From Malacoraja senta (Eukaryota), in assembly GCA_038087875.1 (NCBI GenBank), contig CM075990.1, positions 1 through 64,000 of the forward strand: DNA of 64,000 nt, written 5' to 3'. A program made the translations under genes and the position numbers. Each line of letters opens with the position of its first letter. The stretch's first letter is position 1. The notes under the pieces were generated by a model. That model saw only the letters and a program-made list of their open reading frames with translations, made no database searches and had not been told where the DNA came from. This document shows positions 1 to 64,000 of the stretch, one piece after another.

Positions 1-284
1 GGCCAGTTGCGTTTCGCGAGCACAGATTCCTTCAGAACTTCACTGGTCACAAACCTCCAGCCTGAATAATGCCTGTCCACCATAACCCTCTATGAGTTTT
101 CTATGAATAAGCCAGTTCTGAATCCGTGACCAAGTCATTGTGGATCACATGCACCTTTATCATGTATCCACCATTTGATCCTGCCATTGTAAAAAATAAA
201 TTGCAAAGCTTCAAGAAGACAGCAAGGGATAGGGACAGCCAGAGTGCCTAAAAATGCTTAAAGTCATCTTCATACATTATAATA

Positions 285-590
285 CGCTGAATATTCTGCA
301 GCGTGACTTTAGAGAGCTCGGAAAAATGCTGAAAAGCAGGACCTCCAGGGTTGTTATCTCTGGTTTGCTTCCAGTTCCTCGTGCTGGCGAGAGCAGGAAC
401 AGGGAAATACGGGACCTGAATGTGTGGCTGAGGAACTGGTGCACGGGGCAGGGATTTAGATTCTTAGGTCACTGGGATCTGTTTTGGAGTAAGGGGGACT
501 GTACAAAAGGGACAGATTGCATCTTAACAGGTGGGGGACCAGCATTATGGCAGGCAGGTTTGCCACTACTACACGGGTGGTTTTAAAACT
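285..590 (+). pseudogene. CR1 ORF1 C-terminal part, SGNH/GDSL esterase-like domain, frameshifted
   Basis: RVVISGLLPVPRA..LNVWLRNWC..GFRFLGHW, then LYKRDRLHLN in a shifted frame (DxxH block), typical of CR1 ORF1 esterases. Confidence 0.8.
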
Positions 591-634
591 GAATAAGGGG
601 TGTCAAATTAAGGGGTGGGGGACCAGCATTATGG

Positions 635-1134
635 CAGAGAAGGTTCACCAGACTGATTCCTGGGATGTCAGGACTTTCATATGAAGAAAGACTGGATAGA
701 CTTGGCTTATACTCGCTAGAATTTAGGAGATTGAGAGGGGATCTTATAGAAACGTACAAAATTCTTATGGGGTTGGACAGGCTAGATGCAGGAAGATTGT
801 TCCCGATGTTGGGGAAGTCCAGGACAAGGGGTCACAGCTTAAGGATAAGGGGGAAATCCTTTAAGACCGAGATGAGGAAAAACTTTTTCACACAGAGAGT
901 GGTGAATCTCTGGAACTCTCTGCCACAGAGGGTAGTTGACGCCAGTTCATTGGCTATATTTAAGAGGGAGTTAGATGTGGCCCTTGTGGCTAAAGGGATC
1001 AGGGGGTATGGAGAGAAGGCAGGTACGGGATACTGAGTTGGATGATCAGCCATGATCATATTGAATGGCGGTGCAGGCTCGAAGGGCCGAATGGCCTACT
1101 CCTGCACCTATTTTCTATGTATCTATTTCTATGT
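635..1134 (+). mobile_element. 5'-truncated CR1-A 3' end nested in the inter-ORF region of the larger CR1-A copy
   Basis: Near-identical to 3733-4232; encodes GLSYEERLDRLGLYSLEFRRLRGDL; own tail; host sequence resumes at about 1135. Confidence 0.93.
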
Positions 1135-1326
1135 AAATGGGATATTCGAGGATGGAGTTAAAGGGAAAGGGTTTCTTAAATGTGTGAGCAGAGAGAGGTG
1201 TAAAATGAGGGTAGAAGCAATAGGTAGCAAGGTGAAAAGCAACAGTTGCAGGCAGACAAATCCAGGGCAAAAATCAAAAAGGGCCACTTTTCAACATAAT
1301 TGTATAAGGGGTAAGAGTGTTGTAAA

Positions 1327-4134
1327 AACAAGCCTGAAGGCTTTGTGTCTCAATGCAAGGAGCATTCGTAATAAGGTGGATGAGTTGAATGTGCAGATAG
1401 CTATTAATGACTATGATATTGTTGGGATCAAGGAGACATGGCTCCAGGGTGACCAAGGCTGTGAGCTGAACATCTAGGGATATTCAATATTCAGGATAGA
1501 CAGAAAGGAAAAGGAGGTGGGGTAGCGTTGCTGGTTAGAGAGGAGATTAACGCAATAGAAAGGAATGACATTAGCTTGGAGGATGTGGAATCGATATGGG
1601 TAGAGCTGCGAAACAATAAGGGGCAGAAAACGCTAGTGGGAGTTGTGTACAGGCCACCTAACAGTAGTAGTGGAGTTGGGGATGGCATCAAACAGGAAAT
1701 TAGAAATGCGTGCAACAAAGGTAAAACAGTTATAATGGGTGACTTCAATCTACATATAGATTGGGTGAATCAAATTGGCAAGGGTGCTGAGGAAGAGGAT
1801 TTTTTGGAATGTATGCAGGATAGTTTTCTAAACCAACATGTAGAGGAACTAACGAGAGAGCAGGCTATTCTAGACTGGGTATTGAGTAATGAGGAAAGGT
1901 TAGTTAGCAGTCTTGTTGTGCGTGGCCCCTTGGGCAAGAGTGACCATAATATGGTTGAGTTCTTCATTAGGATTGAGAGTGACATAATTAATTCAGAAAC
2001 AAGGGTTCTGTACTTAAAGAAAGGTAACTTTGAGGGTATGAGACATGAATTGGCCAAGATAGACTGGCAATTGATTCTTAAAGGGTTGACGGTGAATATG
2101 CAATGGAAGGCATTTAAAGGCTGCATGGATGAACTACAACAATTGTTCATCCCAGTTTGGCAAAAGAATATATCAGGGAAGGTAGTGCGTCCGTGGATAA
2201 CAAGGGAAACCAGGGATAGTATCAAAACAAAAGATGAAGCATACAAATTAGCCAGAAAAAGCAGCCTACCAGAGGACTGGGAGAAATTCAGAGCCGAGCA
2301 GAGGAGGACAAAGGGCTTAATTAGGAAAGGGAAAATGGATTATGAAAGAAAACTGGTTTGGAACATAAAAACTGACTGCAAACGTTTTTATAGATATGTG
2401 AAGAGAAAAAGATTAGTTAAAGCAAATGTAGGTCCCTTGCATTCAGAAACAGATGAATTGATCATGGGGAACAAGGACATGGCAGACCAATTGAATAACT
2501 ACTTTGGTTCTGTCTTCACTAAGGAAGACATAATTAATCTGCTGGAAATAGCAGGGGACCAGGGGTCAAATGAGATGGAGGAACTGAGTGAAATCCAGGT
2601 TAGCCGGGAAGTGGTGTTAGGTAAATTGAATGGATTAAAGGCCGATAAATCCCCAGGGCCAGATAGGCTGCATCCCAGAGTACTTAAGGAAGTAGCCCCA
2701 GAAATAGTGGATGCATTAGTGATAAGTTTTCAAAACTCTTTAGATTCTGGAGTAGTTCCTGAGGATTGGAGGGTAGCTAATATAACCCCACTTTTTAAAA
2801 AGGGAGGGAGAGAGAAAACAGGGAATTACAGACCAGTTAGTCTAACATCGGTAGTGGGGAAACTGCTAGAGTCCGTTATTAAAGATGGGATAGCAGCACA
2901 TTTGGAAAGTGGTGAATCATTGGACAAAATCAGCATGGATTTATGAAAGGTAAATCATGTCTGACGAATCTTATAGAATTTTTCGAGGATGTAACTAGTA
3001 GAGTGGATAAGGGAGAACCAGTGGATGTGTTACATCTGGACTTTCAGAAGGCTTTCGACAAGGTCCCACATAAGAGATTATTATGCAAACTTAAAGCACA
3101 TGGTATTGGGGGTTCAGTATTGATGTGGATAGAGAACTGGCTGGCAGAGAGGAAGCAAAGAGTAGGAGTAAAGGGTCCTTTTTCGAATGGCAGGCAGTGA
3201 CTAGTGGGGTACCGCAAGGCACAGTGCTGGGACCCCAGCTATTTACAATATATATTAATGATTTGGATGAGGGAATTGAATGGAACATCTCCAAGTTTGC
3301 GGATGACACAAAGCTGGGGGCAGTGTTAGTTGTGAGGAGGATGCTAGGAGGCTGCAAGGTGACTTGGATAGGCTGGGTGAGTGGGCAAATGCATGGCCGA
3401 TGCAGTATAATGTGGATAAATGTGAGGTTATCCACTTTGGTGGCAAAAACAGGAAAGTAGACTATTACCTGAATGGTGGCCGATTAGGAAAAGGGGAGAT
3501 GCAACGAGACCTGGGTGTCATGGTACACCAGTCATTGAAAGTAGGCATGCAGGTGCAGCAGGCAGTGAAGAAAGCGAATGGTATGTTAGCATTCACAGCA
3601 AAAGGATTTGAGTATCGGAGCAGGGAGGTTCTACTGCAGTTGTACAGGGTCTTGGTGGGACCACACCTGGAGTATTGCGTACAGTTTTGGTCTCCTAATC
3701 TGAGGAAATACATTCTTGCCATAGGGGGAGTACAGAGAAGGTTCACCAGACTGATTCCTGGGATGTCAGGACTTTCATATGAAGAAAGATTGGATAGACT
3801 TGGCTTGTACCCGCTAGAATTTAGAAGATTGAGGGGGGATCTTATAGAAACTTACAAAATTCTTAAGGTGTTGGACAGGCTAGATGCAGGAAGTTTGTTC
3901 CTGATGTTGGGGAAGTCCAGAACAAGGGGTCACAGTTTAAGGATAAGGGGAAAATCTTTTAGGACCGAGATGAGAAAACCATTTTTCTCACTGAGAGTTG
4001 TGAATCTCTGGAATTCTCTGCCACTGAAGGTAGTTGAGGCCAGTTCATTGGCTATATTTAAGAGGGAGTTAGGTGTGGCCTTTGTGGCTAAAGGTATCAG
4101 GGGGTATGGAGAGAAGGCAGGTACAGGATACTGA
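1327..4134 (+). pseudogene. CR1 ORF2 (AP endonuclease + reverse transcriptase), disrupted
   Basis: CLNARSI, ETWL, GDFN, SDH (APE); [28 protein letters not shown] (RT); stop at 1475 and several frameshifts. Confidence 0.93.
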
Positions 4135-4368
4135 GTTGGATGATCAGCCATGATCATATTGAATGGCGGTGCAGGCTCGAAGGGCCGAATGGCCTATTCC
4201 TGCACCTATTTTCTATGTTTCTATGTTTCTATAATAATTCTGTGCTTTAAGGAAAGTTGAAACTGAGCATGTGTAACTGGCATTCACTGCAGTCTGCTTT
4301 AGTCAGATTCTGTTCTCTGTTGTTAAAGGACAAATGGCAATCGTAAAACATGCAAATAAGGTCGAAAT

Positions 4369-5233
4369 AGGGGGCGCTGTCCTGTGTGCGGCTGCCCAGC
4401 CAACAGCTGTCTGTCCTTTCACCTTATTTTTTTATTTTAGTCAGTAAAGTGTTTTGTTTTGGAGGTCTAGACTTTTTTGTGTGGGGGGGGGAAGGGGGAA
4501 ACTACTTTTCAGGGTCCCTACCTGGCCGGAGAGGCAGCTTTTCTCCGGGCTGCAGCTTCGACCCATCCTCGTGGCCTACCAGCGGGCCTGGAGCGGCATT
4601 TCCTGTCGGGGACCGCCCAGAACCTCGGCTTCGGCGGCGGCACAGCGCTGGAGCGCTATCGCGGAGCGGGCGATGCTTTGCCCGGGTCGCCGCGCTGGAG
4701 CTCCGGTGAGCTGAGGATCGCTGGAGAAAACATCGCAGAGCTGCGGGACTGTGGAGCGACCAGCTGCGGGCGGCGGCGCTGAACTTGACACCAGGAGCCT
4801 GGGATCTCTAGATGAGATCGCCAGTGTGGAGCTCCAACCGGCGCGGCCTTGTTGGCTTCGGAAGCCGCGGCCCCTAGTGCGGAAGCGGCTGTTCCAGGGT
4901 TCCCAAGCCGCTGGGAGGACTCTCCCGACGCCGGAGCAACATCACCCGGCGAGAACGGCCTGGAACATCGGGCCTCCGTAGAGGCAACTGTGGAGGCCTA
5001 AATGGGCCCGACTATGGGTGAACTGGGGTTGGGGACTGGACTTTGTGCCTTCCCTCATGGTGGGAGCCATTGTGGGGGGATGTTCAGTGTTAAAACTATC
5101 TTGGTGTTGTGTCTGTATTCTCTTCTCTTTTTTGTGTGCTGATAAATGGCAAAAAGCATTTCACTTCACTACACCCGGGTGTATGTGAATGTGACTAATA
5201 AAATATCTTGAATCTTGAATCTTGAATCTTGAA
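4369..5233 (+). mobile_element. GC/CpG-rich non-coding retroposon with Rex1-like 3' tail
   Basis: CpG-rich body; ends TTTCAC..palindrome TACACCCGGGTGTA..TGTGACTAATAAA then (TCTTGAA)n. Confidence 0.6.
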
Positions 5234-5439
5234 AGTGTAACATGACATTAGGTTATCTGTAATGGGGTGGCATTGGGCTGTGTTTACTCTGCTGTGTCTT
5301 TCGGAGATGCATAATTTCCAGTTGTTATAAGACCATTTGGAAGAAGGAAAAGTGCTAAAGTGCCTGCGACAGTAAACAACACATCAAAGGAAAATCCTGT
5401 ACGTAAGAAGTAGATGAATCTTTGTTTGGTGAACAATCT

Positions 5440-6110
5440 GCTAGATTGTGCCCAATGATCACTGTATCTGACACTCTTAAATAAAGTCTGGATTGCCTTT
5501 TCCGATCGTGTGTTTAAAGTTTTCTTTAACACCATGAGAGACTTTATCAAATATATTGTACAGGATATAGCCATCTATAGCCATTGCTTCATCAATCATC
5601 TTTGTCACTTCCTCAAAAAACTCAATGAAGTTTGTAAAACATGACCTGCCATGGATAACGCCATGCCAAGTATCCCTAAATAGCCCATTCGTTTCCAAAT
5701 GCAAGTAAATCTTATTTCAGAGTATCCTCTTCAATTGCTTCCTTACTACTGACGTGAGATTCACTGGCTTATCATTTCCTGGATTATCTCTATTTTCTTT
5801 CTATTAACAAAGGAACAATATTGGCTATACTCCGGCCCCACAGGATATCATCTGTGGCTAGAGAAGATACAACGATCTTCATCAATGTTCCTGCAATCTT
5901 CTCTCTGGCCTCTCTTAATAACCTGCAATGGATTCCAGCAGACCCAGAGGATTTATCCAATTTATTGCTCTTGAAAAGTCCTAAAACCACCTCATTCTTG
6001 ATGTCAAACTGCCCCAGCATATTACTATTCCCCACATTGATCTCACTATCCTTCATGTCCTTCTCCTTGGTGAACACAGAGGCAAAGTACTCACTTAGTA
6101 CATTGCATTC
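5440..6110 (-). mobile_element. Old CR1 ORF2 fragment
   Basis: Minus-strand remnants FTKEKD, DKSSG, HGVIHGRSCFTNFIEFFEEVT, FDKVSHG. Confidence 0.8.
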
Positions 6111-6413
6111 ATCTTCTTATGCCAAACTTGAATTCTATCCATTATCAATAGACAATAGACAATAGCTGCAGGAGTAGGCCATTCGACCTTTAATGTGATC
6201 ATGGCTAATCATCCCCAATCAGTATCCTTGAGTGGTCCCACCTTCTCCCTGCTTACCCTCTTGTCCTCACTTAGACGTGGTTACACATCATGTACCATAA
6301 ACAAATGACTATGTATGGTATGATTTGCCAGGCGAGCAGGTAAAGCAACGTTTTTAAATGTCGCTCAGTGCACTTGACAATAATGATAAACCAAGAAATC
6401 AATAATAATGATG

Positions 6414-7106
6414 GTTCCTTGGAACCATCATCTCCATGGACCTTAAATGGGAAGCCGTCGTCGACTCCACAGTCAAAAAGGCCCAACAGAGGATGTACTT
6501 CCTGCGGCAGCTGTGGTAACACAATCTGTCGCAGGCAATGATGGTCCATTTCTATACTACCATCATAGAGTCTGTCCTCACCTTCTCCATCATGGTCTGG
6601 TTTGGCTCAGCCACCAAGCACGACATCCGGAGGCTGCAGCGAATCCTTCGATCAGCTGAGAAGGTTGTTGGCTGCAACCTTCCCCCCATTGACAAACTGT
6701 ACACCGCAAGGACCAGGAAGTGAGCGGGTAAGATCATCTATGACACGTCTCGCCCTGGCCACAAACTTTTTGAAGCACTTCCCTCTGGAAGGCGACTCCG
6801 GACTGTCAAAGCCACCACAGCCACACATAAAAACAGCTTTTTTCCACGAGTAGTAGCTCTACTCAATAACTAAAAATCTGTAGCCTCCTTTTGCTCTGGT
6901 ATTTTATTTCATTCATATGTTTAAACTATAATGTTTATTCTTAATGTTTTAATGTTTTATGTTTTATTCTTAATTGTTTACTGTATGTCGTGTTGTTACT
7001 TGCGAGCAGAGCACCAAGGCAAATTTCTTGTATGTGTACATACTTGGCCAATAAACTTATCCATTCATTCATTCATTCATTCATTCATTCATTCATTCAT
7101 TCATTC
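6414..7106 (+). mobile_element. Rex1/Babar-clade LINE 3' fragment
   Basis: KKAQQRMYFLRQL, FYTTIIESVLTFSIMVWFG, LPSGRRLR, NSFFP; 3' hairpin GTATGT-GT-ACATAC, AATAAA, (ATTC)n tail. Confidence 0.85.
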
Positions 7107-7384
7107 AACTATCAAACTATTCCAGGTTACCAAAGGTTTTTTCAAAACTAAATATTATTGTCACCATTGATAGAATTAACCTCTTATCCATTGCGTGATC
7201 TAGCTTATGAACAGAAAATAACTGATTTTGATACTGTTGAATGGGTAACTCCGCCATCTTTTCACCTTGTTGATCAAAGCAAACTTGCTTTGATCAACAA
7301 GGAGGAGAATGGAGTTGAGAATGAAAGATAGATCAGCCGTGATTGAATGGCGGAGTAGACTTGATGGGCCGAATGGACGAATTC

Positions 7385-7590
7385 ACCTCCTGTGGCCACT
7401 CCCTCTTCTCCCCTCTCCCATCAAGCAAAAGCTATAGAAGTGTGAGAAAACACACCTCCAGATTCAGGGACAGTTTCTTCCCAGCTGTTATCAAGCAACT
7501 GAATCATCCTACCACAACCAGAGGGCAGTGCTGAATTACTATCTACCTCTTTGTTGACCCTTGGACTATTCTTGATCGACCTTTGCTGGA
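7385..7590 (+). mobile_element. Rex1-related short 3' fragment (same family as 9546-11520, 39235-39445, 56920-57230)
   Basis: GHSLFSPLPS..TSRFRDSFFPAVIKQLN and shared 3' UTR. Confidence 0.75.
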
Positions 7591-7894
7591 GATTCCTCAT
7601 ATCCCACAGTAACATCCAGTACAATGCACAGGTCCCGGACAACGAGAAAATACCAAAACTGTTTCATGGAGAGAAACAGAATATTTGAAAATGCATCTAA
7701 ATTTTTTTGTTATAAAAAAGGGTGGTGGGGGCCTGGAAACCAATGCCTGGTTGCAACTGGTACAAGAGTGGCATTTTAGAGGCTTTTAGATAAGCACATG
7801 GAAGTGAAGGGAATCGATGGATATGAATCATGAGCAGGCAGACAAAATCAGTTTAACCAGGCATCATGTTCTGTACTATTCTATGTTCTATGTT

Positions 7895-9000
7895 TGCGCA
7901 AGACATTGGGAAGACCACATTTGGAGTATTGTGTTCAGTTTTGGTCACCCTGATATAGCAAAGATGTTATTAAGCTGGAAGTGGCACAGAGAAGATTTAC
8001 GAGGATGTTGCCAGGATTCAAAGGCCTAAGTGAGAGGGAGATATTGACCAGATCAGGACTTTATTCCTTGGAGAGCAGGAGGATGATGATGATCTTATGG
8101 AGGTGTATAAGATCATGAGGTATCAAGAACCAGAGGACACAGGTTTAAGGTAAGAGGGGAAAGATTTAATAGGAACATGAAGGGCAACATTTTTTGTACA
8201 AAGAGTGGCGGGTTTGTGGAACGAGCCGGCCAAAGGAGGTAGTTGAGGCAGAAACTATGCAACATTAAAAAGATATTTGGGGAAAAAACTAATTCTAAAA
8301 TTTTGGAAGAAGGCTCCAATACCAACTATAAATATGTGGATTTCAAATATGTTTGAAACATTACACCTAGAAGAGATAAGACTCCTCCTAGCAGGTAAAC
8401 CAGATCACTTCCACCTGACGTGGTCTGCATTTATAGAATTATTACAAACATAGGGTGCAAAAGCACTTTAAAAAAAAATTGAGGCCAGGTAAGGGGGGAT
8501 GATAGTTGAAGAGTTGGTATGTCCCATTTACGTAATGCTCATAAAAATATTTGTTTCTCTCTTTTTCCTCTTTCTCTCTTTCTTTCTTTCCTAGGGTCTA
8601 TTTCTTAACTCTTTTTCTTTTGTTTTTAATTTTGCTCTTATAGGGTCTTCGTCCTTTTTTGTTGTCACATTTCCTACACTTTCACTTTTTCCTTCACTTT
8701 CTTCTTTCTTTCCATCTTTTCCTTTTCTAGTGTAAAAAATAAATGGAGTACATTAATTGTAAGAAGATATAAATGACAAGTACTAATGTATGTGGTTGTA
8801 ATGTAATGTACTTCTAATAAAATACAAATTAAAAAATATATTTAAAAAAAAAAGATATTTGGGCAGGCACATGGATCGGATAGGTTTAGAAGGATATGGG
8901 TCAAATGCAGGCAGGTGGGACTAGTGTAGATGGGGCATGTTGGTCAGTGTTTGCAAGTTGGGCTAAAAGGGCCTGTTTCCACACGGTATGACTCTATGAT
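7895..9000 (+). mobile_element. Old CR1 3' fragment interrupted by an L1 3' end
   Basis: Degenerate RPHLEYCVQFWSP and TRGHRFKVRG; CR1 3' UTR with GGGCCTGTTTCC near 8970. Confidence 0.75.
8282..8848 (+). mobile_element. L1-clade LINE 3' end with 15-bp TSD
   Basis: KKLILKFWKKAPIPTINMW..WSAFIELL stop, T-rich 3' UTR, AATAAA, A tail; AAAAAGATATTTGGG at 8267-8281 and 8849-8863; TT/AAAA target. Confidence 0.92.
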
Positions 9001-9086
9001 TCTATTAAATAACTTGGGAAGTTCCTTCTTGAGATGGAGAAGTGTGATACCACATTTCTGAGAATCAGAATATATTAGTCCAAATC

Positions 9087-9320
9087 AGACTACAAAGCGC
9101 TGGAGTAACACAGCGGGTCAGGCAGCATCCCTGGATAAAAAGGACGAGTGACGTTTTGGGTCGGAACCCTTCTTCAGATTGCTGAAGAATGCTAAAGCAT
9201 TCTGAAGAAGGGTTCTGACCCAAAACATCAGGCATCCTTTTTCTCCAGAGATGCTGCCTGACCCACTGAGTTACTCCAACACTTTGTGTCTATTTTCGGT
9301 GTCTGCAATTACTTTCTACA
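9087..9320. mobile_element. Penelope-derived fold-back mini-element
   Basis: Two inverted copies of the GCTGGAGTAACTCAGCGGGTCAGGCAGCATC..CCCTTCTTCAG pLTR segment. Confidence 0.75.
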
Positions 9321-9336
9321 CATTTAATCCAAATCA

Positions 9337-9415
9337 TGATAATAATAATAATAATAATCATTTTATTTACTGGCGCCTTTCTAAAACCCAAGGACACCTT
9401 ACAATGCATAGAATC
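9337..9415 (-). mobile_element. Probable L2-type 3' tail
   Basis: Reverse strand reads TGTAAGGTGTCCTTGGG..GAAAGGCGCC..AATAAAATG(ATT)n, resembling fish L2 ends. Confidence 0.5.
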
Positions 9416-9545
9416 ACAACAAAACAAAAAAACACATAATCGGAATAAATTAAATAAAATTAAAAAAAAATTAAAAAAAAATAAATAAAAAATAAAAATA
9501 AATAAAAAAAAAAAATGATGCCCCAAGCTTCTACAGATGGCCAAA

Positions 9546-11520
9546 AGGAAACATTGTAGCCAATTGTGGACACAGCCCAGACCATCACACAAACCAACCT
9601 CCCTTCTATTGACTCCATTAATACATCACGCTGACTCGGCAAGGCCAGCAGCATAATCAAGAACGAGTCGCACCCTGGCCACTCCCTCTTCTCCCCAATC
9701 CCATGATCCACATCGGGCAAAAGGTATAGAAGAATCTTTAGATTCTGGAGTAGTTCCTGAGGATTGGAGGGTAGCTAATGTAACCCCACTTTGTAAAAAG
9801 GGGGGGGGGGAGAGAAAACGGGGAATTACAGACCAGTTAGTCTAACATCGGTAGTGGGGAAACTGCTAGAGTCAGTTATTAAAGATGGGATAGCAGCACA
9901 TTTGGAAAATGGTGAAAGTCAGCATGGATTTATGAAAGGTAAATCATGTCTGACGAAACTTATAGAATTTTTCGAGGATGTAACTAGTAGAGTGGATAAG
10001 GGAGAACCAGTGGATGTGTTATATCTGGACTTTCAGAAGGCTTTCGACAAGGTCTCACATAAGAGATTAATATACAAACTTAAAGAACATGGTATTGGGG
10101 GTTCAGTATTGACGTGGATAGAGAACTGGCTGGCAGACAGGAAGCAAAGAGTAGGAGTAAACGGGTCCTATTCAGAATGGCAGGCAGTGACTAGTGGGGT
10201 ACTGCAAGGCTCAGTGCTGGGACCCCAGCTATTTACAATATATATTAATGATTTGGACGAGAGAATTGAATGCAACATCTCCAAGTTTGCGGATGACACG
10301 AAGCTGGAGGGCAGTGTTAGCTGTGAGGAGGGTGCTAGGAGGCTGTAAGATGACTTGGATAGGCTGGGTGAGTGGGCAAATGCATGGCAGATGCAATATA
10401 ATGTGGATAAATGTGAGGTTATCCACTTTGGTGGCAAAAACAGGAAAGTAGACTATTACCTGAATGGTGGCCGATTAGGAAAAGGGGAGATGCAACGAGA
10501 CATGGGTATCATGGTACACCAGTCATTGAAAGTAGGCATGCAGGTGCAGCAGGCAGTGAAGAAAGCGAATGTTATGTTAGCATTCATAGCAAAAGGATTT
10601 GAGTATAGGAGCAGGGAGGTTCTACTGCAGTTGTACAGGGTCTTGGTGAGACCGCACCTGGAGTATTGCGTTCAGTTTTGGTCTCCTAATCTGAGGAAGG
10701 ACATTCTTGCCATAGAGGGAGTACAGAGAAGGTTCATCAGACTGATTCCTGGGATGTCAGGACTTTCATATGAAGAACGACTGGATAGACTTGGCTTGTA
10801 CCCGCTAGAATTTAGAAGATTGAGGGGGGATCTTATAGAAACTTACAAGATTCTTAAGGGGTTGGACAGGCTAGATGCAGGAAGATTGTTCCCGATGTTG
10901 GGGAAGTCCAGAACAAGGGGTCACAGTTTAAGGATAAAGGGAAAATCTTTTAGGACTGAGATGAGAAAAACATTTTTTTACACAGAGAGTGGTGAATCTC
11001 TGGAATTCTCTGCCAAAAAATGTAGTTGAGGCCAGTTCATTGGCTATATTTAAGAGGGAGTTAGATGTGGCCCTTGTGGCTAAAGGGATCAGGGGGTATG
11101 GAGAAGTACAGGATACTGAGTTGGATGATCAGCCATGATCATATTGAATGGCAGTGCAGGCTCGAAGGGCTGAAGGGCCTACTCCTGCACCTATTTTCTA
11201 TGTTTCTATGTAAGTGTGAAAATGCACACCACCAGATTCAGGGACAGTTTCCTCCCTGCTGTTATCAGGCAACTGAACCATCCTACCACAACCAGAGAAC
11301 AGTCATGAAATACTACCTACCTCATTGGTGACCCTCGGACTATCCTTGATCGGACTTTGCTGGTTTTACCTTGCACTAAACGTTATTCCCTTATCATGTT
11401 TCTGTACACTGCAAATGGCTCGATAGTAATCATGTATTATCTTTCCACTGACTGGTGGTTAGCATGCAACAAAAGCTTTTCACCGTACCTCGGTAGATGT
11501 GACAATAAACTAAACTGAAC
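9546..11520 (+). mobile_element. Rex1-related 3' fragment split by a CR1-A insertion
   Basis: Left part 9546-9732 and right part 11212-11520 join into YRSVKMHTTRFRDSF; AAG on both sides; tail TGACAATAAACTAAACTGAAC. Confidence 0.8.
9733..11211 (+). mobile_element. CR1-A, 5'-truncated (RT + 3' UTR)
   Basis: Near-identical to 2737-4232; FADD motif, internal stop and frameshift, (TTTCTATG)n tail. Confidence 0.93.
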
Positions 11521-12164
11521 ACATGCCTTGTGGCTAGGCAATTTCCTACCAAAGGCTGGCATCAATGTGACCTTCCTGCAAAGTGGTCCTGTAGGTGGGT
11601 GATGACTAGACCACAGGCAGTGGATCTGAAACCAAGCCTCTGGGCTGCCCTGATCATTTGTGCTACCAGGATGCCACGTCCACCTTGAAATTGATGAAGA
11701 AAAACACTTAAACGATTACAAATATAAAAAATAATTAACAAAAATCATGTTAAAATTTGTGTGCATATATTAAAATCTAACAATCCACTTATTGTCGCTG
11801 AGCTTTTTAATAAACATCATCGACCGGGACCTCACGAGGGGCCAGATACGAAGTGCCTGTGGCCTCTCTGCACTGCCAGTAAAGCCTGGGTCCAGACACA
11901 CTTGAGCTACAGTGTGCTCTACAGAATTGTATGCCAGGCTTAGTTGAGCCTTGTGCAGTGCAGTGCAGTGCCGAGGAGATAATAATGAAATCCATATCAT
12001 AGGTTACACACACTGCAGCTGGCCATTAGCTGCTACCACACAGTGCATGAATGTCATCATTAGCATTCATCACATGAAACCTCAAGAACGCAACCTACTT
12101 TCCCACCTCCACACATCCTCGTGCTTGATATTGTACTGTAAAGTGTAAAGCTCAAAGGTCATTA

Positions 12165-12700
12165 GGTCATAAATTCATAAGTGATCGGAGCAGTTAGGCC
12201 ATTCGGCCCATCAAGTATCCACTGCCATACAATCGTGGCTGATCTATCTCTCCCTCCTAACCCCATTCTCCTGCCTTCTCTCCATAATAGCTGACACCCG
12301 TACCAATCAAGAATCTATCTATCTCTGCCTTAAAAATATCCAATGGCCTCCACAGCCTTTTGTGACAAAGAATTTCACAGATTGACTAAAGAAATTCCTC
12401 CTCATCCCCTTCCAAAAGGAATATCCTTTCATTCTGAGGCTAAGACCTCTAGACTCTCCCACTAGTGGAAACATCCTTTCCACATCCACTCTATCCAAGC
12501 CTTTCAATATTCGGTAAGTTTCAATGAGGTACCCATTCATCCTTCTAAACTCCAACAAGTACAGGCCCGGTGCCGTCAAATGCTCAGTATAAGTTAACCC
12601 ACACATTCCGGGAATCATTCTTATAAACCTCCTCTAGACCCTCTCCAGAGCCAGCACACCCTTCCTCAGATATGATGCCCAAAATTGCTCACAATATTCA
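12165..12700 (-). mobile_element. CR1 3' fragment (older subfamily)
   Basis: MIPGMCGL..GLYLLEFRRM..RVDVERMFPLVGES; GGCCGAATGGCC hairpin; TTATGA-type tail. Confidence 0.85.
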
Positions 12701-13376
12701 CAAAGGTAGAAGTAAAAGTGCGGCAACACGCGATCGGCCTGTGGTATTTCAATTGCAATGTTCTACTGCATGCAAAGGCAAAACAAATATCTTCCTGTTA
12801 TTGGTTATGAGGCAGGGATGATAGTAAATGGAAGGCTGTCAAAGGAGTGGAGAGGCATAGGTTGGATTTCTATCTGAACAAGTGTAAAATATTGCCAGAC
12901 GAAATAGCAATTGTGTAAGGTTTTGAAACCTCTTGCAGGTGAATCAACATTTCTTTTAAGTAAAGCCGAACTCCCAGGAGTGCTGTTCATCATCAAGTGA
13001 GAGATATAATATATGTATTAAGGCTATGAGTTTTAAAAGAGAGAGGAGGGGAAAACTTGCTCCTTTGAGAGTAGGATTGACAAACAGAGGACAGTAATTT
13101 CAGATAAACGGAGCAAGAAAAATCAGAGAAGCAGTGAGCAGAAATTACTTTGCACTGTGAGTTATTATCAGCTGGAAAGCTTTGCCCCAGCGGATGGTAG
13201 AAGCAAATTCAATATTAACTTTCAATGGAAATTGGAAACATACATAAAAACAGAAAACATTGCATCACAGAAGGAAAGAGAAGCAGAATGGAATTAATTG
13301 ATTAGCTTCTTCAATGTCAATGCCACGTGGCAGCAGAAATAGTCTCTGTGTGTGATGCATGATAACATGACATAGT

Positions 13377-13662
13377 AGTTTAGTTTAGTTTAATTTTAGT
13401 TCAGAGATACAGCGCAGAAACAGTCTGCACCGACCAGCGATCCCCGCACGTTAACACTATCCCATACACACTAGGGACAATTTACAACTACACCAAGCCA
13501 ATTAACCTACACACTTGTACGTCTTTGATGTTCCCGGAGAAAACTCACACAGGTCACGTGGAGATCGTACAAACTCCGTGCAGGCAAGCACCGGTGGTCG
13601 GGCTCAAACCAGGGTTTCTGGCACTGTAAGGCAGCAACTCTACCACTGCGCCTCCGTGCCGC
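13377..13662 (-). mobile_element. tRNA-derived V-SINE/HE1-like SINE
   Basis: A/B-box-like head GGCGCAGTGG..GGTTTGAGCC, central GGAGTTTGTACG domain, CR1-like tail with (AAACT)n. Confidence 0.8.
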
Positions 13663-13789
13663 CAACAGTACTTTGGGGTTGTGAGGTATTGAGGCAAAGA
13701 TTAGTTCATCCATAATTTCACTGAATGGTGGAGACAACATGGTTTACTCCTGCTTCCCCTTCTTGTCTTCTTAGCTGTGGAATGCTCTT

Positions 13790-14118
13790 TGCATCCCCTC
13801 CTCTCTCCATCTCTCCCCCACCCAAGTTGTACTACCTTCAAAGTCGTCCTGTTGAGTCTCATTGTCTGTAACTCGTTTTCACCTGGCCCACAGCTAACAA
13901 TGGCCTTTTTCCTTTATCGTCATTACTTTTTTGCATATCTTTCATTCATTGGTTCTATATCTCCCTCTATCAACATTGCTGTCTCTCATTTCTCTTCACT
14001 CTGACTCTCAGTCTGACTAAAGGTCCCGACCTGAAACGTCAGTTATTCCTTTTCTCCAGAAATGCTGTCTGACCCGCTGAGTTACTCCAGCTTTATGTGC
14101 CTATCTTCAGTTCCTTCC
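13790..14118 (+). mobile_element. Penelope pLTR fragment
   Basis: Pyrimidine-rich segment, then CAGTCTGA..GAAACGTC..CCGCTGAGTTACTCCAGC as at the 3' end of the GIY-YIG copies. Confidence 0.7.
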
Positions 14119-14139
14119 TGGGCGATCACAGTGGCGCAG

Positions 14140-15012
14140 TGGTAGAGTTGCTGCCTTACAGCTAATGCAGCGCCAGAGACCCGGGTTCGATCCTGACTAT
14201 GGCTGCTGTCTGTACGGAGTTTGTACCTTCTCCCCATTATCGGCATGGGTTTTCTCTGAGATCTTCGGTTTCCTCCCACACCACAGTGTTCCCGATGTTG
14301 GGGAGTCCAGAACCAGGGGGCCACAGTTTAAGAATAAGGGGTAAGCCATTTAAAACGGAGATGTGAAAAAACTTTTTCACAGGGTTGCGAGTCTGTGGAA
14401 TTTTCTGCCTCAGTGGGCGCTGGAGACCGGTTCTCTGGATGCTTTCAAGAGAGAGCTAGACAGAGCTCTTAAATATAGCGGAGTCAATGGATATGGGGAA
14501 AAGGCAGGAACAGGGTACTGATTGTGGATGGTACACAAAAAAGTTGGAGAAACTCAGCGGGTGCAGCAGCATCTATGGAGCGAAGGAAATAGGCAACGTT
14601 TCGGGTCGAAACCCTTCTTCAGACTGAAGAAGGGTTTCGGCCCGAAACGTTGCCTATTTCCTTCGCTCCATAGATGCTGCTGCACCTGCTGAGTTTCTCC
14701 AGCTTTTTTGTGTACCTTCGATTTTCCAGCATCTGCAGTTGCTTTTTAAATACTGATTGTGGATGATCAGCCATGATCACATTGAATGGCGGTGCTGGCT
14801 CGAGGGGCCGAATGGCCTACTCCTGCACCTATTGTCTATTGTCTATTGTCTATTGTCCAAAGACATACACGTTTGTAGGTTTATTGGCTTGGTAAATGTA
14901 AAAATTGTCCCCAGTGGGTGTAGGATAATATTAGTGTGCGGGGATCACTGGTCGGCGCAGACCCAGTGAGCCAAAGGGCCTGTTTACGTGCTGTATCTCT
15001 AAACTAAACTAA
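14140..15012 (+). mobile_element. V-SINE/HE1-like SINE split by a CR1 3' fragment (about 14286-14853)
   Basis: Head 14140-14283, remainder 14855-15012 ending (AAACT)n; the CR1 piece has a (TCTATTG)n tail. Confidence 0.8.
14531..14750. mobile_element. Penelope-derived near-perfect fold-back element with 15-bp TSD
   Basis: 92-bp arms 14531-14622 and 14624-14715 around a 1-nt loop; TACTGATTGTGGATG at 14516-14530 and 14751-14765. Confidence 0.9.
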
Positions 15013-15251
15013 AATTAACCACCACAATGCTTGTGTTTGTTCCAAGCTTGACCACCTTCCATGGCCACAGTACAAACTCCATACAGACAAGCACCCATAG
15101 GCAGGATCGAACCAGAGTCTCTGACGCTGTAGGCAATAGTTCTACCACTATGCCTCCAAATAATTATTTTGTCTGTAGAGGTCGAAATGGTGCCAGTGTC
15201 TTTGCCCCTCATCATGTGAGTTCTATGCAGCAACACACATGCTCAATGTGA

Positions 15252-15570
15252 AGGGCCTGTCCCACTGTACGAGGTCATTCAAGAGCTCTCCCGAGTTAAA
15301 AAAAAATCTAACTCGTGGTAAGCACGTAGAATGTACGTCGCGGGAACGTCGGAGCTCGGGACGTCTCTTAGCGGCTCGTAACGCTAACGGCAGGTACTCA
15401 GGAAATGCGGTAAGCTCGTGAAGACACGTGAAGATTTTTCAACATGTTAAAAAATGTCCACAAGAGCCCCGAGTACCTACGAGCGGCTATTACCGTAATT
15501 CTCCGAGTTCGAATCAGGGGAAACTCGGGAGAACTCTTGAATTAGCTCTTGAATTAGTGGGACAGCCCCA
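15252..15570. mobile_element. PIF/Harbinger-like MITE
   Basis: TIRs AGGGCCTGTCCCACT..AGTGGGACAGCCCCA, flanks TGA/TAA; related to 63599-63929. Confidence 0.75.
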
Positions 15571-15584
15571 TAAGGTTAGTATAG

Positions 15585-15885
15585 TTTATTAGTTTAGAAA
15601 TACATCGCGGAAACAGGCCCTTCGGCCCGCTGAGTCCGCACCGACCAGTGATCCCCACACATTAACACTATCCTACACACACGGGACAATTTACACTTAC
15701 ACCAAGCCAATTAACCTACAAACCTGGAGTGTGGGAGGAAACCGAAGATCTCGGAGAAAACCCACACCGTGACGGGGAGAACGTACAAACTCCGTACAGA
15801 CATCCCCAGTAGTCGGGATCGAACCCGAGTCCTCGGCGCTGCAAGCGCTATAAGGCAACATCTCAACCGCTGTGCTACCATGGCC
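15585..15885 (-). mobile_element. V-SINE/HE1-like SINE
   Basis: B-box GGTTCGATCC on minus strand, central domain, CR1-like tail. Confidence 0.85.
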
Positions 15886-15937
15886 ACCGTAGACTCAAAG
15901 TCTACTGCTGACTTTAGTTAGAGCATTGATGTATGAA

Positions 15938-16192
15938 AGATAGATACAAACAGCAGGATCAGGCAACTCAGCGGATCATCTCTGTAGAAATGGAATAGGT
16001 GATGTTTCGGGCCGTGACCCTTCATCGGACTAGGAGGTGGTCACATGGCCTGACTCTTTGTCTGATAAAGGGTCTCGACCCAAATCTTCACCCATTCCTT
16101 TCCTCCAAACATGCTACCTGACCCGCTGAGTTACTCCAGCTTTGTGTGACTATCTTTGGTGAAAACCAGCAGCTGCAGTTCCTTCCAACACA
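15938..16192. mobile_element. Degenerate Penelope-derived fold-back element
   Basis: Inverted pLTR segments around a short spacer; ends CTGCAGTTCCTTCC. Confidence 0.65.
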
Positions 16193-16619
16193 TTGATGCA
16201 TGAAATGTGGATTCAAAGGACATGAGTTAAAAGGTAGAAAATGTACCTCCTAATAATTTGTTAGCATCAAGGATCTAAAGAATTGGTTCTGTTAGATGTT
16301 TTCCTCAGATCTAAGTCTGTGACTCAGATCTAATTCTAAAAACGAATATATTGGTTGCAGTTAATCTCCTTTATTAAATGCGAGTTATGGTTTGTAAATT
16401 TTAAAAGGATTGCTTGAACTCCAGTTCCTGTTGAGTTTCAAGGATTTACATAAACGATCAAGTGATGTAATGCTCACATGGTGAATAGTGGCCCATGTTC
16501 CTGGTGATGAGCTTTGGATGCTTGAAGCTGATTCATCAAAGGTCGTTTGCTGAACACATTCGTTCACCTCGCCTAGGACTACATGACCTCCCGGTTGCTA
16601 AACACTTTAACTCCCTCGA

Positions 16620-17060
16620 AGATAGACACAAAATGCTGGAGTAACTCAGAGGGACAGGCAGCATCTCTGGAGAGAAGGAATGGATGATGTTTCAGGTCGA
16701 GACCCTTCAGACTGAGGGGATACAAGACAAGATACAAGATACATTTATTTGTCACATGTATCAATTGGTACAGTGAAATGTGTGGTCGCCATACAGGGGA
16801 GAGGGAGACACGGAGAAATGGAAGGGTAGGGTGTGAAAAGGAGATATCAAAGGGGACGAGGTCAAGGAAAATGTAGAATAGATTATTGTTAGCTAGGCTA
16901 TTGTTACCTTACCATTCCATATTGCTGTGTCTCCCTCTCCCCGGACTCTCACTGAAGATGGGTCTCGACCAGAAACGTCACCCATTCTTTCTGACCCGCT
17001 GAGTTACTCCAGCATTTTGTGTGTATCTTCTCTGTAAACAAGTATCTGCAGTTCCTTCCT
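16620..17060. mobile_element. Penelope-derived fold-back element with longer internal segment and a Rex-like tail fragment (about 16720-16795)
   Basis: AGATAGACACAAAATGCTGGAGTAACTCAG at left, its reverse complement near 17000-17030. Confidence 0.7.
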
Positions 17061-17297
17061 ATACTTTAACTCCCACTCTCATTTTCATACAGACCTTTCT
17101 GTCCCTGGCCTCCTCCACGGTCAGAGTGAGGCCCAGCAAGCACCCAGCGATCATCAAACATCCTGAAGTCAGACGCTCCACCGCCAGATCGTGTGGCGTG
17201 CCCGACCTCCATGGGGCCGAGACGCACAACAGAATCGCCAGCGGGGAGTGTCGGTAATGGCACCACTGGGTCCTACTGCCTTTCTCAATATACCAAC

Positions 17298-17587
17298 CAG
17301 GGTGGCACGGTGGCACAGCAGTAGAGTTGCTGCCTTACAGCGCTTTCAGCGCCAGAGACCCGAGTTCGATCCCGACTACGGATGCTGTCTGTACAGAGTT
17401 TGTACGTTCTCCCCGTGGCCTGCGTGGGTTTTCTCTGAGATCTATGGTTTTCTCCCACACTGCAAAGTTTAATTGTCTTTGTACAAATGTAAATTGTCCG
17501 TAGTGTGTGCATAGTGTTAATGTGCGGGGATCGCTGGTCGGTGCGGACGATGGGCTTGTTTCCCTCTTTATCTCTAAACTAAACAAA
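17298..17587 (+). mobile_element. V-SINE/HE1-like SINE
   Basis: GGTGGCACGGTGGCACAGC head, GAGTTCGATCC B-box, TCTCTAAACTAAAC tail. Confidence 0.85.
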
Positions 17588-19729
17588 ACCATGCTACTTC
17601 TCCTAACCCCCACTCTCAACCCCCCTCACCTCTGCCCCCATAATCCCTCCCTCTGCTCCCCCACCCTCCTTAGAGCCCGAATCTAACCCCATTCCTTACC
17701 CCTGGTCAGTCCTCAACCATGGCTGTACCTTTGTACCCCTTTGCCCACTCCTCAACAAGCTCCAAGCCTGTCATGATATTGAGCTCTTCTTCTGTCACCT
17801 TCCCCTCCACACCTTTCTCTCTGATAAGAAGTCCTTGCCTCCCACTGATGACCCCTTCACCCATCTCCAAAATTCCTCCTCCTCATGGACTCCCCCAGCT
17901 GGCCTTCTACCCTCCCTGGACCATTTTATTTCCAATATCAACTGTCTTGACTTCTCCACTCCCATACCCACTACAATATCACCCCCTCTGAATGCACATT
18001 CACCAACAATCCCAAGATAGACACAAAAACCAGGAGTAACTCAGCTGGACAGGCAGTATCTCTGGAGAGAAGGAATGGGTGGCGTTTCAGTTTGAGACCC
18101 TTCTTTCCTTCCTGCACACTAACAATCCCAATATTGTTATTAAATCCACCGACAAGGAAGGTGTCATAGTCTGGTAGACTCACCTCTAGCTTGCTGAAGC
18201 CGGTTGCCAGCTCTCGGACACCTCTTGGCCATGACTCCATGGGCAAACACCTTCCTATCATCAATCAGACTGTTACTGATCTCATCACCTCTGGCAATCA
18301 CCTCTCCTCAACCTCCAACCTTACAGTTCTCCTTCCCACTCTGCCCGTTTCCATCTTCTTCCCAAAATCAACAATGAGGACTGTCCTGGCAGACCCATTT
18401 ATTCTGCCCGCTCCTGCCCCACGCAACATATCTCCAAATACCTTGATGCTATCCTGTCCCCCCTAATCCAGTCCAGTCCTGCCTATATCCAACACTAACT
18501 CACACACCCTTCAACTCTTCAATAACTTTCAATTTCTTGGCCCCTATTTCCTCATCTTTATCATGGGTGTCCAGCCCTTTTAAGCCTCCATCCCCCAGCA
18601 GGAAGGTCTCAAAGTATTCCGGTTCTTCCTTCTACTTCCACTCACTTTCTTAAAGTTCAATATGTAGCCATGGACACTCGCATGGGCCCCAGCTGTGCCA
18701 GCCGTTTTGTTGGTTATGTTGGACAGTCCTTGTTCCGAACGAATGCTGGCACCATCTCCCAACTCTTCCTCCGCTACATGAACAACTGCATTGTGGCTGC
18801 CTCGTGCACCCGTGCAGAACACGGTGATTTCATTAACTTCACCACTAACTTCCACCCAGCCCTCAAATTCACTTGGACTATCTCTGATGCCTATCTCTCC
18901 TTTCTTGATCTCTTTGTCTCCATCACAGGGACAGACTATCGACTGGTGATTTCTACAAACCCACCGACTCCCACAGGTATCTGGACTACACCTACACCCT
19001 CCCTGCCTCTTGCAAAGATACTATCCCCTACTCTCCATTTCTCTATTTCCACTGCATCTGCTCCCGAGATGAGGCTTTCCATTTCACGACATCCATGATT
19101 TAACATGTAAAGTATATTTGAACAAAGTACACGGATAGGAAAGGTTTAGAGGGATATGGGGCGAATGTGGGAGATAGGGTGCCTTGGTCAGCATGGGCAG
19201 ATGGAGCCAAATTGCCTGTTTCATGCTATATGACTCTTTGAGTCTATGACTAGGACTCTATATGTCCACTTTCTTCAGTAAACAAAATGTTCCCCTGATC
19301 TCATATATGGATGACTCACCAATGTTTTCTCTGTGTCCCCTAGTTCTTCTCTCATTCTCCCTCCCCCAGATGGAAAATATATAGAGATATCCTGGTCCTC
19401 ATCTTTCACGCCAGGAGCCTCTACATCCAACACAACATTCTCCAACATTTCTGCCGCTTTCAACATTCATATCTTCCCAACCCACCCCTATCTGCCTGCC
19501 CCAGAAACCAATCCCTACCCAACCCGATGATCCCTTTCCACCCAAACCATACCCTCCCCAGGCACCATTCCCTGTAAGCGTAGGAGATGTCACGCTTGTC
19601 CCTTTACCTTCTCCCTCACCTCCATCCAGGGAACCCAGCATTCCATCCAGGTGAGATAAAGGTTCATGTGCACCTCCACTTAACTCATCTACTGCATCTT
19701 GTGTTCCAGATACAGAGATACATACAATT

Positions 19730-20026
19730 ACAGAGATACAGCGTGGAAACACGCCCTTTCGGCCCACCGGGTCCGCGCCAACCAGCGATTCCCCCACATT
19801 AACACTATCCTATACCCACTAGAGACAATTTTTATATTTACCAAACCAATACCTGTATGCCTTTGGAGTGTGGAAGGAAACAGAAGATCTTGGAGAAAAA
19901 CCACGCAGGTTACAGGGAGAACCTATAAACTGTACAGACTGAACCCGTAGTCGGGATCGAACCCAGGTCTCCGGTGCTGCATTCGCTGTAAGGCAGTAAC
20001 TCTACCGCTGCGCCTCGGTGCTGCCC
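19730..20026 (-). mobile_element. V-SINE/HE1-like SINE inside Penelope
   Basis: Reverse complement of the SINE consensus seen elsewhere in the window. Confidence 0.8.
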
Positions 20027-20236
20027 AAGATGTGGCCTCCTTTACATCAGCGAGACTAAGAGTAACTTTGCCGAACACTTGCGCTCAGTCTGCCAAGGCA
20101 TACTGGAAGAAGAAAGGTCTCAACCTGCAACATCACCTATTCCTTTTTTCCAGAGATGCTGTCTGACCCGCTGAGTTACTCCAACTTTTTGGGTCTATCT
20201 CTCCATTGCCAACCATTTCTACTCCCCTTCCCATTC

Positions 20237-20316
20237 CATATAACCATATATAACCATATAACCATAACAGCACGGAAACAGGCCATCTCGGCCCTTCAAG
20301 TCCGTGCCGAACATTT

Positions 20317-20361
<45 letters not shown>

Positions 20362-20885
20362 AAATAAAATACTTCCCCCTAGTCCCATCTACCTGCACTC
20401 AGACCATAACCCTCCATTCCTTTCCCGTCCATATACCCATCCAATCTATTTTTAAAGGATAACATCGAACCTGCCTCCACCACTTCCACTGGAAGCTCAT
20501 TCCACACAGCTACCACTCTCTGAGTAAAGAAGTTCCCCCTAATGTTCCCCCTAAACTTCTGTCCCTTAATTCTCAAGTCATGTCCCCTTGTTTGAATCTT
20601 CCCTACTCTCAATGGGAAAAGCTTATCCACGTCCACTCTGTCTAACCCGCTCATAATTTTAAAGACCTCTATCAAGTCCCCTCTTAACCTTCTGCGCTCC
20701 AAAGAATAAAGACCTAACTTGTTCAACCTTTCTCTGTAACTTAGTTGCTGAAACCCAGGCAACATTCTAGTAAATCTCCTCTGTACTCTCTCTATTTTGT
20801 TGACATCCTTCCTATAATTAGGCGACCAAAATTGTACTCCATACTCCAGAATTGGCCTCACCAATGCCTTGTACAATTTTAACAT
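20237..20885 (-). mobile_element. CR1 subfamily B 3' fragment inside Penelope
   Basis: Near-identical to 48118-48707; TATGGTTA-type tail; extra poly(T) run around 20320-20354. Confidence 0.9.
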
Positions 20886-21314
20886 CACTGACCTTTCTGT
20901 CCTTGGCCTCCTCCATTGCCAGAATGAGACCACGTGCAAACTGGAGGAACAGCACCACATATTACACTTGGGTAGCATCCATCCTAATGATATGAACATT
21001 GAATTCTCTAATTTTAGGTAACTAACCTAGAAACCGCCTCTCCCCCTTCTCCCCTTCCCCCACACTCTTCCCTGTGTTCCACGTGTCCACCTGAACGCAC
21101 ATCTAGATCTCTCCTACCGCTCCCCTTCCATCTATTTGTTCCTCTTGCTTCATAATTTACACTTCTTCTGTTGTTAACTCACACCTTTTGTATTTTCATC
21201 TCTGCCCTTTGTCCATAGTTTGCCTATCAACGCCCCCGCTCTCCACCCCCTCCTCACCTCTACGACACACCAGGGTCTTGCCTCTCCTCTCTTACAGCCA
21301 TTTCCCCCCCACCC

Positions 21315-21654
21315 AAATTTGCCAATGACACAAAGCTGGGTGGCAGTGTGAACTGTGAAGAGGATGCTATGAGGATGCAGGGTGAATTGGATCGGTTGGG
21401 TGAGTGGGTAGATGCATGGCAGATGCAGTATAATGTGGATAAATGTGAGGTTATCCACTTTGGTGACAAGAACAAGAAGGCAGATTATTATCTGTATAGT
21501 GTCAGATTAGGAAAAGGGGAAGTGCAACGCGACCTGGGTGTCATTGTACATCAGGCACTAAAAGTAAGCATGCATGTACAGCAGGCAGTGAAGAAAGCTA
21601 ATGGCATGTTGGCCTTCATAACAAGAGGATTTGAGTATAGGAGCAAAGAGGTCC
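21315..21654 (+). mobile_element. CR1 RT fragment, left part (continues at 35708)
   Basis: ..GFEYRSKEV | LLQMYRALVRPHLEY rejoins across the provirus/DIRS insert at GTCC. Confidence 0.9.
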
Positions 21655-22402
21655 TGTAAATTGCTCGTTCTAAGCTTCCCCCCAGTCTAGTTTCAGTAAA
21701 AAAAATCACGGAATCAAGCACTTACGCATCTAAACTTTATTTTGACAAAACACAATTACAGTTTCCACTACTGAACCTAACCACCGCGGGTTTGATCCTC
21801 ATATCTGCCTGATCAAGCACTCTAGGCCTCGCTCAAACAGAGACACTCCAGAAGGTCACGCAGTCCTAAGCGCTCTCACAGAAGATAGACACAGGACGTC
21901 GTGGCAGCGGACTTTTATAGGTCCTCGGACCTCGAGGGGCCGAACCACATGGGGGTGGTCTCTTTACAATCCAATTACAGATATCGATTAACCCCATACA
22001 TGACAGACATTTCCCTAACCCAATAAAACAGTGGCTAATACATTGTATTCAAACAGTGTTTCTCAGAGGAAACGAACATTTGCCCTGATATGCAAGAAAA
22101 CCAAACAAGGCTCAAAACGTAATCCAATCAACATTCAGCAAAGTAAAGCTTTGCAACATTATTTACAATGTGTATGCATTAATCCAATCCATTCTATGCA
22201 TTTTGCACCTAATTGTCAGGGTCTGCAGATGTTCCCATTCTCTTCCTGCAGCTCTGATCTAGGCTCTGGACAAACTGGCACCACTCTGCAGCTTGTCCCA
22301 TTTCTACAGAAAGCACTTTTAAATTGATCAAATGGCCTAGCAGCCCAGAAGCCTTTACTCAATTTTAGGGTCCTAGCCTCTCCAATTTGACGAGGATTAA
22401 CA
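21655..22402 (-). repeat. 3' LTR (748 bp)
   Basis: TGTAAAT..ATTAACA ends; on minus strand TATAAAA 21913-21919 and AATAAA 21736-21741. Confidence 0.92.
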
Positions 22403-22414
22403 TTCCTTCCTTTT
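22403..22414 (-). other. Polypurine tract
   Basis: AAAAGGAAGGAA on minus strand abutting the 3' LTR. Confidence 0.85.
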
Positions 22415-22599
22415 GATCATATATGATAACCCATCATTTATGATAGCCAAATAGTCAAATAATCAGCTAACCAGATGTGTGTCCATTACATTTCCCATCT
22501 ATCAGCAACACAAGATGATGATGTTTCTTCCCAGAATCTTGTCAAGCTTCCCTAGTTTTCGTGGGTGTAGCTTCACAATTTCCGTCTGATGAGTCTTCA

Positions 22600-24155
22600 A
22601 ATTTAATAGGTAGTATTAACTGGCAGGTTAAGGCTAACAAAATGGTTTTGATTGCCAAAATGTCCCTGCCCCCTTATCTCCCTGCCAGTGTCCTCATCCT
22701 CTACCCTCGGGGTTCCAAGTATCCCGGTAACCTCTCGGAATCCTTTGGTTTCTAAAACCCGTGGCCCTCTTCTTTGCCCCCTTCCTTCTCAATAGTACTC
22801 CCTCACAGGACACGACCGACTCCAATGTCCCAATTCCCCACAGTTGTAGCACTGATCTGGTCGGACCACTCTATAACCTCTCCAATAAGGTTGCCTCTCG
22901 GAATGGTAGATCTATCCAAGCTTTGAGATCTTCCTCCTCCTTGTCTTCCTCCATAGTTATTTCCCTTTTTTGAATCTTTAATATAGGTCTCTGAGCTGCC
23001 GTCGGACCAGGCTGCATTAACATATGAACGTCCGTGGCCTGAGGAACATTTACACCTAATGCGGGACTTAATACCAAAGGTGGAGTAGGCAGCGTTCTAC
23101 AAACGAACTGCCTATGGGGAATCCGTTCTATACCCCCATCATCAGGGAATTTCTCCGACATAATGATACTATCAATGTCCGGTTCAATCCCTCCGTATCC
23201 TCCTGCTGTCTCACCCTCAGAAAAGCTATTCATTCTGTCTCTGTACTTCTGGAAGGATTCCTTCACTTTCCCACTACTGGATTTTCTAAATACTTTTGGT
23301 ACCCATTTCTGCGGAACCTTCCTTCTGGCTCCTTGATCTCCCATACTATCCCCCACTGGTGGAGCAATCATAGGAGCTAGAGGATCCTTCCCCGAGTTTT
23401 CCACTTCAGATTTGAATTTAGTGGGAGGAGCCGAAGATAACGCTGACCTCCCGTGTGCCCTGTTCGCAAGCTGCACATGGTGTCTCCGCACTGGGAACAT
23501 GAGAGTGCTGTGAGGAATGCTGTGGCTCTATTCTGAATGCTGTGGCTCTACCCACCCTGGCATATTGTGAGCCTCTCTCCCTGCGAGGTCTACAGATACT
23601 GCTGCACTTTTACCAAATGTAATAAGTTTCATTTGAGTCGGCACCTCCCCTTTAAGAGCCATCTCAATTGTTTCCCTTTTACAAGATGGTATTCTCTCCT
23701 GCTCCTGCTGTTGGTTTCCATTATTTAACCAGACTTCTCCTGGTTAAATAAAGGTTATTATTATTATTATCTTCCTGTCCCTGTTCTGGAAGGTCCCAAG
23801 AAGGACCAGTTCTCTCGTGTTACCCTATAATCACTAATTTACATGCCGCCATTCTTAGAGTGGGCAGCAGAATGATCTCTTTATTTATTTTCCTTCTAGT
23901 GAAGAACATTCTCCATATTCCAATTAGCTCATTCCCTTCTTCACTATTTCCATATCGTTTGACAATCATTTCTATGTAGTTTATTCCTATTACAGATTTT
24001 AGTCCACCCAGCGGCCAAAATTCACTTCTCAAAATTGCATTTAATTCTCCAGATAATCCTCTTAATCTGTTTGCTTCATGTGGAAGCTTCTCGCAAATTA
24101 TCCTTATCGGGCTTCCTGATTTGTTTGATCGATCCTTTTCTGAGACATTCCCCAT
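22600..24155 (-). pseudogene. gag: gag remnant: matrix-like N-terminus, Pro/Ser-rich middle, RG-rich segment and CCHC zinc knuckle
   Basis: MGNVS..SPIRIIC..EFWPLGG from 24155; DQCYNCGELGHWSRSCP with the CX2CX4HX4C at 22851-22810, in a frame missing from the ORF track; stops and frameshifts between. Confidence 0.78.
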
Positions 24156-26178
24156 TTTATGAATAGTCACAATACAAAATACAAAATAAAATTTCCAGAC
24201 ACTATTACCTATTCAAATTCACTCCCTCCTTTTAGACTCCAAGGTCAATGGTGTCTCTCCCACACAATGGCTAATCATCTCTCAGATTTGCACCTACTCG
24301 TACAATTGTTCCCTTCCCACCATTACTCAAACACTCACTCAATCGCTCCTATTCAATTATTCAAACCACTTGCTTGTATTCAATCGTTCTCACAACTTTC
24401 TTATCAGTTTGATCACAATCACTTCATTCAACTCTATACTTTCAAACAAAGGATCTCCGGTTTCTCAACTCAACACTCCAACTGTCAATCACAGTCTCTT
24501 TCAAGCAGAAATCTCTCCCACTCAATCCACTTTAAGTTCGCACAGACAGACAAATCCGAACCACGCTAATAAATCTATAATCAAAAATGAAAGTATTCCC
24601 CCAAATATAAGTAACCCCAAACAATCCCCAATATAAACTATAAGCATCCAATAAATCACACTCTAATACATCTTCCTCGTGGCAGATGACTCCTGCCCCA
24701 ACACAGCGATCAAAAGAGTACAGACCCTGATCGAACCACCATGACTCAGATTCTCACAATACTATGATCGAAACAATTACAAACATTTAATTCAAACACA
24801 CCCTTACTTCAATTATCTAAATCCTTAAACACTCACACACGCAGCAATACAACTAGCGGTCCGTGAACTTAACATAATCTAAATCTTAACTTTCTAAATC
24901 TTAATACACTCTAAATGTATTTATCTACACAGAATATTTACACAATTCGAAGCCGATAACAATACAAAAAGCTAGATTTTTACAATTTGCAAAAATGATT
25001 TACTGCACTAGCACACAGTTTACAAATCTCAACACTGCATCACGCTGTTATCAATCAGTGAACCTCTCCCTCCGATACCGAAGATTTTCCCTTTCCTAGT
25101 TTACTCTTTGCTGAGGGGTACTACTCCTTAAATGACTACTTTTCCTCCCGAATGTTACTATCCTCACGCAAAGACTGTACTTCTATAAGGAGACCTCTAT
25201 CCCTGCTCTCTAAGTTCTACAGAATTAGGGGTACCCTTCGCATTTGGATTACTTCTCACCAAGTAAATCAGGTTCCCGTCTCTCAGGTACTCTTCGCTAT
25301 CAGGTACTAATCAACAATCGACCAGAGGGTTACTATTCACTGTTGATCAGCCACTATTCGGAATCGATCACAGACATGCACAAAATCTGAAGTTCTATCT
25401 ACACAGAATTCGAATTCTACCGTATGGGCAGAACTTCAATGTGAAATTATGTATTTGGAAATTTGATTCTGCAAATCTAGACTCGTTCTCGAACTCCTAG
25501 TTTTGGTGCGTACCATTCCATATACGCGGGCTCGCTAATTAAACTAAATTGCCCAATGAAAAAATCTCGAATGGACTATAGTATTCTCATCCAATTTATA
25601 CCCTATCCACTGAGCCCAGTACCTTTTCGAGGTTCCTCATCCGTCACTTCAAGGGAGGGACTCAGACACCTTCATGCAGTCACCCCTTTCTGCTGGGCAC
25701 TGAGGATTCAGCGCCTAGCCTCTTCGCGCTGGCAGTCGTCGATGCCGATTTTCAGAATGCTCCTTTCCAATCTGTGCTCCCGGCAATGATAGATCAATAC
25801 GTAGGTCAGACCTGTGTTTTAATACCCCACCAATTGGATACCAAATCTAACCTTCGCCCAATGAAGCACGTCAAGCTCCCGTTAAAGCAGCTGCAGTCTG
25901 CCAACTACGACCAGGTTTTGGGCCACTCCACGCCCTGTTTTATGGGCCCCTAACCCAAAGGAGTGCTAACCACCCTCCCCCCCGCCCCGTGCTTGCTAGA
26001 CTCTGCTCAAATTATCTCAATTGGACCCTTTCCCAAGCCCACGAATGATCGATCCGTTCCGACTAACGAACTGCCGAAATTTAATGCGAAAACCACACAG
26101 TGGACACCAATTTCTGCATTCGCGATCGAAAAAGCTTAACACCCTTGATCGTAAACTTATGTTTGGGGGTCTGTTGAG

Positions 26179-26191
26179 ATCCCGGACGAGC
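26179..26191 (-). other. Primer binding site, tRNA-Pro type, partial
   Basis: GCTCGTCCGGGAT = last 13 nt of the 18-nt Pro PBS TGGGGGCTCGTCCGGGAT, directly next to the 5' LTR. Confidence 0.85.
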
Positions 26192-26930
26192 TCGTTCTAA
26201 GCTTTCCCCCAGTCTAGTTTCAGTTAAAAATCACAGAGTCAAACGCATCTAAACTTTATTTTGACAAAACCCAATTACAGTTCCTACTACTGTACATAAC
26301 CACCGCGGGTCCGATCCTCATATCTGCCTGATCAAGCCCTCTAGGCCTAGCTCAAGCAGGGACACTCCAGAAGGTCACGCGGTCCTAAGCGCTCTCACAG
26401 AAGATCGACGCAGGACCTTGTGGCAGCAGACTTTTATAGGTCCCCGGACCTCGAGGGGCTGAACCACATGGGGATGGTCTCTTTACAATCCAATTACAGA
26501 TATCGATTAACCCCATACATGACAGACATTTCCCTAACCCAATAAAACAGTGGCTCATACATTGTATTCAAACAGTGTTTCTCAGAGGAAACGAACATCG
26601 CAACATTTGCCTTGATATGCAAGAAAACCAAACATGGCTCAATACTTAATCCAATCAACATTCAGCAAAGTAAAGCTTTGCAACATTATTTACATTGTGT
26701 ATGTCTGGTTTGCATTCATCCAATCCATTCTATGCATTTTGCATCTAATTCTCAGGGTCTGCAGATGTTCCCATTCTCTTCCTGCAGGTCTGATCTAAGC
26801 TCTAGACAAACTGGCACCACTCTGCAGCTTGTCCCATTTCTACAGAAAGCACTTTGAAATTGACCAAATGGCCTAGAAGCCTTTACTCAATTTTAGGGTC
26901 CCAGCCTCTCCAATTTGACCAGGATTAATA
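26190..26930 (-). repeat. 5' LTR, U5 tip deleted
   Basis: Direct repeat of 21663-22402 with scattered substitutions and indels; TATAAAA 26432-26438, AATAAA 26255-26260 on minus strand. Confidence 0.92.
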
Positions 26931-27149
26931 GTAAGATTAAATGAGAACTTACCAGTTTGAAGTGTGATCTTTATTTTATGAGGAGTTACGATGAGGGATT
27001 ACGTGAAGAGCCCGCCAGCCCGCATGCGCGTCAATCTTCAAAGCAGTGGTGTGAAGTCACAGATAACAGTTGTTGAACTGAATATAGTAAGATTCGATAA
27101 ACTAGAACTACCAGCTGACCTTTATGAGGAGAGGGTTGGGAGCGGAGGG

Positions 27150-27276
27150 CACGTAATCCCTCATCGTAACTCCTCATAAAATAAAGATCAAGCTTCAAAC
27201 TGGTAAGTTCTCATTTAATCTTACTATTTTAATCTTACTATTTTACTTCGGAGTCACGTGAGTGACTACGTGAAGA
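27150..27276. repeat. DIRS internal complementary region (ICR)
   Basis: 27150-27228 is the reverse complement of 26927-27005 (2 mismatches); 27237-27276 is the reverse complement of 35670-35709 (2 mismatches). Confidence 0.93.
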
Positions 27277-27404
27277 TTTCAAAGCTCTGTGAATTCATGC
27301 CGTGGACACGAGTCCATGCGTCACACACTGCATCAATTGACCAAGGATGAGTGAAAATAATAATGCATTCAGACATGCTGATGCTTGTTAATGAGCAAAT
27401 GAAC

Positions 27405-28330
27405 TTAAAATGGAATTGACAAATACCCCCGGTCTGGCAATGGGTTTGTTATAAAACATTTTTGGAAAGTTCGTTCGTTTGACCATCCTGCAGTCGCTAG
27501 GATATGGTCGAGTGGAACCTCCATAACCCTTGCTGCTGACGTTGTTGCAGCCCTGGTGGAGTGAGATTTGAAAACATCAGTATCCACTCCTGCACAAGCC
27601 AGAACCCGTTTTATACACCTGGAGATGGTCTGTACTAATACCTTCTTATGAGGTTTATTGTAACTAACAAACCTTGCTAGTTCAGAGCCTCCAAGGCTCT
27701 TGGTGAGCTTAACGTACTGTTGTAGATAAATGACCACACACAACCGAAGGTCCATGGGGTATGCCATGAATCTAATTTCAGACTGGACGCCTCTGTTCTA
27801 CTCTGCTTGACTAAGTCATAAACATAAAATGTTATAATATTTGCAGATGTAACCATCCTGTCCAGTTGCAGCTCATGCAATGACTGGACCCATTTCGCTG
27901 AAACCAGCGCCATGAGCATAACCACTTTGTAAGTGAGTTTGACCAAGGACAGAGATGTAGCTGGAGCCCACCGGCGAAGCAGCGTGAGCACCACGTTAAC
28001 ATCCCATATCACCGAATACCTGGGCCTGGGGGAATTTGAGTTGAAGATACCCTTCATAAACCTAGCTATCTGAGGGTGAGACTCGACAGAGTGGTGTCCC
28101 GATCCCAGCAACAAGTATGACGACAAGGCACTTCTGGCACCATTTATGGCACTATAATCAATCCCTCATCAAAATATAGTTTTGAGAGGAATTCCAACCC
28201 ATCTGTTATACATGCTGTGTCATACGAAATGTAGGACTGTAACAGAACACTTCCTATTTCTTGATATAGGAGTGATCACGTCCTCCGTACGATCTGACAG
28301 TCCAAGCCCCAGAAAAGGTCTTCTCAGAGT
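27405..28330 (-). pseudogene. DIRS tyrosine recombinase, frameshifted
   Basis: HPQIARFMKGIFN..PRYSVIWDV..LMALVSA; FKSHSTRAA (HxxR)..AGWSNERTFQK. Confidence 0.88.
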
Positions 28331-29800
28331 CTGAAAACCAACAAATGGATTTGATCCTCCCCAGTCACGGGGTGAACCAACAGATTTCTGCGTTTGGGAA
28401 CGGCCATACAAGGCTCTGATATTATTCCTAGTATCAGTGGGAACCATGGCTGCGTAGGCCAGTCAGGCATTACCAACATGCCTGACGCGGGATCTTGCTG
28501 TATTTTTGCAAGTACCGACTGATGAGGCAAAATGGAGGGAAATGCCTAAAAGAACATTCCTCCCCAGTGTAGCGAGAATGCATCCATCGCCACTGCCCCT
28601 GGGTCTGGCTGCCATGCTGTCCGGTGTTCCATACCGAGCAACAATGTCGTTCACACGTTATGATCGAACATCCATTCTGTGTTGTCATTAAATTTCCGTG
28701 ACCTGGTGTCCGGCACCATGTTAAACCTACCTGGTAAGTAGGTACCTGAAACCCAAATGTTTCTTGCAATACACCAGTGCCAAATAAGGTTACCCAGTTT
28801 ATCCCAAGATACTGACTTGATTCCACCCATGTGATTAATATATGCCACCACTGTAGTGTTGTCAATCTGTAGTTGAACATGCAGATGATGCATATTCCCA
28901 CCATAAGCCTTCAACCCATAGAGTGCTCCCAGCACCTCTAAATAGTTGATACCATGTAACTGAAAGCTTGATGACTTATGCACATTCCATCTGCCGCCAT
29001 AGCTAGAGATGGTATTGGTAGCACCCCAACCTTGAGCACTAGTATCAGATTGTAATTAAACTGAAGATTTGCTGACCAAATGTTACTGGAGCAATGCCGA
29101 ATATTGGTCATCCACCACTGATACTCAGAAATGGATTCAGCTGGAAATCGCATAGGTCTGATTAAAGAGACCTGCATGGTATTAGTGCTTGCTCCTTAGC
29201 ACATTCTGATAATGCAAAGGCCCAAGCTGTGCAGCTGGAAAGCAGCCACTAATTTGCCAATTACACTGGCTAATTGTCGAATAGAAGGTTGCTCCATAAC
29301 AACGAGATTGTTACAGGCTTCTATTAATTCTAATCTCTTGACCCAAGGCAGAGTCACGGACATGTGAAATAAAGTTAATGGTAAATCCCAAATACTAAAT
29401 TATTCTAGATGGTGTCAACTTGATTTAACTGGATGGATGAGAACCCCAATCTCTAAAACATGGGTTTAGTGGCTGAAACAGCTAATTTAGCCAACTCCAG
29501 GGTTTTCCTTATGATTAGGATATCATCCAAATATGCCATAACAATATGATTTTGAGCTCAAAGTAGCCCAAGTTCTGGCTTCAATAATTTGGTAAGTAAT
29601 CTGGGCTGAAGTTAACCCATTAGGCAATGCTTTAAACTGCCACAGTTGCCCCATCCAGCTAAATTTCAAATATCTCCGGTGATCCCAGCGAAAGGGTACC
29701 GAGATAGTATGCATCTTTGAGATTGATGCATGCCATATAACATCAGTATGGAAATCAGTCGTTTGGCAGTAACAAATTTTCCATTTTGAAATGTCTATAC
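28324..29800 (-). pseudogene. DIRS RT / RNase H / methyltransferase-like remnants
   Basis: YLKFSWMGQLWQFKALPNGLTSA (RT); INYLEV..IDNTTVVAYINHMGG..LPGRFNMVPD (RH); VMPDWPTQPWFP (MT-like). Confidence 0.85.
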
Positions 29801-30627
29801 TGCACAAAACCAGTTAAGTCTAGTCAAAATATACTAGAAACAAATTGGTTCACGACTCAACTTCTCAATTGCCCCTTGTATATAACTTTTGAATTTCAGC
29901 ATGTACATCCAAATCTTCCTGTTGAGAATGGACAATGTCCGGTTTGGTGTATGCTGTGTGGGTGGCAATGAATTCAATTTGGAAACATTGTATACTGTGC
30001 AGTATAAACAAATCTGATGTTATCCAACGCCTTTCATTCTAAACAAGTGTAATATCACCAACTTGTAACTGATCCACACAACCCATGTGTCGAAAAGAAC
30101 CAGACCCACGTACCTGCATTGTAACCGGTGGTCCTACGGTAAGCCCAAAGGCCCCTGATGTGGATTCTATTCCCGTCCTTGATTTGGAGGGTAGGACTGC
30201 TGGGATACGTGGATTACACATTTTCCATGAGGGCCGGCTTGGGCCTAGGCCTGAAGACCTCCGCCCAGAGAATCAGCTTTCAAGCTGCCACCAGCTTCAG
30301 TGAACCGCTTACTGCCGATGGAGGCGTAGGGGTGTTTGTCGCCGAAACGGTGAAGCTTTGTTCGTCGCTGGTACCTTGATTAGTCTGACAGCTTTGCTTC
30401 CTCATCGAAGTTTTTACCTGTTCGGCTGGGTCTTCTCCAAGGAGAAGATTCGGCGGCTGGACATTGCTGGCCTCACCATCCATAGTCACCCCAGATAGCG
30501 CTGTTCACTGCCGGCACCTTCAGAAATGCACAATTTACAGGTGTATGTTCCTGTAATGACGTGACGTGAGGTCACTGATGCTTACCAAGCTTGTAATGTG
30601 AGGGGAAACTCTGCCCCCCCCCCCCCG

Positions 30628-30741
30628 GGTTTTCTGCCATAGGCTGGAAGCCAACTCTTCCTGCAGCAGCTCCTCCGTTTGCGAGGATATCGCAACCTTT
30701 GATGCCATCTTGAACCTCATGCATGTACTCCAGTATGTTTC
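30628..30741 (+). repeat. 114-bp direct repeat, left copy (L1 TSD)
   Basis: Matches 34860-34973 with 2 substitutions; abuts the L1 poly(T). Confidence 0.93.
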
Positions 30742-33700
30742 TTTTTTCTTTTTTTTTAATATTTTTTATTATTGGAGATAAGTACACAACTTATTTACAT
30801 CATTACAGTCTAACATTTTTGAATTGATAATATTGTCAATTATTATTACATTGTCTCCAATACCTTTTGCCTTTTTTTTAAAAACTAGATAGAACTAAAG
30901 AGATAGATGAAGTAAAGAAAGAAAAGAAAGAGAAGAAGAATAAAAAAAAATTAAAAAAAACAAAGAGAAAAAAAAAAAAAAAAAGGAGAAAAATAGTTAA
31001 AGAAGAATGGAAAAATTTATTGAAATAAAAAACTTCATTCGAGGTATATTCGTACATTTCAGAGTATAGCATTTCATCCATTCTTTAGCCCGAGTGCTAG
31101 TCAGGTTCCTGTGCTGAACTATTCTGACCCTTTAAGTAATCAATAAAAGGAGACCATGTTCCTACGAATAATTCCTGTTTGTCCAACAGGGAAAATCTGA
31201 TTCTTTCCACGTATAAGGTCTCCGTCATTTCTATAATCCACATTTTGATTGTGGGGGCCGTAGGGCCTTTCCAAAATTTTAGAATTAATTTTTTTCCTGT
31301 TATTAAACTATAATCAATAAAATTTCTTTGTGTTGTTCTAAATGTTTGATTTAATTCTAATATTCCGAGTATTATTAATTTTGGATCTGGGTCCAATATT
31401 GTGCCGGTTACTTTAGATATTATACTGAAAATATTTACCCAGAATTTTTTAATTTTTATACAGTTTGCAAACATATGAGATAATGTAGCTTCTAAATGTT
31501 GACATTTATCACATATAGGTGAGATATGTTGAAACATTTTATGTAGTTTTGTTTTTGAATAATGTAACCTATGTATTACTTTAAATTGTATTAGAGAATG
31601 TCTGGCGTTTAGTGAGCACTGATGTATGTGTTGCAAACTTTCTTCCCAAGTATCTTTCGTTATTACTTGATTTAATTCTTTTTCCCATGTTTGTCTGTGT
31701 AATTCCGTCGAAGGAATGTCACTGTCTAATAAGATATTATATATATAAGATATTAATTTTTCTGTATTAGGATGTTTGTTCCAACATTCATCAAGAATTT
31801 CTGAATTTCTAAATCGAAAATTTTGAGAGTTCGATTTTACATAATCTCTAAGTTGAAGATATCTGAAATAATCATTTCCTCGAAGTCCATAAGTCTGTTG
31901 CAACTCCTGAAATGTCAGAAAGGTGCCTTCCTTATAAAGTTGTCCCATATTTTTAATTCCATAATTCTTCCATTGTGTAAAACCCCCGTCCAACCATGAA
32001 GGCTTAAACAAAGGGTTATTCACAATTGGAAGAAAAAGTGATAAATTATCTAATTTTAATGTCTTTTTTAATTGTTTCCAAATTCGTATAGCACTAAATA
32101 TTATAGGGTTTTCCCTATAAATTTTTTTGTTTAATTTAGACGTAGCAAATAATATCGAACCGATATCAAAAGGTAAACAATCTTCCTTTTCCATTTTTAA
32201 CCAGTCTGGTTGATGATCTATTTCTTCCAACCAGAAATTCATATTTTTGATATTAACAGCCCAGAAATAAAACAAAAAGTTGGGTAAAACCAAGCCTCCA
32301 TTTATTTTTGATTTACACAAGTGTCTTTTGTTTATCCTATGATTCTTATAATCCCAGATAAAATCATTAACAATAGAGTCCAGTTTTAAAAAAAAGTTTT
32401 TTGTCAGATATATCGGAATTGTCTGAAAAAGGTATAATATTTGCGGTAAAAAAATCATTTTTATAGCATTAATTTTGCCAACCATTGAGATAGGAAGTGT
32501 TTTCCAGTATTGAATATTCTTATGTAGTTTGTTCAATAATGGGGGAAAATTTGCTTTAAATAATGATGTATATCTCTTAGTTATATAAATACCTAGATAT
32601 TTAAATTTTTCATTTACTATCTTAAATGGAAATTGTTGTATTATCTGTTTGTTATGTTCCCTTATTGGCATAATTTCACTTTTATTCCAATTTATTCTGT
32701 ATCCTGAAAGTGAACCAAATTGGGTTATTAGCTTTAATAAGTTTGGAATACTAATTTCTGGTTTTGTAATGTAAATTAATACATCATCTGCGTATAGAGA
32801 AATTTTATTCACTGTGTCCTTTGTGTTATACCCATGTATTTCCGGATGCCCCCTAACTCTTTCTGCCAGTGGCTCAATAGCAAGCGCAAATAATAATGGA
32901 GATAACGGGCATCCTTGTCTACAACCTCTAGATAGGCTAAATTTAGATGACAACCTTTGGTTTGTAAGTATTCTAGCCGTGGGATTTGTATATAACAGTT
33001 TTATCCATGTACAGAATTTCTCCCCTAGCTGCATATTTTCCATCACCGAAAATAAATAAGACCATTCCACCTGATCAAATGCTTTTTCAGCGTCAAGTGA
33101 GATTATTGCTAGATCTTCGTTAATAATTCTCTTGGAATATATAATATTAAATAATCTTCTTAGATTATAATATGAATACCGTTTCTGAATAAAGCCTGTT
33201 TGGTCAGGGTGTATTAATTTATTCATCACTGTACTTAATCTATGCGCTAGTATTTTAGTTAATATTTTCTGATCTGTATTTAAAAGTGCAATTGCTCTGT
33301 ATGATCCCGGGTCTTCCGGATCTTTATCAGCTTTAGGAATAAGTGTTATTATAGATTCATTTAAAGTGTCTGGAAGTTTCTGTTGAGTATAGATATATTC
33401 ATACAGTCTTTGTAAACGTGGGCAAAGCAAATCATAAAATTTTTTATAAAATTCGGAGCCTAAACCATCTGGTCCTACTGCTTTACCATTTTTTAAAGAA
33501 CCAATAGACTCTTCAATATCCTTTATCGTAATCTCCCTTTCTAATAATTCTCTATCGTTTGAATCTAAACCTTTTAAATTACATTTTAGTAAAAAATCTG
33601 CTATTCCTTCTGATTGTGCTACTGTTTTAGTTGAATAAAGGTTATAATAGTATTGGAGAAATCTATCATTTATGTCCTTGGGCATTTTTAATAATTCTCC

Positions 33701-34859
33701 TGTCTCTGTTCTAATTTTATGAATTATTTTTTCCCCTTCCATTTTTCGTAACTGACGTGCTAATAGTTTTTGTGGTTTGTCTCCAAATTCAAAATGTAAT
33801 TGTTTGGTTTTTTGATAAAGTTTTATTACTTGTTCTGAATACATTTTATTTAATTTATATTTCAATACAACGATTTTATTATGTTTTAAAGTAGATGGCA
33901 TTCTCGCATTTTCTATATCTAGTTGCTTGATTTCGCTTTCCAATGTTTGTTGCTTAATCCTGTTCTCTTTGTTATAAAATGCTTGAGCAGAAATTAATGT
34001 ACCTCGAACATACGCTTTAAACGTTTCCCACATAAGAGAAGTAGGTGTGTCAGGGTTGTCATTTACCTCAAAAAATATTTGAATCTGTTTAATAATATAT
34101 TCCTGGCATGATCTTTCATTCAAAATTTGTGGGTTAAATCTCCAATATGCTTGTTTCTCGGACATTCCATTCAATTTAATCATGAATGTTACAGGTGCGT
34201 GATCTGAGATTATAATGTTATGGTATTTTAAATTATAAATAAATGGGGTAAACGTAGAGTCAACTAAAAAATAATCTATTCTTGAGTATGTTTTATGTAC
34301 TGGTGAGTAAAATGAATATTCCCGTCCAGTTGGGTTTTCTATTCTCCAGACATCCTTTATATTAGAGGTATTAATAAATGAATTTAGAAATACACTTGAT
34401 TGGGATTTTACTTTTTTTTGCCTTGATGATCTATCTAAGTATGAATCTAATGTACAATTGAAGTCTCCTCCAATTATTAATTTATATTGTGTAAATTCAG
34501 GAATTTTATTAAATGTTTTATTAAAAAACATGGGGTTATCAAAATTAGGCCCATATACATTCAGAAGAATCACTTTTTCTCCATTTAACTCTCCAACTAG
34601 TATAATATAACTACCATCAATATCCACTATTGTTGAAGAGTTCGTAAAAGGTATTCCTTTACGAATTAATATTGCAACTCCTCTGGACTTGTGGGAAAAG
34701 GAGGAATGATATGCTTCAGCGATCCACTTAGCTTTAAGTCTATGTTGAGATTCCTTTTTAAGGTGTGTTTCTTGAAGAAATATTACATCTGTTTTGAGTA
34801 AATTTAAATGTGCCAAAACTTTACCTCTTTTAATTGGTTCATTGATTAATTGGTTCATT
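30742..34859 (-). mobile_element. L1-clade LINE, 5'-truncated at the start of ORF2
   Basis: Open ORF2, T-rich 3' UTR, AATAAA, poly(A), flanking direct repeats. Confidence 0.95.
31097..34858 (-). CDS. L1 ORF2p-like protein (APE endonuclease lacking its first strand, RT, C-terminal Cys/His domain), 1253 aa from first ATG
   Basis: FLQETHL, GGDFN, SRIDY, SDH; LDAEKAFD, GCRQGCPLSP, LYADD; CDKC..H..C; no internal stops. Confidence 0.88.
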   Translation of the reverse strand: MNQLINEPIKRGKVLAHLNLLKTDVIFLQETHLKKESQHRLKAKWIAEAYHSSFSHKSRGVAILIRKGIPFTNSSTIVDIDGSYIILVGELNGEKVILLNVYGPNFDNPMFFNKTFNKIPEFTQYKLIIGGDFNCTLDSYLDRSSRQKKVKSQSSVFLNSFINTSNIKDVWRIENPTGREYSFYSPVHKTYSRIDYFLVDSTFTPFIYNLKYHNIIISDHAPVTFMIKLNGMSEKQAYWRFNPQILNERSCQEYIIKQIQIFFEVNDNPDTPTSLMWETFKAYVRGTLISAQAFYNKENRIKQQTLESEIKQLDIENARMPSTLKHNKIVVLKYKLNKMYSEQVIKLYQKTKQLHFEFGDKPQKLLARQLRKMEGEKIIHKIRTETGELLKMPKDINDRFLQYYYNLYSTKTVAQSEGIADFLLKCNLKGLDSNDRELLEREITIKDIEESIGSLKNGKAVGPDGLGSEFYKKFYDLLCPRLQRLYEYIYTQQKLPDTLNESIITLIPKADKDPEDPGSYRAIALLNTDQKILTKILAHRLSTVMNKLIHPDQTGFIQKRYSYYNLRRLFNIIYSKRIINEDLAIISLDAEKAFDQVEWSYLFSVMENMQLGEKFCTWIKLLYTNPTARILTNQRLSSKFSLSRGCRQGCPLSPLLFALAIEPLAERVRGHPEIHGYNTKDTVNKISLYADDVLIYITKPEISIPNLLKLITQFGSLSGYRINWNKSEIMPIREHNKQIIQQFPFKIVNEKFKYLGIYITKRYTSLFKANFPPLLNKLHKNIQYWKTLPISMVGKINAIKMIFLPQILYLFQTIPIYLTKNFFLKLDSIVNDFIWDYKNHRINKRHLCKSKINGGLVLPNFLFYFWAVNIKNMNFWLEEIDHQPDWLKMEKEDCLPFDIGSILFATSKLNKKIYRENPIIFSAIRIWKQLKKTLKLDNLSLFLPIVNNPLFKPSWLDGGFTQWKNYGIKNMGQLYKEGTFLTFQELQQTYGLRGNDYFRYLQLRDYVKSNSQNFRFRNSEILDECWNKHPNTEKLISYIYNILLDSDIPSTELHRQTWEKELNQVITKDTWEESLQHIHQCSLNARHSLIQFKVIHRLHYSKTKLHKMFQHISPICDKCQHLEATLSHMFANCIKIKKFWVNIFSIISKVTGTILDPDPKLIILGILELNQTFRTTQRNFIDYSLITGKKLILKFWKGPTAPTIKMWIIEMTETLYVERIRFSLLDKQELFVGTWSPFIDYLKGQNSSAQEPD

Positions 34860-34973
34860 GGTTTTCTGCCATAGGCTGGAAGCCAACTCTTCCTGCAGCA
34901 GCTCCTCCGTTTGCGAGGATAACGCAACCCTTGATGCCATCTTGAACCTCATGCATGTACTCCAGTATGTTTC
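34860..34973 (+). repeat. 114-bp direct repeat, right copy (L1 TSD)
   Basis: Matches 30628-30741; DIRS sequence continues after it. Confidence 0.93.
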
Positions 34974-35707
34974 ATGGACATACTTCCAAGTTTGGAGTCA
35001 GTCACACACTGACCCCTCGCTCTCCCCTCCACAGAGAGCGAGATTTGTAAGCAGCCCTGAAACAGGTGCTGCTGCCGGTCCCCAACGAGACCTGCGCTGA
35101 TATGACCCCGTTCCATGGACCATATCAGGATGGAGCATCACCTCAGTGGGATGAACGCCCTGCGGACGCATCCATGCTCCACCTGGGTAAACGTCCGAGG
35201 ACGTACCCATGGAGGGGAACCCTCCTGGCCTGACTTGTCCCAGTCCAGGCCTGTCGGACTCCATTCGGCTGCACAGCCTCTCGGGGCTGCCGGAGTCTGG
35301 AGTCGCTGTCCGCCCTGTCAGCGACTTGGGTAGCGAACCTGACCGCCGCCAGCTGCCCGCACTCCCGCGGAGCCGCGATTCCCCGCGGTCTCCGTAGCCG
35401 GGTTTCCCCGAGCCGGGTCTCTCCGCTGAGCCGGGATTTCCCGCGGTCTCCGTAGCCGGGTTTCCCCGAGCTGGGTTTCCCCGCGGAGCCGGGATTTCGA
35501 CCCCGGAATGTCATCCAGCAGGAACTCTGTAAAAGAGCTTCCTGCAAGGAAAAAGCACAACCTGAAATTAAGTTCGAAAACTTACCTGCAGGATTTTGAA
35601 ACTGACCGCTGGAGGAGCGACGCGCCTTCCAGCCAGTCGTTGTGCCATGCGTTAGACGTAATGGCGGCCTCTTCACGTAGTCACTAATGTGACTCCGAAG
35701 TAAAATA

Positions 35708-36392
35708 GTCCTTCTGCAGATGTACAGAGCCCTGGTGAGACCACACCTAGAGTATTGTGTGCAGTTTTGGTGTCCTAATTTGAGGAAGGACATTCTTGCT
35801 ATTGAGGGAGTGCAGCGTAGGTTCACAAGGTTAATTCCCGGGATGGCGGAACAGTCATATGATGAAAGGTCGCCATAGACAAAATCGATACTTTTTTTAC
35901 TCATAGGTTAGTCGAAATAGGTCGTAGTAGGTCGGCATGTTATTCATATATAATCGAGGGTATTCGAAGGTAATCGAAGGTTACTGAAGGTAGTCGTAGA
36001 TAGTCTTCAACATATTTGAAGGGAGGTTGAAAGGAGGTCGAAGGAGGTTGTCTTCACTCTCCACTATTCGGTGTCCAATTTTCCCGAAGCTAGTCAAAGT
36101 TAGTCGAAGCTAGTCTTCAACATAGTCGAAGGAGGTCGAAGGAGGTCTTCTACATGACATTTTTTTAAACTCTCCTGAACTCTTCTAAACTGGCCAATTA
36201 GGTCACCACAGTGGGCAGCCCCTTATTAGATAGAGTTCTTAGGGCTAGCGGAATCAAGAGATATGGGGAGAAGGCAGGAACGGGGTACTGATTGTGGATG
36301 ATTAGCCATGATGACATTGAAGGGCAGTGCTGGCTCGAAGGCCGAAATGGCCTACTCCTGCACCTATTTTCTATGTATCTATGTATCTATGT
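35708..36392 (+). mobile_element. CR1 fragment, right part, with internal deletion and MITE remnant
   Basis: LLQMYRALVRPHLEYCVQFW to 35868, 3' end from about 36226, (ATCTATGT)n tail. Confidence 0.85.
35869..36223. mobile_element. One-ended PIF/Harbinger-like MITE remnant
   Basis: Ends CAGTGGGCAGCCCCT followed by TA; internal GTCGAAG-type short repeats; left TIR not found. Confidence 0.5.
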
Positions 36393-36872
36393 AAATGCTA
36401 GCATGGACAAGGTGGATCTGTTGCTATGCTATATGACTTCATGAACTCTATATATGACACTACAATCTCAAGTCTCCAAAGTAAATCATTGGCTGCTCTT
36501 TTGACTTTAGAGATACAACGTAGAAACAGGTCCTTCAGCCCACTTGGTCCGCGCTGGCCAGCTATCACCCCGTACTCTAACCGACACATACTATGGACAA
36601 ATTTACAAATTACTGGTCAATTAACCTAAAAAACTGTACATCTCTGGAGTGTAGGAGGAAAACGAATCACCCATGCGGTCACAGGGAGAACCTACAAACT
36701 CCAGCTCAGAACACTAGAAATTCCTTGAGTCAAGAGAGAACAAATATAAATCCACATCTCTTTTTATTTTGTTGATCTATTGAATCATGTTCGGTCAGAT
36801 TAAAGTAAAATCTAATGTTGGCACAGTGAGTGAGACCCAATACTGCTACCTACCCCTATTGATGGTGTTACT

Positions 36873-37000
36873 ATTCATTCATTCATTCATCATCGTCGAA
36901 AACATTAGCGACGCAGTGGTGCTGGTTTCCAACGGGTACGGTGACGGACGCACCACACATCTCTGTCCTCCAGTTCCTGCGGACTACCGCCGCTGGAAGT
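36873..37000 (-). mobile_element. Possible RTE-type LINE 3' end
   Basis: Minus strand ..ELEDRDVW.. stop, short UTR and (GAAT)n tail. Confidence 0.35.
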
Positions 37001-37067
37001 ATAGGATTTTGGTGTGTGTGCATTGGTCCAGATTTTCCTGAATCTTATGTCATTTAATAGCATTTCT

Positions 37068-37572
37068 TAGTTTAGTTTTGTTTCCTTTAGTTTAGAGATA
37101 GTTCGTGGAAACATGCCCTTCGGCACACTGAGTCCGCACCGCCCAGCGATCCCCGTGCACTAACACTATCCTAAACACAGTAGGGACACTTTACAATTAC
37201 ACCAAGCATATTAACCTACAAACCTAAGATAGACACAAAATGCTGGAGTAACTCAGCGGGACAGGCAGCATCTCTGGAGTCGTTTTGGGTCGACCAAAAT
37301 CAACAGAGATGCTGCCTGTTCTGCTGAGTTACTCCAGCATTTTGTGTCTATCTTCGGTTTAAACCAGCATCTGCAGTTCCTTCCGACACATTAACCTACA
37401 AACCTGTACGTCTTTAGAGTGTGGAAGAAAACCGGAGATCCAGGAGAAAACCCACACAGGTCACGGGGAGAATGGACAAACTCTGTCTAGACAAGCACCA
37501 GTAGTCAGGACCAGTACCCGGGTCTCTGGCGCAGCAAGGCAGCGAATCTACCGCTGTGCCACCGTGTCGCCC
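37068..37572 (-). mobile_element. V-SINE/HE1-like SINE containing a Penelope-derived fold-back insert (37226-37389)
   Basis: ATTAACCTACAAACCT duplicated at 37210-37225 and 37390-37405 around an inverted-repeat insert. Confidence 0.85.
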
Positions 37573-38386
37573 ACAATTTCTATAAATTAATATGTAAAGG
37601 CGTAAATCATGATGCAGTAACTGACAACATTACTCATGCAATACAAAAAAAAATTCCAGGCCTTTTTCCTGCTCACTTCAATGCTGAGACATTGAGAAAT
37701 TATCGTGGTTTCAGCCTCATTAAAACTAATGGCAGTGGTGAGTTTCCTGAATTAACTATAGGCTTATCACTGCTAACACTCGACCCATAAAGTAGTGGCA
37801 TTGCTAACACCTCTGTGACCTAGCAACAGCCTAATTAATGGATTCCAGTGGTAGATCACCAATTCAGTACACTACTATATTTTAAGTAAAACTGCAGGAA
37901 ATTATTTTTGTTACCTACAGGGAGATTTAAGGGCATTTCATTGCCTTGGTAAATTAGATGCCAGTTCTTCATATTGTCTCAGGATTTACTGAATGAATTT
38001 GCAATGTGGCTGGTTGCTGTAAGGTTCCAAACTCGAGTACATGGTAAAAATGAAACAAAACACTGCATATGTGTAAGAAGGAACTGCAGATGCTGGTTGA
38101 AACCGAAGATAGACACAAAAAGTTGGAGTAACTCAGTTAGACAGGCAGCATCTCTGGAGAGAAGGAATGCGTGGCGTTTTGGGTCGAGACCCTTCTCCTT
38201 TTATGTCTAAAAAACTGCAGATGCTGGAAATCTAAAATTAAAATAGAAAGTGTTGTTAATACTCAAGCTGCATCTGTGGAAGAGAAACATTTCTTATTGA
38301 AGGTTGAAGACACTTCATCAGAACATCTTGCAATTCTGACAAAGAGACTTTGATCTGATGCCTTAATGCTGTTTCTCTTCGCACTG

Positions 38387-38775
38387 ATGAATGAATGAAT
38401 GAATGAATGAATGAATGAATGAATGAATTATACCTTATTGTCAAATTTGATATCACAGTGAAATTCTTTGTCGCCACATAAAGGGCACCGAAAAAAAAGG
38501 CAAAATATCCCGTGCCGGATCCTCCTTTGTTCGCCCCCCCCCTTCCCCCTCCCTCACAGGGGTCCCCCCACTTTGTGTCCTCCTTTTTCTTCTTCCCCCC
38601 CTCACAGCAGTCCTCCTACGCTGGGTCCTCCTTTGTTCCCGGCCGCACGTCCTCTGGTTCCCACGTGGCCCGTCCTCGACCACCGGCACCCTCAACGACT
38701 GCCGATCTCGACGGCCGGCGCCCTCGACGATCACCGACGCGACTTCCTCATACCTCCTCGATGACCGCTGCCGGG
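38387..38775 (-). mobile_element. GC-rich non-coding retroposon with Rex1-like 3' tail
   Basis: Minus strand ends GAATTTCACTGTG..TGACAATAAGG then (ATTC)n; CpG-rich body. Confidence 0.55.
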
Positions 38776-39234
38776 TCCACTCCTGACATAGTGCACAGTT
38801 AGCCAGATCTGTTTGTGGAAGTACAGAGACTTCTGGATTAAGCAGATTAGACCTTCACCCTCAATAAAAGCAGCGATACTCCGCAATATCTATGGGGAGA
38901 GGAACAATGTGACACAAAACATTTTCACCTCAGCTAGCAGTTCTTTCCATTCCTTCCCTATTTATTCTTTGCCCAATGGTTCAGACAGGTTGGATCGTTG
39001 CTTTGACAGCTCAGCTATAGCCATTAACACATACGCCAGAAGTTGTTAATAAATGGTCAGCAACTATTTTACATTGAATTATTTGGCTGCATCTTAGCTC
39101 TTAAAAATCAATAGGGATCATGTCAGACATAAAATCCAAAGCAGGCTATTAATCTGCTTTATTGTGGCCCATGTCTACTTGTGATCAAGGTGGGAGAAGA
39201 AGCAGGAACAGACTAAAGCTATACTTACCTGCAG

Positions 39235-39445
39235 CTTACAGTTTAGTTTATTGTCATGTGTATTGAGGTACAGGGAAAAGCATTTGTTGCGTGCTATCCA
39301 GTCAGCAGAAAGACAATACATGATTACAATCGAGCCATTAACAGTGTGTAGACACATGATAAGGGAATAATGTTTAGTGCAAGGTAAAGGCAGCAAAGTC
39401 AAGGATAGTCCAGCATGGTAGATAGTAGTTCAGGATCGTAGTTCA
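39235..39445 (-). mobile_element. Rex1-related 3' UTR fragment
   Basis: Reverse complement of roughly 11310-11520. Confidence 0.75.
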
Positions 39446-39477
39446 TGGGACAGGAAGATGCGAACACCACGGTGTTA

Positions 39478-39860
39478 GTCAGCATCTCTGGATAGAAGGA
39501 ATGGCTGACATTTCCGGTCGAGACCCTTTTTCAGACTGAAGACAGGTCTCGAATTGATACATCAGCCATTCCTTCTCTCCAGTCCCACTGAGTTACTCCA
39601 GCATTTTGTGTTTATATTCAATTTAAACCAGCATCTGCAGTTCCTTCCTACCACGGTGTCAGTGTTTTTAATGCTTGGTGAGGAAGTAGGTTTCCTCCAG
39701 ACCATCAATCTACCCAATAAATACTACCTGTTTAAGAAGGAACTGCAGATGCTGGAAAATCGAATGTAGACAAAAATGCTGGAGAAACTCAGCGGGTGAG
39801 GCAGCATCTATCGAGCGAAGGAAATAGGTGATGTTTCGGGTCGAGACCCATCTTCAGACT
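39478..39860. mobile_element. Cluster of Penelope pLTR-derived fragments
   Basis: Fold-back at 39478-39650 and minus-strand pLTR at 39730-39860. Confidence 0.7.
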
Positions 39861-40099
39861 ATCTGCTATCTGCTATCTGCTCACAGCCCATCGTAAAATT
39901 CCCCTTCATTATCTTTGGAGACCTGAAACACCCTTTAACAACTTTAGGGCACTGCAACCCTTGGTTAACTTTGGTATTGCATTTCTATCTGAAGCACCCT
40001 CTGCCATTCACTTCTCTTTGCATGGAGAAGTTATTTATTTTAGAAACTTTACTGGAGAAGGGACCCGACCCGAAACGTCACCTATCTATCCATTTACTC

Positions 40100-40716
40100 C
40101 AGAGATGCTACCTGACCTGCTGAGTTACTCCAGCATTTTATGTCTATCTTTGGTATAAACCAACAGCTGCAGTTCCTTTTTATTACATTAGGATAACTTC
40201 ACTGTTGACCATTGAATTGAAATTGCCCATTCATTATAGGTAGGCAGAAAATGCTGGAGTAACTCAGCAGGAGAGGCAGCATCTCTAGATAGAAGGAATG
40301 GGTGACGTTTTGGGTTGAAACCCTTCTCGCCTGTTCATTATACATACATCTCCATTATACATATATTCCAATCCATTAGATAGATCAACGGAGAGAAAAA
40401 TCAGGCATAGTATGCTAGACATAACTAATTTCACAACATTACCAAAATGTATGACATACTGCATTCCACTCAGAGATGTTGCCTGACCCGCTGAGTTACT
40501 CCAGCATTTTGGTATGAACCAAAATCTGCAGTTCCTTTTTATTACATTAGGTTAACTTTATTGTTAACCATTGATTTGAGAGCTTGCCTGTTTCATCTCC
40601 ATTATACAGATATTCCAATGCAATTGCTAGTACAATGGAGTGAAAAATCAGGCCTTGTACGTAAGGCATAACTAATTTCACATCATTGCCAAAAATGTAT
40701 GGTGCTGCACTGCACC
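40100..40716 (+). repeat. Old two-unit tandem duplication
   Basis: 40100-40470 and 40471-40716 share pLTR end, TTATTACATTAGG, CATCTCCATTATAC, AAAAATCAGGC, CATAACTAATTTCAC. Confidence 0.8.
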
Positions 40717-41093
40717 CAATTAATTAGAATGCCAAATGAAACTGCGTGTTAACGTACTTCTAATTAAATCAGTCCTTTGCAATCACACAAAGCAACACAG
40801 CTTTAAATAAACAAAACCTCCCAAAAATCACGTTGAACAAAATCTGAATTCCTCCCTGTGGTAATAATATGATGCTTACTCAGGTTACTCCCACTTTACC
40901 TTTCATAATCGACATTATATTGTATATAGATAGTTGTTTATAATAAATAACAGATGTGTGGCTTGTTAAAAAGCTGAAATAAGAAATCAGCATAAAACAT
41001 TCCAGGTTCATAAAGATTTGCAGGAATTTAACATGCTGTTTTTTTCATGGATTCATAGAAAATTAAATTAACTACCGAACAGGGTAGACGGAA

Positions 41094-43400
41094 TGTTTCA
41101 GAAGGAACTGCAGATGCTGGATAATCGAAGGTAGACAAAATTGCTGGAGAAACTCAGCGAGTGAGGCAGCATCTATGGAGCGAAGGAAATAGGCGACGTT
41201 TTGGGTCGAGACCCTTCTTCAGACTGATGTGGGGGTGGGGGGGGGGGGGCGGGAAGAAGAAAGGAAGAGGCGGAGACAGTGGACTGTGAGCTGTGGGATA
41301 GCTGGGAAGGGGAGGGGAAAGAAGGAGAAAGCAGCGACTACCTGAAATTGGAGAGGTCAATGTTCATACCACTGGGCCGATTAGGAAAAGGGGAGATGCA
41401 ACGAGATCTGGGTGTCATGGTACACCAGTGATTGAAAGTAGGCATGCAGGTGCAGCAGGCAGTGAAGAAAGCGAATGGTATGTTGGCATTCATAGCAAAA
41501 GGATTTGAGTATAAGAGCAGGGAGGTTTTACTGCAGTTGTACAGGGTCTTGGTGAGGCCACACCTGGAGTATTGCGTAAAGTTTTCATCACTAAATCTGA
41601 GGAAAGACATTCTTGCCATAGAGGGAGTACAGAGAAGGTTCACCAGACTGATTCCTGGGATGGCAGGACTTTCATATGAAGAAAGACTGGATAGACTCGG
41701 CTTGTACTCGCTAGAATTTAGAAGATTGAGGGGGAATCTTATAGAAACTTACAAGATTCTTAAGGGGTTGGACAGGCTAGATGCAGGAAGATTGTTCCCG
41801 ATGTTGGGGAAGTCCAGAACAAGGGGTCACAGTTTAAGGATAAGCGGGAAGTCTTTTAGGACCGAGATGAGAAAATCATTTTTCACACAGAGAGTGGTGA
41901 ATCTGTGGAATTCTCTGCCACAGAAGGTAGTTGAGGCCAGTTCATTGGCTATATTTAAGAGGGAGTTAGATGTGGCCCTTGTGGCTAAAGGGATCAGGGG
42001 GTATGGAGAGAAGGCAGGTACTGGATACTGAGTTGGATGATCAGCCATGATCATATTGAATGGCGGTTCAGGCTCGAAGGGCCGAATGGCCTACTCCTGC
42101 ACCTATTTTCTATGTTTCTATGTTTCTATGAAAACTACCCAAACGAAATATGAGGTGGTGCCCTCCAATTTACGGTGGGCCTCACTCTGGCCATGGAGGA
42201 GGCCCAGGACAGAAAGGTTGGATTCGGAATGGGAGGGGGATTTGAAGTGCTGGGCCACCGGGAGATCAGGTTGGTTATTACGAACCGAGCTGAGGTGTTG
42301 GGCAAAGCAATCGCCAAGCCTACGCTTGGTCTCACCGATGTAGATCAGCTGACACCTAAAGCAGCGGATGCAATAGATGAGGTTGGAGGAGGTGCAGGTG
42401 AACCTCTGCCGCACCTGGAAAGACTGCTTGGGTCCTTGGATGGAGTCAAGGGGGGAGGTAAAGCGACAAGTGTAGCATTTCCTGCGGTTGCAATGGAAAG
42501 TGCCAGGGGAGGGAGTGGTTTGGGTGGGAAGGGACAAATTGACCAGGGAGTTACGGAGGGAGCGGTCTCTGCGGAAGGGAAGGAGATGGGAAGATGTGGC
42601 CTGTGGTGGGATCCTGTTGGAGGTGGCAAAATTGTCGGAGGATTATTTGTTGTGTGTGACGGTTGGTAGGGTGGAAGGTGAGGACAAGGGGGACTCTGCC
42701 CTTGTTACGAGTGGGGGGATGGGGAGAGAGAGCAGTGTTACTGGGTATAGAAGAGACCCTGGTGAGAGCCTCATCTATAGTAGAGGAGGGGAACCCCCGT
42801 TCCCTAAAGAATGACGACATCTCCAATGCCCTGGTTTGGAACACCTCATCCTGGGTGCAGATGCGGCGTAGACAGAGGAATTGGGAGTTGGGGATGGAGT
42901 CCTTACAGGAAGCAGGGTGGGAAGATGTGTAGTCCAGATAGCCATGGGAGTAAGTGGGTTTGTAGTAGATGTCGGTCAGTTCTGGCTTGGCGATCGCTTC
43001 GCTCAACTCCTCCGCTCGGTTCGGCTATAACCAACCTGATCTCCTGGTGACTCGGCACTTCAACTACCCCTCCCATTCCGAATCTGACCTTTCTGTCCTG
43101 GGCCTCCTCCATGGCCAGAATGAGGCCCACCGTAAATTGGAGGAGTAGCACCTCTTATTTCGCTTTGGTAGTTTACACCCCCAGCGGGTATGAACATTGA
43201 CTTCTACAATTTTAGGTAGTCCCTGCTTCTTCTTTCTTTCCCCTCCCCTTCTCAGCTCTCCCACAGCCCACTGCCTCTGACTCTTTCTTACTTCTTCCCG
43301 CCCCACCCCACCCCCCACATCAGTCTGAAGAAGGGTCCTCGACCCGAAACGTCGCCTAATCCTTCGCTTTATAGATGCGGCCTCACCGCTGAGTTTCTCC
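41094..43400 (-). mobile_element. Penelope element 3' half (RT thumb + GIY-YIG) with inverted pLTR copy
   Basis: DIYYKPTYSHGYLDY; CYTC..NLIYCIRC..YIGETKRRL..HF; 42980-43400 is an inverted copy of the 3' end. Confidence 0.9.
41375..42130 (+). mobile_element. CR1-A 3' fragment inserted in Penelope
   Basis: Near-identical to 3478-4232; (TTTCTATG)n tail. Confidence 0.93.
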
Positions 43401-43752
43401 TGCAATTTTGTCTACCTTCCAAACAGGGTTTGTCATTTGAGACTGGGAGAGAGGATGTTTGGTAAACATAGGGTGCCATTTATGTCATCAGTTCATGGAC
43501 ACTTACACAGATTTTTAGAATCAACATTTGTTTATTGGGGGTAGGGCAATGGCTATATTATGTATTAGACTAAGTGGGATCTGTTGATCACCCAACGCAA
43601 TATTCCACCTCTCCACCAATTCCAATATTGGTGGCCATTGGGGGGGGAGATGGGGGGGGGACTTTCTGGTGCGCTAGTATGGATGTTATGGGCCAAAGGG
43701 ACTGGTTTCCAGAGGGCTAGTATGGACATTGAGGGCCAAATGGATTCTTGGG

Positions 43753-43965
43753 TTGGCAGCTCAGTCACTCAGGCCTGGTGGGCTGGCAGCTCAGTCACTC
43801 AGGACTGGTGGGCTGGCAGCTCAGTCACTCAGGCCTGGTGGGCTGGCAGCTCAGTCATTCAGGCCTAGTGGCTGGCAACTAAGTCATTCAGGCCTGGTGG
43901 GCTGGCAGCTCAGGCCTGGTGGGATGGCAGCTCAGTCACTCAGGCCTGGTGGGCTGGCAGCTCAG
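43753..43965. repeat. 30-bp minisatellite, about 7 units, inside Helitron
   Basis: Unit GGCTGGCAGCTCAGTCACTCAGGCCTGGTG. Confidence 0.92.
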
Positions 43966-44083
43966 ACACTGCCAGAAATTTTGCCCAAAACAGGTGAGAA
44001 ATTCTGTGAGAGAGAAGGGGAAAAGGGTGAGAATCAATTTTAGACATTCTTCATCTTTTTCTGCAGATCACAGCAATGAAGGA

Positions 44084-47000
44084 GGCAGAGAATGGAAGCA
44101 CTCTGACCCAAAATTTAGGAGAGAGAGAAGAAAAAGACAATAAACAGAGAATAAGAGAGGGTGGGTTCTTAAATGTGTATATATTAATGCTAGGAGCATT
44201 GTAAGAAAGGTGGATGAACTTAAAGCCTGGATTGACACCTGGAAGTATGATGTTGTGGCGATCAGTGAAACATGGTTGCAGGAGGGCTGTGATTGGAAAC
44301 TAAATATTCCAGGATTTCGTTGCTTCAGGTGTGATAGAATTGAAGGGGCAAGAGGTGGAGGTGTTGCATTGCTTATCAGGGAAGATATTACAGCAGTGCT
44401 TTGGCAGGATAGATTAGAGGGCTCTTCTAGGGAGGCTATTTGGGTGGAACTGAGAAATGGGAAAGGGGTAGCAACACTCATAGGGGTGTATTATAGACCG
44501 CCAAATGGGGAGCGAGAATTGGAAGAGCAAATATGTAAGGAGATTGCAGATATTAGTAGTAAGCACAAGGTAGTGATTGTGGGAGATTTCAATTTTCCAC
44601 ACATAGGACTGGGAAACCCATTCTGTAAATGGGCTGGATGGGTTGGAGTTTGTAAAATGTGTGCAGGATAGTTTTTTGCAGCAATACATAGAAGTACCTA
44701 CTAGAGAAGGGGCGGTGCTGGGCCTCCTGTTAGGAAATGAGACGGGTCAGGTGGCAGAGGTATGCGTTGGGGAACAGTTCGGGACCAGTGATCACAATAC
44801 CATTAGTTTCAATTTAATTATGGAGAGGGTCAGAACTGGACCTAGGGTTGAGATTTTTGATTGGAGAAAGGCTAACTTTGAGGAGATGCGAAAGAATTTA
44901 AAAGGAGTAAATTGGGACAGTTTGTTTTATGGGAAAGATGTGGAAGAGAAATGGAGGACATTTAAAGGTGAAATTTTAAGAGTACAAAATCTTTATGTCC
45001 CTGTTCGGTTGAAAGGAAATAATAAAAATGGAAAGCCATGGTTTTCAAGGGAAATTGGACACTTAGTTCGGAAAAAGAGAGAGATCTACAATGATTATAG
45101 GCAGCATGGAGTAAATGAGGTGCTTGAGGAGTATAAAAATGTAAAAAGAGTCTTAAGAAAGAATTAGAAAAGCTAAAAGAAGATATGAGGTTGCTTTGGC
45201 AAGTAAGGTGAAAGTAAATCCAAAGGGTTTCTACAGCTATATTAATAGCATAAGGATAACGAGGGGTAAAATTGGTCCATTAGAGAGTCAGAGTGGACAG
45301 CTATCTGCAGAGCCAAAAGAGATGGGGGAGATAATGAACAATTTCTTTTCTTCGGTATTCATCAAGGAGAAGGATATTGAATTATGTGAGGTAAGGGAAA
45401 CAAGTAGAGTAGCTATGGAAACTATGAAATTCAAAGAAGAGGAAGTACTGACACTTTTGAGAAATATAAAAGTGGATAAGTCTCCAGGTCCGGACAGGAT
45501 ATTCCCTAGGACATTGAGGGAAGTTAGTGTAGAAATAGCAGGGGCTATGACAGAAATATTTCAAATGTCATTGGAAAAGGCAATAGTGCCAGAGGATTGG
45601 CGTACTGCGTACGTTGTTCCATTGTTTATAAAGGGGTTCTAAGAGTAAACCTAGCAATTATAGACCTGTTAGTTTGACGTCAGTGGTGGGCAAATTAATG
45701 GAAAGGATACTTAGAGATTATATATATAAGCATCTGGATAAACAGGGGCTGATTAGGAACAGTAAACATGGATTTGTGCCTGGAAGGTCATGTTTGACTA
45801 ATCTTCTTGAATTTTTGAAGAGGTTACTCGGGAAATTGATGAGGGTAAAGCCATGGATGTTGTATATATGGACTTCTTTTTTTTTTAAATTTTTATTTAT
45901 TAGAAGTACATTACATTACAACCACATACATTAATACTCGTCATTTATATCTTCTTACAATTAATGTACTCCCTTTATTTTATTTTTTTACACTAGAAAA
46001 GGAAAAGATTGAAAGAAAGAAGAAAGTGAAGGAAAAAGTGAAAGTGTAGAAAAGTGTAGAAAATGTAACAACAAAAAAGGACGAAGACCCTATAAGAGCG
46101 AAATTAAAAACAAAAGAAAAACAGTTAAGAAATAGGCCCTAGGAAAAAAAAGAGAAAGAGAGAGAGGAGAGAAAAAAAAAGAAAAAAAAATTTTTTTTTG
46201 AGCATTACGTAAATAGGACATACCAACTCTTCAACTATCATCCCCCCTTACCTGACCTCAATTTTTTATTTTTTTAAAGTACTTTTGCACCCTATGTTTG
46301 TAATAATTCTATAAATGCAGACCACGTCAGGTGGAAGTGATCTGGTTTACCTGCTAGGAGGAGTCTTATCTCTTCTAGGTGTAATGTTTCAAACATATTT
46401 GAAATCCACATATTTATAGTTGGTATTGGAGCCTTCTTCCAAAATTTAGAATTAGCTTTTTTCCAGTTATTAACCCATAGTCCATTAATTTCTTTTGAAA
46501 CACATTTAGTTCTGGATCATCTTCCGTTATTCCGAAGATAATCCATTCTGCTTTGGGGTATCAGTCTTGTTTTAAATAACTTTGTAAAGATTTCAAAAAT
46601 TTCATTCCAACATTTTTGAATTTTTGTACAGAAGACGAATGAGTGCGCTATAGTAGCTTCTTGGGATTGACATTTATCACAAATAGATGATACATTTGGG
46701 AAAATTTTATGAATTTTAATTTTCGAATAATATAATCTATGTAAAATTTTAAATTGTATTAAAGTGTGTCTTACATTAATCGAGCATTTATGCACGTTTA
46801 ATAAGTATTCATTCCAACTTTCCTTTGAAATTTTAATAGCTAACTCTTGTTCCCAGTCTCTTCTGATACCCTCCGTAGGTGGTATTTGTACATTTAAAAT
46901 AATATTATACAAATATGATATTAAGTTTGCTGATTCCGCTTTTATCTGCATTGCCTCGTCCAATACATCTACTGGGTTATTATAATGATCTTTTGTATAT

Positions 47001-48707
47001 TTTTTCAAATAGTCGCATATTTGAAAATATTTAAAATATTGATTATTTCCGAGTTTATATTTTATTTGTAATTGTTGAAATGAAAGTAATTTTCCAGTTT
47101 CATACAAGTCACCAAGCGTTTTAATTCCTAGTCTATCCCATTGTGTATAAGCTTTATCTATAATAGAAGGACTAAACGAAGGGTTATTGACTATAGGTAA
47201 TAAAAGTGATAAATTTCTTAATTTTAAATTTTGTTTTATTTGTTTCCAAATACGGATTGTACTATGAATAATTGGGTTCTTATTATAATTTATGTTATTC
47301 AGTTTCATTGGAGAGAGGAGGATCGCTCCAATGTTTCTAGAGGAGCAATCCTCTTTCTCCATTACAATCCAGTCTACTTGCTGGGCGGAGTTATCCATCA
47401 GTTGAATCATGTTTTTAATATTTACTGACCAATAATAATACATAAAATGAGGTAGTGCTAAACCCCCCAATACTTTAGGTTTATTCAGATGAGTTTTTTG
47501 TATTCTATGTGATTGTATATATGGACTTCAGTAAGGCCTTTGACAAGGTTCCTCACGGAAGGTTGGTTAAGAAGTTTCAATGGTTGGGTATTAATGGTGG
47601 AGTAGCAAGATGGATTCAACAGTGGCTGAATGGGAGATGCCAGAGAGTAATGGTGGATGGTTGTTTGTCAGGTTGGAGGCCAGTGACTAGTGGGGTGCCA
47701 CAGGGATCTGTGTTGGGTCCACTGTTGTTTGTCATGTACATCAATGATCTGGATGATGGTGTGGTAAATTGGACTAGTAAGTATGCAGGTGATACTAAGA
47801 TAGGTGGGGCTGTGGATAATGAAGTAGATTTTCAAAGTCTACAGAGAGATTTATGCCGGTTGGAAGAGTGGGCTGAAAGATGGCAGATGGAGTTTAATGC
47901 TGATAAGTGTGAGGTGCTACATCTTGGCAGGACAAATCAAAATAGGACGTACATGGTAAATGGTAGGAAATTGAAGAATGCAGGTAAACAGAGGGATCTT
48001 GGAATAACTGTGCACAGTTCCCTGAAAGTGGAATCTCATGTAGATAGGGTGGTAAAGAAAGCTTTTGGTGTGCTGGCTTTTATAAATCAGAGCATTGAGT
48101 ATAGAAGTTGAGATGTAATGTTAAAATTGTACAAGGCATTGGTGAGGCCAATTCTGGAGTATGGTGTACAATTTTGGTCGCCTAATTATAGGAAGGATGT
48201 CAACAAAATAGAGCGAGTACAGAGGTGATTTACTAGAATGTTGCCTGGGTTTCAGCAACTAAGTTACAGAGAGAGGTTGAACAAGTTAGGGCTTTATTCT
48301 TTGGAGCGCAGAAGGTTAAGGGGGGACTTGATAGAGGTCTTTAAAATGATGAGAGGGATAGACAGAGTTGACGTGGATAAGCTTTTCCCACTGAGAGTAG
48401 GGAAGATTCAAACAAGGGGACATGACTTGAGAATTAAGGGACAGAAGTTTAGGGGTAACATGAGGAGGAACTTCTTTACTCAGAGAGTGGTGGCTGTGTG
48501 GAATGAGCTTCCAGTGAAGGTGGTGGAGGCAGGTTCGTTTTTATCATTTAAAAATAAATTGGATAGTTATATGGACAGGAAAGGAATGGAGGGTTATGGT
48601 CTGACCGCAGGTATATGGGACTAGGGGAGAATACGTGTTCGGCACGGACTAGAAGGGTCGAGATGGCCTGTTTCCGTGCTGTAATTGTTATATGGTTATA
48701 TGGTTAT
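44084..48707 (+). mobile_element. CR1 subfamily B with whole but disrupted ORF2, split by L1
   Basis: YINARSI, SETWL, GDFN, SDH; DFSKAFDKV, GVPQG, YAGD (decayed YADD); TATGGTTA tail. Confidence 0.93.
45877..47512 (-). mobile_element. L1-clade 3' fragment with 17-bp TSD
   Basis: GGLALPHF..CDKCQSQEATIAHSFVFC; 3' UTR matches 8282-8848; TTGTATATATGGACTTC at 45860-45876 and 47513-47529. Confidence 0.93.
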
Positions 48708-49029
48708 AAGTCTATCCTGGCCTGGATCTCACAGGGAGCCAATGAAGGGAGGGAGTAAAATACCGGGGTGAGGTTTAATACTTGCAGGGGGAATACTTAC
48801 CGATGGGCCGAAGAGACTCTTCCTGGACTAGTACAGGTCTGATGGGTCGAAGAGACTCTTTAAAAATAATCTGAGTGAAATCTCAGTGAAAGGCACTTTT
48901 TCTGGACTTTTCCTGGCCTGGCACATGCCTATTGGGCCAAAATGCCCCTCCTGGCCTAACACGGGCATTTGGGGCAAAAAAGACTGGTTTCTTGGCTAAT
49001 AGGGGTCTTGTGGGCTGAAATTAGTTGTT

Positions 49030-49650
49030 TAAAGCAGACCAAACAACTCAACTCATTTCATTTCATTTTCATTTCCATTTCAAGCACAGGGCAAGCCAAA
49101 CAACTCATTTCATTTCATTTCATTTTCATTTCCATTTCTATTTTGCATTGCCGTTTCAAGCACTGGGCAGGCTAAACAATTCATGGCATTGTCATTTCAT
49201 TTCCATTTTGCATTGCAGTCTCAAACACAGGGCAGGCCAAAGAACTCATGGCATTGTCATTTCATTTCCATTTTGCATTGCAGTCTCAAACACAGGGCAC
49301 GCCAAAGAACTCATGGCATTGTCATTTCATTTCCATTTTGCATTGCAGTCTCAAGCATAGGGCACGCCAAACAACTCATGGCATTGTCATCTCATTTCAA
49401 TTTTGCATTGCAGTCTCAAGAACAGGGCAGGCCAAACAACTCATGGCATTGTCATTTCATTTCCATTTTGCATTGCAGTCTCAAGCACAGGACAGGCCAA
49501 ACAACTCATGGCATTGTCATTTCATTTCCATTTTGCATTGCAGTCTCAAGTACAGGGCAGGCCAAACAACTCATGGCATTGTCATTTCATTTCCATTTTG
49601 CATTGCAGTCTCAAGCACAGTGCAGGCCAAACAACTCATTGCATTGTCAT
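49030..49650. repeat. 65-bp minisatellite inside Helitron
   Basis: Unit GGCATTGTCATTTCATTTCCATTTTGCATTGCAGTCTCAAGCACAGGGCAGGCCAAACAACTCAT. Confidence 0.92.
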
Positions 49651-50136
49651 TAAGGGCTAACAAATCATTTATTGCAAGTACATTGCAGACTCACAGTTCA
49701 GTTGATTCACCGCTTAGAATCACAGTCGTGGCCTCTCCCTCGCGATCTTCCAGAGTGACTGACTCACATCCAGGCATCCGGGGTCCTGCCCCCCCCCCGG
49801 AAGGGGCATTACCTTCATCATTGTGATTGTCAGGTGAGAGGACCAATCAGCTGATCTCAAGATTTTTTGAACACTCATAACTTTTTGTATTTTTCATCGA
49901 TCGGAAAAATCCTCAGGGCTGCCTCAGCTGAGGTGGACTGTGAGTAAGGTTGCCAAAAATCATAGCGATATATGGTAGCGTTTTTTCTAAAATCAATATA
50001 CAGCGCAGACAGGAAGTGGTCAAGATGAGACTTTTAGTTATATAGATGCTAGATCACGTCAACAACAGTAGAGGCAACTTGTGAGCGAGTCTGTTTCCTC
50101 AACCCTGATCAGCAGAATGCCTCTTTCTGCTGTTGT

Positions 50137-50432
50137 GTGGCACAGTGGCGCAGCGGTAGAGCTGCTGCATTACAGCGCCAGAAACTCGGGTTCGATCCCA
50201 ACTGCCGGTGCTGTTTGTACGGAGTTTGTACGTTCTCCCCGTGACCTGCGTGGGTTTTCTCCGAGATCTTCGGTTTCCTCCCACACTCCAAAGACGTGCA
50301 GGATTGTTGGTTAATTGGCTTGATGTAAAAGTAAATTGTCCCTAGTGTGTACGATAGTGTTAATATTGCAGCCAGTGCAGACTCAGTGGGCTAAGGGCCT
50401 GTTTCTGCACTGTATCTCAAAACTAAAAAACT
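50137..50432 (+). mobile_element. V-SINE/HE1-like SINE
   Basis: GTGGCGCAGCGG head, GGTTCGATCC, GGGCCTGTTTC tail. Confidence 0.85.
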
Positions 50433-50969
50433 AAAATCAAATTTGCTTACCGAGGGAAATGCAAAAGGCAAGATTATAGCAAGAGCAGTGAGATAACTTG
50501 TGAGAGAGTCTGTTTCCTCCACCCAGACCAAAATAATGCCTCCTTCTACCACCAGATCTTCAGCTGATTTCACCCTTGTTTCATGTTCCTTACCTTCCCC
50601 TGCCCCTGAGTTCAATATTCCTGGCCGCCATCCTATCCCATACCGCACCCTTCACCAGTCTGAGCTCATCGCCACCATTGCTGTTGATGTAATTCACCCC
50701 TTGTCCTCTCATCCATCATCTCTCGCACACTGATCACACTGGCTGCTCTCGAGCAATGAGATGATTTAAAAATCATCAACCCCCTTGCAAATCCCAGCCC
50801 ACACCCTGCCTGCCTCTTGCTGCTCCCCTCTCCAGCGCTGTGACACATGGAGACATGGTCCCTGGGCTTAGCGCCTGGTACAAGCTTCACGTTAACTGTA
50901 ACCCACTGGCGGGTGCACAGTCTAATCTAATACCAGCAGTCACTCCACAAACACTCCAGCTCATACATC

Positions 50970-51830
50970 CCACCACACACACAGACACACACCACACACA
51001 TGTACACACACAAAGAGGCACACAAATACACTCACAAATACAATCACACACACAAATCACACATATGTATGCACATGCACACCCAAACACACATATGTAC
51101 ATACAAATGTATGCATACACATACGGACACACAGACACATATAGATTCACGCCACACACATGCACACTACAAAGTTATGTACAGACATACACTCATACAG
51201 ACACATGAACACATAGACACACGACATACACAAGCACACTACAAAGTAATCTACAGACATACACACATACAGACACACAAACACACAAAATAGATACATG
51301 ACACACACATGCACACTACAAATTTATGCACACACAAAACACATATACTCCAAATATAACTACTCTCCACAAAACATTCCCCAACACACTCTTCACGCAC
51401 ACATCTCCTCAACATTCACGTAACCAACAATCAACCCATTACCTCCCAAATCTTATCGCAATCACAGCCAACTCCCAGACACGCCATCACCCTCAAACAC
51501 ACACCATCTCCACCAGCAGTGCAGCCCCACAAAACACACCATCACTCCATACATCATAACTCACCACCACACACCATCTCTCACCCCCACACAAAGCCCC
51601 GGACACTACCCCACCCCACCCCACCCCATCCACACACACACTCTAGTCCATTAACCATCCTACATGCCGTACGCCCCATGCACACACTATACCCCACACA
51701 CCATCCCAATCACCTCACCCACGTTGTACCCATGCACCACCCACACTCCAAGCACCACACCCACCCCCACCCCGGGATCGAACACCGCCACCTCCCCGAC
51801 CTATATACACTGCTCTCCTCAAACACCACA
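50970..51830. repeat. Degenerate CA-rich low-complexity region
   Basis: Imperfect (CA)n and CCAC runs. Confidence 0.85.
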
Positions 51831-51834
51831 CATC

Positions 51835-52166
51835 ACGGTGGCACGGTGGCGTAGCGGTGGAGTTGCTGCCTTACACCACTTCCAGACCCGGGTTCGATCC
51901 CGACTATGGGTGCAGTCTGCACGGAGTTGGTACGTTCTCCCGTGGGTTTGTACGTTGATCACATGGGTTTGCTCCGAGATGTTCAGTTTCCGCCCACACT
52001 CCAAAGACGCGCTGGGTTGTAGGTTAATTGGCTTGGTATGAGTGTAAATTGTCCCCATTGTGTGTAGGATAGGGTTAATGAGCGGGGATCGCTGGTGGGT
52101 GCGGACTCGGTGGGCAGAAGGGCCTGATTCTGTGCTGTATCTCTAAATGAAGCTAAACTAAACTAA
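51835..52166 (+). mobile_element. V-SINE/HE1-like SINE
   Basis: Full head, GGTTCGATCC, central domain, (AAACT)n tail. Confidence 0.87.
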
Positions 52167-54186
52167 ATCACCCCACACTGTGCACTTTCACCTCCCCATG
52201 CAGCAACCCACCAGCACCACCACCTCCACACACACCACCTCCACACACCATACACCACCACACACCACCACCACACACCACCACACACCACCACACACCA
52301 CCACCACACACCACCACACACACACCACCACACACCACCACACACCACCACACACCACCACACACCACCACACACCACCACACACCACACACCACACCAC
52401 CCACCACACACCCCACACCCCACACACACTACACACCACCACACCACCACACACCACACACCACCACACCACACACCCCACACACACCACACACCACCAC
52501 ACCACACACCACACACACACCACACACCACCACACCACACACCCCACACACACCACACACCACCACACCACACACCACACACACACCACACACCACCACA
52601 CCACACACCCCACACACACCACACACCACCACACCACACACCACCTCCACACACCACACACCCCACACCCCTCACTGTGCACTTTCACCTCCCCATGCAG
52701 CAACCCACCATCACCACCACCACCACCACACACCACACACCACCACACACCACCACCACACACCACACACCACCACACACCACCACCACACACCACACAT
52801 CACCACACACCACCACACACACACACCAAACACCACACACCACCCACCACCACACACCACCACACACCACCACACCACACACCACCACACACCACCACAC
52901 ACCACACACCACCACACACCACCACACACCACACACCACCACACACCACCACACACCACCACACCCACACACCACCACACACCACCACACACCACACACC
53001 CACACACCACCACACACCACCACACACCACCACACACCACACACACCACACACCACCACACCACACACCACCACACACCACACACCACCACACCACACAC
53101 CACCACACACCACACACCACCACACACCACCACACACCACCACACACCACCACACACACACCACACACCACCACACACCACCACACACCACACACCACCA
53201 CACACCACCACACACCACACACCACACACACCACCACACACCACACACCACCACACACACCACCACACACACCACACACCACCACACACACCACACACCA
53301 CACACACACGACACACCACCACACACCACCACACACACACACCACACACCACCACACACACCACACACCACACACCACCACACACCACCACACACACCAC
53401 ACACCACACACCACACCACACACCACACACACCACACACACACACACACACACCACACACCACACACCACCCACACCACACACCACACACCACCACCACA
53501 CACCACACACCACACACACACACCACCACACCACACACACCACCACACACCACACACCACCACCACACAACACACACCACCACACATCACCACACACCAC
53601 CACACACCACCACACACCACCACACACCACCACACACCACCACCACACACCACACACCACACACCACCACACCACCACACACCACCACACACCACCACCA
53701 CACGCCACACACCATACACCACACACCACCATACACCACACACACCACACATACACCACACCACCACACACCACCACACACCACTACACACCACCACACA
53801 CCACCACACACCACCACACACCACCACACACCACCACACACCACCACCACACACACACACCACACACCACCACACCACCACCACACACCACACACACCAC
53901 CACCACACACCACACACCCACACCACACACCACCACACACCACACACCACCACACACCACCACACACCACACACCACACACCACCACACACCACCACACA
54001 CCACACCACCACACCACCACACACCACACACCACCACACACCACCACACACCAGACACCACCACACACCACCATACACCACACACCACCACCATACACCA
54101 CCCACACCACACACACCACCACCACACACCACCACCACACCACCCACCACCACACCACCCACCACACACCACCCCACACCACCACT
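52167..54186. repeat. Irregular C/A-only simple repeat (CACCACACAC-like), about 2 kb
   Basis: Almost no G or T on + strand; irregular mix of CA and CCA units. Confidence 0.95.
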
Positions 54187-54289
54187 AAACACTCTCTTCC
54201 AGCACTGCACTGTCCCAACCCACAAACATCAGCCATGCACACTCACCCCCCTGCACATTATATTTCGCTTGGACGGCTTACTACCCAGT

Positions 54290-54640
54290 GCTATGAATAT
54301 TGACTTCTCTAACTTCCCTCTCTCTCTATCCCTCCCCCACCCTAATCCAAAGTTTGACCATCCTCCTGCTTAAATTTTATCTTTGTATGCCTCATTGTCA
54401 CCTTCCCCTAGCTAACATTGATCTATTATACATGTTCCTTGATCTTCGTCCCTTGATCTCTTGTTTTCAATCCTTACCTTTCCAAATCTCTGCGTCTCCA
54501 TCTCCCCTGACTCTCAGTCTGAAGAAGGGCCTCGACCTGAAACGTCACCCATTCCTTCTCTCCAGTGATGCTGCCTGTGCCGCTGAGTATTTTGTGTCTA
54601 TCATCGGTGTAACCCAGCATCTGCAGTTCCCTCCTACCCA
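54290..54640 (+). mobile_element. Penelope 3' end / pLTR
   Basis: ATGAATATTGACTTCTCTAAC (MNIDFSN), CTGAAGAAGGG..GAAACGTC, CTGCAGTTCC end. Confidence 0.78.
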
Positions 54641-54849
54641 TCCCACACACCCCTCCTAGACCCTGCCCCCAAACATCACCCCACACCTCCACACAAAACC
54701 CCAACATCACCTTGCACAATTCTCATCCAAACCACACCCCAAACATCAACCCAAACCCCCACACAATATTCCCCAAACATCAACACATACCCCAAACCCA
54801 AACACTACTGAATACCCCCATACAACACTCCAATGCCCCAACCTGTACT

Positions 54850-55320
54850 CCATGAGGGTTTACATATGATGAGGAATTTATGGCACTGGGCCTCTACTCG
54901 CTGGAGTTTAGAAGAATGAGGGGGAGCCTCATTGAAACTTACTGACTAGTGAAAGGCCTGGATAGAGTGAACGTGGAGAGGATGTTTCCACTAGAGGGAG
55001 AGTCTTAGACCGGAGGTCATCCCTCAGAATTAAAGGACGTTCCTTTAGGAAGGAGATGAGGAAGGAGATTTCTTTACTCAGAGGGTGGTGCATCTGTGGA
55101 ATTCATTGCCACAGAAGGCTGTGGAGGCCAAATCAATGGATATTTTCAAGGCAGACATAGATAGATTTCTGATTAGTCCAGGTGTCAGAGGTTATGGGGA
55201 GAAGACGGCAGAATGAGGTTAGGAGGGAGAGATAGATCACCCATGATTGAATGGCAGAGTAGAATTGATGGGCCAAATAGCCTAATTCTGCTCCTAACAC
55301 TTATGAATTTACGAATTTAT
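54850..55320 (+). mobile_element. CR1 3' fragment (older subfamily)
   Basis: GLYSLEFRRMRG..VERMFPL; TTATGA-type tail; related to 12165-12700. Confidence 0.82.
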
Positions 55321-55631
55321 GATGTAGGAATGGGATTAACAGACATAAGGAGCATGGCCTGTGCATCCACAGCACCTCGAAGATCCAGACAAAACAAGCT
55401 CCATTTTAACACAAAGTAATAAAAGGAGTGAATCATCATGGTGAGTGTTTGGCCCAAAGGTGGATTGGAATCTGGACATTGGTTCTGGTTGTGGCATGGT
55501 TTCTCATCATCTGAGGCTTGAACTATAGATTGTCCAGACTGTTCCATCGGGTGCATGGCCAGAATGAATGGGGAAGAGCCGATGGGGAAGATCTACTCCA
55601 GCCTGAAGTCAGAAGGTTAGTACATGGGATA

Positions 55632-55962
55632 TATTTTGGTCTCCTAACTTGAGGATGGACATTCTTGAGGAAGTGCAGTGTAGGTTCACCTGGTTAATTC
55701 CCGGGATGGTGGAACTGATATATGATGAAAGAATGTATCGACTGGGCTTATATTCACTGGAATTTAGAAGGATGAGAGGGATTCTTATAGAAACATATAA
55801 CATTATAAAAGGGATTGGACAGGCTAGATGCAGGAAAAATGTTCCCGATGTTGGGGGAGTCCAGAACCAGGGGTCACAGTTTAAGAATAAGGGGTTGGCC
55901 ATTTAGGTCTGAGATGAGGATGGCCTACTCCTGCACCTATTTTCTATGTTTCTATGTTTCTA
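55632..55962 (+). mobile_element. CR1 3' fragment with internal deletion
   Basis: LIPGM..GLYSLEFRRMRG; jumps from GAGATGAGGA directly to TGGCCTACTCC; (TTTCTATG)n tail. Confidence 0.82.
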
Positions 55963-56230
55963 TATTCAGCAAGAGCAGTGGGAAGAAATCAAATTAAAGA
56001 GATTGTTTCCACAATAGTCAGTCTTGCATACACTTGAGGCTGGAATTCTGCAGTCATATCTTCAGAGTTTCTTCATATCTGCATAGGAAGCTGAAGAATG
56101 TCCTTATACAGGTTTATAAAGTCAATTGGGCATCAATAGAGTAGATAGTCACGTCTTTTTTTTCCCCAGAAAGGGGAGTCTAAAGCTACAAGGCGTGATT
56201 TAAAAGTGAGAGGGGAATGATTTAAAGGGG

Positions 56231-56893
56231 CTTCAGCGGCGGGCGCAGCGGGAACTCTCCGCGTGGAGTGGGCCAGCCCTCGCTGGGGCTCGCCGGAGGG
56301 GAGCGCTCCATTTCGCTGGCCCGCGGCAGCCTGAAGCCGCGGTCTGCAGAGTTCCAGCTGGCGCGGCGTCCGCAGCCTGGGATCCCACGTGGGGGACCAT
56401 GGAGAAGAAGAAGCTTCCACCGCCGGCCCGTGGCCTACTTCTACCGCGGGCCGGCGTGGAATTACCATCACCCCTGGAGGGGAGTTTCGACCGCCGGCCC
56501 TGCGGTCTGCGGTGCTTCTGGCTGCGGTGCGGCGGGAACTTTAAATCTTCGACCGCCTGCCTGCGACCTACACCAACCTGAAGCCGCGGTCTCCGGTGGG
56601 GAGGCACCAATTCAGGACTTACCTGGACTTACCCTGTCTAAACATCTGGACGCCCGCAGCGACGGCTACGGAGGGTTGAGGTCCCGACCACGGGGGAAAA
56701 TGGAAGAGGACTGACCAAGTTTTGTGCCTTCCACCACAGTGATGAATGCTGTGGTGGATGTTTGTGTTAAATTTTTATTGTGTATTGTGTGTTCTTTATC
56801 ATTGTACCGCTGCTGGCAAATTCATTTAACTTGCACTTTATGTGCAATGTGACGAATAAAACCGTATTGTATTGTTGTATTGTATTGTATTGT
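56231..56893 (+). mobile_element. GC/CpG-rich non-coding retroposon with Rex1-like 3' tail
   Basis: Ends hairpin TTGCAC-TTTAT-GTGCAA, TGTGACGAATAAA, (TATTG)n; follows a CR1 fragment. Confidence 0.6.
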
Positions 56894-56919
56894 AAAGGTC
56901 TAAATCTTTCATATTGAGG

Positions 56920-57230
56920 AGGTGTGAAAATGCACAGCTCCAGATTCAGGGACAGTTTCTTCCCTGCTGTTATCATGCAACTGAATCATCCAACCACAGC
57001 AAGAGAACAGTGCTGAACTACCATCTACCTCATTGGTGACCCTCAGACTATCCTTGATCGGGCTTTGCTGGCTTTACTAAGCCACACTAAATATTATTCC
57101 TTTATCTTGTATCTTTACACTGTAAATGGCTCGATTTTAATCATGTATTGTCTTTCTGCTGACTGAATAGCACGCAACAAAAGCTTTTCATGGTGCCTCG
57201 GTAAACGTGACAATAAACTGAACTGAACTG
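56920..57230 (+). mobile_element. Rex1-related 3' fragment
   Basis: Homologous to 11212-11520; TGACAATAAACTGAACTGAACTG tail. Confidence 0.8.
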
Positions 57231-58161
57231 AGGAGGTGGTGGAGGCAGGTACAATTACAAAGTTAAAAACATTTAAACAGGTATTTGAATCGGCAAAGTT
57301 TAGAGGGAAATAGACCAGCCCCAGGCAAATGGAACCAGCTCAGAAATCACCTTGGTTGACGAGGACAAGTTGGACCAAAGGGCTGAATAAGACTGTAGCT
57401 TGCTCAACCTAGATTAATGGAACCAAACGTTGAGATTGTGCAGTGGAGGCAGCCTGTATCCGACATATCCAGAACATGACCAAAGTTTAATACCCCAACA
57501 TGCCATGAGATACCAAAGGCTCTCTAAAAAAATAAAGCTGTGAGAAGTGGTAGAAAGAGATGTATTTGCTGAGTGCAGCTGTACCTTTTCTTCGCTAACC
57601 TCCTGTGGTTTTGTCTATCCAGAAATCTATGACCTACACAATAAATAATCTAATAGCTCGAAATGTCTACATTCTGTATGCAAAATATTACAATTGCAAA
57701 CAATGAGGGGCTGTTGAGTGAAGAAACACTAAAATTGGATTCCAGCCATTGAAACAAATAAGCAGCTATCTTGATTGAAACCCTGCTGAGCCTAAAGGGC
57801 TGATGTGTTGTGTGACGAGCTTCTTTCAAAGGAAATTATTGCTGTGAAAATCTTAAACTTTGTGTTTTCACATCAAAAAAGACACTCCATCGTAAATATG
57901 AATGCATTGATTATTTTTTCCAGTTATTGCAATTTAATATTGTATTAAAATATTAAATACTAGACTAAGTGGGACCCGTTGGGTCCCATGTTCACACGGG
58001 AGGGCTGGTCCCCCAACGCAATATTCCACCTCTCCAACAATTCCAATATTGGTGGCCAGTGGGGGGGGGGCGGCTTTCAGGAGCGCTAGTATGGGTGTTG
58101 TGGGCCAAAGAGACTGGTTTCCAGAGGGCTCGTATGGACATTGTGGGCCAAATGGATTAAT

Positions 58162-58654
58162 GGGCTGGCAGCTCAGTTACTCAGGCCTGGTGGGCTAGCA
58201 GCTCAGTCACTCAGGCCTGGAGGGCCTGCAGCTCAATCACTGAAGCCTGGAGGGCTGGCAGCTCAGTCACTCTGGCCTGGTGGGCTGGCAACTCAGTCAC
58301 TCAGGCCTGGTGGGCTGGCAGCTCAGTCACTCAGGCATGGTGGGCTGGCAGCTCAGTCACTCAGGCCTGGTGGGCTGGCACCTCAGTCACTCAGGCCTGG
58401 TGGGCTGGCAGCTCAGTCACTCCGCCTGGTGGGCTGGCAGCTCAGTCACTCAGGCCTGGTGGGCTGGCAGCTCAGTCACTGTGGCCTGGTGGGCTGGCAG
58501 CTCAGTTACTCAGGCCTGGTGGGCTGGCAGCTCAGTCACTCAGGCCTGGTGGGCTGGCAGCTCAGTCACTGTGGCCTGGTGGGCTGGCAGCTCAGTCACT
58601 CAGGCCTGGTGGGCTGGCAGCTCAGTCACTCAGGGTTGGTGGGCTGGCAGCTCA
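58162..58654. repeat. 30-bp minisatellite, about 16 units
   Basis: Same unit as 43753-43965. Confidence 0.93.
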
Positions 58655-59019
58655 GAAACTGCCAGAAATTCTGCCCAAAATATGTGAGAAACTCTGTGAG
58701 AGAGAAGGGGGGGGATGATTGAGAATACATTTTAGACATTTTTCATCTAATTCTGCAGATCACAGCAATGAAGAAGGGATGTCTATCCTGGCCTGGATCT
58801 CACCGGGAGCCAATGAAGGGAGGGAGAAAAATACTGGGGTGAGGTTTAATATTTGCAGGGGGAATATTTACTGATGGGCCAAAGGGACTCCTCCTGGGCT
58901 AGTAAAGGCCTGATGGGCTGAAGAGACTCTTTGGAAAAAAATCTGTGAAATCTCAGTGAAATGACTTTTCCTGGCATCATTTTCATGTCCATTTCACTTC
59001 ATTTCCCTTACCAATTCGG

Positions 59020-59522
59020 TTTCAAGCACAGGGCAGGCCAAACAACTCATCTCATTTTCATTTCCATTTCATTTCATTTCCATTGCCATTTCAGTTTCAA
59101 GCACAGGGCAGGCCAAACATCTCATCTCATTTTCATTTAATTTCATTTCCATTGCCATTTCAGTTTCAAGCACAGGGCAGGCCAAACAACTCATCTCATT
59201 TTCATTTCATTTCATTTCCATTGCCATTTCAGTTTCAAGCACAGGGCAGGCCAAACAACTCATCTCATTGTCATTTCATTTCATTTCATTTCATTTCCAT
59301 TGCCATTTCAGTTTCAAGCACAGGGCAGGCCAAACAACTCATCTCATTTTCATTTCATTTAATTTCCATTGCCATTTCAGTTTCAAGCACAGGGCAGGCC
59401 AAACAACTCATCTCATTTTCATTTCATTTCATTTCCATTGCCATTTCAGTTTTAAGCACAGGGCAGGCCAAAGAACTCATCTCATTTTCATTTCATATCA
59501 TTTCCATTGCCATTTCAGTTTC
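59020..59522. repeat. About 69-bp minisatellite
   Basis: Unit contains TTTCAAGCACAGGGCAGGCCAAACAACTCAT plus variable (CATTT)n. Confidence 0.9.
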
Positions 59523-61203
59523 GAGCTCAATGCGTTTTACGCACGCTTTGATAGGGAGAACACTAATGTGCCTTCCCGAGCCCCCATTCGCCGTGATGGT
59601 ATTTCGGACACAGTCACAGAGGCCGACGTCAGAAGATCCTTCAGAGGGGTGAACCCTCGGAAAGCGTCTGGACCTGATGGTATACCCATTTTTTTTTTTT
59701 TTTAAACCTGTGCAGACCAACTGGCTGGAATCTTTACGGACATTTTCAACCTCTCACTTCTGAGGTCTGAGGTTCCCACCTGCTTTTAAAGGGCATCAAT
59801 AATACTGCTGCCCAAGAAGAGCAAGGTGACGTGTCTCAATGACTATCGACCAGTGGCACTAACGTCTGTGGTGATGAAGTGCTTTGAGAGGTTGATCATG
59901 GTGCATATCAACTCCTACCTCGACAAGAACCTGGACCCACTGCAGTTCACTTACCACCACAACAGATCAACGATGGATGCGATCTCACTGGTTCTCCTCT
60001 CTGCTCTGGGCCACTTGGACAACAAAAACTCATATGTCAGGCTGTTATTCATTGACTACAGCTCGGCATTTAATACCATCATCCCCTCCAAGCTGGTTAC
60101 CAAGCTCTCAGGTTTGGGTCTCTGCGCATCCCTCTGCAATTGCATCCTCGACTTCCTCGTTCACAGACAACAGTCTGTCCGTATTGGTGAAAATGTGTCA
60201 TCCTCGATAACAATCAGCACGGGAGCACCTCAAGGCTCCGTGTTCAGCCCCCTGCTTTACTCACTCTATACTCATGACTGCGTAGCCGGTCATAGTGCGA
60301 ACTCCATCATTAAGTTTGCTGCCGACACCACTGTTGTAGGACGTATCACTGATGGGGACGAGTCAGAGTATAGAAGTGAGATCGACCGACTGACCAAATG
60401 GTGCCAGCACAATAACCTGGCTCTCAACACCAGCAAAACCAAGGAACTGATTGTGGACTTTGGAAGGGGTAGGATAGGGACCCACAATCCCATTTATATC
60501 AACGGGTCGATGGTGGAAAAGGTCAAGAACTTCAAATTCCTGGGCGTGCATATTTCTGAAGATCTCTCCTGGTCCCAGCACACTGATGCAATTATAAAGA
60601 AAGCACATCAGCGCCTCTACTTCCTGGGAAGATTACGGAAAGTCGGAATGTCAAGGAGGACTCTCTCGAACTTCTACAGATGCACAATAGAGAGCATGCT
60701 GACCAGTTGCATCGTGGCTTGGTTCGGGAACTTGAGCGTCCAGGAGCGGAAAAGGCTGCAAAAAGTTGTAAACACTGCCCAGGCCATCACTGGTTCTGAC
60801 GTCCCTACTATCGAGTGGATCTATCTCAGTCGCTGCCTCAAAAAGGCTGCCAGCATCATCAAGGACCCACACCATCCTGGCCACAAACTCATCTCTCCAC
60901 TGCCATCAGGTGGATGGTACAGGCGCCTGAAATCTGGTACATCCAGGTTCAGGAACAGCTGCTTCCCCACAGCCATCAGACTATTAAACACAACTTCAAA
61001 CAAACTCAGAACTATAATTGCACTTTAGCCTATTGCACTTTATCTGTTTATTTATGTGTGTATATATGGTCTCTGGTATATGGACACACTGATCTGTTCT
61101 GTATTTATGCCTACAATATTCTGTTGTGCTGCAGCAAGCAAGAATTTCATTGTCCTATCTGGGACACATGACAATAAACCCTCTTGATTTGACTTGACTT
61201 GAA
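59523..61203 (+). mobile_element. Rex1/Babar-clade LINE, 5'-truncated, RT inactive
   Basis: [58 protein letters not shown] (FADD mutated); TGACAATAAA + (GACTT)n tail. Confidence 0.92.
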
Positions 61204-61553
61204 CTTCAAGATAAATAAATTACTTACAGCACAGTGTAAGGATCAGTGTCAGTTCCCTTTTCGTTTAGTAAATTCCTTTTTGCAAAATCGGCAGTAATTC
61301 AATTGGTCGTCTTGGTGTAAGGTAGGAAGGTAGGAAAAGACATAAGACTGACATGACTGATTTGAATAGGTTCCTTTTTCGAAGAATAGAATAACTAATT
61401 ATCATTCCAGATGATGAAGTGCATTTTGTCAATTCGTTATTTTGAAGAACAAAAAATCAACATTTTAATATGACGGTCACATTGTGAGAAAATCTGCTCA
61501 ACCTTTGCTCACACCACCATCTGATTGTGGTGGGAGATGGGAATATTGTTTTA

Positions 61554-61850
61554 TTTAGTTTAGTTTGGTTTAGAGATACAGTGCTGAAACATACCCTTCG
61601 GCCCACCGAGTCCGCACCAACCAGAAATCTCCAGACATTAACACCACCCTACACACACTAGGGACAATTTACATTTATACCAAGCCAATTAACCTACAAA
61701 CCTGTCTGTCTTTTGAGTAAGGGAGGAAACTGAAGATTTCGGAGAAAACCCATGCAGGTCACGGGGAGAACGTACATACTCCATACAGACAGCACCCGTA
61801 GTCAGGATCGAACCCGGATCTCTGGCGCCTTAAAGCAGCAACTCTACCAC
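61554..61850 (-). mobile_element. V-SINE/HE1-like SINE, head truncated
   Basis: Reverse complement of the SINE consensus. Confidence 0.85.
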
Positions 61851-62157
61851 ATTCTCCCAGAAACAACACCCCCATCCCTAACCTGACCTTTGCCACAATT
61901 TACAACTTATCCTCATCAACAGAGAACAGTTGAGGAAAGAAACATCTCTATGGATGCTGCCTTATCTACTGGGCATTCTGTGTGTTCTCTGTTCTTAATT
62001 GAATTTCCAACTTATCTGATGAAGCATTGAATGTATATATGAGTAAGTGCCTAAAATATAATGGCAATCCAGAGTACATTATTAATGAAGAATTATCATT
62101 TTCGTCATTACCTTACAATACAGCTCTTTGATTAGCGATTAACGTTCACATCATGAA

Positions 62158-62720
62158 AGTACACAAAAATGTTGGAGAAACTCAGCGGGTGAGGCAGCAT
62201 CTATGGAGAGAAGGAATAGGCAACATTTCGGGGCAAGACCCTTCTCCAGACTTATGTCTGGGGGAGCGGGAAAAAGAAAGAAAGAGGTGGAGACAGGAGG
62301 CTTGTGGTAGAGCTGGGATGGGGAGGGGAAGGAGGGAGAAAGCAAAGACTATCTGAAATTGGAGAAATCGATGTTCATACCGCTGGGGCGTAAACTACTC
62401 AAGCGAAATATGAGGTGCTGCTCCTCCAATTTGCACTGGGCCTCACTCTGGCCATGGAAGAGGCCCAGGATAGAAAGGTTGGATTCGGAATGGGAGGGGG
62501 AGTTGAAGTGCTGAGCCACCGGGAGACCAGGTTGGTTATTGCGAACTGTGCGGAGGTGTTGGGCGAAGTGATCGCCAAGCCTGCGCTTAGTCTCGCCGAT
62601 GTAGAGAAGTTGACACCTGGAACAGCGGATGCAGTAGATGAGGTTGGATGAGGTGCAGGTGAACCTCTGCTTCACCTGGAAAGATGGCTTGGGTCCTTGG
62701 ATGGAGTCGAGGGGGGAGAT
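62158..62720 (-). mobile_element. Penelope 3' fragment (GIY-YIG + pLTR)
   Basis: NLIYCIRC..LYIGETKRRL..EEQHLIFRL..MNIDFSNFR; TCACATCATGAAAGT on both sides (62146-62160, 62720-62734) as probable TSD. Confidence 0.9.
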
Positions 62721-62968
62721 CACATCATGAAAGTTGTTTTCTGTCCTTTAATTGCACGTGCATATAGACACAATTTTTCTCAGGTGTTCAGTTTATATGC
62801 ATAATTTTTATATTGAATGTCATGAGCTTCTCTTTAAACAAATCATGAGATGTTTTATTCTGTGGGCAAGCATTTCCATTGTGTCAGAGGTTAAAATATC
62901 CACCTGGAGAACTCCAAGGTAATAATATTTTTGGAACAAATACACATAAGCGCTGCTATATCTTCTAG

Positions 62969-63195
62969 GGCGGCATGGTGGCACAGCAGTAGATTTGCTG
63001 CCTTGCAGCGCTTTCAGTGCCAGAGACCCAGGTTTGATCCTGACTACGGGTGCTGTTTGTACAGACTTTGTACGTTCTCCAGGTGACCTGCGTGGGCTTT
63101 CTCCGAGATCTTTGCTTTCCTCCCACACTCCAAAGACGTACAGTTTTGATGGCTGGTGTGGACTCGATGGGCCGAAGGGCCTGCATCTCTAAAAC
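62969..63195 (+). mobile_element. V-SINE/HE1-like SINE with internal deletion
   Basis: GGGCGGCATGGTGGCACAGC head, central domain, GGGCCGAAGGGCCTG tail. Confidence 0.8.
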
Positions 63196-63598
63196 AAAAA
63201 AAAATAGAACTATATCTACAACAAATAATTGAATGGCACGTGTAGTAATTAAAAGAATGTTATGCTTGGAAGTGAAAGTGCACATTGGAATGAAGCAGGA
63301 ATAAGACCAGTCTTTGGTATTCTGAAATGTTCAAGAAAGGATTACAGTGTAATTAATTTCCAGATGATCAACCAGCTGAGCTGTTAATTAACTGACTAAT
63401 TATTACATTCCTAGTGATTTTAAGTCTAGGTTGTGAGCTGATTAAGGGTGAGTTCAAGGCATGTCACTGCTTGGCAACAACTGACGCATTAATTGGTTTT
63501 AGTTAGGTGAACACTCTTTCTCGCTACACTTCCTGTAGAGTTCCAGTGTTATTAAATTCATCGAGTGGAGTTTTGATTCCAGTACACATGAATGTTTA

Positions 63599-63929
63599 AG
63601 GGCCTGTCCTATGGTACGAGGTAATTCAAGAGTTCTCCCGAGTTTTTCCCTGATTCGAACTGGGAGAATGTCTGTAGCGGGTCCATAGGAGTTCGTGGAT
63701 GTCTCGGTAGGTACTAGGGAAATCCGGTAAACTCGTGAAGTTTTTTCAACACTGTGAAAAATGTCCGCGAGTGAAAAAATACTCGTGAAAATTTGTTACT
63801 TTTTACTCGAACGAGCCGCTACGAGACATCCACGAACTCCTATGGACCCGCTACGGACATTCTGCGAGTTCGAATCAGGGGAAAACTCGGGAGAACTCTT
63901 GAATTACCTCGTACAGTGGGACATGCCCT
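63599..63929. mobile_element. PIF/Harbinger-like MITE
   Basis: Long TIRs AGGGCCTGTCC..GGGACATGCCCT, TTA on both sides (63596-63598, 63930-63932). Confidence 0.82.
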
Positions 63930-64000
63930 TTAGGGTAGATGTTTGGGACCTAGATTAGGTGAATTGCCACAGTCTTGTCCCCAGAGCAGTGGAATCTGAA

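Follow-up and report, generated by a model that had tools for sequence, protein, structure and literature searches.

A provirus in the 64,000-nt stretch of DNA analysed here (the window) is most likely, at a probability of about 0.7, a decayed, helper-dependent member of a non-autonomous family of class I (ERV1-type) endogenous retroviruses (ERVs) in skate-like elasmobranchs. Its gag is a broken frame of ~507 codons with a single zinc knuckle, and the spacer that leads to this knuckle apparently has no detectable capsid in the provirus itself, in copies that have diverged from it, or in a relative whose frame is open. Pfam analysis of nine frames of the internal region revealed no pol or env family, and the pro-pol and env ORFs that characterize an autonomous provirus were not present.

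Structure and Integration Site of the Provirus

All of the parts listed in the initial annotation (LTRs, PPT, Pro PBS, leader, MG-starting ORF with a WPLGG motif, and knuckle) were found on the minus strand, the ORF being located at 24155-23820. The features of the provirus and its surroundings are as follows:

21651-21654, plus strand: TSD GTCC, 3' side, within a host CR1 LINE
21655-22402, minus strand: 3' LTR, 748 bp, TG...CA, with TATAAA at 21919 and AATAAA at 21741
22403-22414, minus strand: PPT, abutting the 3' LTR
22415-22633, minus strand: tail between gag and PPT, about 220 nt, no pol/env family found
22634-22809, minus strand: Gag C-terminal tail, basic, Arg/Gly-rich, broken in the provirus, colinear with the end of XP_055498707
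22810-22851, minus strand: single zinc knuckle CX2CX4HX4C preceded by DQ, Pfam PF00098
22871-23819, minus strand: spacer, ~320 codons in several frames, Pro/Gly/Ser-rich, predicted mostly unstructured, no capsid found
23820-24155, minus strand: MGN-starting helical N-terminal domain, 111 aa, with a stop at its end in the provirus, putative matrix by position and motif
24156-26178, minus strand: leader, 2.0 kb
26179-26191, minus strand: tRNA-Pro PBS remnant, 13 nt, matching the PBS-Pro probe for MLV given in PMC4587795
26190-26928, minus strand: 5' LTR, by homology to the 3' LTR, its outer terminus taken by the DIRS insertion
26929-35707, minus strand: DIRS-type (tyrosine recombinase) retrotransposon, a later insertion on the LTR/host junction, outside the provirus
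35708-35711, plus strand: TSD GTCC, 5' side, where the host CR1 LINE resumes

The provirus has the paired TG...CA LTRs, PBS and PPT of a class I element. The LTRs are identical at 682 of 722 aligned bases (94.5%; K2P 0.058), which corresponds to 13-131 My at rates of 2.2e-9 to 2.2e-10, a rate-dependent age that was not relied on. Private damage of the provirus includes several frame breaks and lost LTR/PBS bases: the 5' LTR stops short on its PBS side, and the PBS is without its first bases. Contigs with loose ends at 26191 (21 in sequencing run X1, 42 in run X2) show that the LTR-PBS junction is complete in other copies. The first 411 nt of the leader fold modestly better than shuffled sequences (z -1.74), and no packaging signal is claimed for them. 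The distance from the gag end to the PPT, initially given as ~190 nt, is rather ~220 nt, as homology to XP_055498707 places the end of gag near 22634.

Across the insertion site, the interrupted CR1 LINE of the host aligns colinearly with three other CR1 copies in the window; thus, the 4-bp GTCC TSD is genuine, as first proposed, but its second copy lies at 35708-35711 and not at 26930. The DIRS element between the two GTCC duplicates separates them by 8.8 kb. This DIRS element itself contains an L1 fragment.

Coding Content of the Mini-Gag

The position of the N-terminal domain and its motifs fit the initial designation "matrix-like", while no sequence or fold search confirmed a matrix: Pfam, PDB sequence, Atlas and three fold searches all left this identity unsupported. 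MGN is present in three of the five relatives, at identities down to 33%, and WP.GG is conserved. The domain is modelled as five helices with a mean pLDDT of 56, and this low-confidence model had no significant match in Foldseek PDB, BFVD or VIA wide; the highest Z was 4.7, at an rmsd of 2.7 with 62 aligned. Among proteins of 266-849 aa, no relatives of the N-terminal domain were found.

The spacer, 10% of which is proline, is modelled as two helices with a pTM of 0.17. Its longest open piece comprises 218 aa (23527-22871), and the first stop and the knuckle of the provirus are 323 codons apart. Fold searches with the low-confidence models of the N-terminal domain and spacer were uninformative, so that the absence of a retroviral matrix or capsid among the matches listed does not count against either. 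The knuckle reported at 22851-22810 was recovered by Pfam as zf-CCHC (PF00098) with an E-value of 1.5e-7, which passes the curated cut-off. No late-domain motif was found in any of the four provirus fragments scanned.

Relatives in Little Skate and Catshark

The named protein relatives are two only, from little skate and catshark, which lends indirect support to the elasmobranch host proposed at the outset. The little skate (Leucoraja erinacea) protein XP_055498707 (P0005) is annotated as the product of a gene; its frame is open over 313 aa, and it is colinear with three window frames from the spacer through the knuckle to the C terminus (E-values of 6e-67, 1e-13 and 2e-10). As annotated, it has no N-terminal domain; its knuckle is degenerate, with the His lost, and a PPDY motif is located 30 residues upstream. 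The best PDB match of this protein is MoMLV NCp10 (E-value, 0.0034), its Atlas model has a pTM of 0.14, and Pfam gave just a weak zf-CCHC match and no capsid. In the knuckle region, 21 of 27 residues are identical between this protein and the provirus, which has retained the full CCHC. In the spacer, 67 of 176 aligned residues differ (62% amino acid identity), all six alignment gaps are in-frame, and no stops were observed against 4.1-4.9 expected if neutral (P 0.007-0.017), a test that is biased because the protein was found as an annotated ORF.

The relative from catshark, XP_072335647, is 33% identical over the N-terminal domain that it has in common with the provirus, and it contains the motifs PSAP and PPEY. 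No significant similarity was detected between P0003 and P0005, and alignment A1, the profile of which is probably dominated by the catshark tail, had no match among proteins of 530-2000 aa. Protein searches (266-849 aa; 530-2000 aa) yielded no full-length relative with a capsid, and the viral and metagenome contigs scanned with A1, P0005 and an LTR 25-mer gave no match.

Copies in Other Sequencing Runs

The internal layout of the provirus is covered in 30 of 30 bins in all four runs counted, which come from three coded organisms and make up 4 of the 20 runs with matches (6113, 8187, 7300 and 299 contigs placed). A crude estimate gives roughly 60-150 copies per organism; the ratio of gag-bin depth to single-contig depth (medians 141, 155 and 93; minima 76, 83 and 58) is not a copy number. 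Flanks of varied sequence follow the LTR termini in 52, 81 and 62 contigs, and only 1-3% of the contigs in the three large runs continue into unlike sequence. Copies that are 10-14% diverged in other organisms have the same layout; contig 9 of run X19, for instance, spans 22754-23525 with 89 differences, 15 gap letters and no large insert. None of the 18 loose ends listed from the three large runs falls within 22900-23820, and no long piece among those listed bridges 23530-23771 (to ~23800), where the depth is flat; the matches listed comprise 32 of the 22,086 pieces and 24 of the 2,566 loose ends. Because Logan contigs end wherever the assembly branches, a minority of copies with a capsid could escape detection in them.

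In the other runs, the bin 22434-22567 (tail, PPT side) is ~4-fold deeper than gag, and the leader parts 24980-25515 and 25784-26185 are 2-8 times deeper. Thus, relatives without this gag seem to spread well. There were no RNA runs with the element among the matches listed, and X19 is probably DNA.

Capsid and Class Assignment

The initial annotation offered two explanations, a satellite mobilised in trans and a one-off deletion. The complete bin coverage, the LTR flanks, the diverged contigs and the open little skate protein favor the first, as a family. That an ordinary full-length provirus has simply suffered a single internal deletion would agree with the private damage noted above, but it would leave unexplained a layout shared with copies 10-14% diverged and with a protein of 62% amino acid identity, and is therefore hardly credible; the picture of a uniquely deleted provirus among full-length copies is contradicted by the same observations. 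It is also improbable that a capsid has escaped recognition, whether as a highly divergent fold of the spacer or as a segment near 23530-23800 in most other copies. The capsid searches with the provirus and the little skate protein were of low power and had no positive capsid control, single-sequence fold predictions often fail, and the control for the Pfam scan, the broken reverse transcriptase of the DIRS element, went undetected as well (no families in three of three frames), so that capsid negatives from broken frames are weak. Moreover, the 323 codons before the knuckle would be long enough, and 23530-23771 is unbridged by any listed piece. Against this, about 240 of these codons are covered by the open relative, proline-rich, and unstructured according to two prediction methods, and the remaining ~90 are too few, as a retroviral capsid has about 210-260 aa; the flat depth over 23530-23771, with no listed loose end there, points the same way. 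The P-I/F-R-E residues just before the knuckle may be the stump of a deleted capsid, a suggestion to which no evidential weight was given. Nor was any given to a reading of the final ~25 residues of P0003 as a capsid start, for which no match was obtained.

The initial label "gamma-like" has been corrected to class I, which stands on the Pro PBS, the 4-bp TSD and the single retroviral CCHC knuckle, a finer placement needing pol. True gammaretroviruses are reported from amniotes only (PMC6001957), and shark class I ERVs group with epsilonretroviruses (PMC4422223). With no pol to place the family, and with gag-only BHIKHARI elements known in fish (PMC12067270), a derivative of Ty3/Gypsy or of a lokiretrovirus (BHIKHARI-type) might be considered instead. 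Such an origin is very unlikely given the Pro PBS, the 4-bp TSD and a single knuckle nearest to MoMLV NCp10, whereas a coiled coil, capsid and glycine-rich patch make up the BHIKHARI Gag as described in the same source.

Proposed Role of the Mini-Gag and Alternatives

We strongly infer that reverse transcriptase, integrase and capsid come in trans from a helper ERV, which would recognise the LTRs and leader of the element; no such helper was found. HIV-1 particle formation requires capsid (PMC3227654), so self-assembly of the mini-Gag is unlikely. Judging from the alignments, we consider with moderate confidence that the capsid-less frame has been kept open by selection after capsid loss, as a spacer without stops and with in-frame gaps only looks maintained; the lost knuckle His and the missing annotated N-terminal domain argue against strong selection on the little skate protein. 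The mini-Gag may act as an RNA-to-membrane adaptor, a suggestion that we hold weakly to moderately. Its knuckle and basic tail would bind the element's own RNA, the predicted myristoylated N-terminal domain would carry the bound RNA to sites of helper Gag assembly at the membrane, and a PPxY motif may contribute budding activity. Such an adaptor could give the RNA of the element a packaging edge over its commoner gag-less relatives. Taken as a whole, a natural satellite lineage, in which capsid, enzymes and envelope were lost while a matrix-spacer-late-domain-nucleocapsid mini-Gag is selected across several skate species and loads its own genome into helper particles, is a tentative reading, at somewhat less than even odds.

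Possible too, though less likely, is a helper-dependent family that resembles VL30 in that the RNA hitchhikes by itself, with the mini-Gag as inert baggage. Its open frame would then reflect ascertainment or an RNA-level need, e.g., avoiding nonsense-mediated decay. The greater depth of gag-less leader and tail segments, the degenerate knuckle of the little skate protein, and a spacer identity of 62% between the two relatives, possibly a near-neutral rate, are all compatible with baggage, and VL30 spreads with no intact ORF (PMC4859993); such a frame would, however, hardly be expected to show zero stops and six of six in-frame gaps over 176 residues, a knuckle region so similar to that of the little skate protein with the full CCHC in the provirus, and conserved MGN and WP.GG. 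It is unlikely that the mini-Gag, or one copy of it (e.g., LOC129701504), is kept for the host, as a dominant-negative or decoy Gag against related retroviruses or as a developmental factor like the BHIKHARI Gag: the open 313-aa frame of an annotated gene product would suit such a role, and gag-only ERVs act in zebrafish development (PMC12067270), but the family is multi-copy and the provirus is broken at many places.

If the satellite reading is true, ~100 copies per genome with the ends of Gag but no capsid would represent a natural test of which Gag functions act in cis on the RNA of the element and which can be borrowed, pol- or capsid-based ERV surveys would miss the family, and cartilaginous fish may hold more of its kind. 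Should the frame be baggage, the family amounts to a VL30-like satellite of the usual sort, in a host group new to such elements.

Comparison with Known Systems

The literature searched, mainly open-access papers, yielded no account of a gag-only ERV without capsid, nor one of the skate family. The zebrafish BHIKHARI-1/-2 (Bik-1, crestin) and chicken ENS-1/ERNI are multi-copy non-autonomous gag ERVs complemented in trans (PMC12067270). Like them, the skate family is multi-copy, with LTRs and gag and without pol/env. In that source, their Gag, of lokiretrovirus or ERV-L-sister clades, carries a coiled coil at the N terminus, and capsid is the part of Gag retained, whereas the skate element is without a detectable capsid and combines an MG-starting domain with a CCHC knuckle and a Pro PBS. 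Neither the N-terminal coiled coil nor the glycine-rich C-terminal patch of loki/foamy-like Gags is found in the mini-Gag.

Mouse VL30 (PMC4859993) is a class I-type non-autonomous LTR element; 4-6 kb long, it has a PBS (some Pro), a PPT and a TSD of 4 bp, and is mobilised in trans and packaged by MoMLV. The skate element resembles it in being non-autonomous and class I-type with a 4-bp TSD, PBS and PPT. VL30 differs in having no intact ORFs, whereas the skate gag frame appears open between diverged lineages, as in the 313-aa relative and the 218-aa open piece. The likely source clade in cartilaginous fish is that of CmiERV lineages II/III, the epsilon-like clade Mu (PMC4422223, PMC6001957). 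CmiERVs are defined by pol and env, neither of which the skate family has, so that a pol-less, env-less family would be invisible to CmiERV screens.

MoMLV differs in its amniote host and in encoding capsid, pro, pol and env, which the skate element has not, the capsid at least not detectably. The two are alike in the Pro PBS and, within the MA-p12-CA-NC order of MoMLV Gag, in the single knuckle after DQ, the unstructured proline-rich spacer and, in the skate relative, PPxY. The skate spacer is several times longer than MoMLV p12.

Structure of the Provirus

The components listed for this provirus in the initial annotation, namely two LTRs, a polypurine tract (PPT), 13 nt of a proline primer-binding site (PBS), a 2-kb leader and a zinc knuckle, were all found on the minus strand.

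Features of the provirus and of the element inserted next to it
22402-21655, minus strand: 3' LTR with TG...CA ends
26928-26190, minus strand: 5' LTR, by homology to the 3' LTR
22414-22403, minus strand: PPT, adjoining the 3' LTR
26191-26179, minus strand: tRNA-Pro PBS remnant, 13 bases, directly after the 5' LTR
between PBS and gag, minus strand: leader, 2.0 kb
24155 to ~22634, minus strand: gag, ~507 codons in several frames
22851-22810, minus strand: zinc knuckle, above the Pfam cut-off
26929-35707: DIRS element holding L1, on the LTR terminus

The LTRs are identical at 682 of 722 aligned bases (K2P 0.058). In the window copy, the end of the 5' LTR is missing, along with the first part of the PBS; the 13 bases left match the MLV PBS-Pro probe printed in PMC4587795, and the complete LTR-PBS junction is present in 21 and 42 contigs from other copies. 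The gag of the window copy is interrupted by a stop after 111 codons, with further frame breaks near 23740, 23540, 23450, 22885, 22795 and 22695. The interval between gag and the PPT is short, as had been noted, but measures ~220 nt rather than 190, and therefore leaves no space for pol or env.

Insertion Site and Nested Elements

The 4-bp target site duplication (TSD) described previously is genuine, although its second copy lies at 35708-35711 instead of 26930, because the DIRS element inserted on the LTR terminus and displaced it. The TSD shows that the provirus was integrated by a retroviral integrase. The interrupted CR1 LINE is colinear across the provirus site with three other CR1 copies in the window, and the nesting order is CR1, provirus, DIRS, L1.

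The DIRS insertion point is the exact LTR/host boundary, and TA occupies both junctions where the terminal CA of the LTR is expected; the TA was either present in the target beforehand, in agreement with the DIRS junction, or copied in by repair. The inverted arms of the element (79 nt; 26927-27005 and 27150-27228) are 97% complementary, and its tyrosine recombinase gave a weak Pfam match (E 5.6e-4). An open 1283-aa ORF2 inside it (31097-34948), labelled L1-like by its motifs, is flanked by a ~110-nt duplication of DIRS sequence (by eye, about 30629-30741 and 34861-34973), far longer than a usual target duplication. Minisatellites of 30-bp and 65-69-bp unit types occupy two separate sites each, adjoining CR1-like sequence (43749-43970 and 58161-58655; 49121-49651 and 58983-59526), and a degenerate CAC/CA-rich tandem array of 2 kb spans 52215-54185.

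Copies in Other Genomes and Sister Families

Part of the internal region is present in 20 of the 23 public sequencing runs listed. Contigs of four runs from three organisms were aligned to the window provirus, and all 30 bins (segments of the provirus) were covered in every run. In the three large runs, 52, 81 and 62 contigs pass from an LTR terminus into flanks of many kinds, and gag depth (11 bins) relative to that of single diverged contigs has medians of 141, 155 and 93, read only as "many" copies because this ratio is not a copy number. These data show that the provirus spread as a family; together with an open-frame relative described below, they settle in favor of a family the earlier choice between that and a one-off deletion.

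Only 1-3% of contigs in the three large runs continue into unlike sequence, and none of the 18 loose ends (contig exits from the window sequence) listed for these runs falls within 22900-23820 (24 of 2,566 are listed overall). The 15 joints listed, beside 127 further ones outside the listing, are deletions relative to the window, each supported by 1-3 contigs in a given run. A contig with 12% divergence covers 22754-23525 with 15 gap letters, while 23530-23771 is bridged by none of the pieces listed (32 of 22,086).

Two leader segments (24980-25515 and 25784-26185) and the tail (22434-22567) reach 2-8x the gag depth in three runs, and 49 contigs in X2 and 45 in X3, two of the large runs, depart from the window sequence at 22599. 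This excess and these exits point to at least one abundant sister family that has LTR, leader and tail in common with the window provirus but does not share its gag. Such families may be satellites of smaller size, or else the helper.

Gag without a Detectable Capsid

Of 566 candidates, the spacer query recovered one protein, XP_055498707, a 313-aa product of LOC129701504 in Leucoraja erinacea (E 2.9e-49). Its one uninterrupted frame aligns with three window frames in order, runs on through the knuckle and ends in the same C terminus as the window gag. The Pfam scan of this protein gave a weak knuckle only; among PDB sequences, MoMLV nucleocapsid p10 matches it best (E 0.0034), and the protein's model in the Atlas, a protein structure-model collection, has a pTM of 0.14. 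The 218-aa spacer piece of the window, for which the model shows two helices within an otherwise disordered chain (pTM 0.17), has a proline content (10%) like that of the spacer in a catshark relative. The open frame of XP_055498707 and the disordered, proline-rich spacer indicate that, in two lineages that are 38% apart, the spacer passes into the knuckle with no capsid between them. As the pre-knuckle junction is common to both, the simplest reading is a single capsid loss with spacer divergence afterwards.

In the spacer alignment, 67 of 176 residues differ, all six gaps are in frame, and neither sequence contains a stop, where neutral change would be expected to give 4.1-4.9 (P(0) = 0.007-0.017). 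These are signs, at the sequence level, that a gag frame without capsid may have been kept open. As counterpoints, the knuckle of XP_055498707 lacks its His, the annotated protein lacks the N-terminal domain, and it came to light as an annotated ORF, which weighs against a maintained frame.

The N-terminal domain has four relatives among 1.84 billion representatives; MGN is retained in three of the five relatives and [WF]P.GG in all five. In the catshark relative, XP_072335647, PSAP and PPEY motifs of the late-domain type come after this domain; the protein, annotated as uncharacterised, probably represents the first half of a Gag from an ERV1 element. Pfam, PDB sequence, Atlas and fold searches gave no confirming match to a matrix fold for the domain.

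Possible Role of the Mini-Gag

Without pol, the enzymes must act in trans, as argued for BHIKHARI and VL30 in PMC12067270 and PMC4859993, respectively. Particle building by a capsid-less Gag alone would be unlikely, although Rous sarcoma virus Gag buds despite large capsid deletions. In HIV-1, capsid is needed for particle formation, according to PMC3227654. What is left in the mini-Gag is a putative membrane anchor and an RNA-binding end, with a PPxY late-domain motif in XP_055498707; PMC8402826 describes such motifs as exchangeable and active at several positions. These remaining parts favor the mini-Gag as an adaptor for the element's own RNA, which it would carry to places of helper assembly (probability about 0.4).

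The mini-Gag might instead be inert baggage, a reading that we consider somewhat less likely: gag-less relatives are apparently the commoner ones by the same 2-8x, so that the protein is not required for the spread of such elements, and the signs of a maintained frame have to be weighed beside this. Co-option by the host is unlikely. A capsid that is present but hidden appears quite improbable given the open frame of XP_055498707, even though negative domain scans on broken frames are weak, because the broken DIRS reverse transcriptase was likewise missed.

Classification and Comparison with Known Systems

The provirus had been called gamma-like class I. Its cis signals and knuckle uphold class I, whereas the gamma clade is unlikely for a family hosted by fish, judging from PMC6001957, PMC4422223 and PMC4977317; the exact clade needs the partner pol. 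The family is real: its members are non-autonomous class I ERVs present in several species, with a gag that has no detectable capsid and bears signs of a maintained frame. Literature searches found no description of such a family, which Repbase, Dfam, subscription papers or supplements may already list. VL30 and BHIKHARI are, like the window provirus, helper-dependent ERVs; however, VL30 has no ORF whereas the window family has gag, and BHIKHARI, which is loki-type, retains a capsid. The window family is a member of neither.
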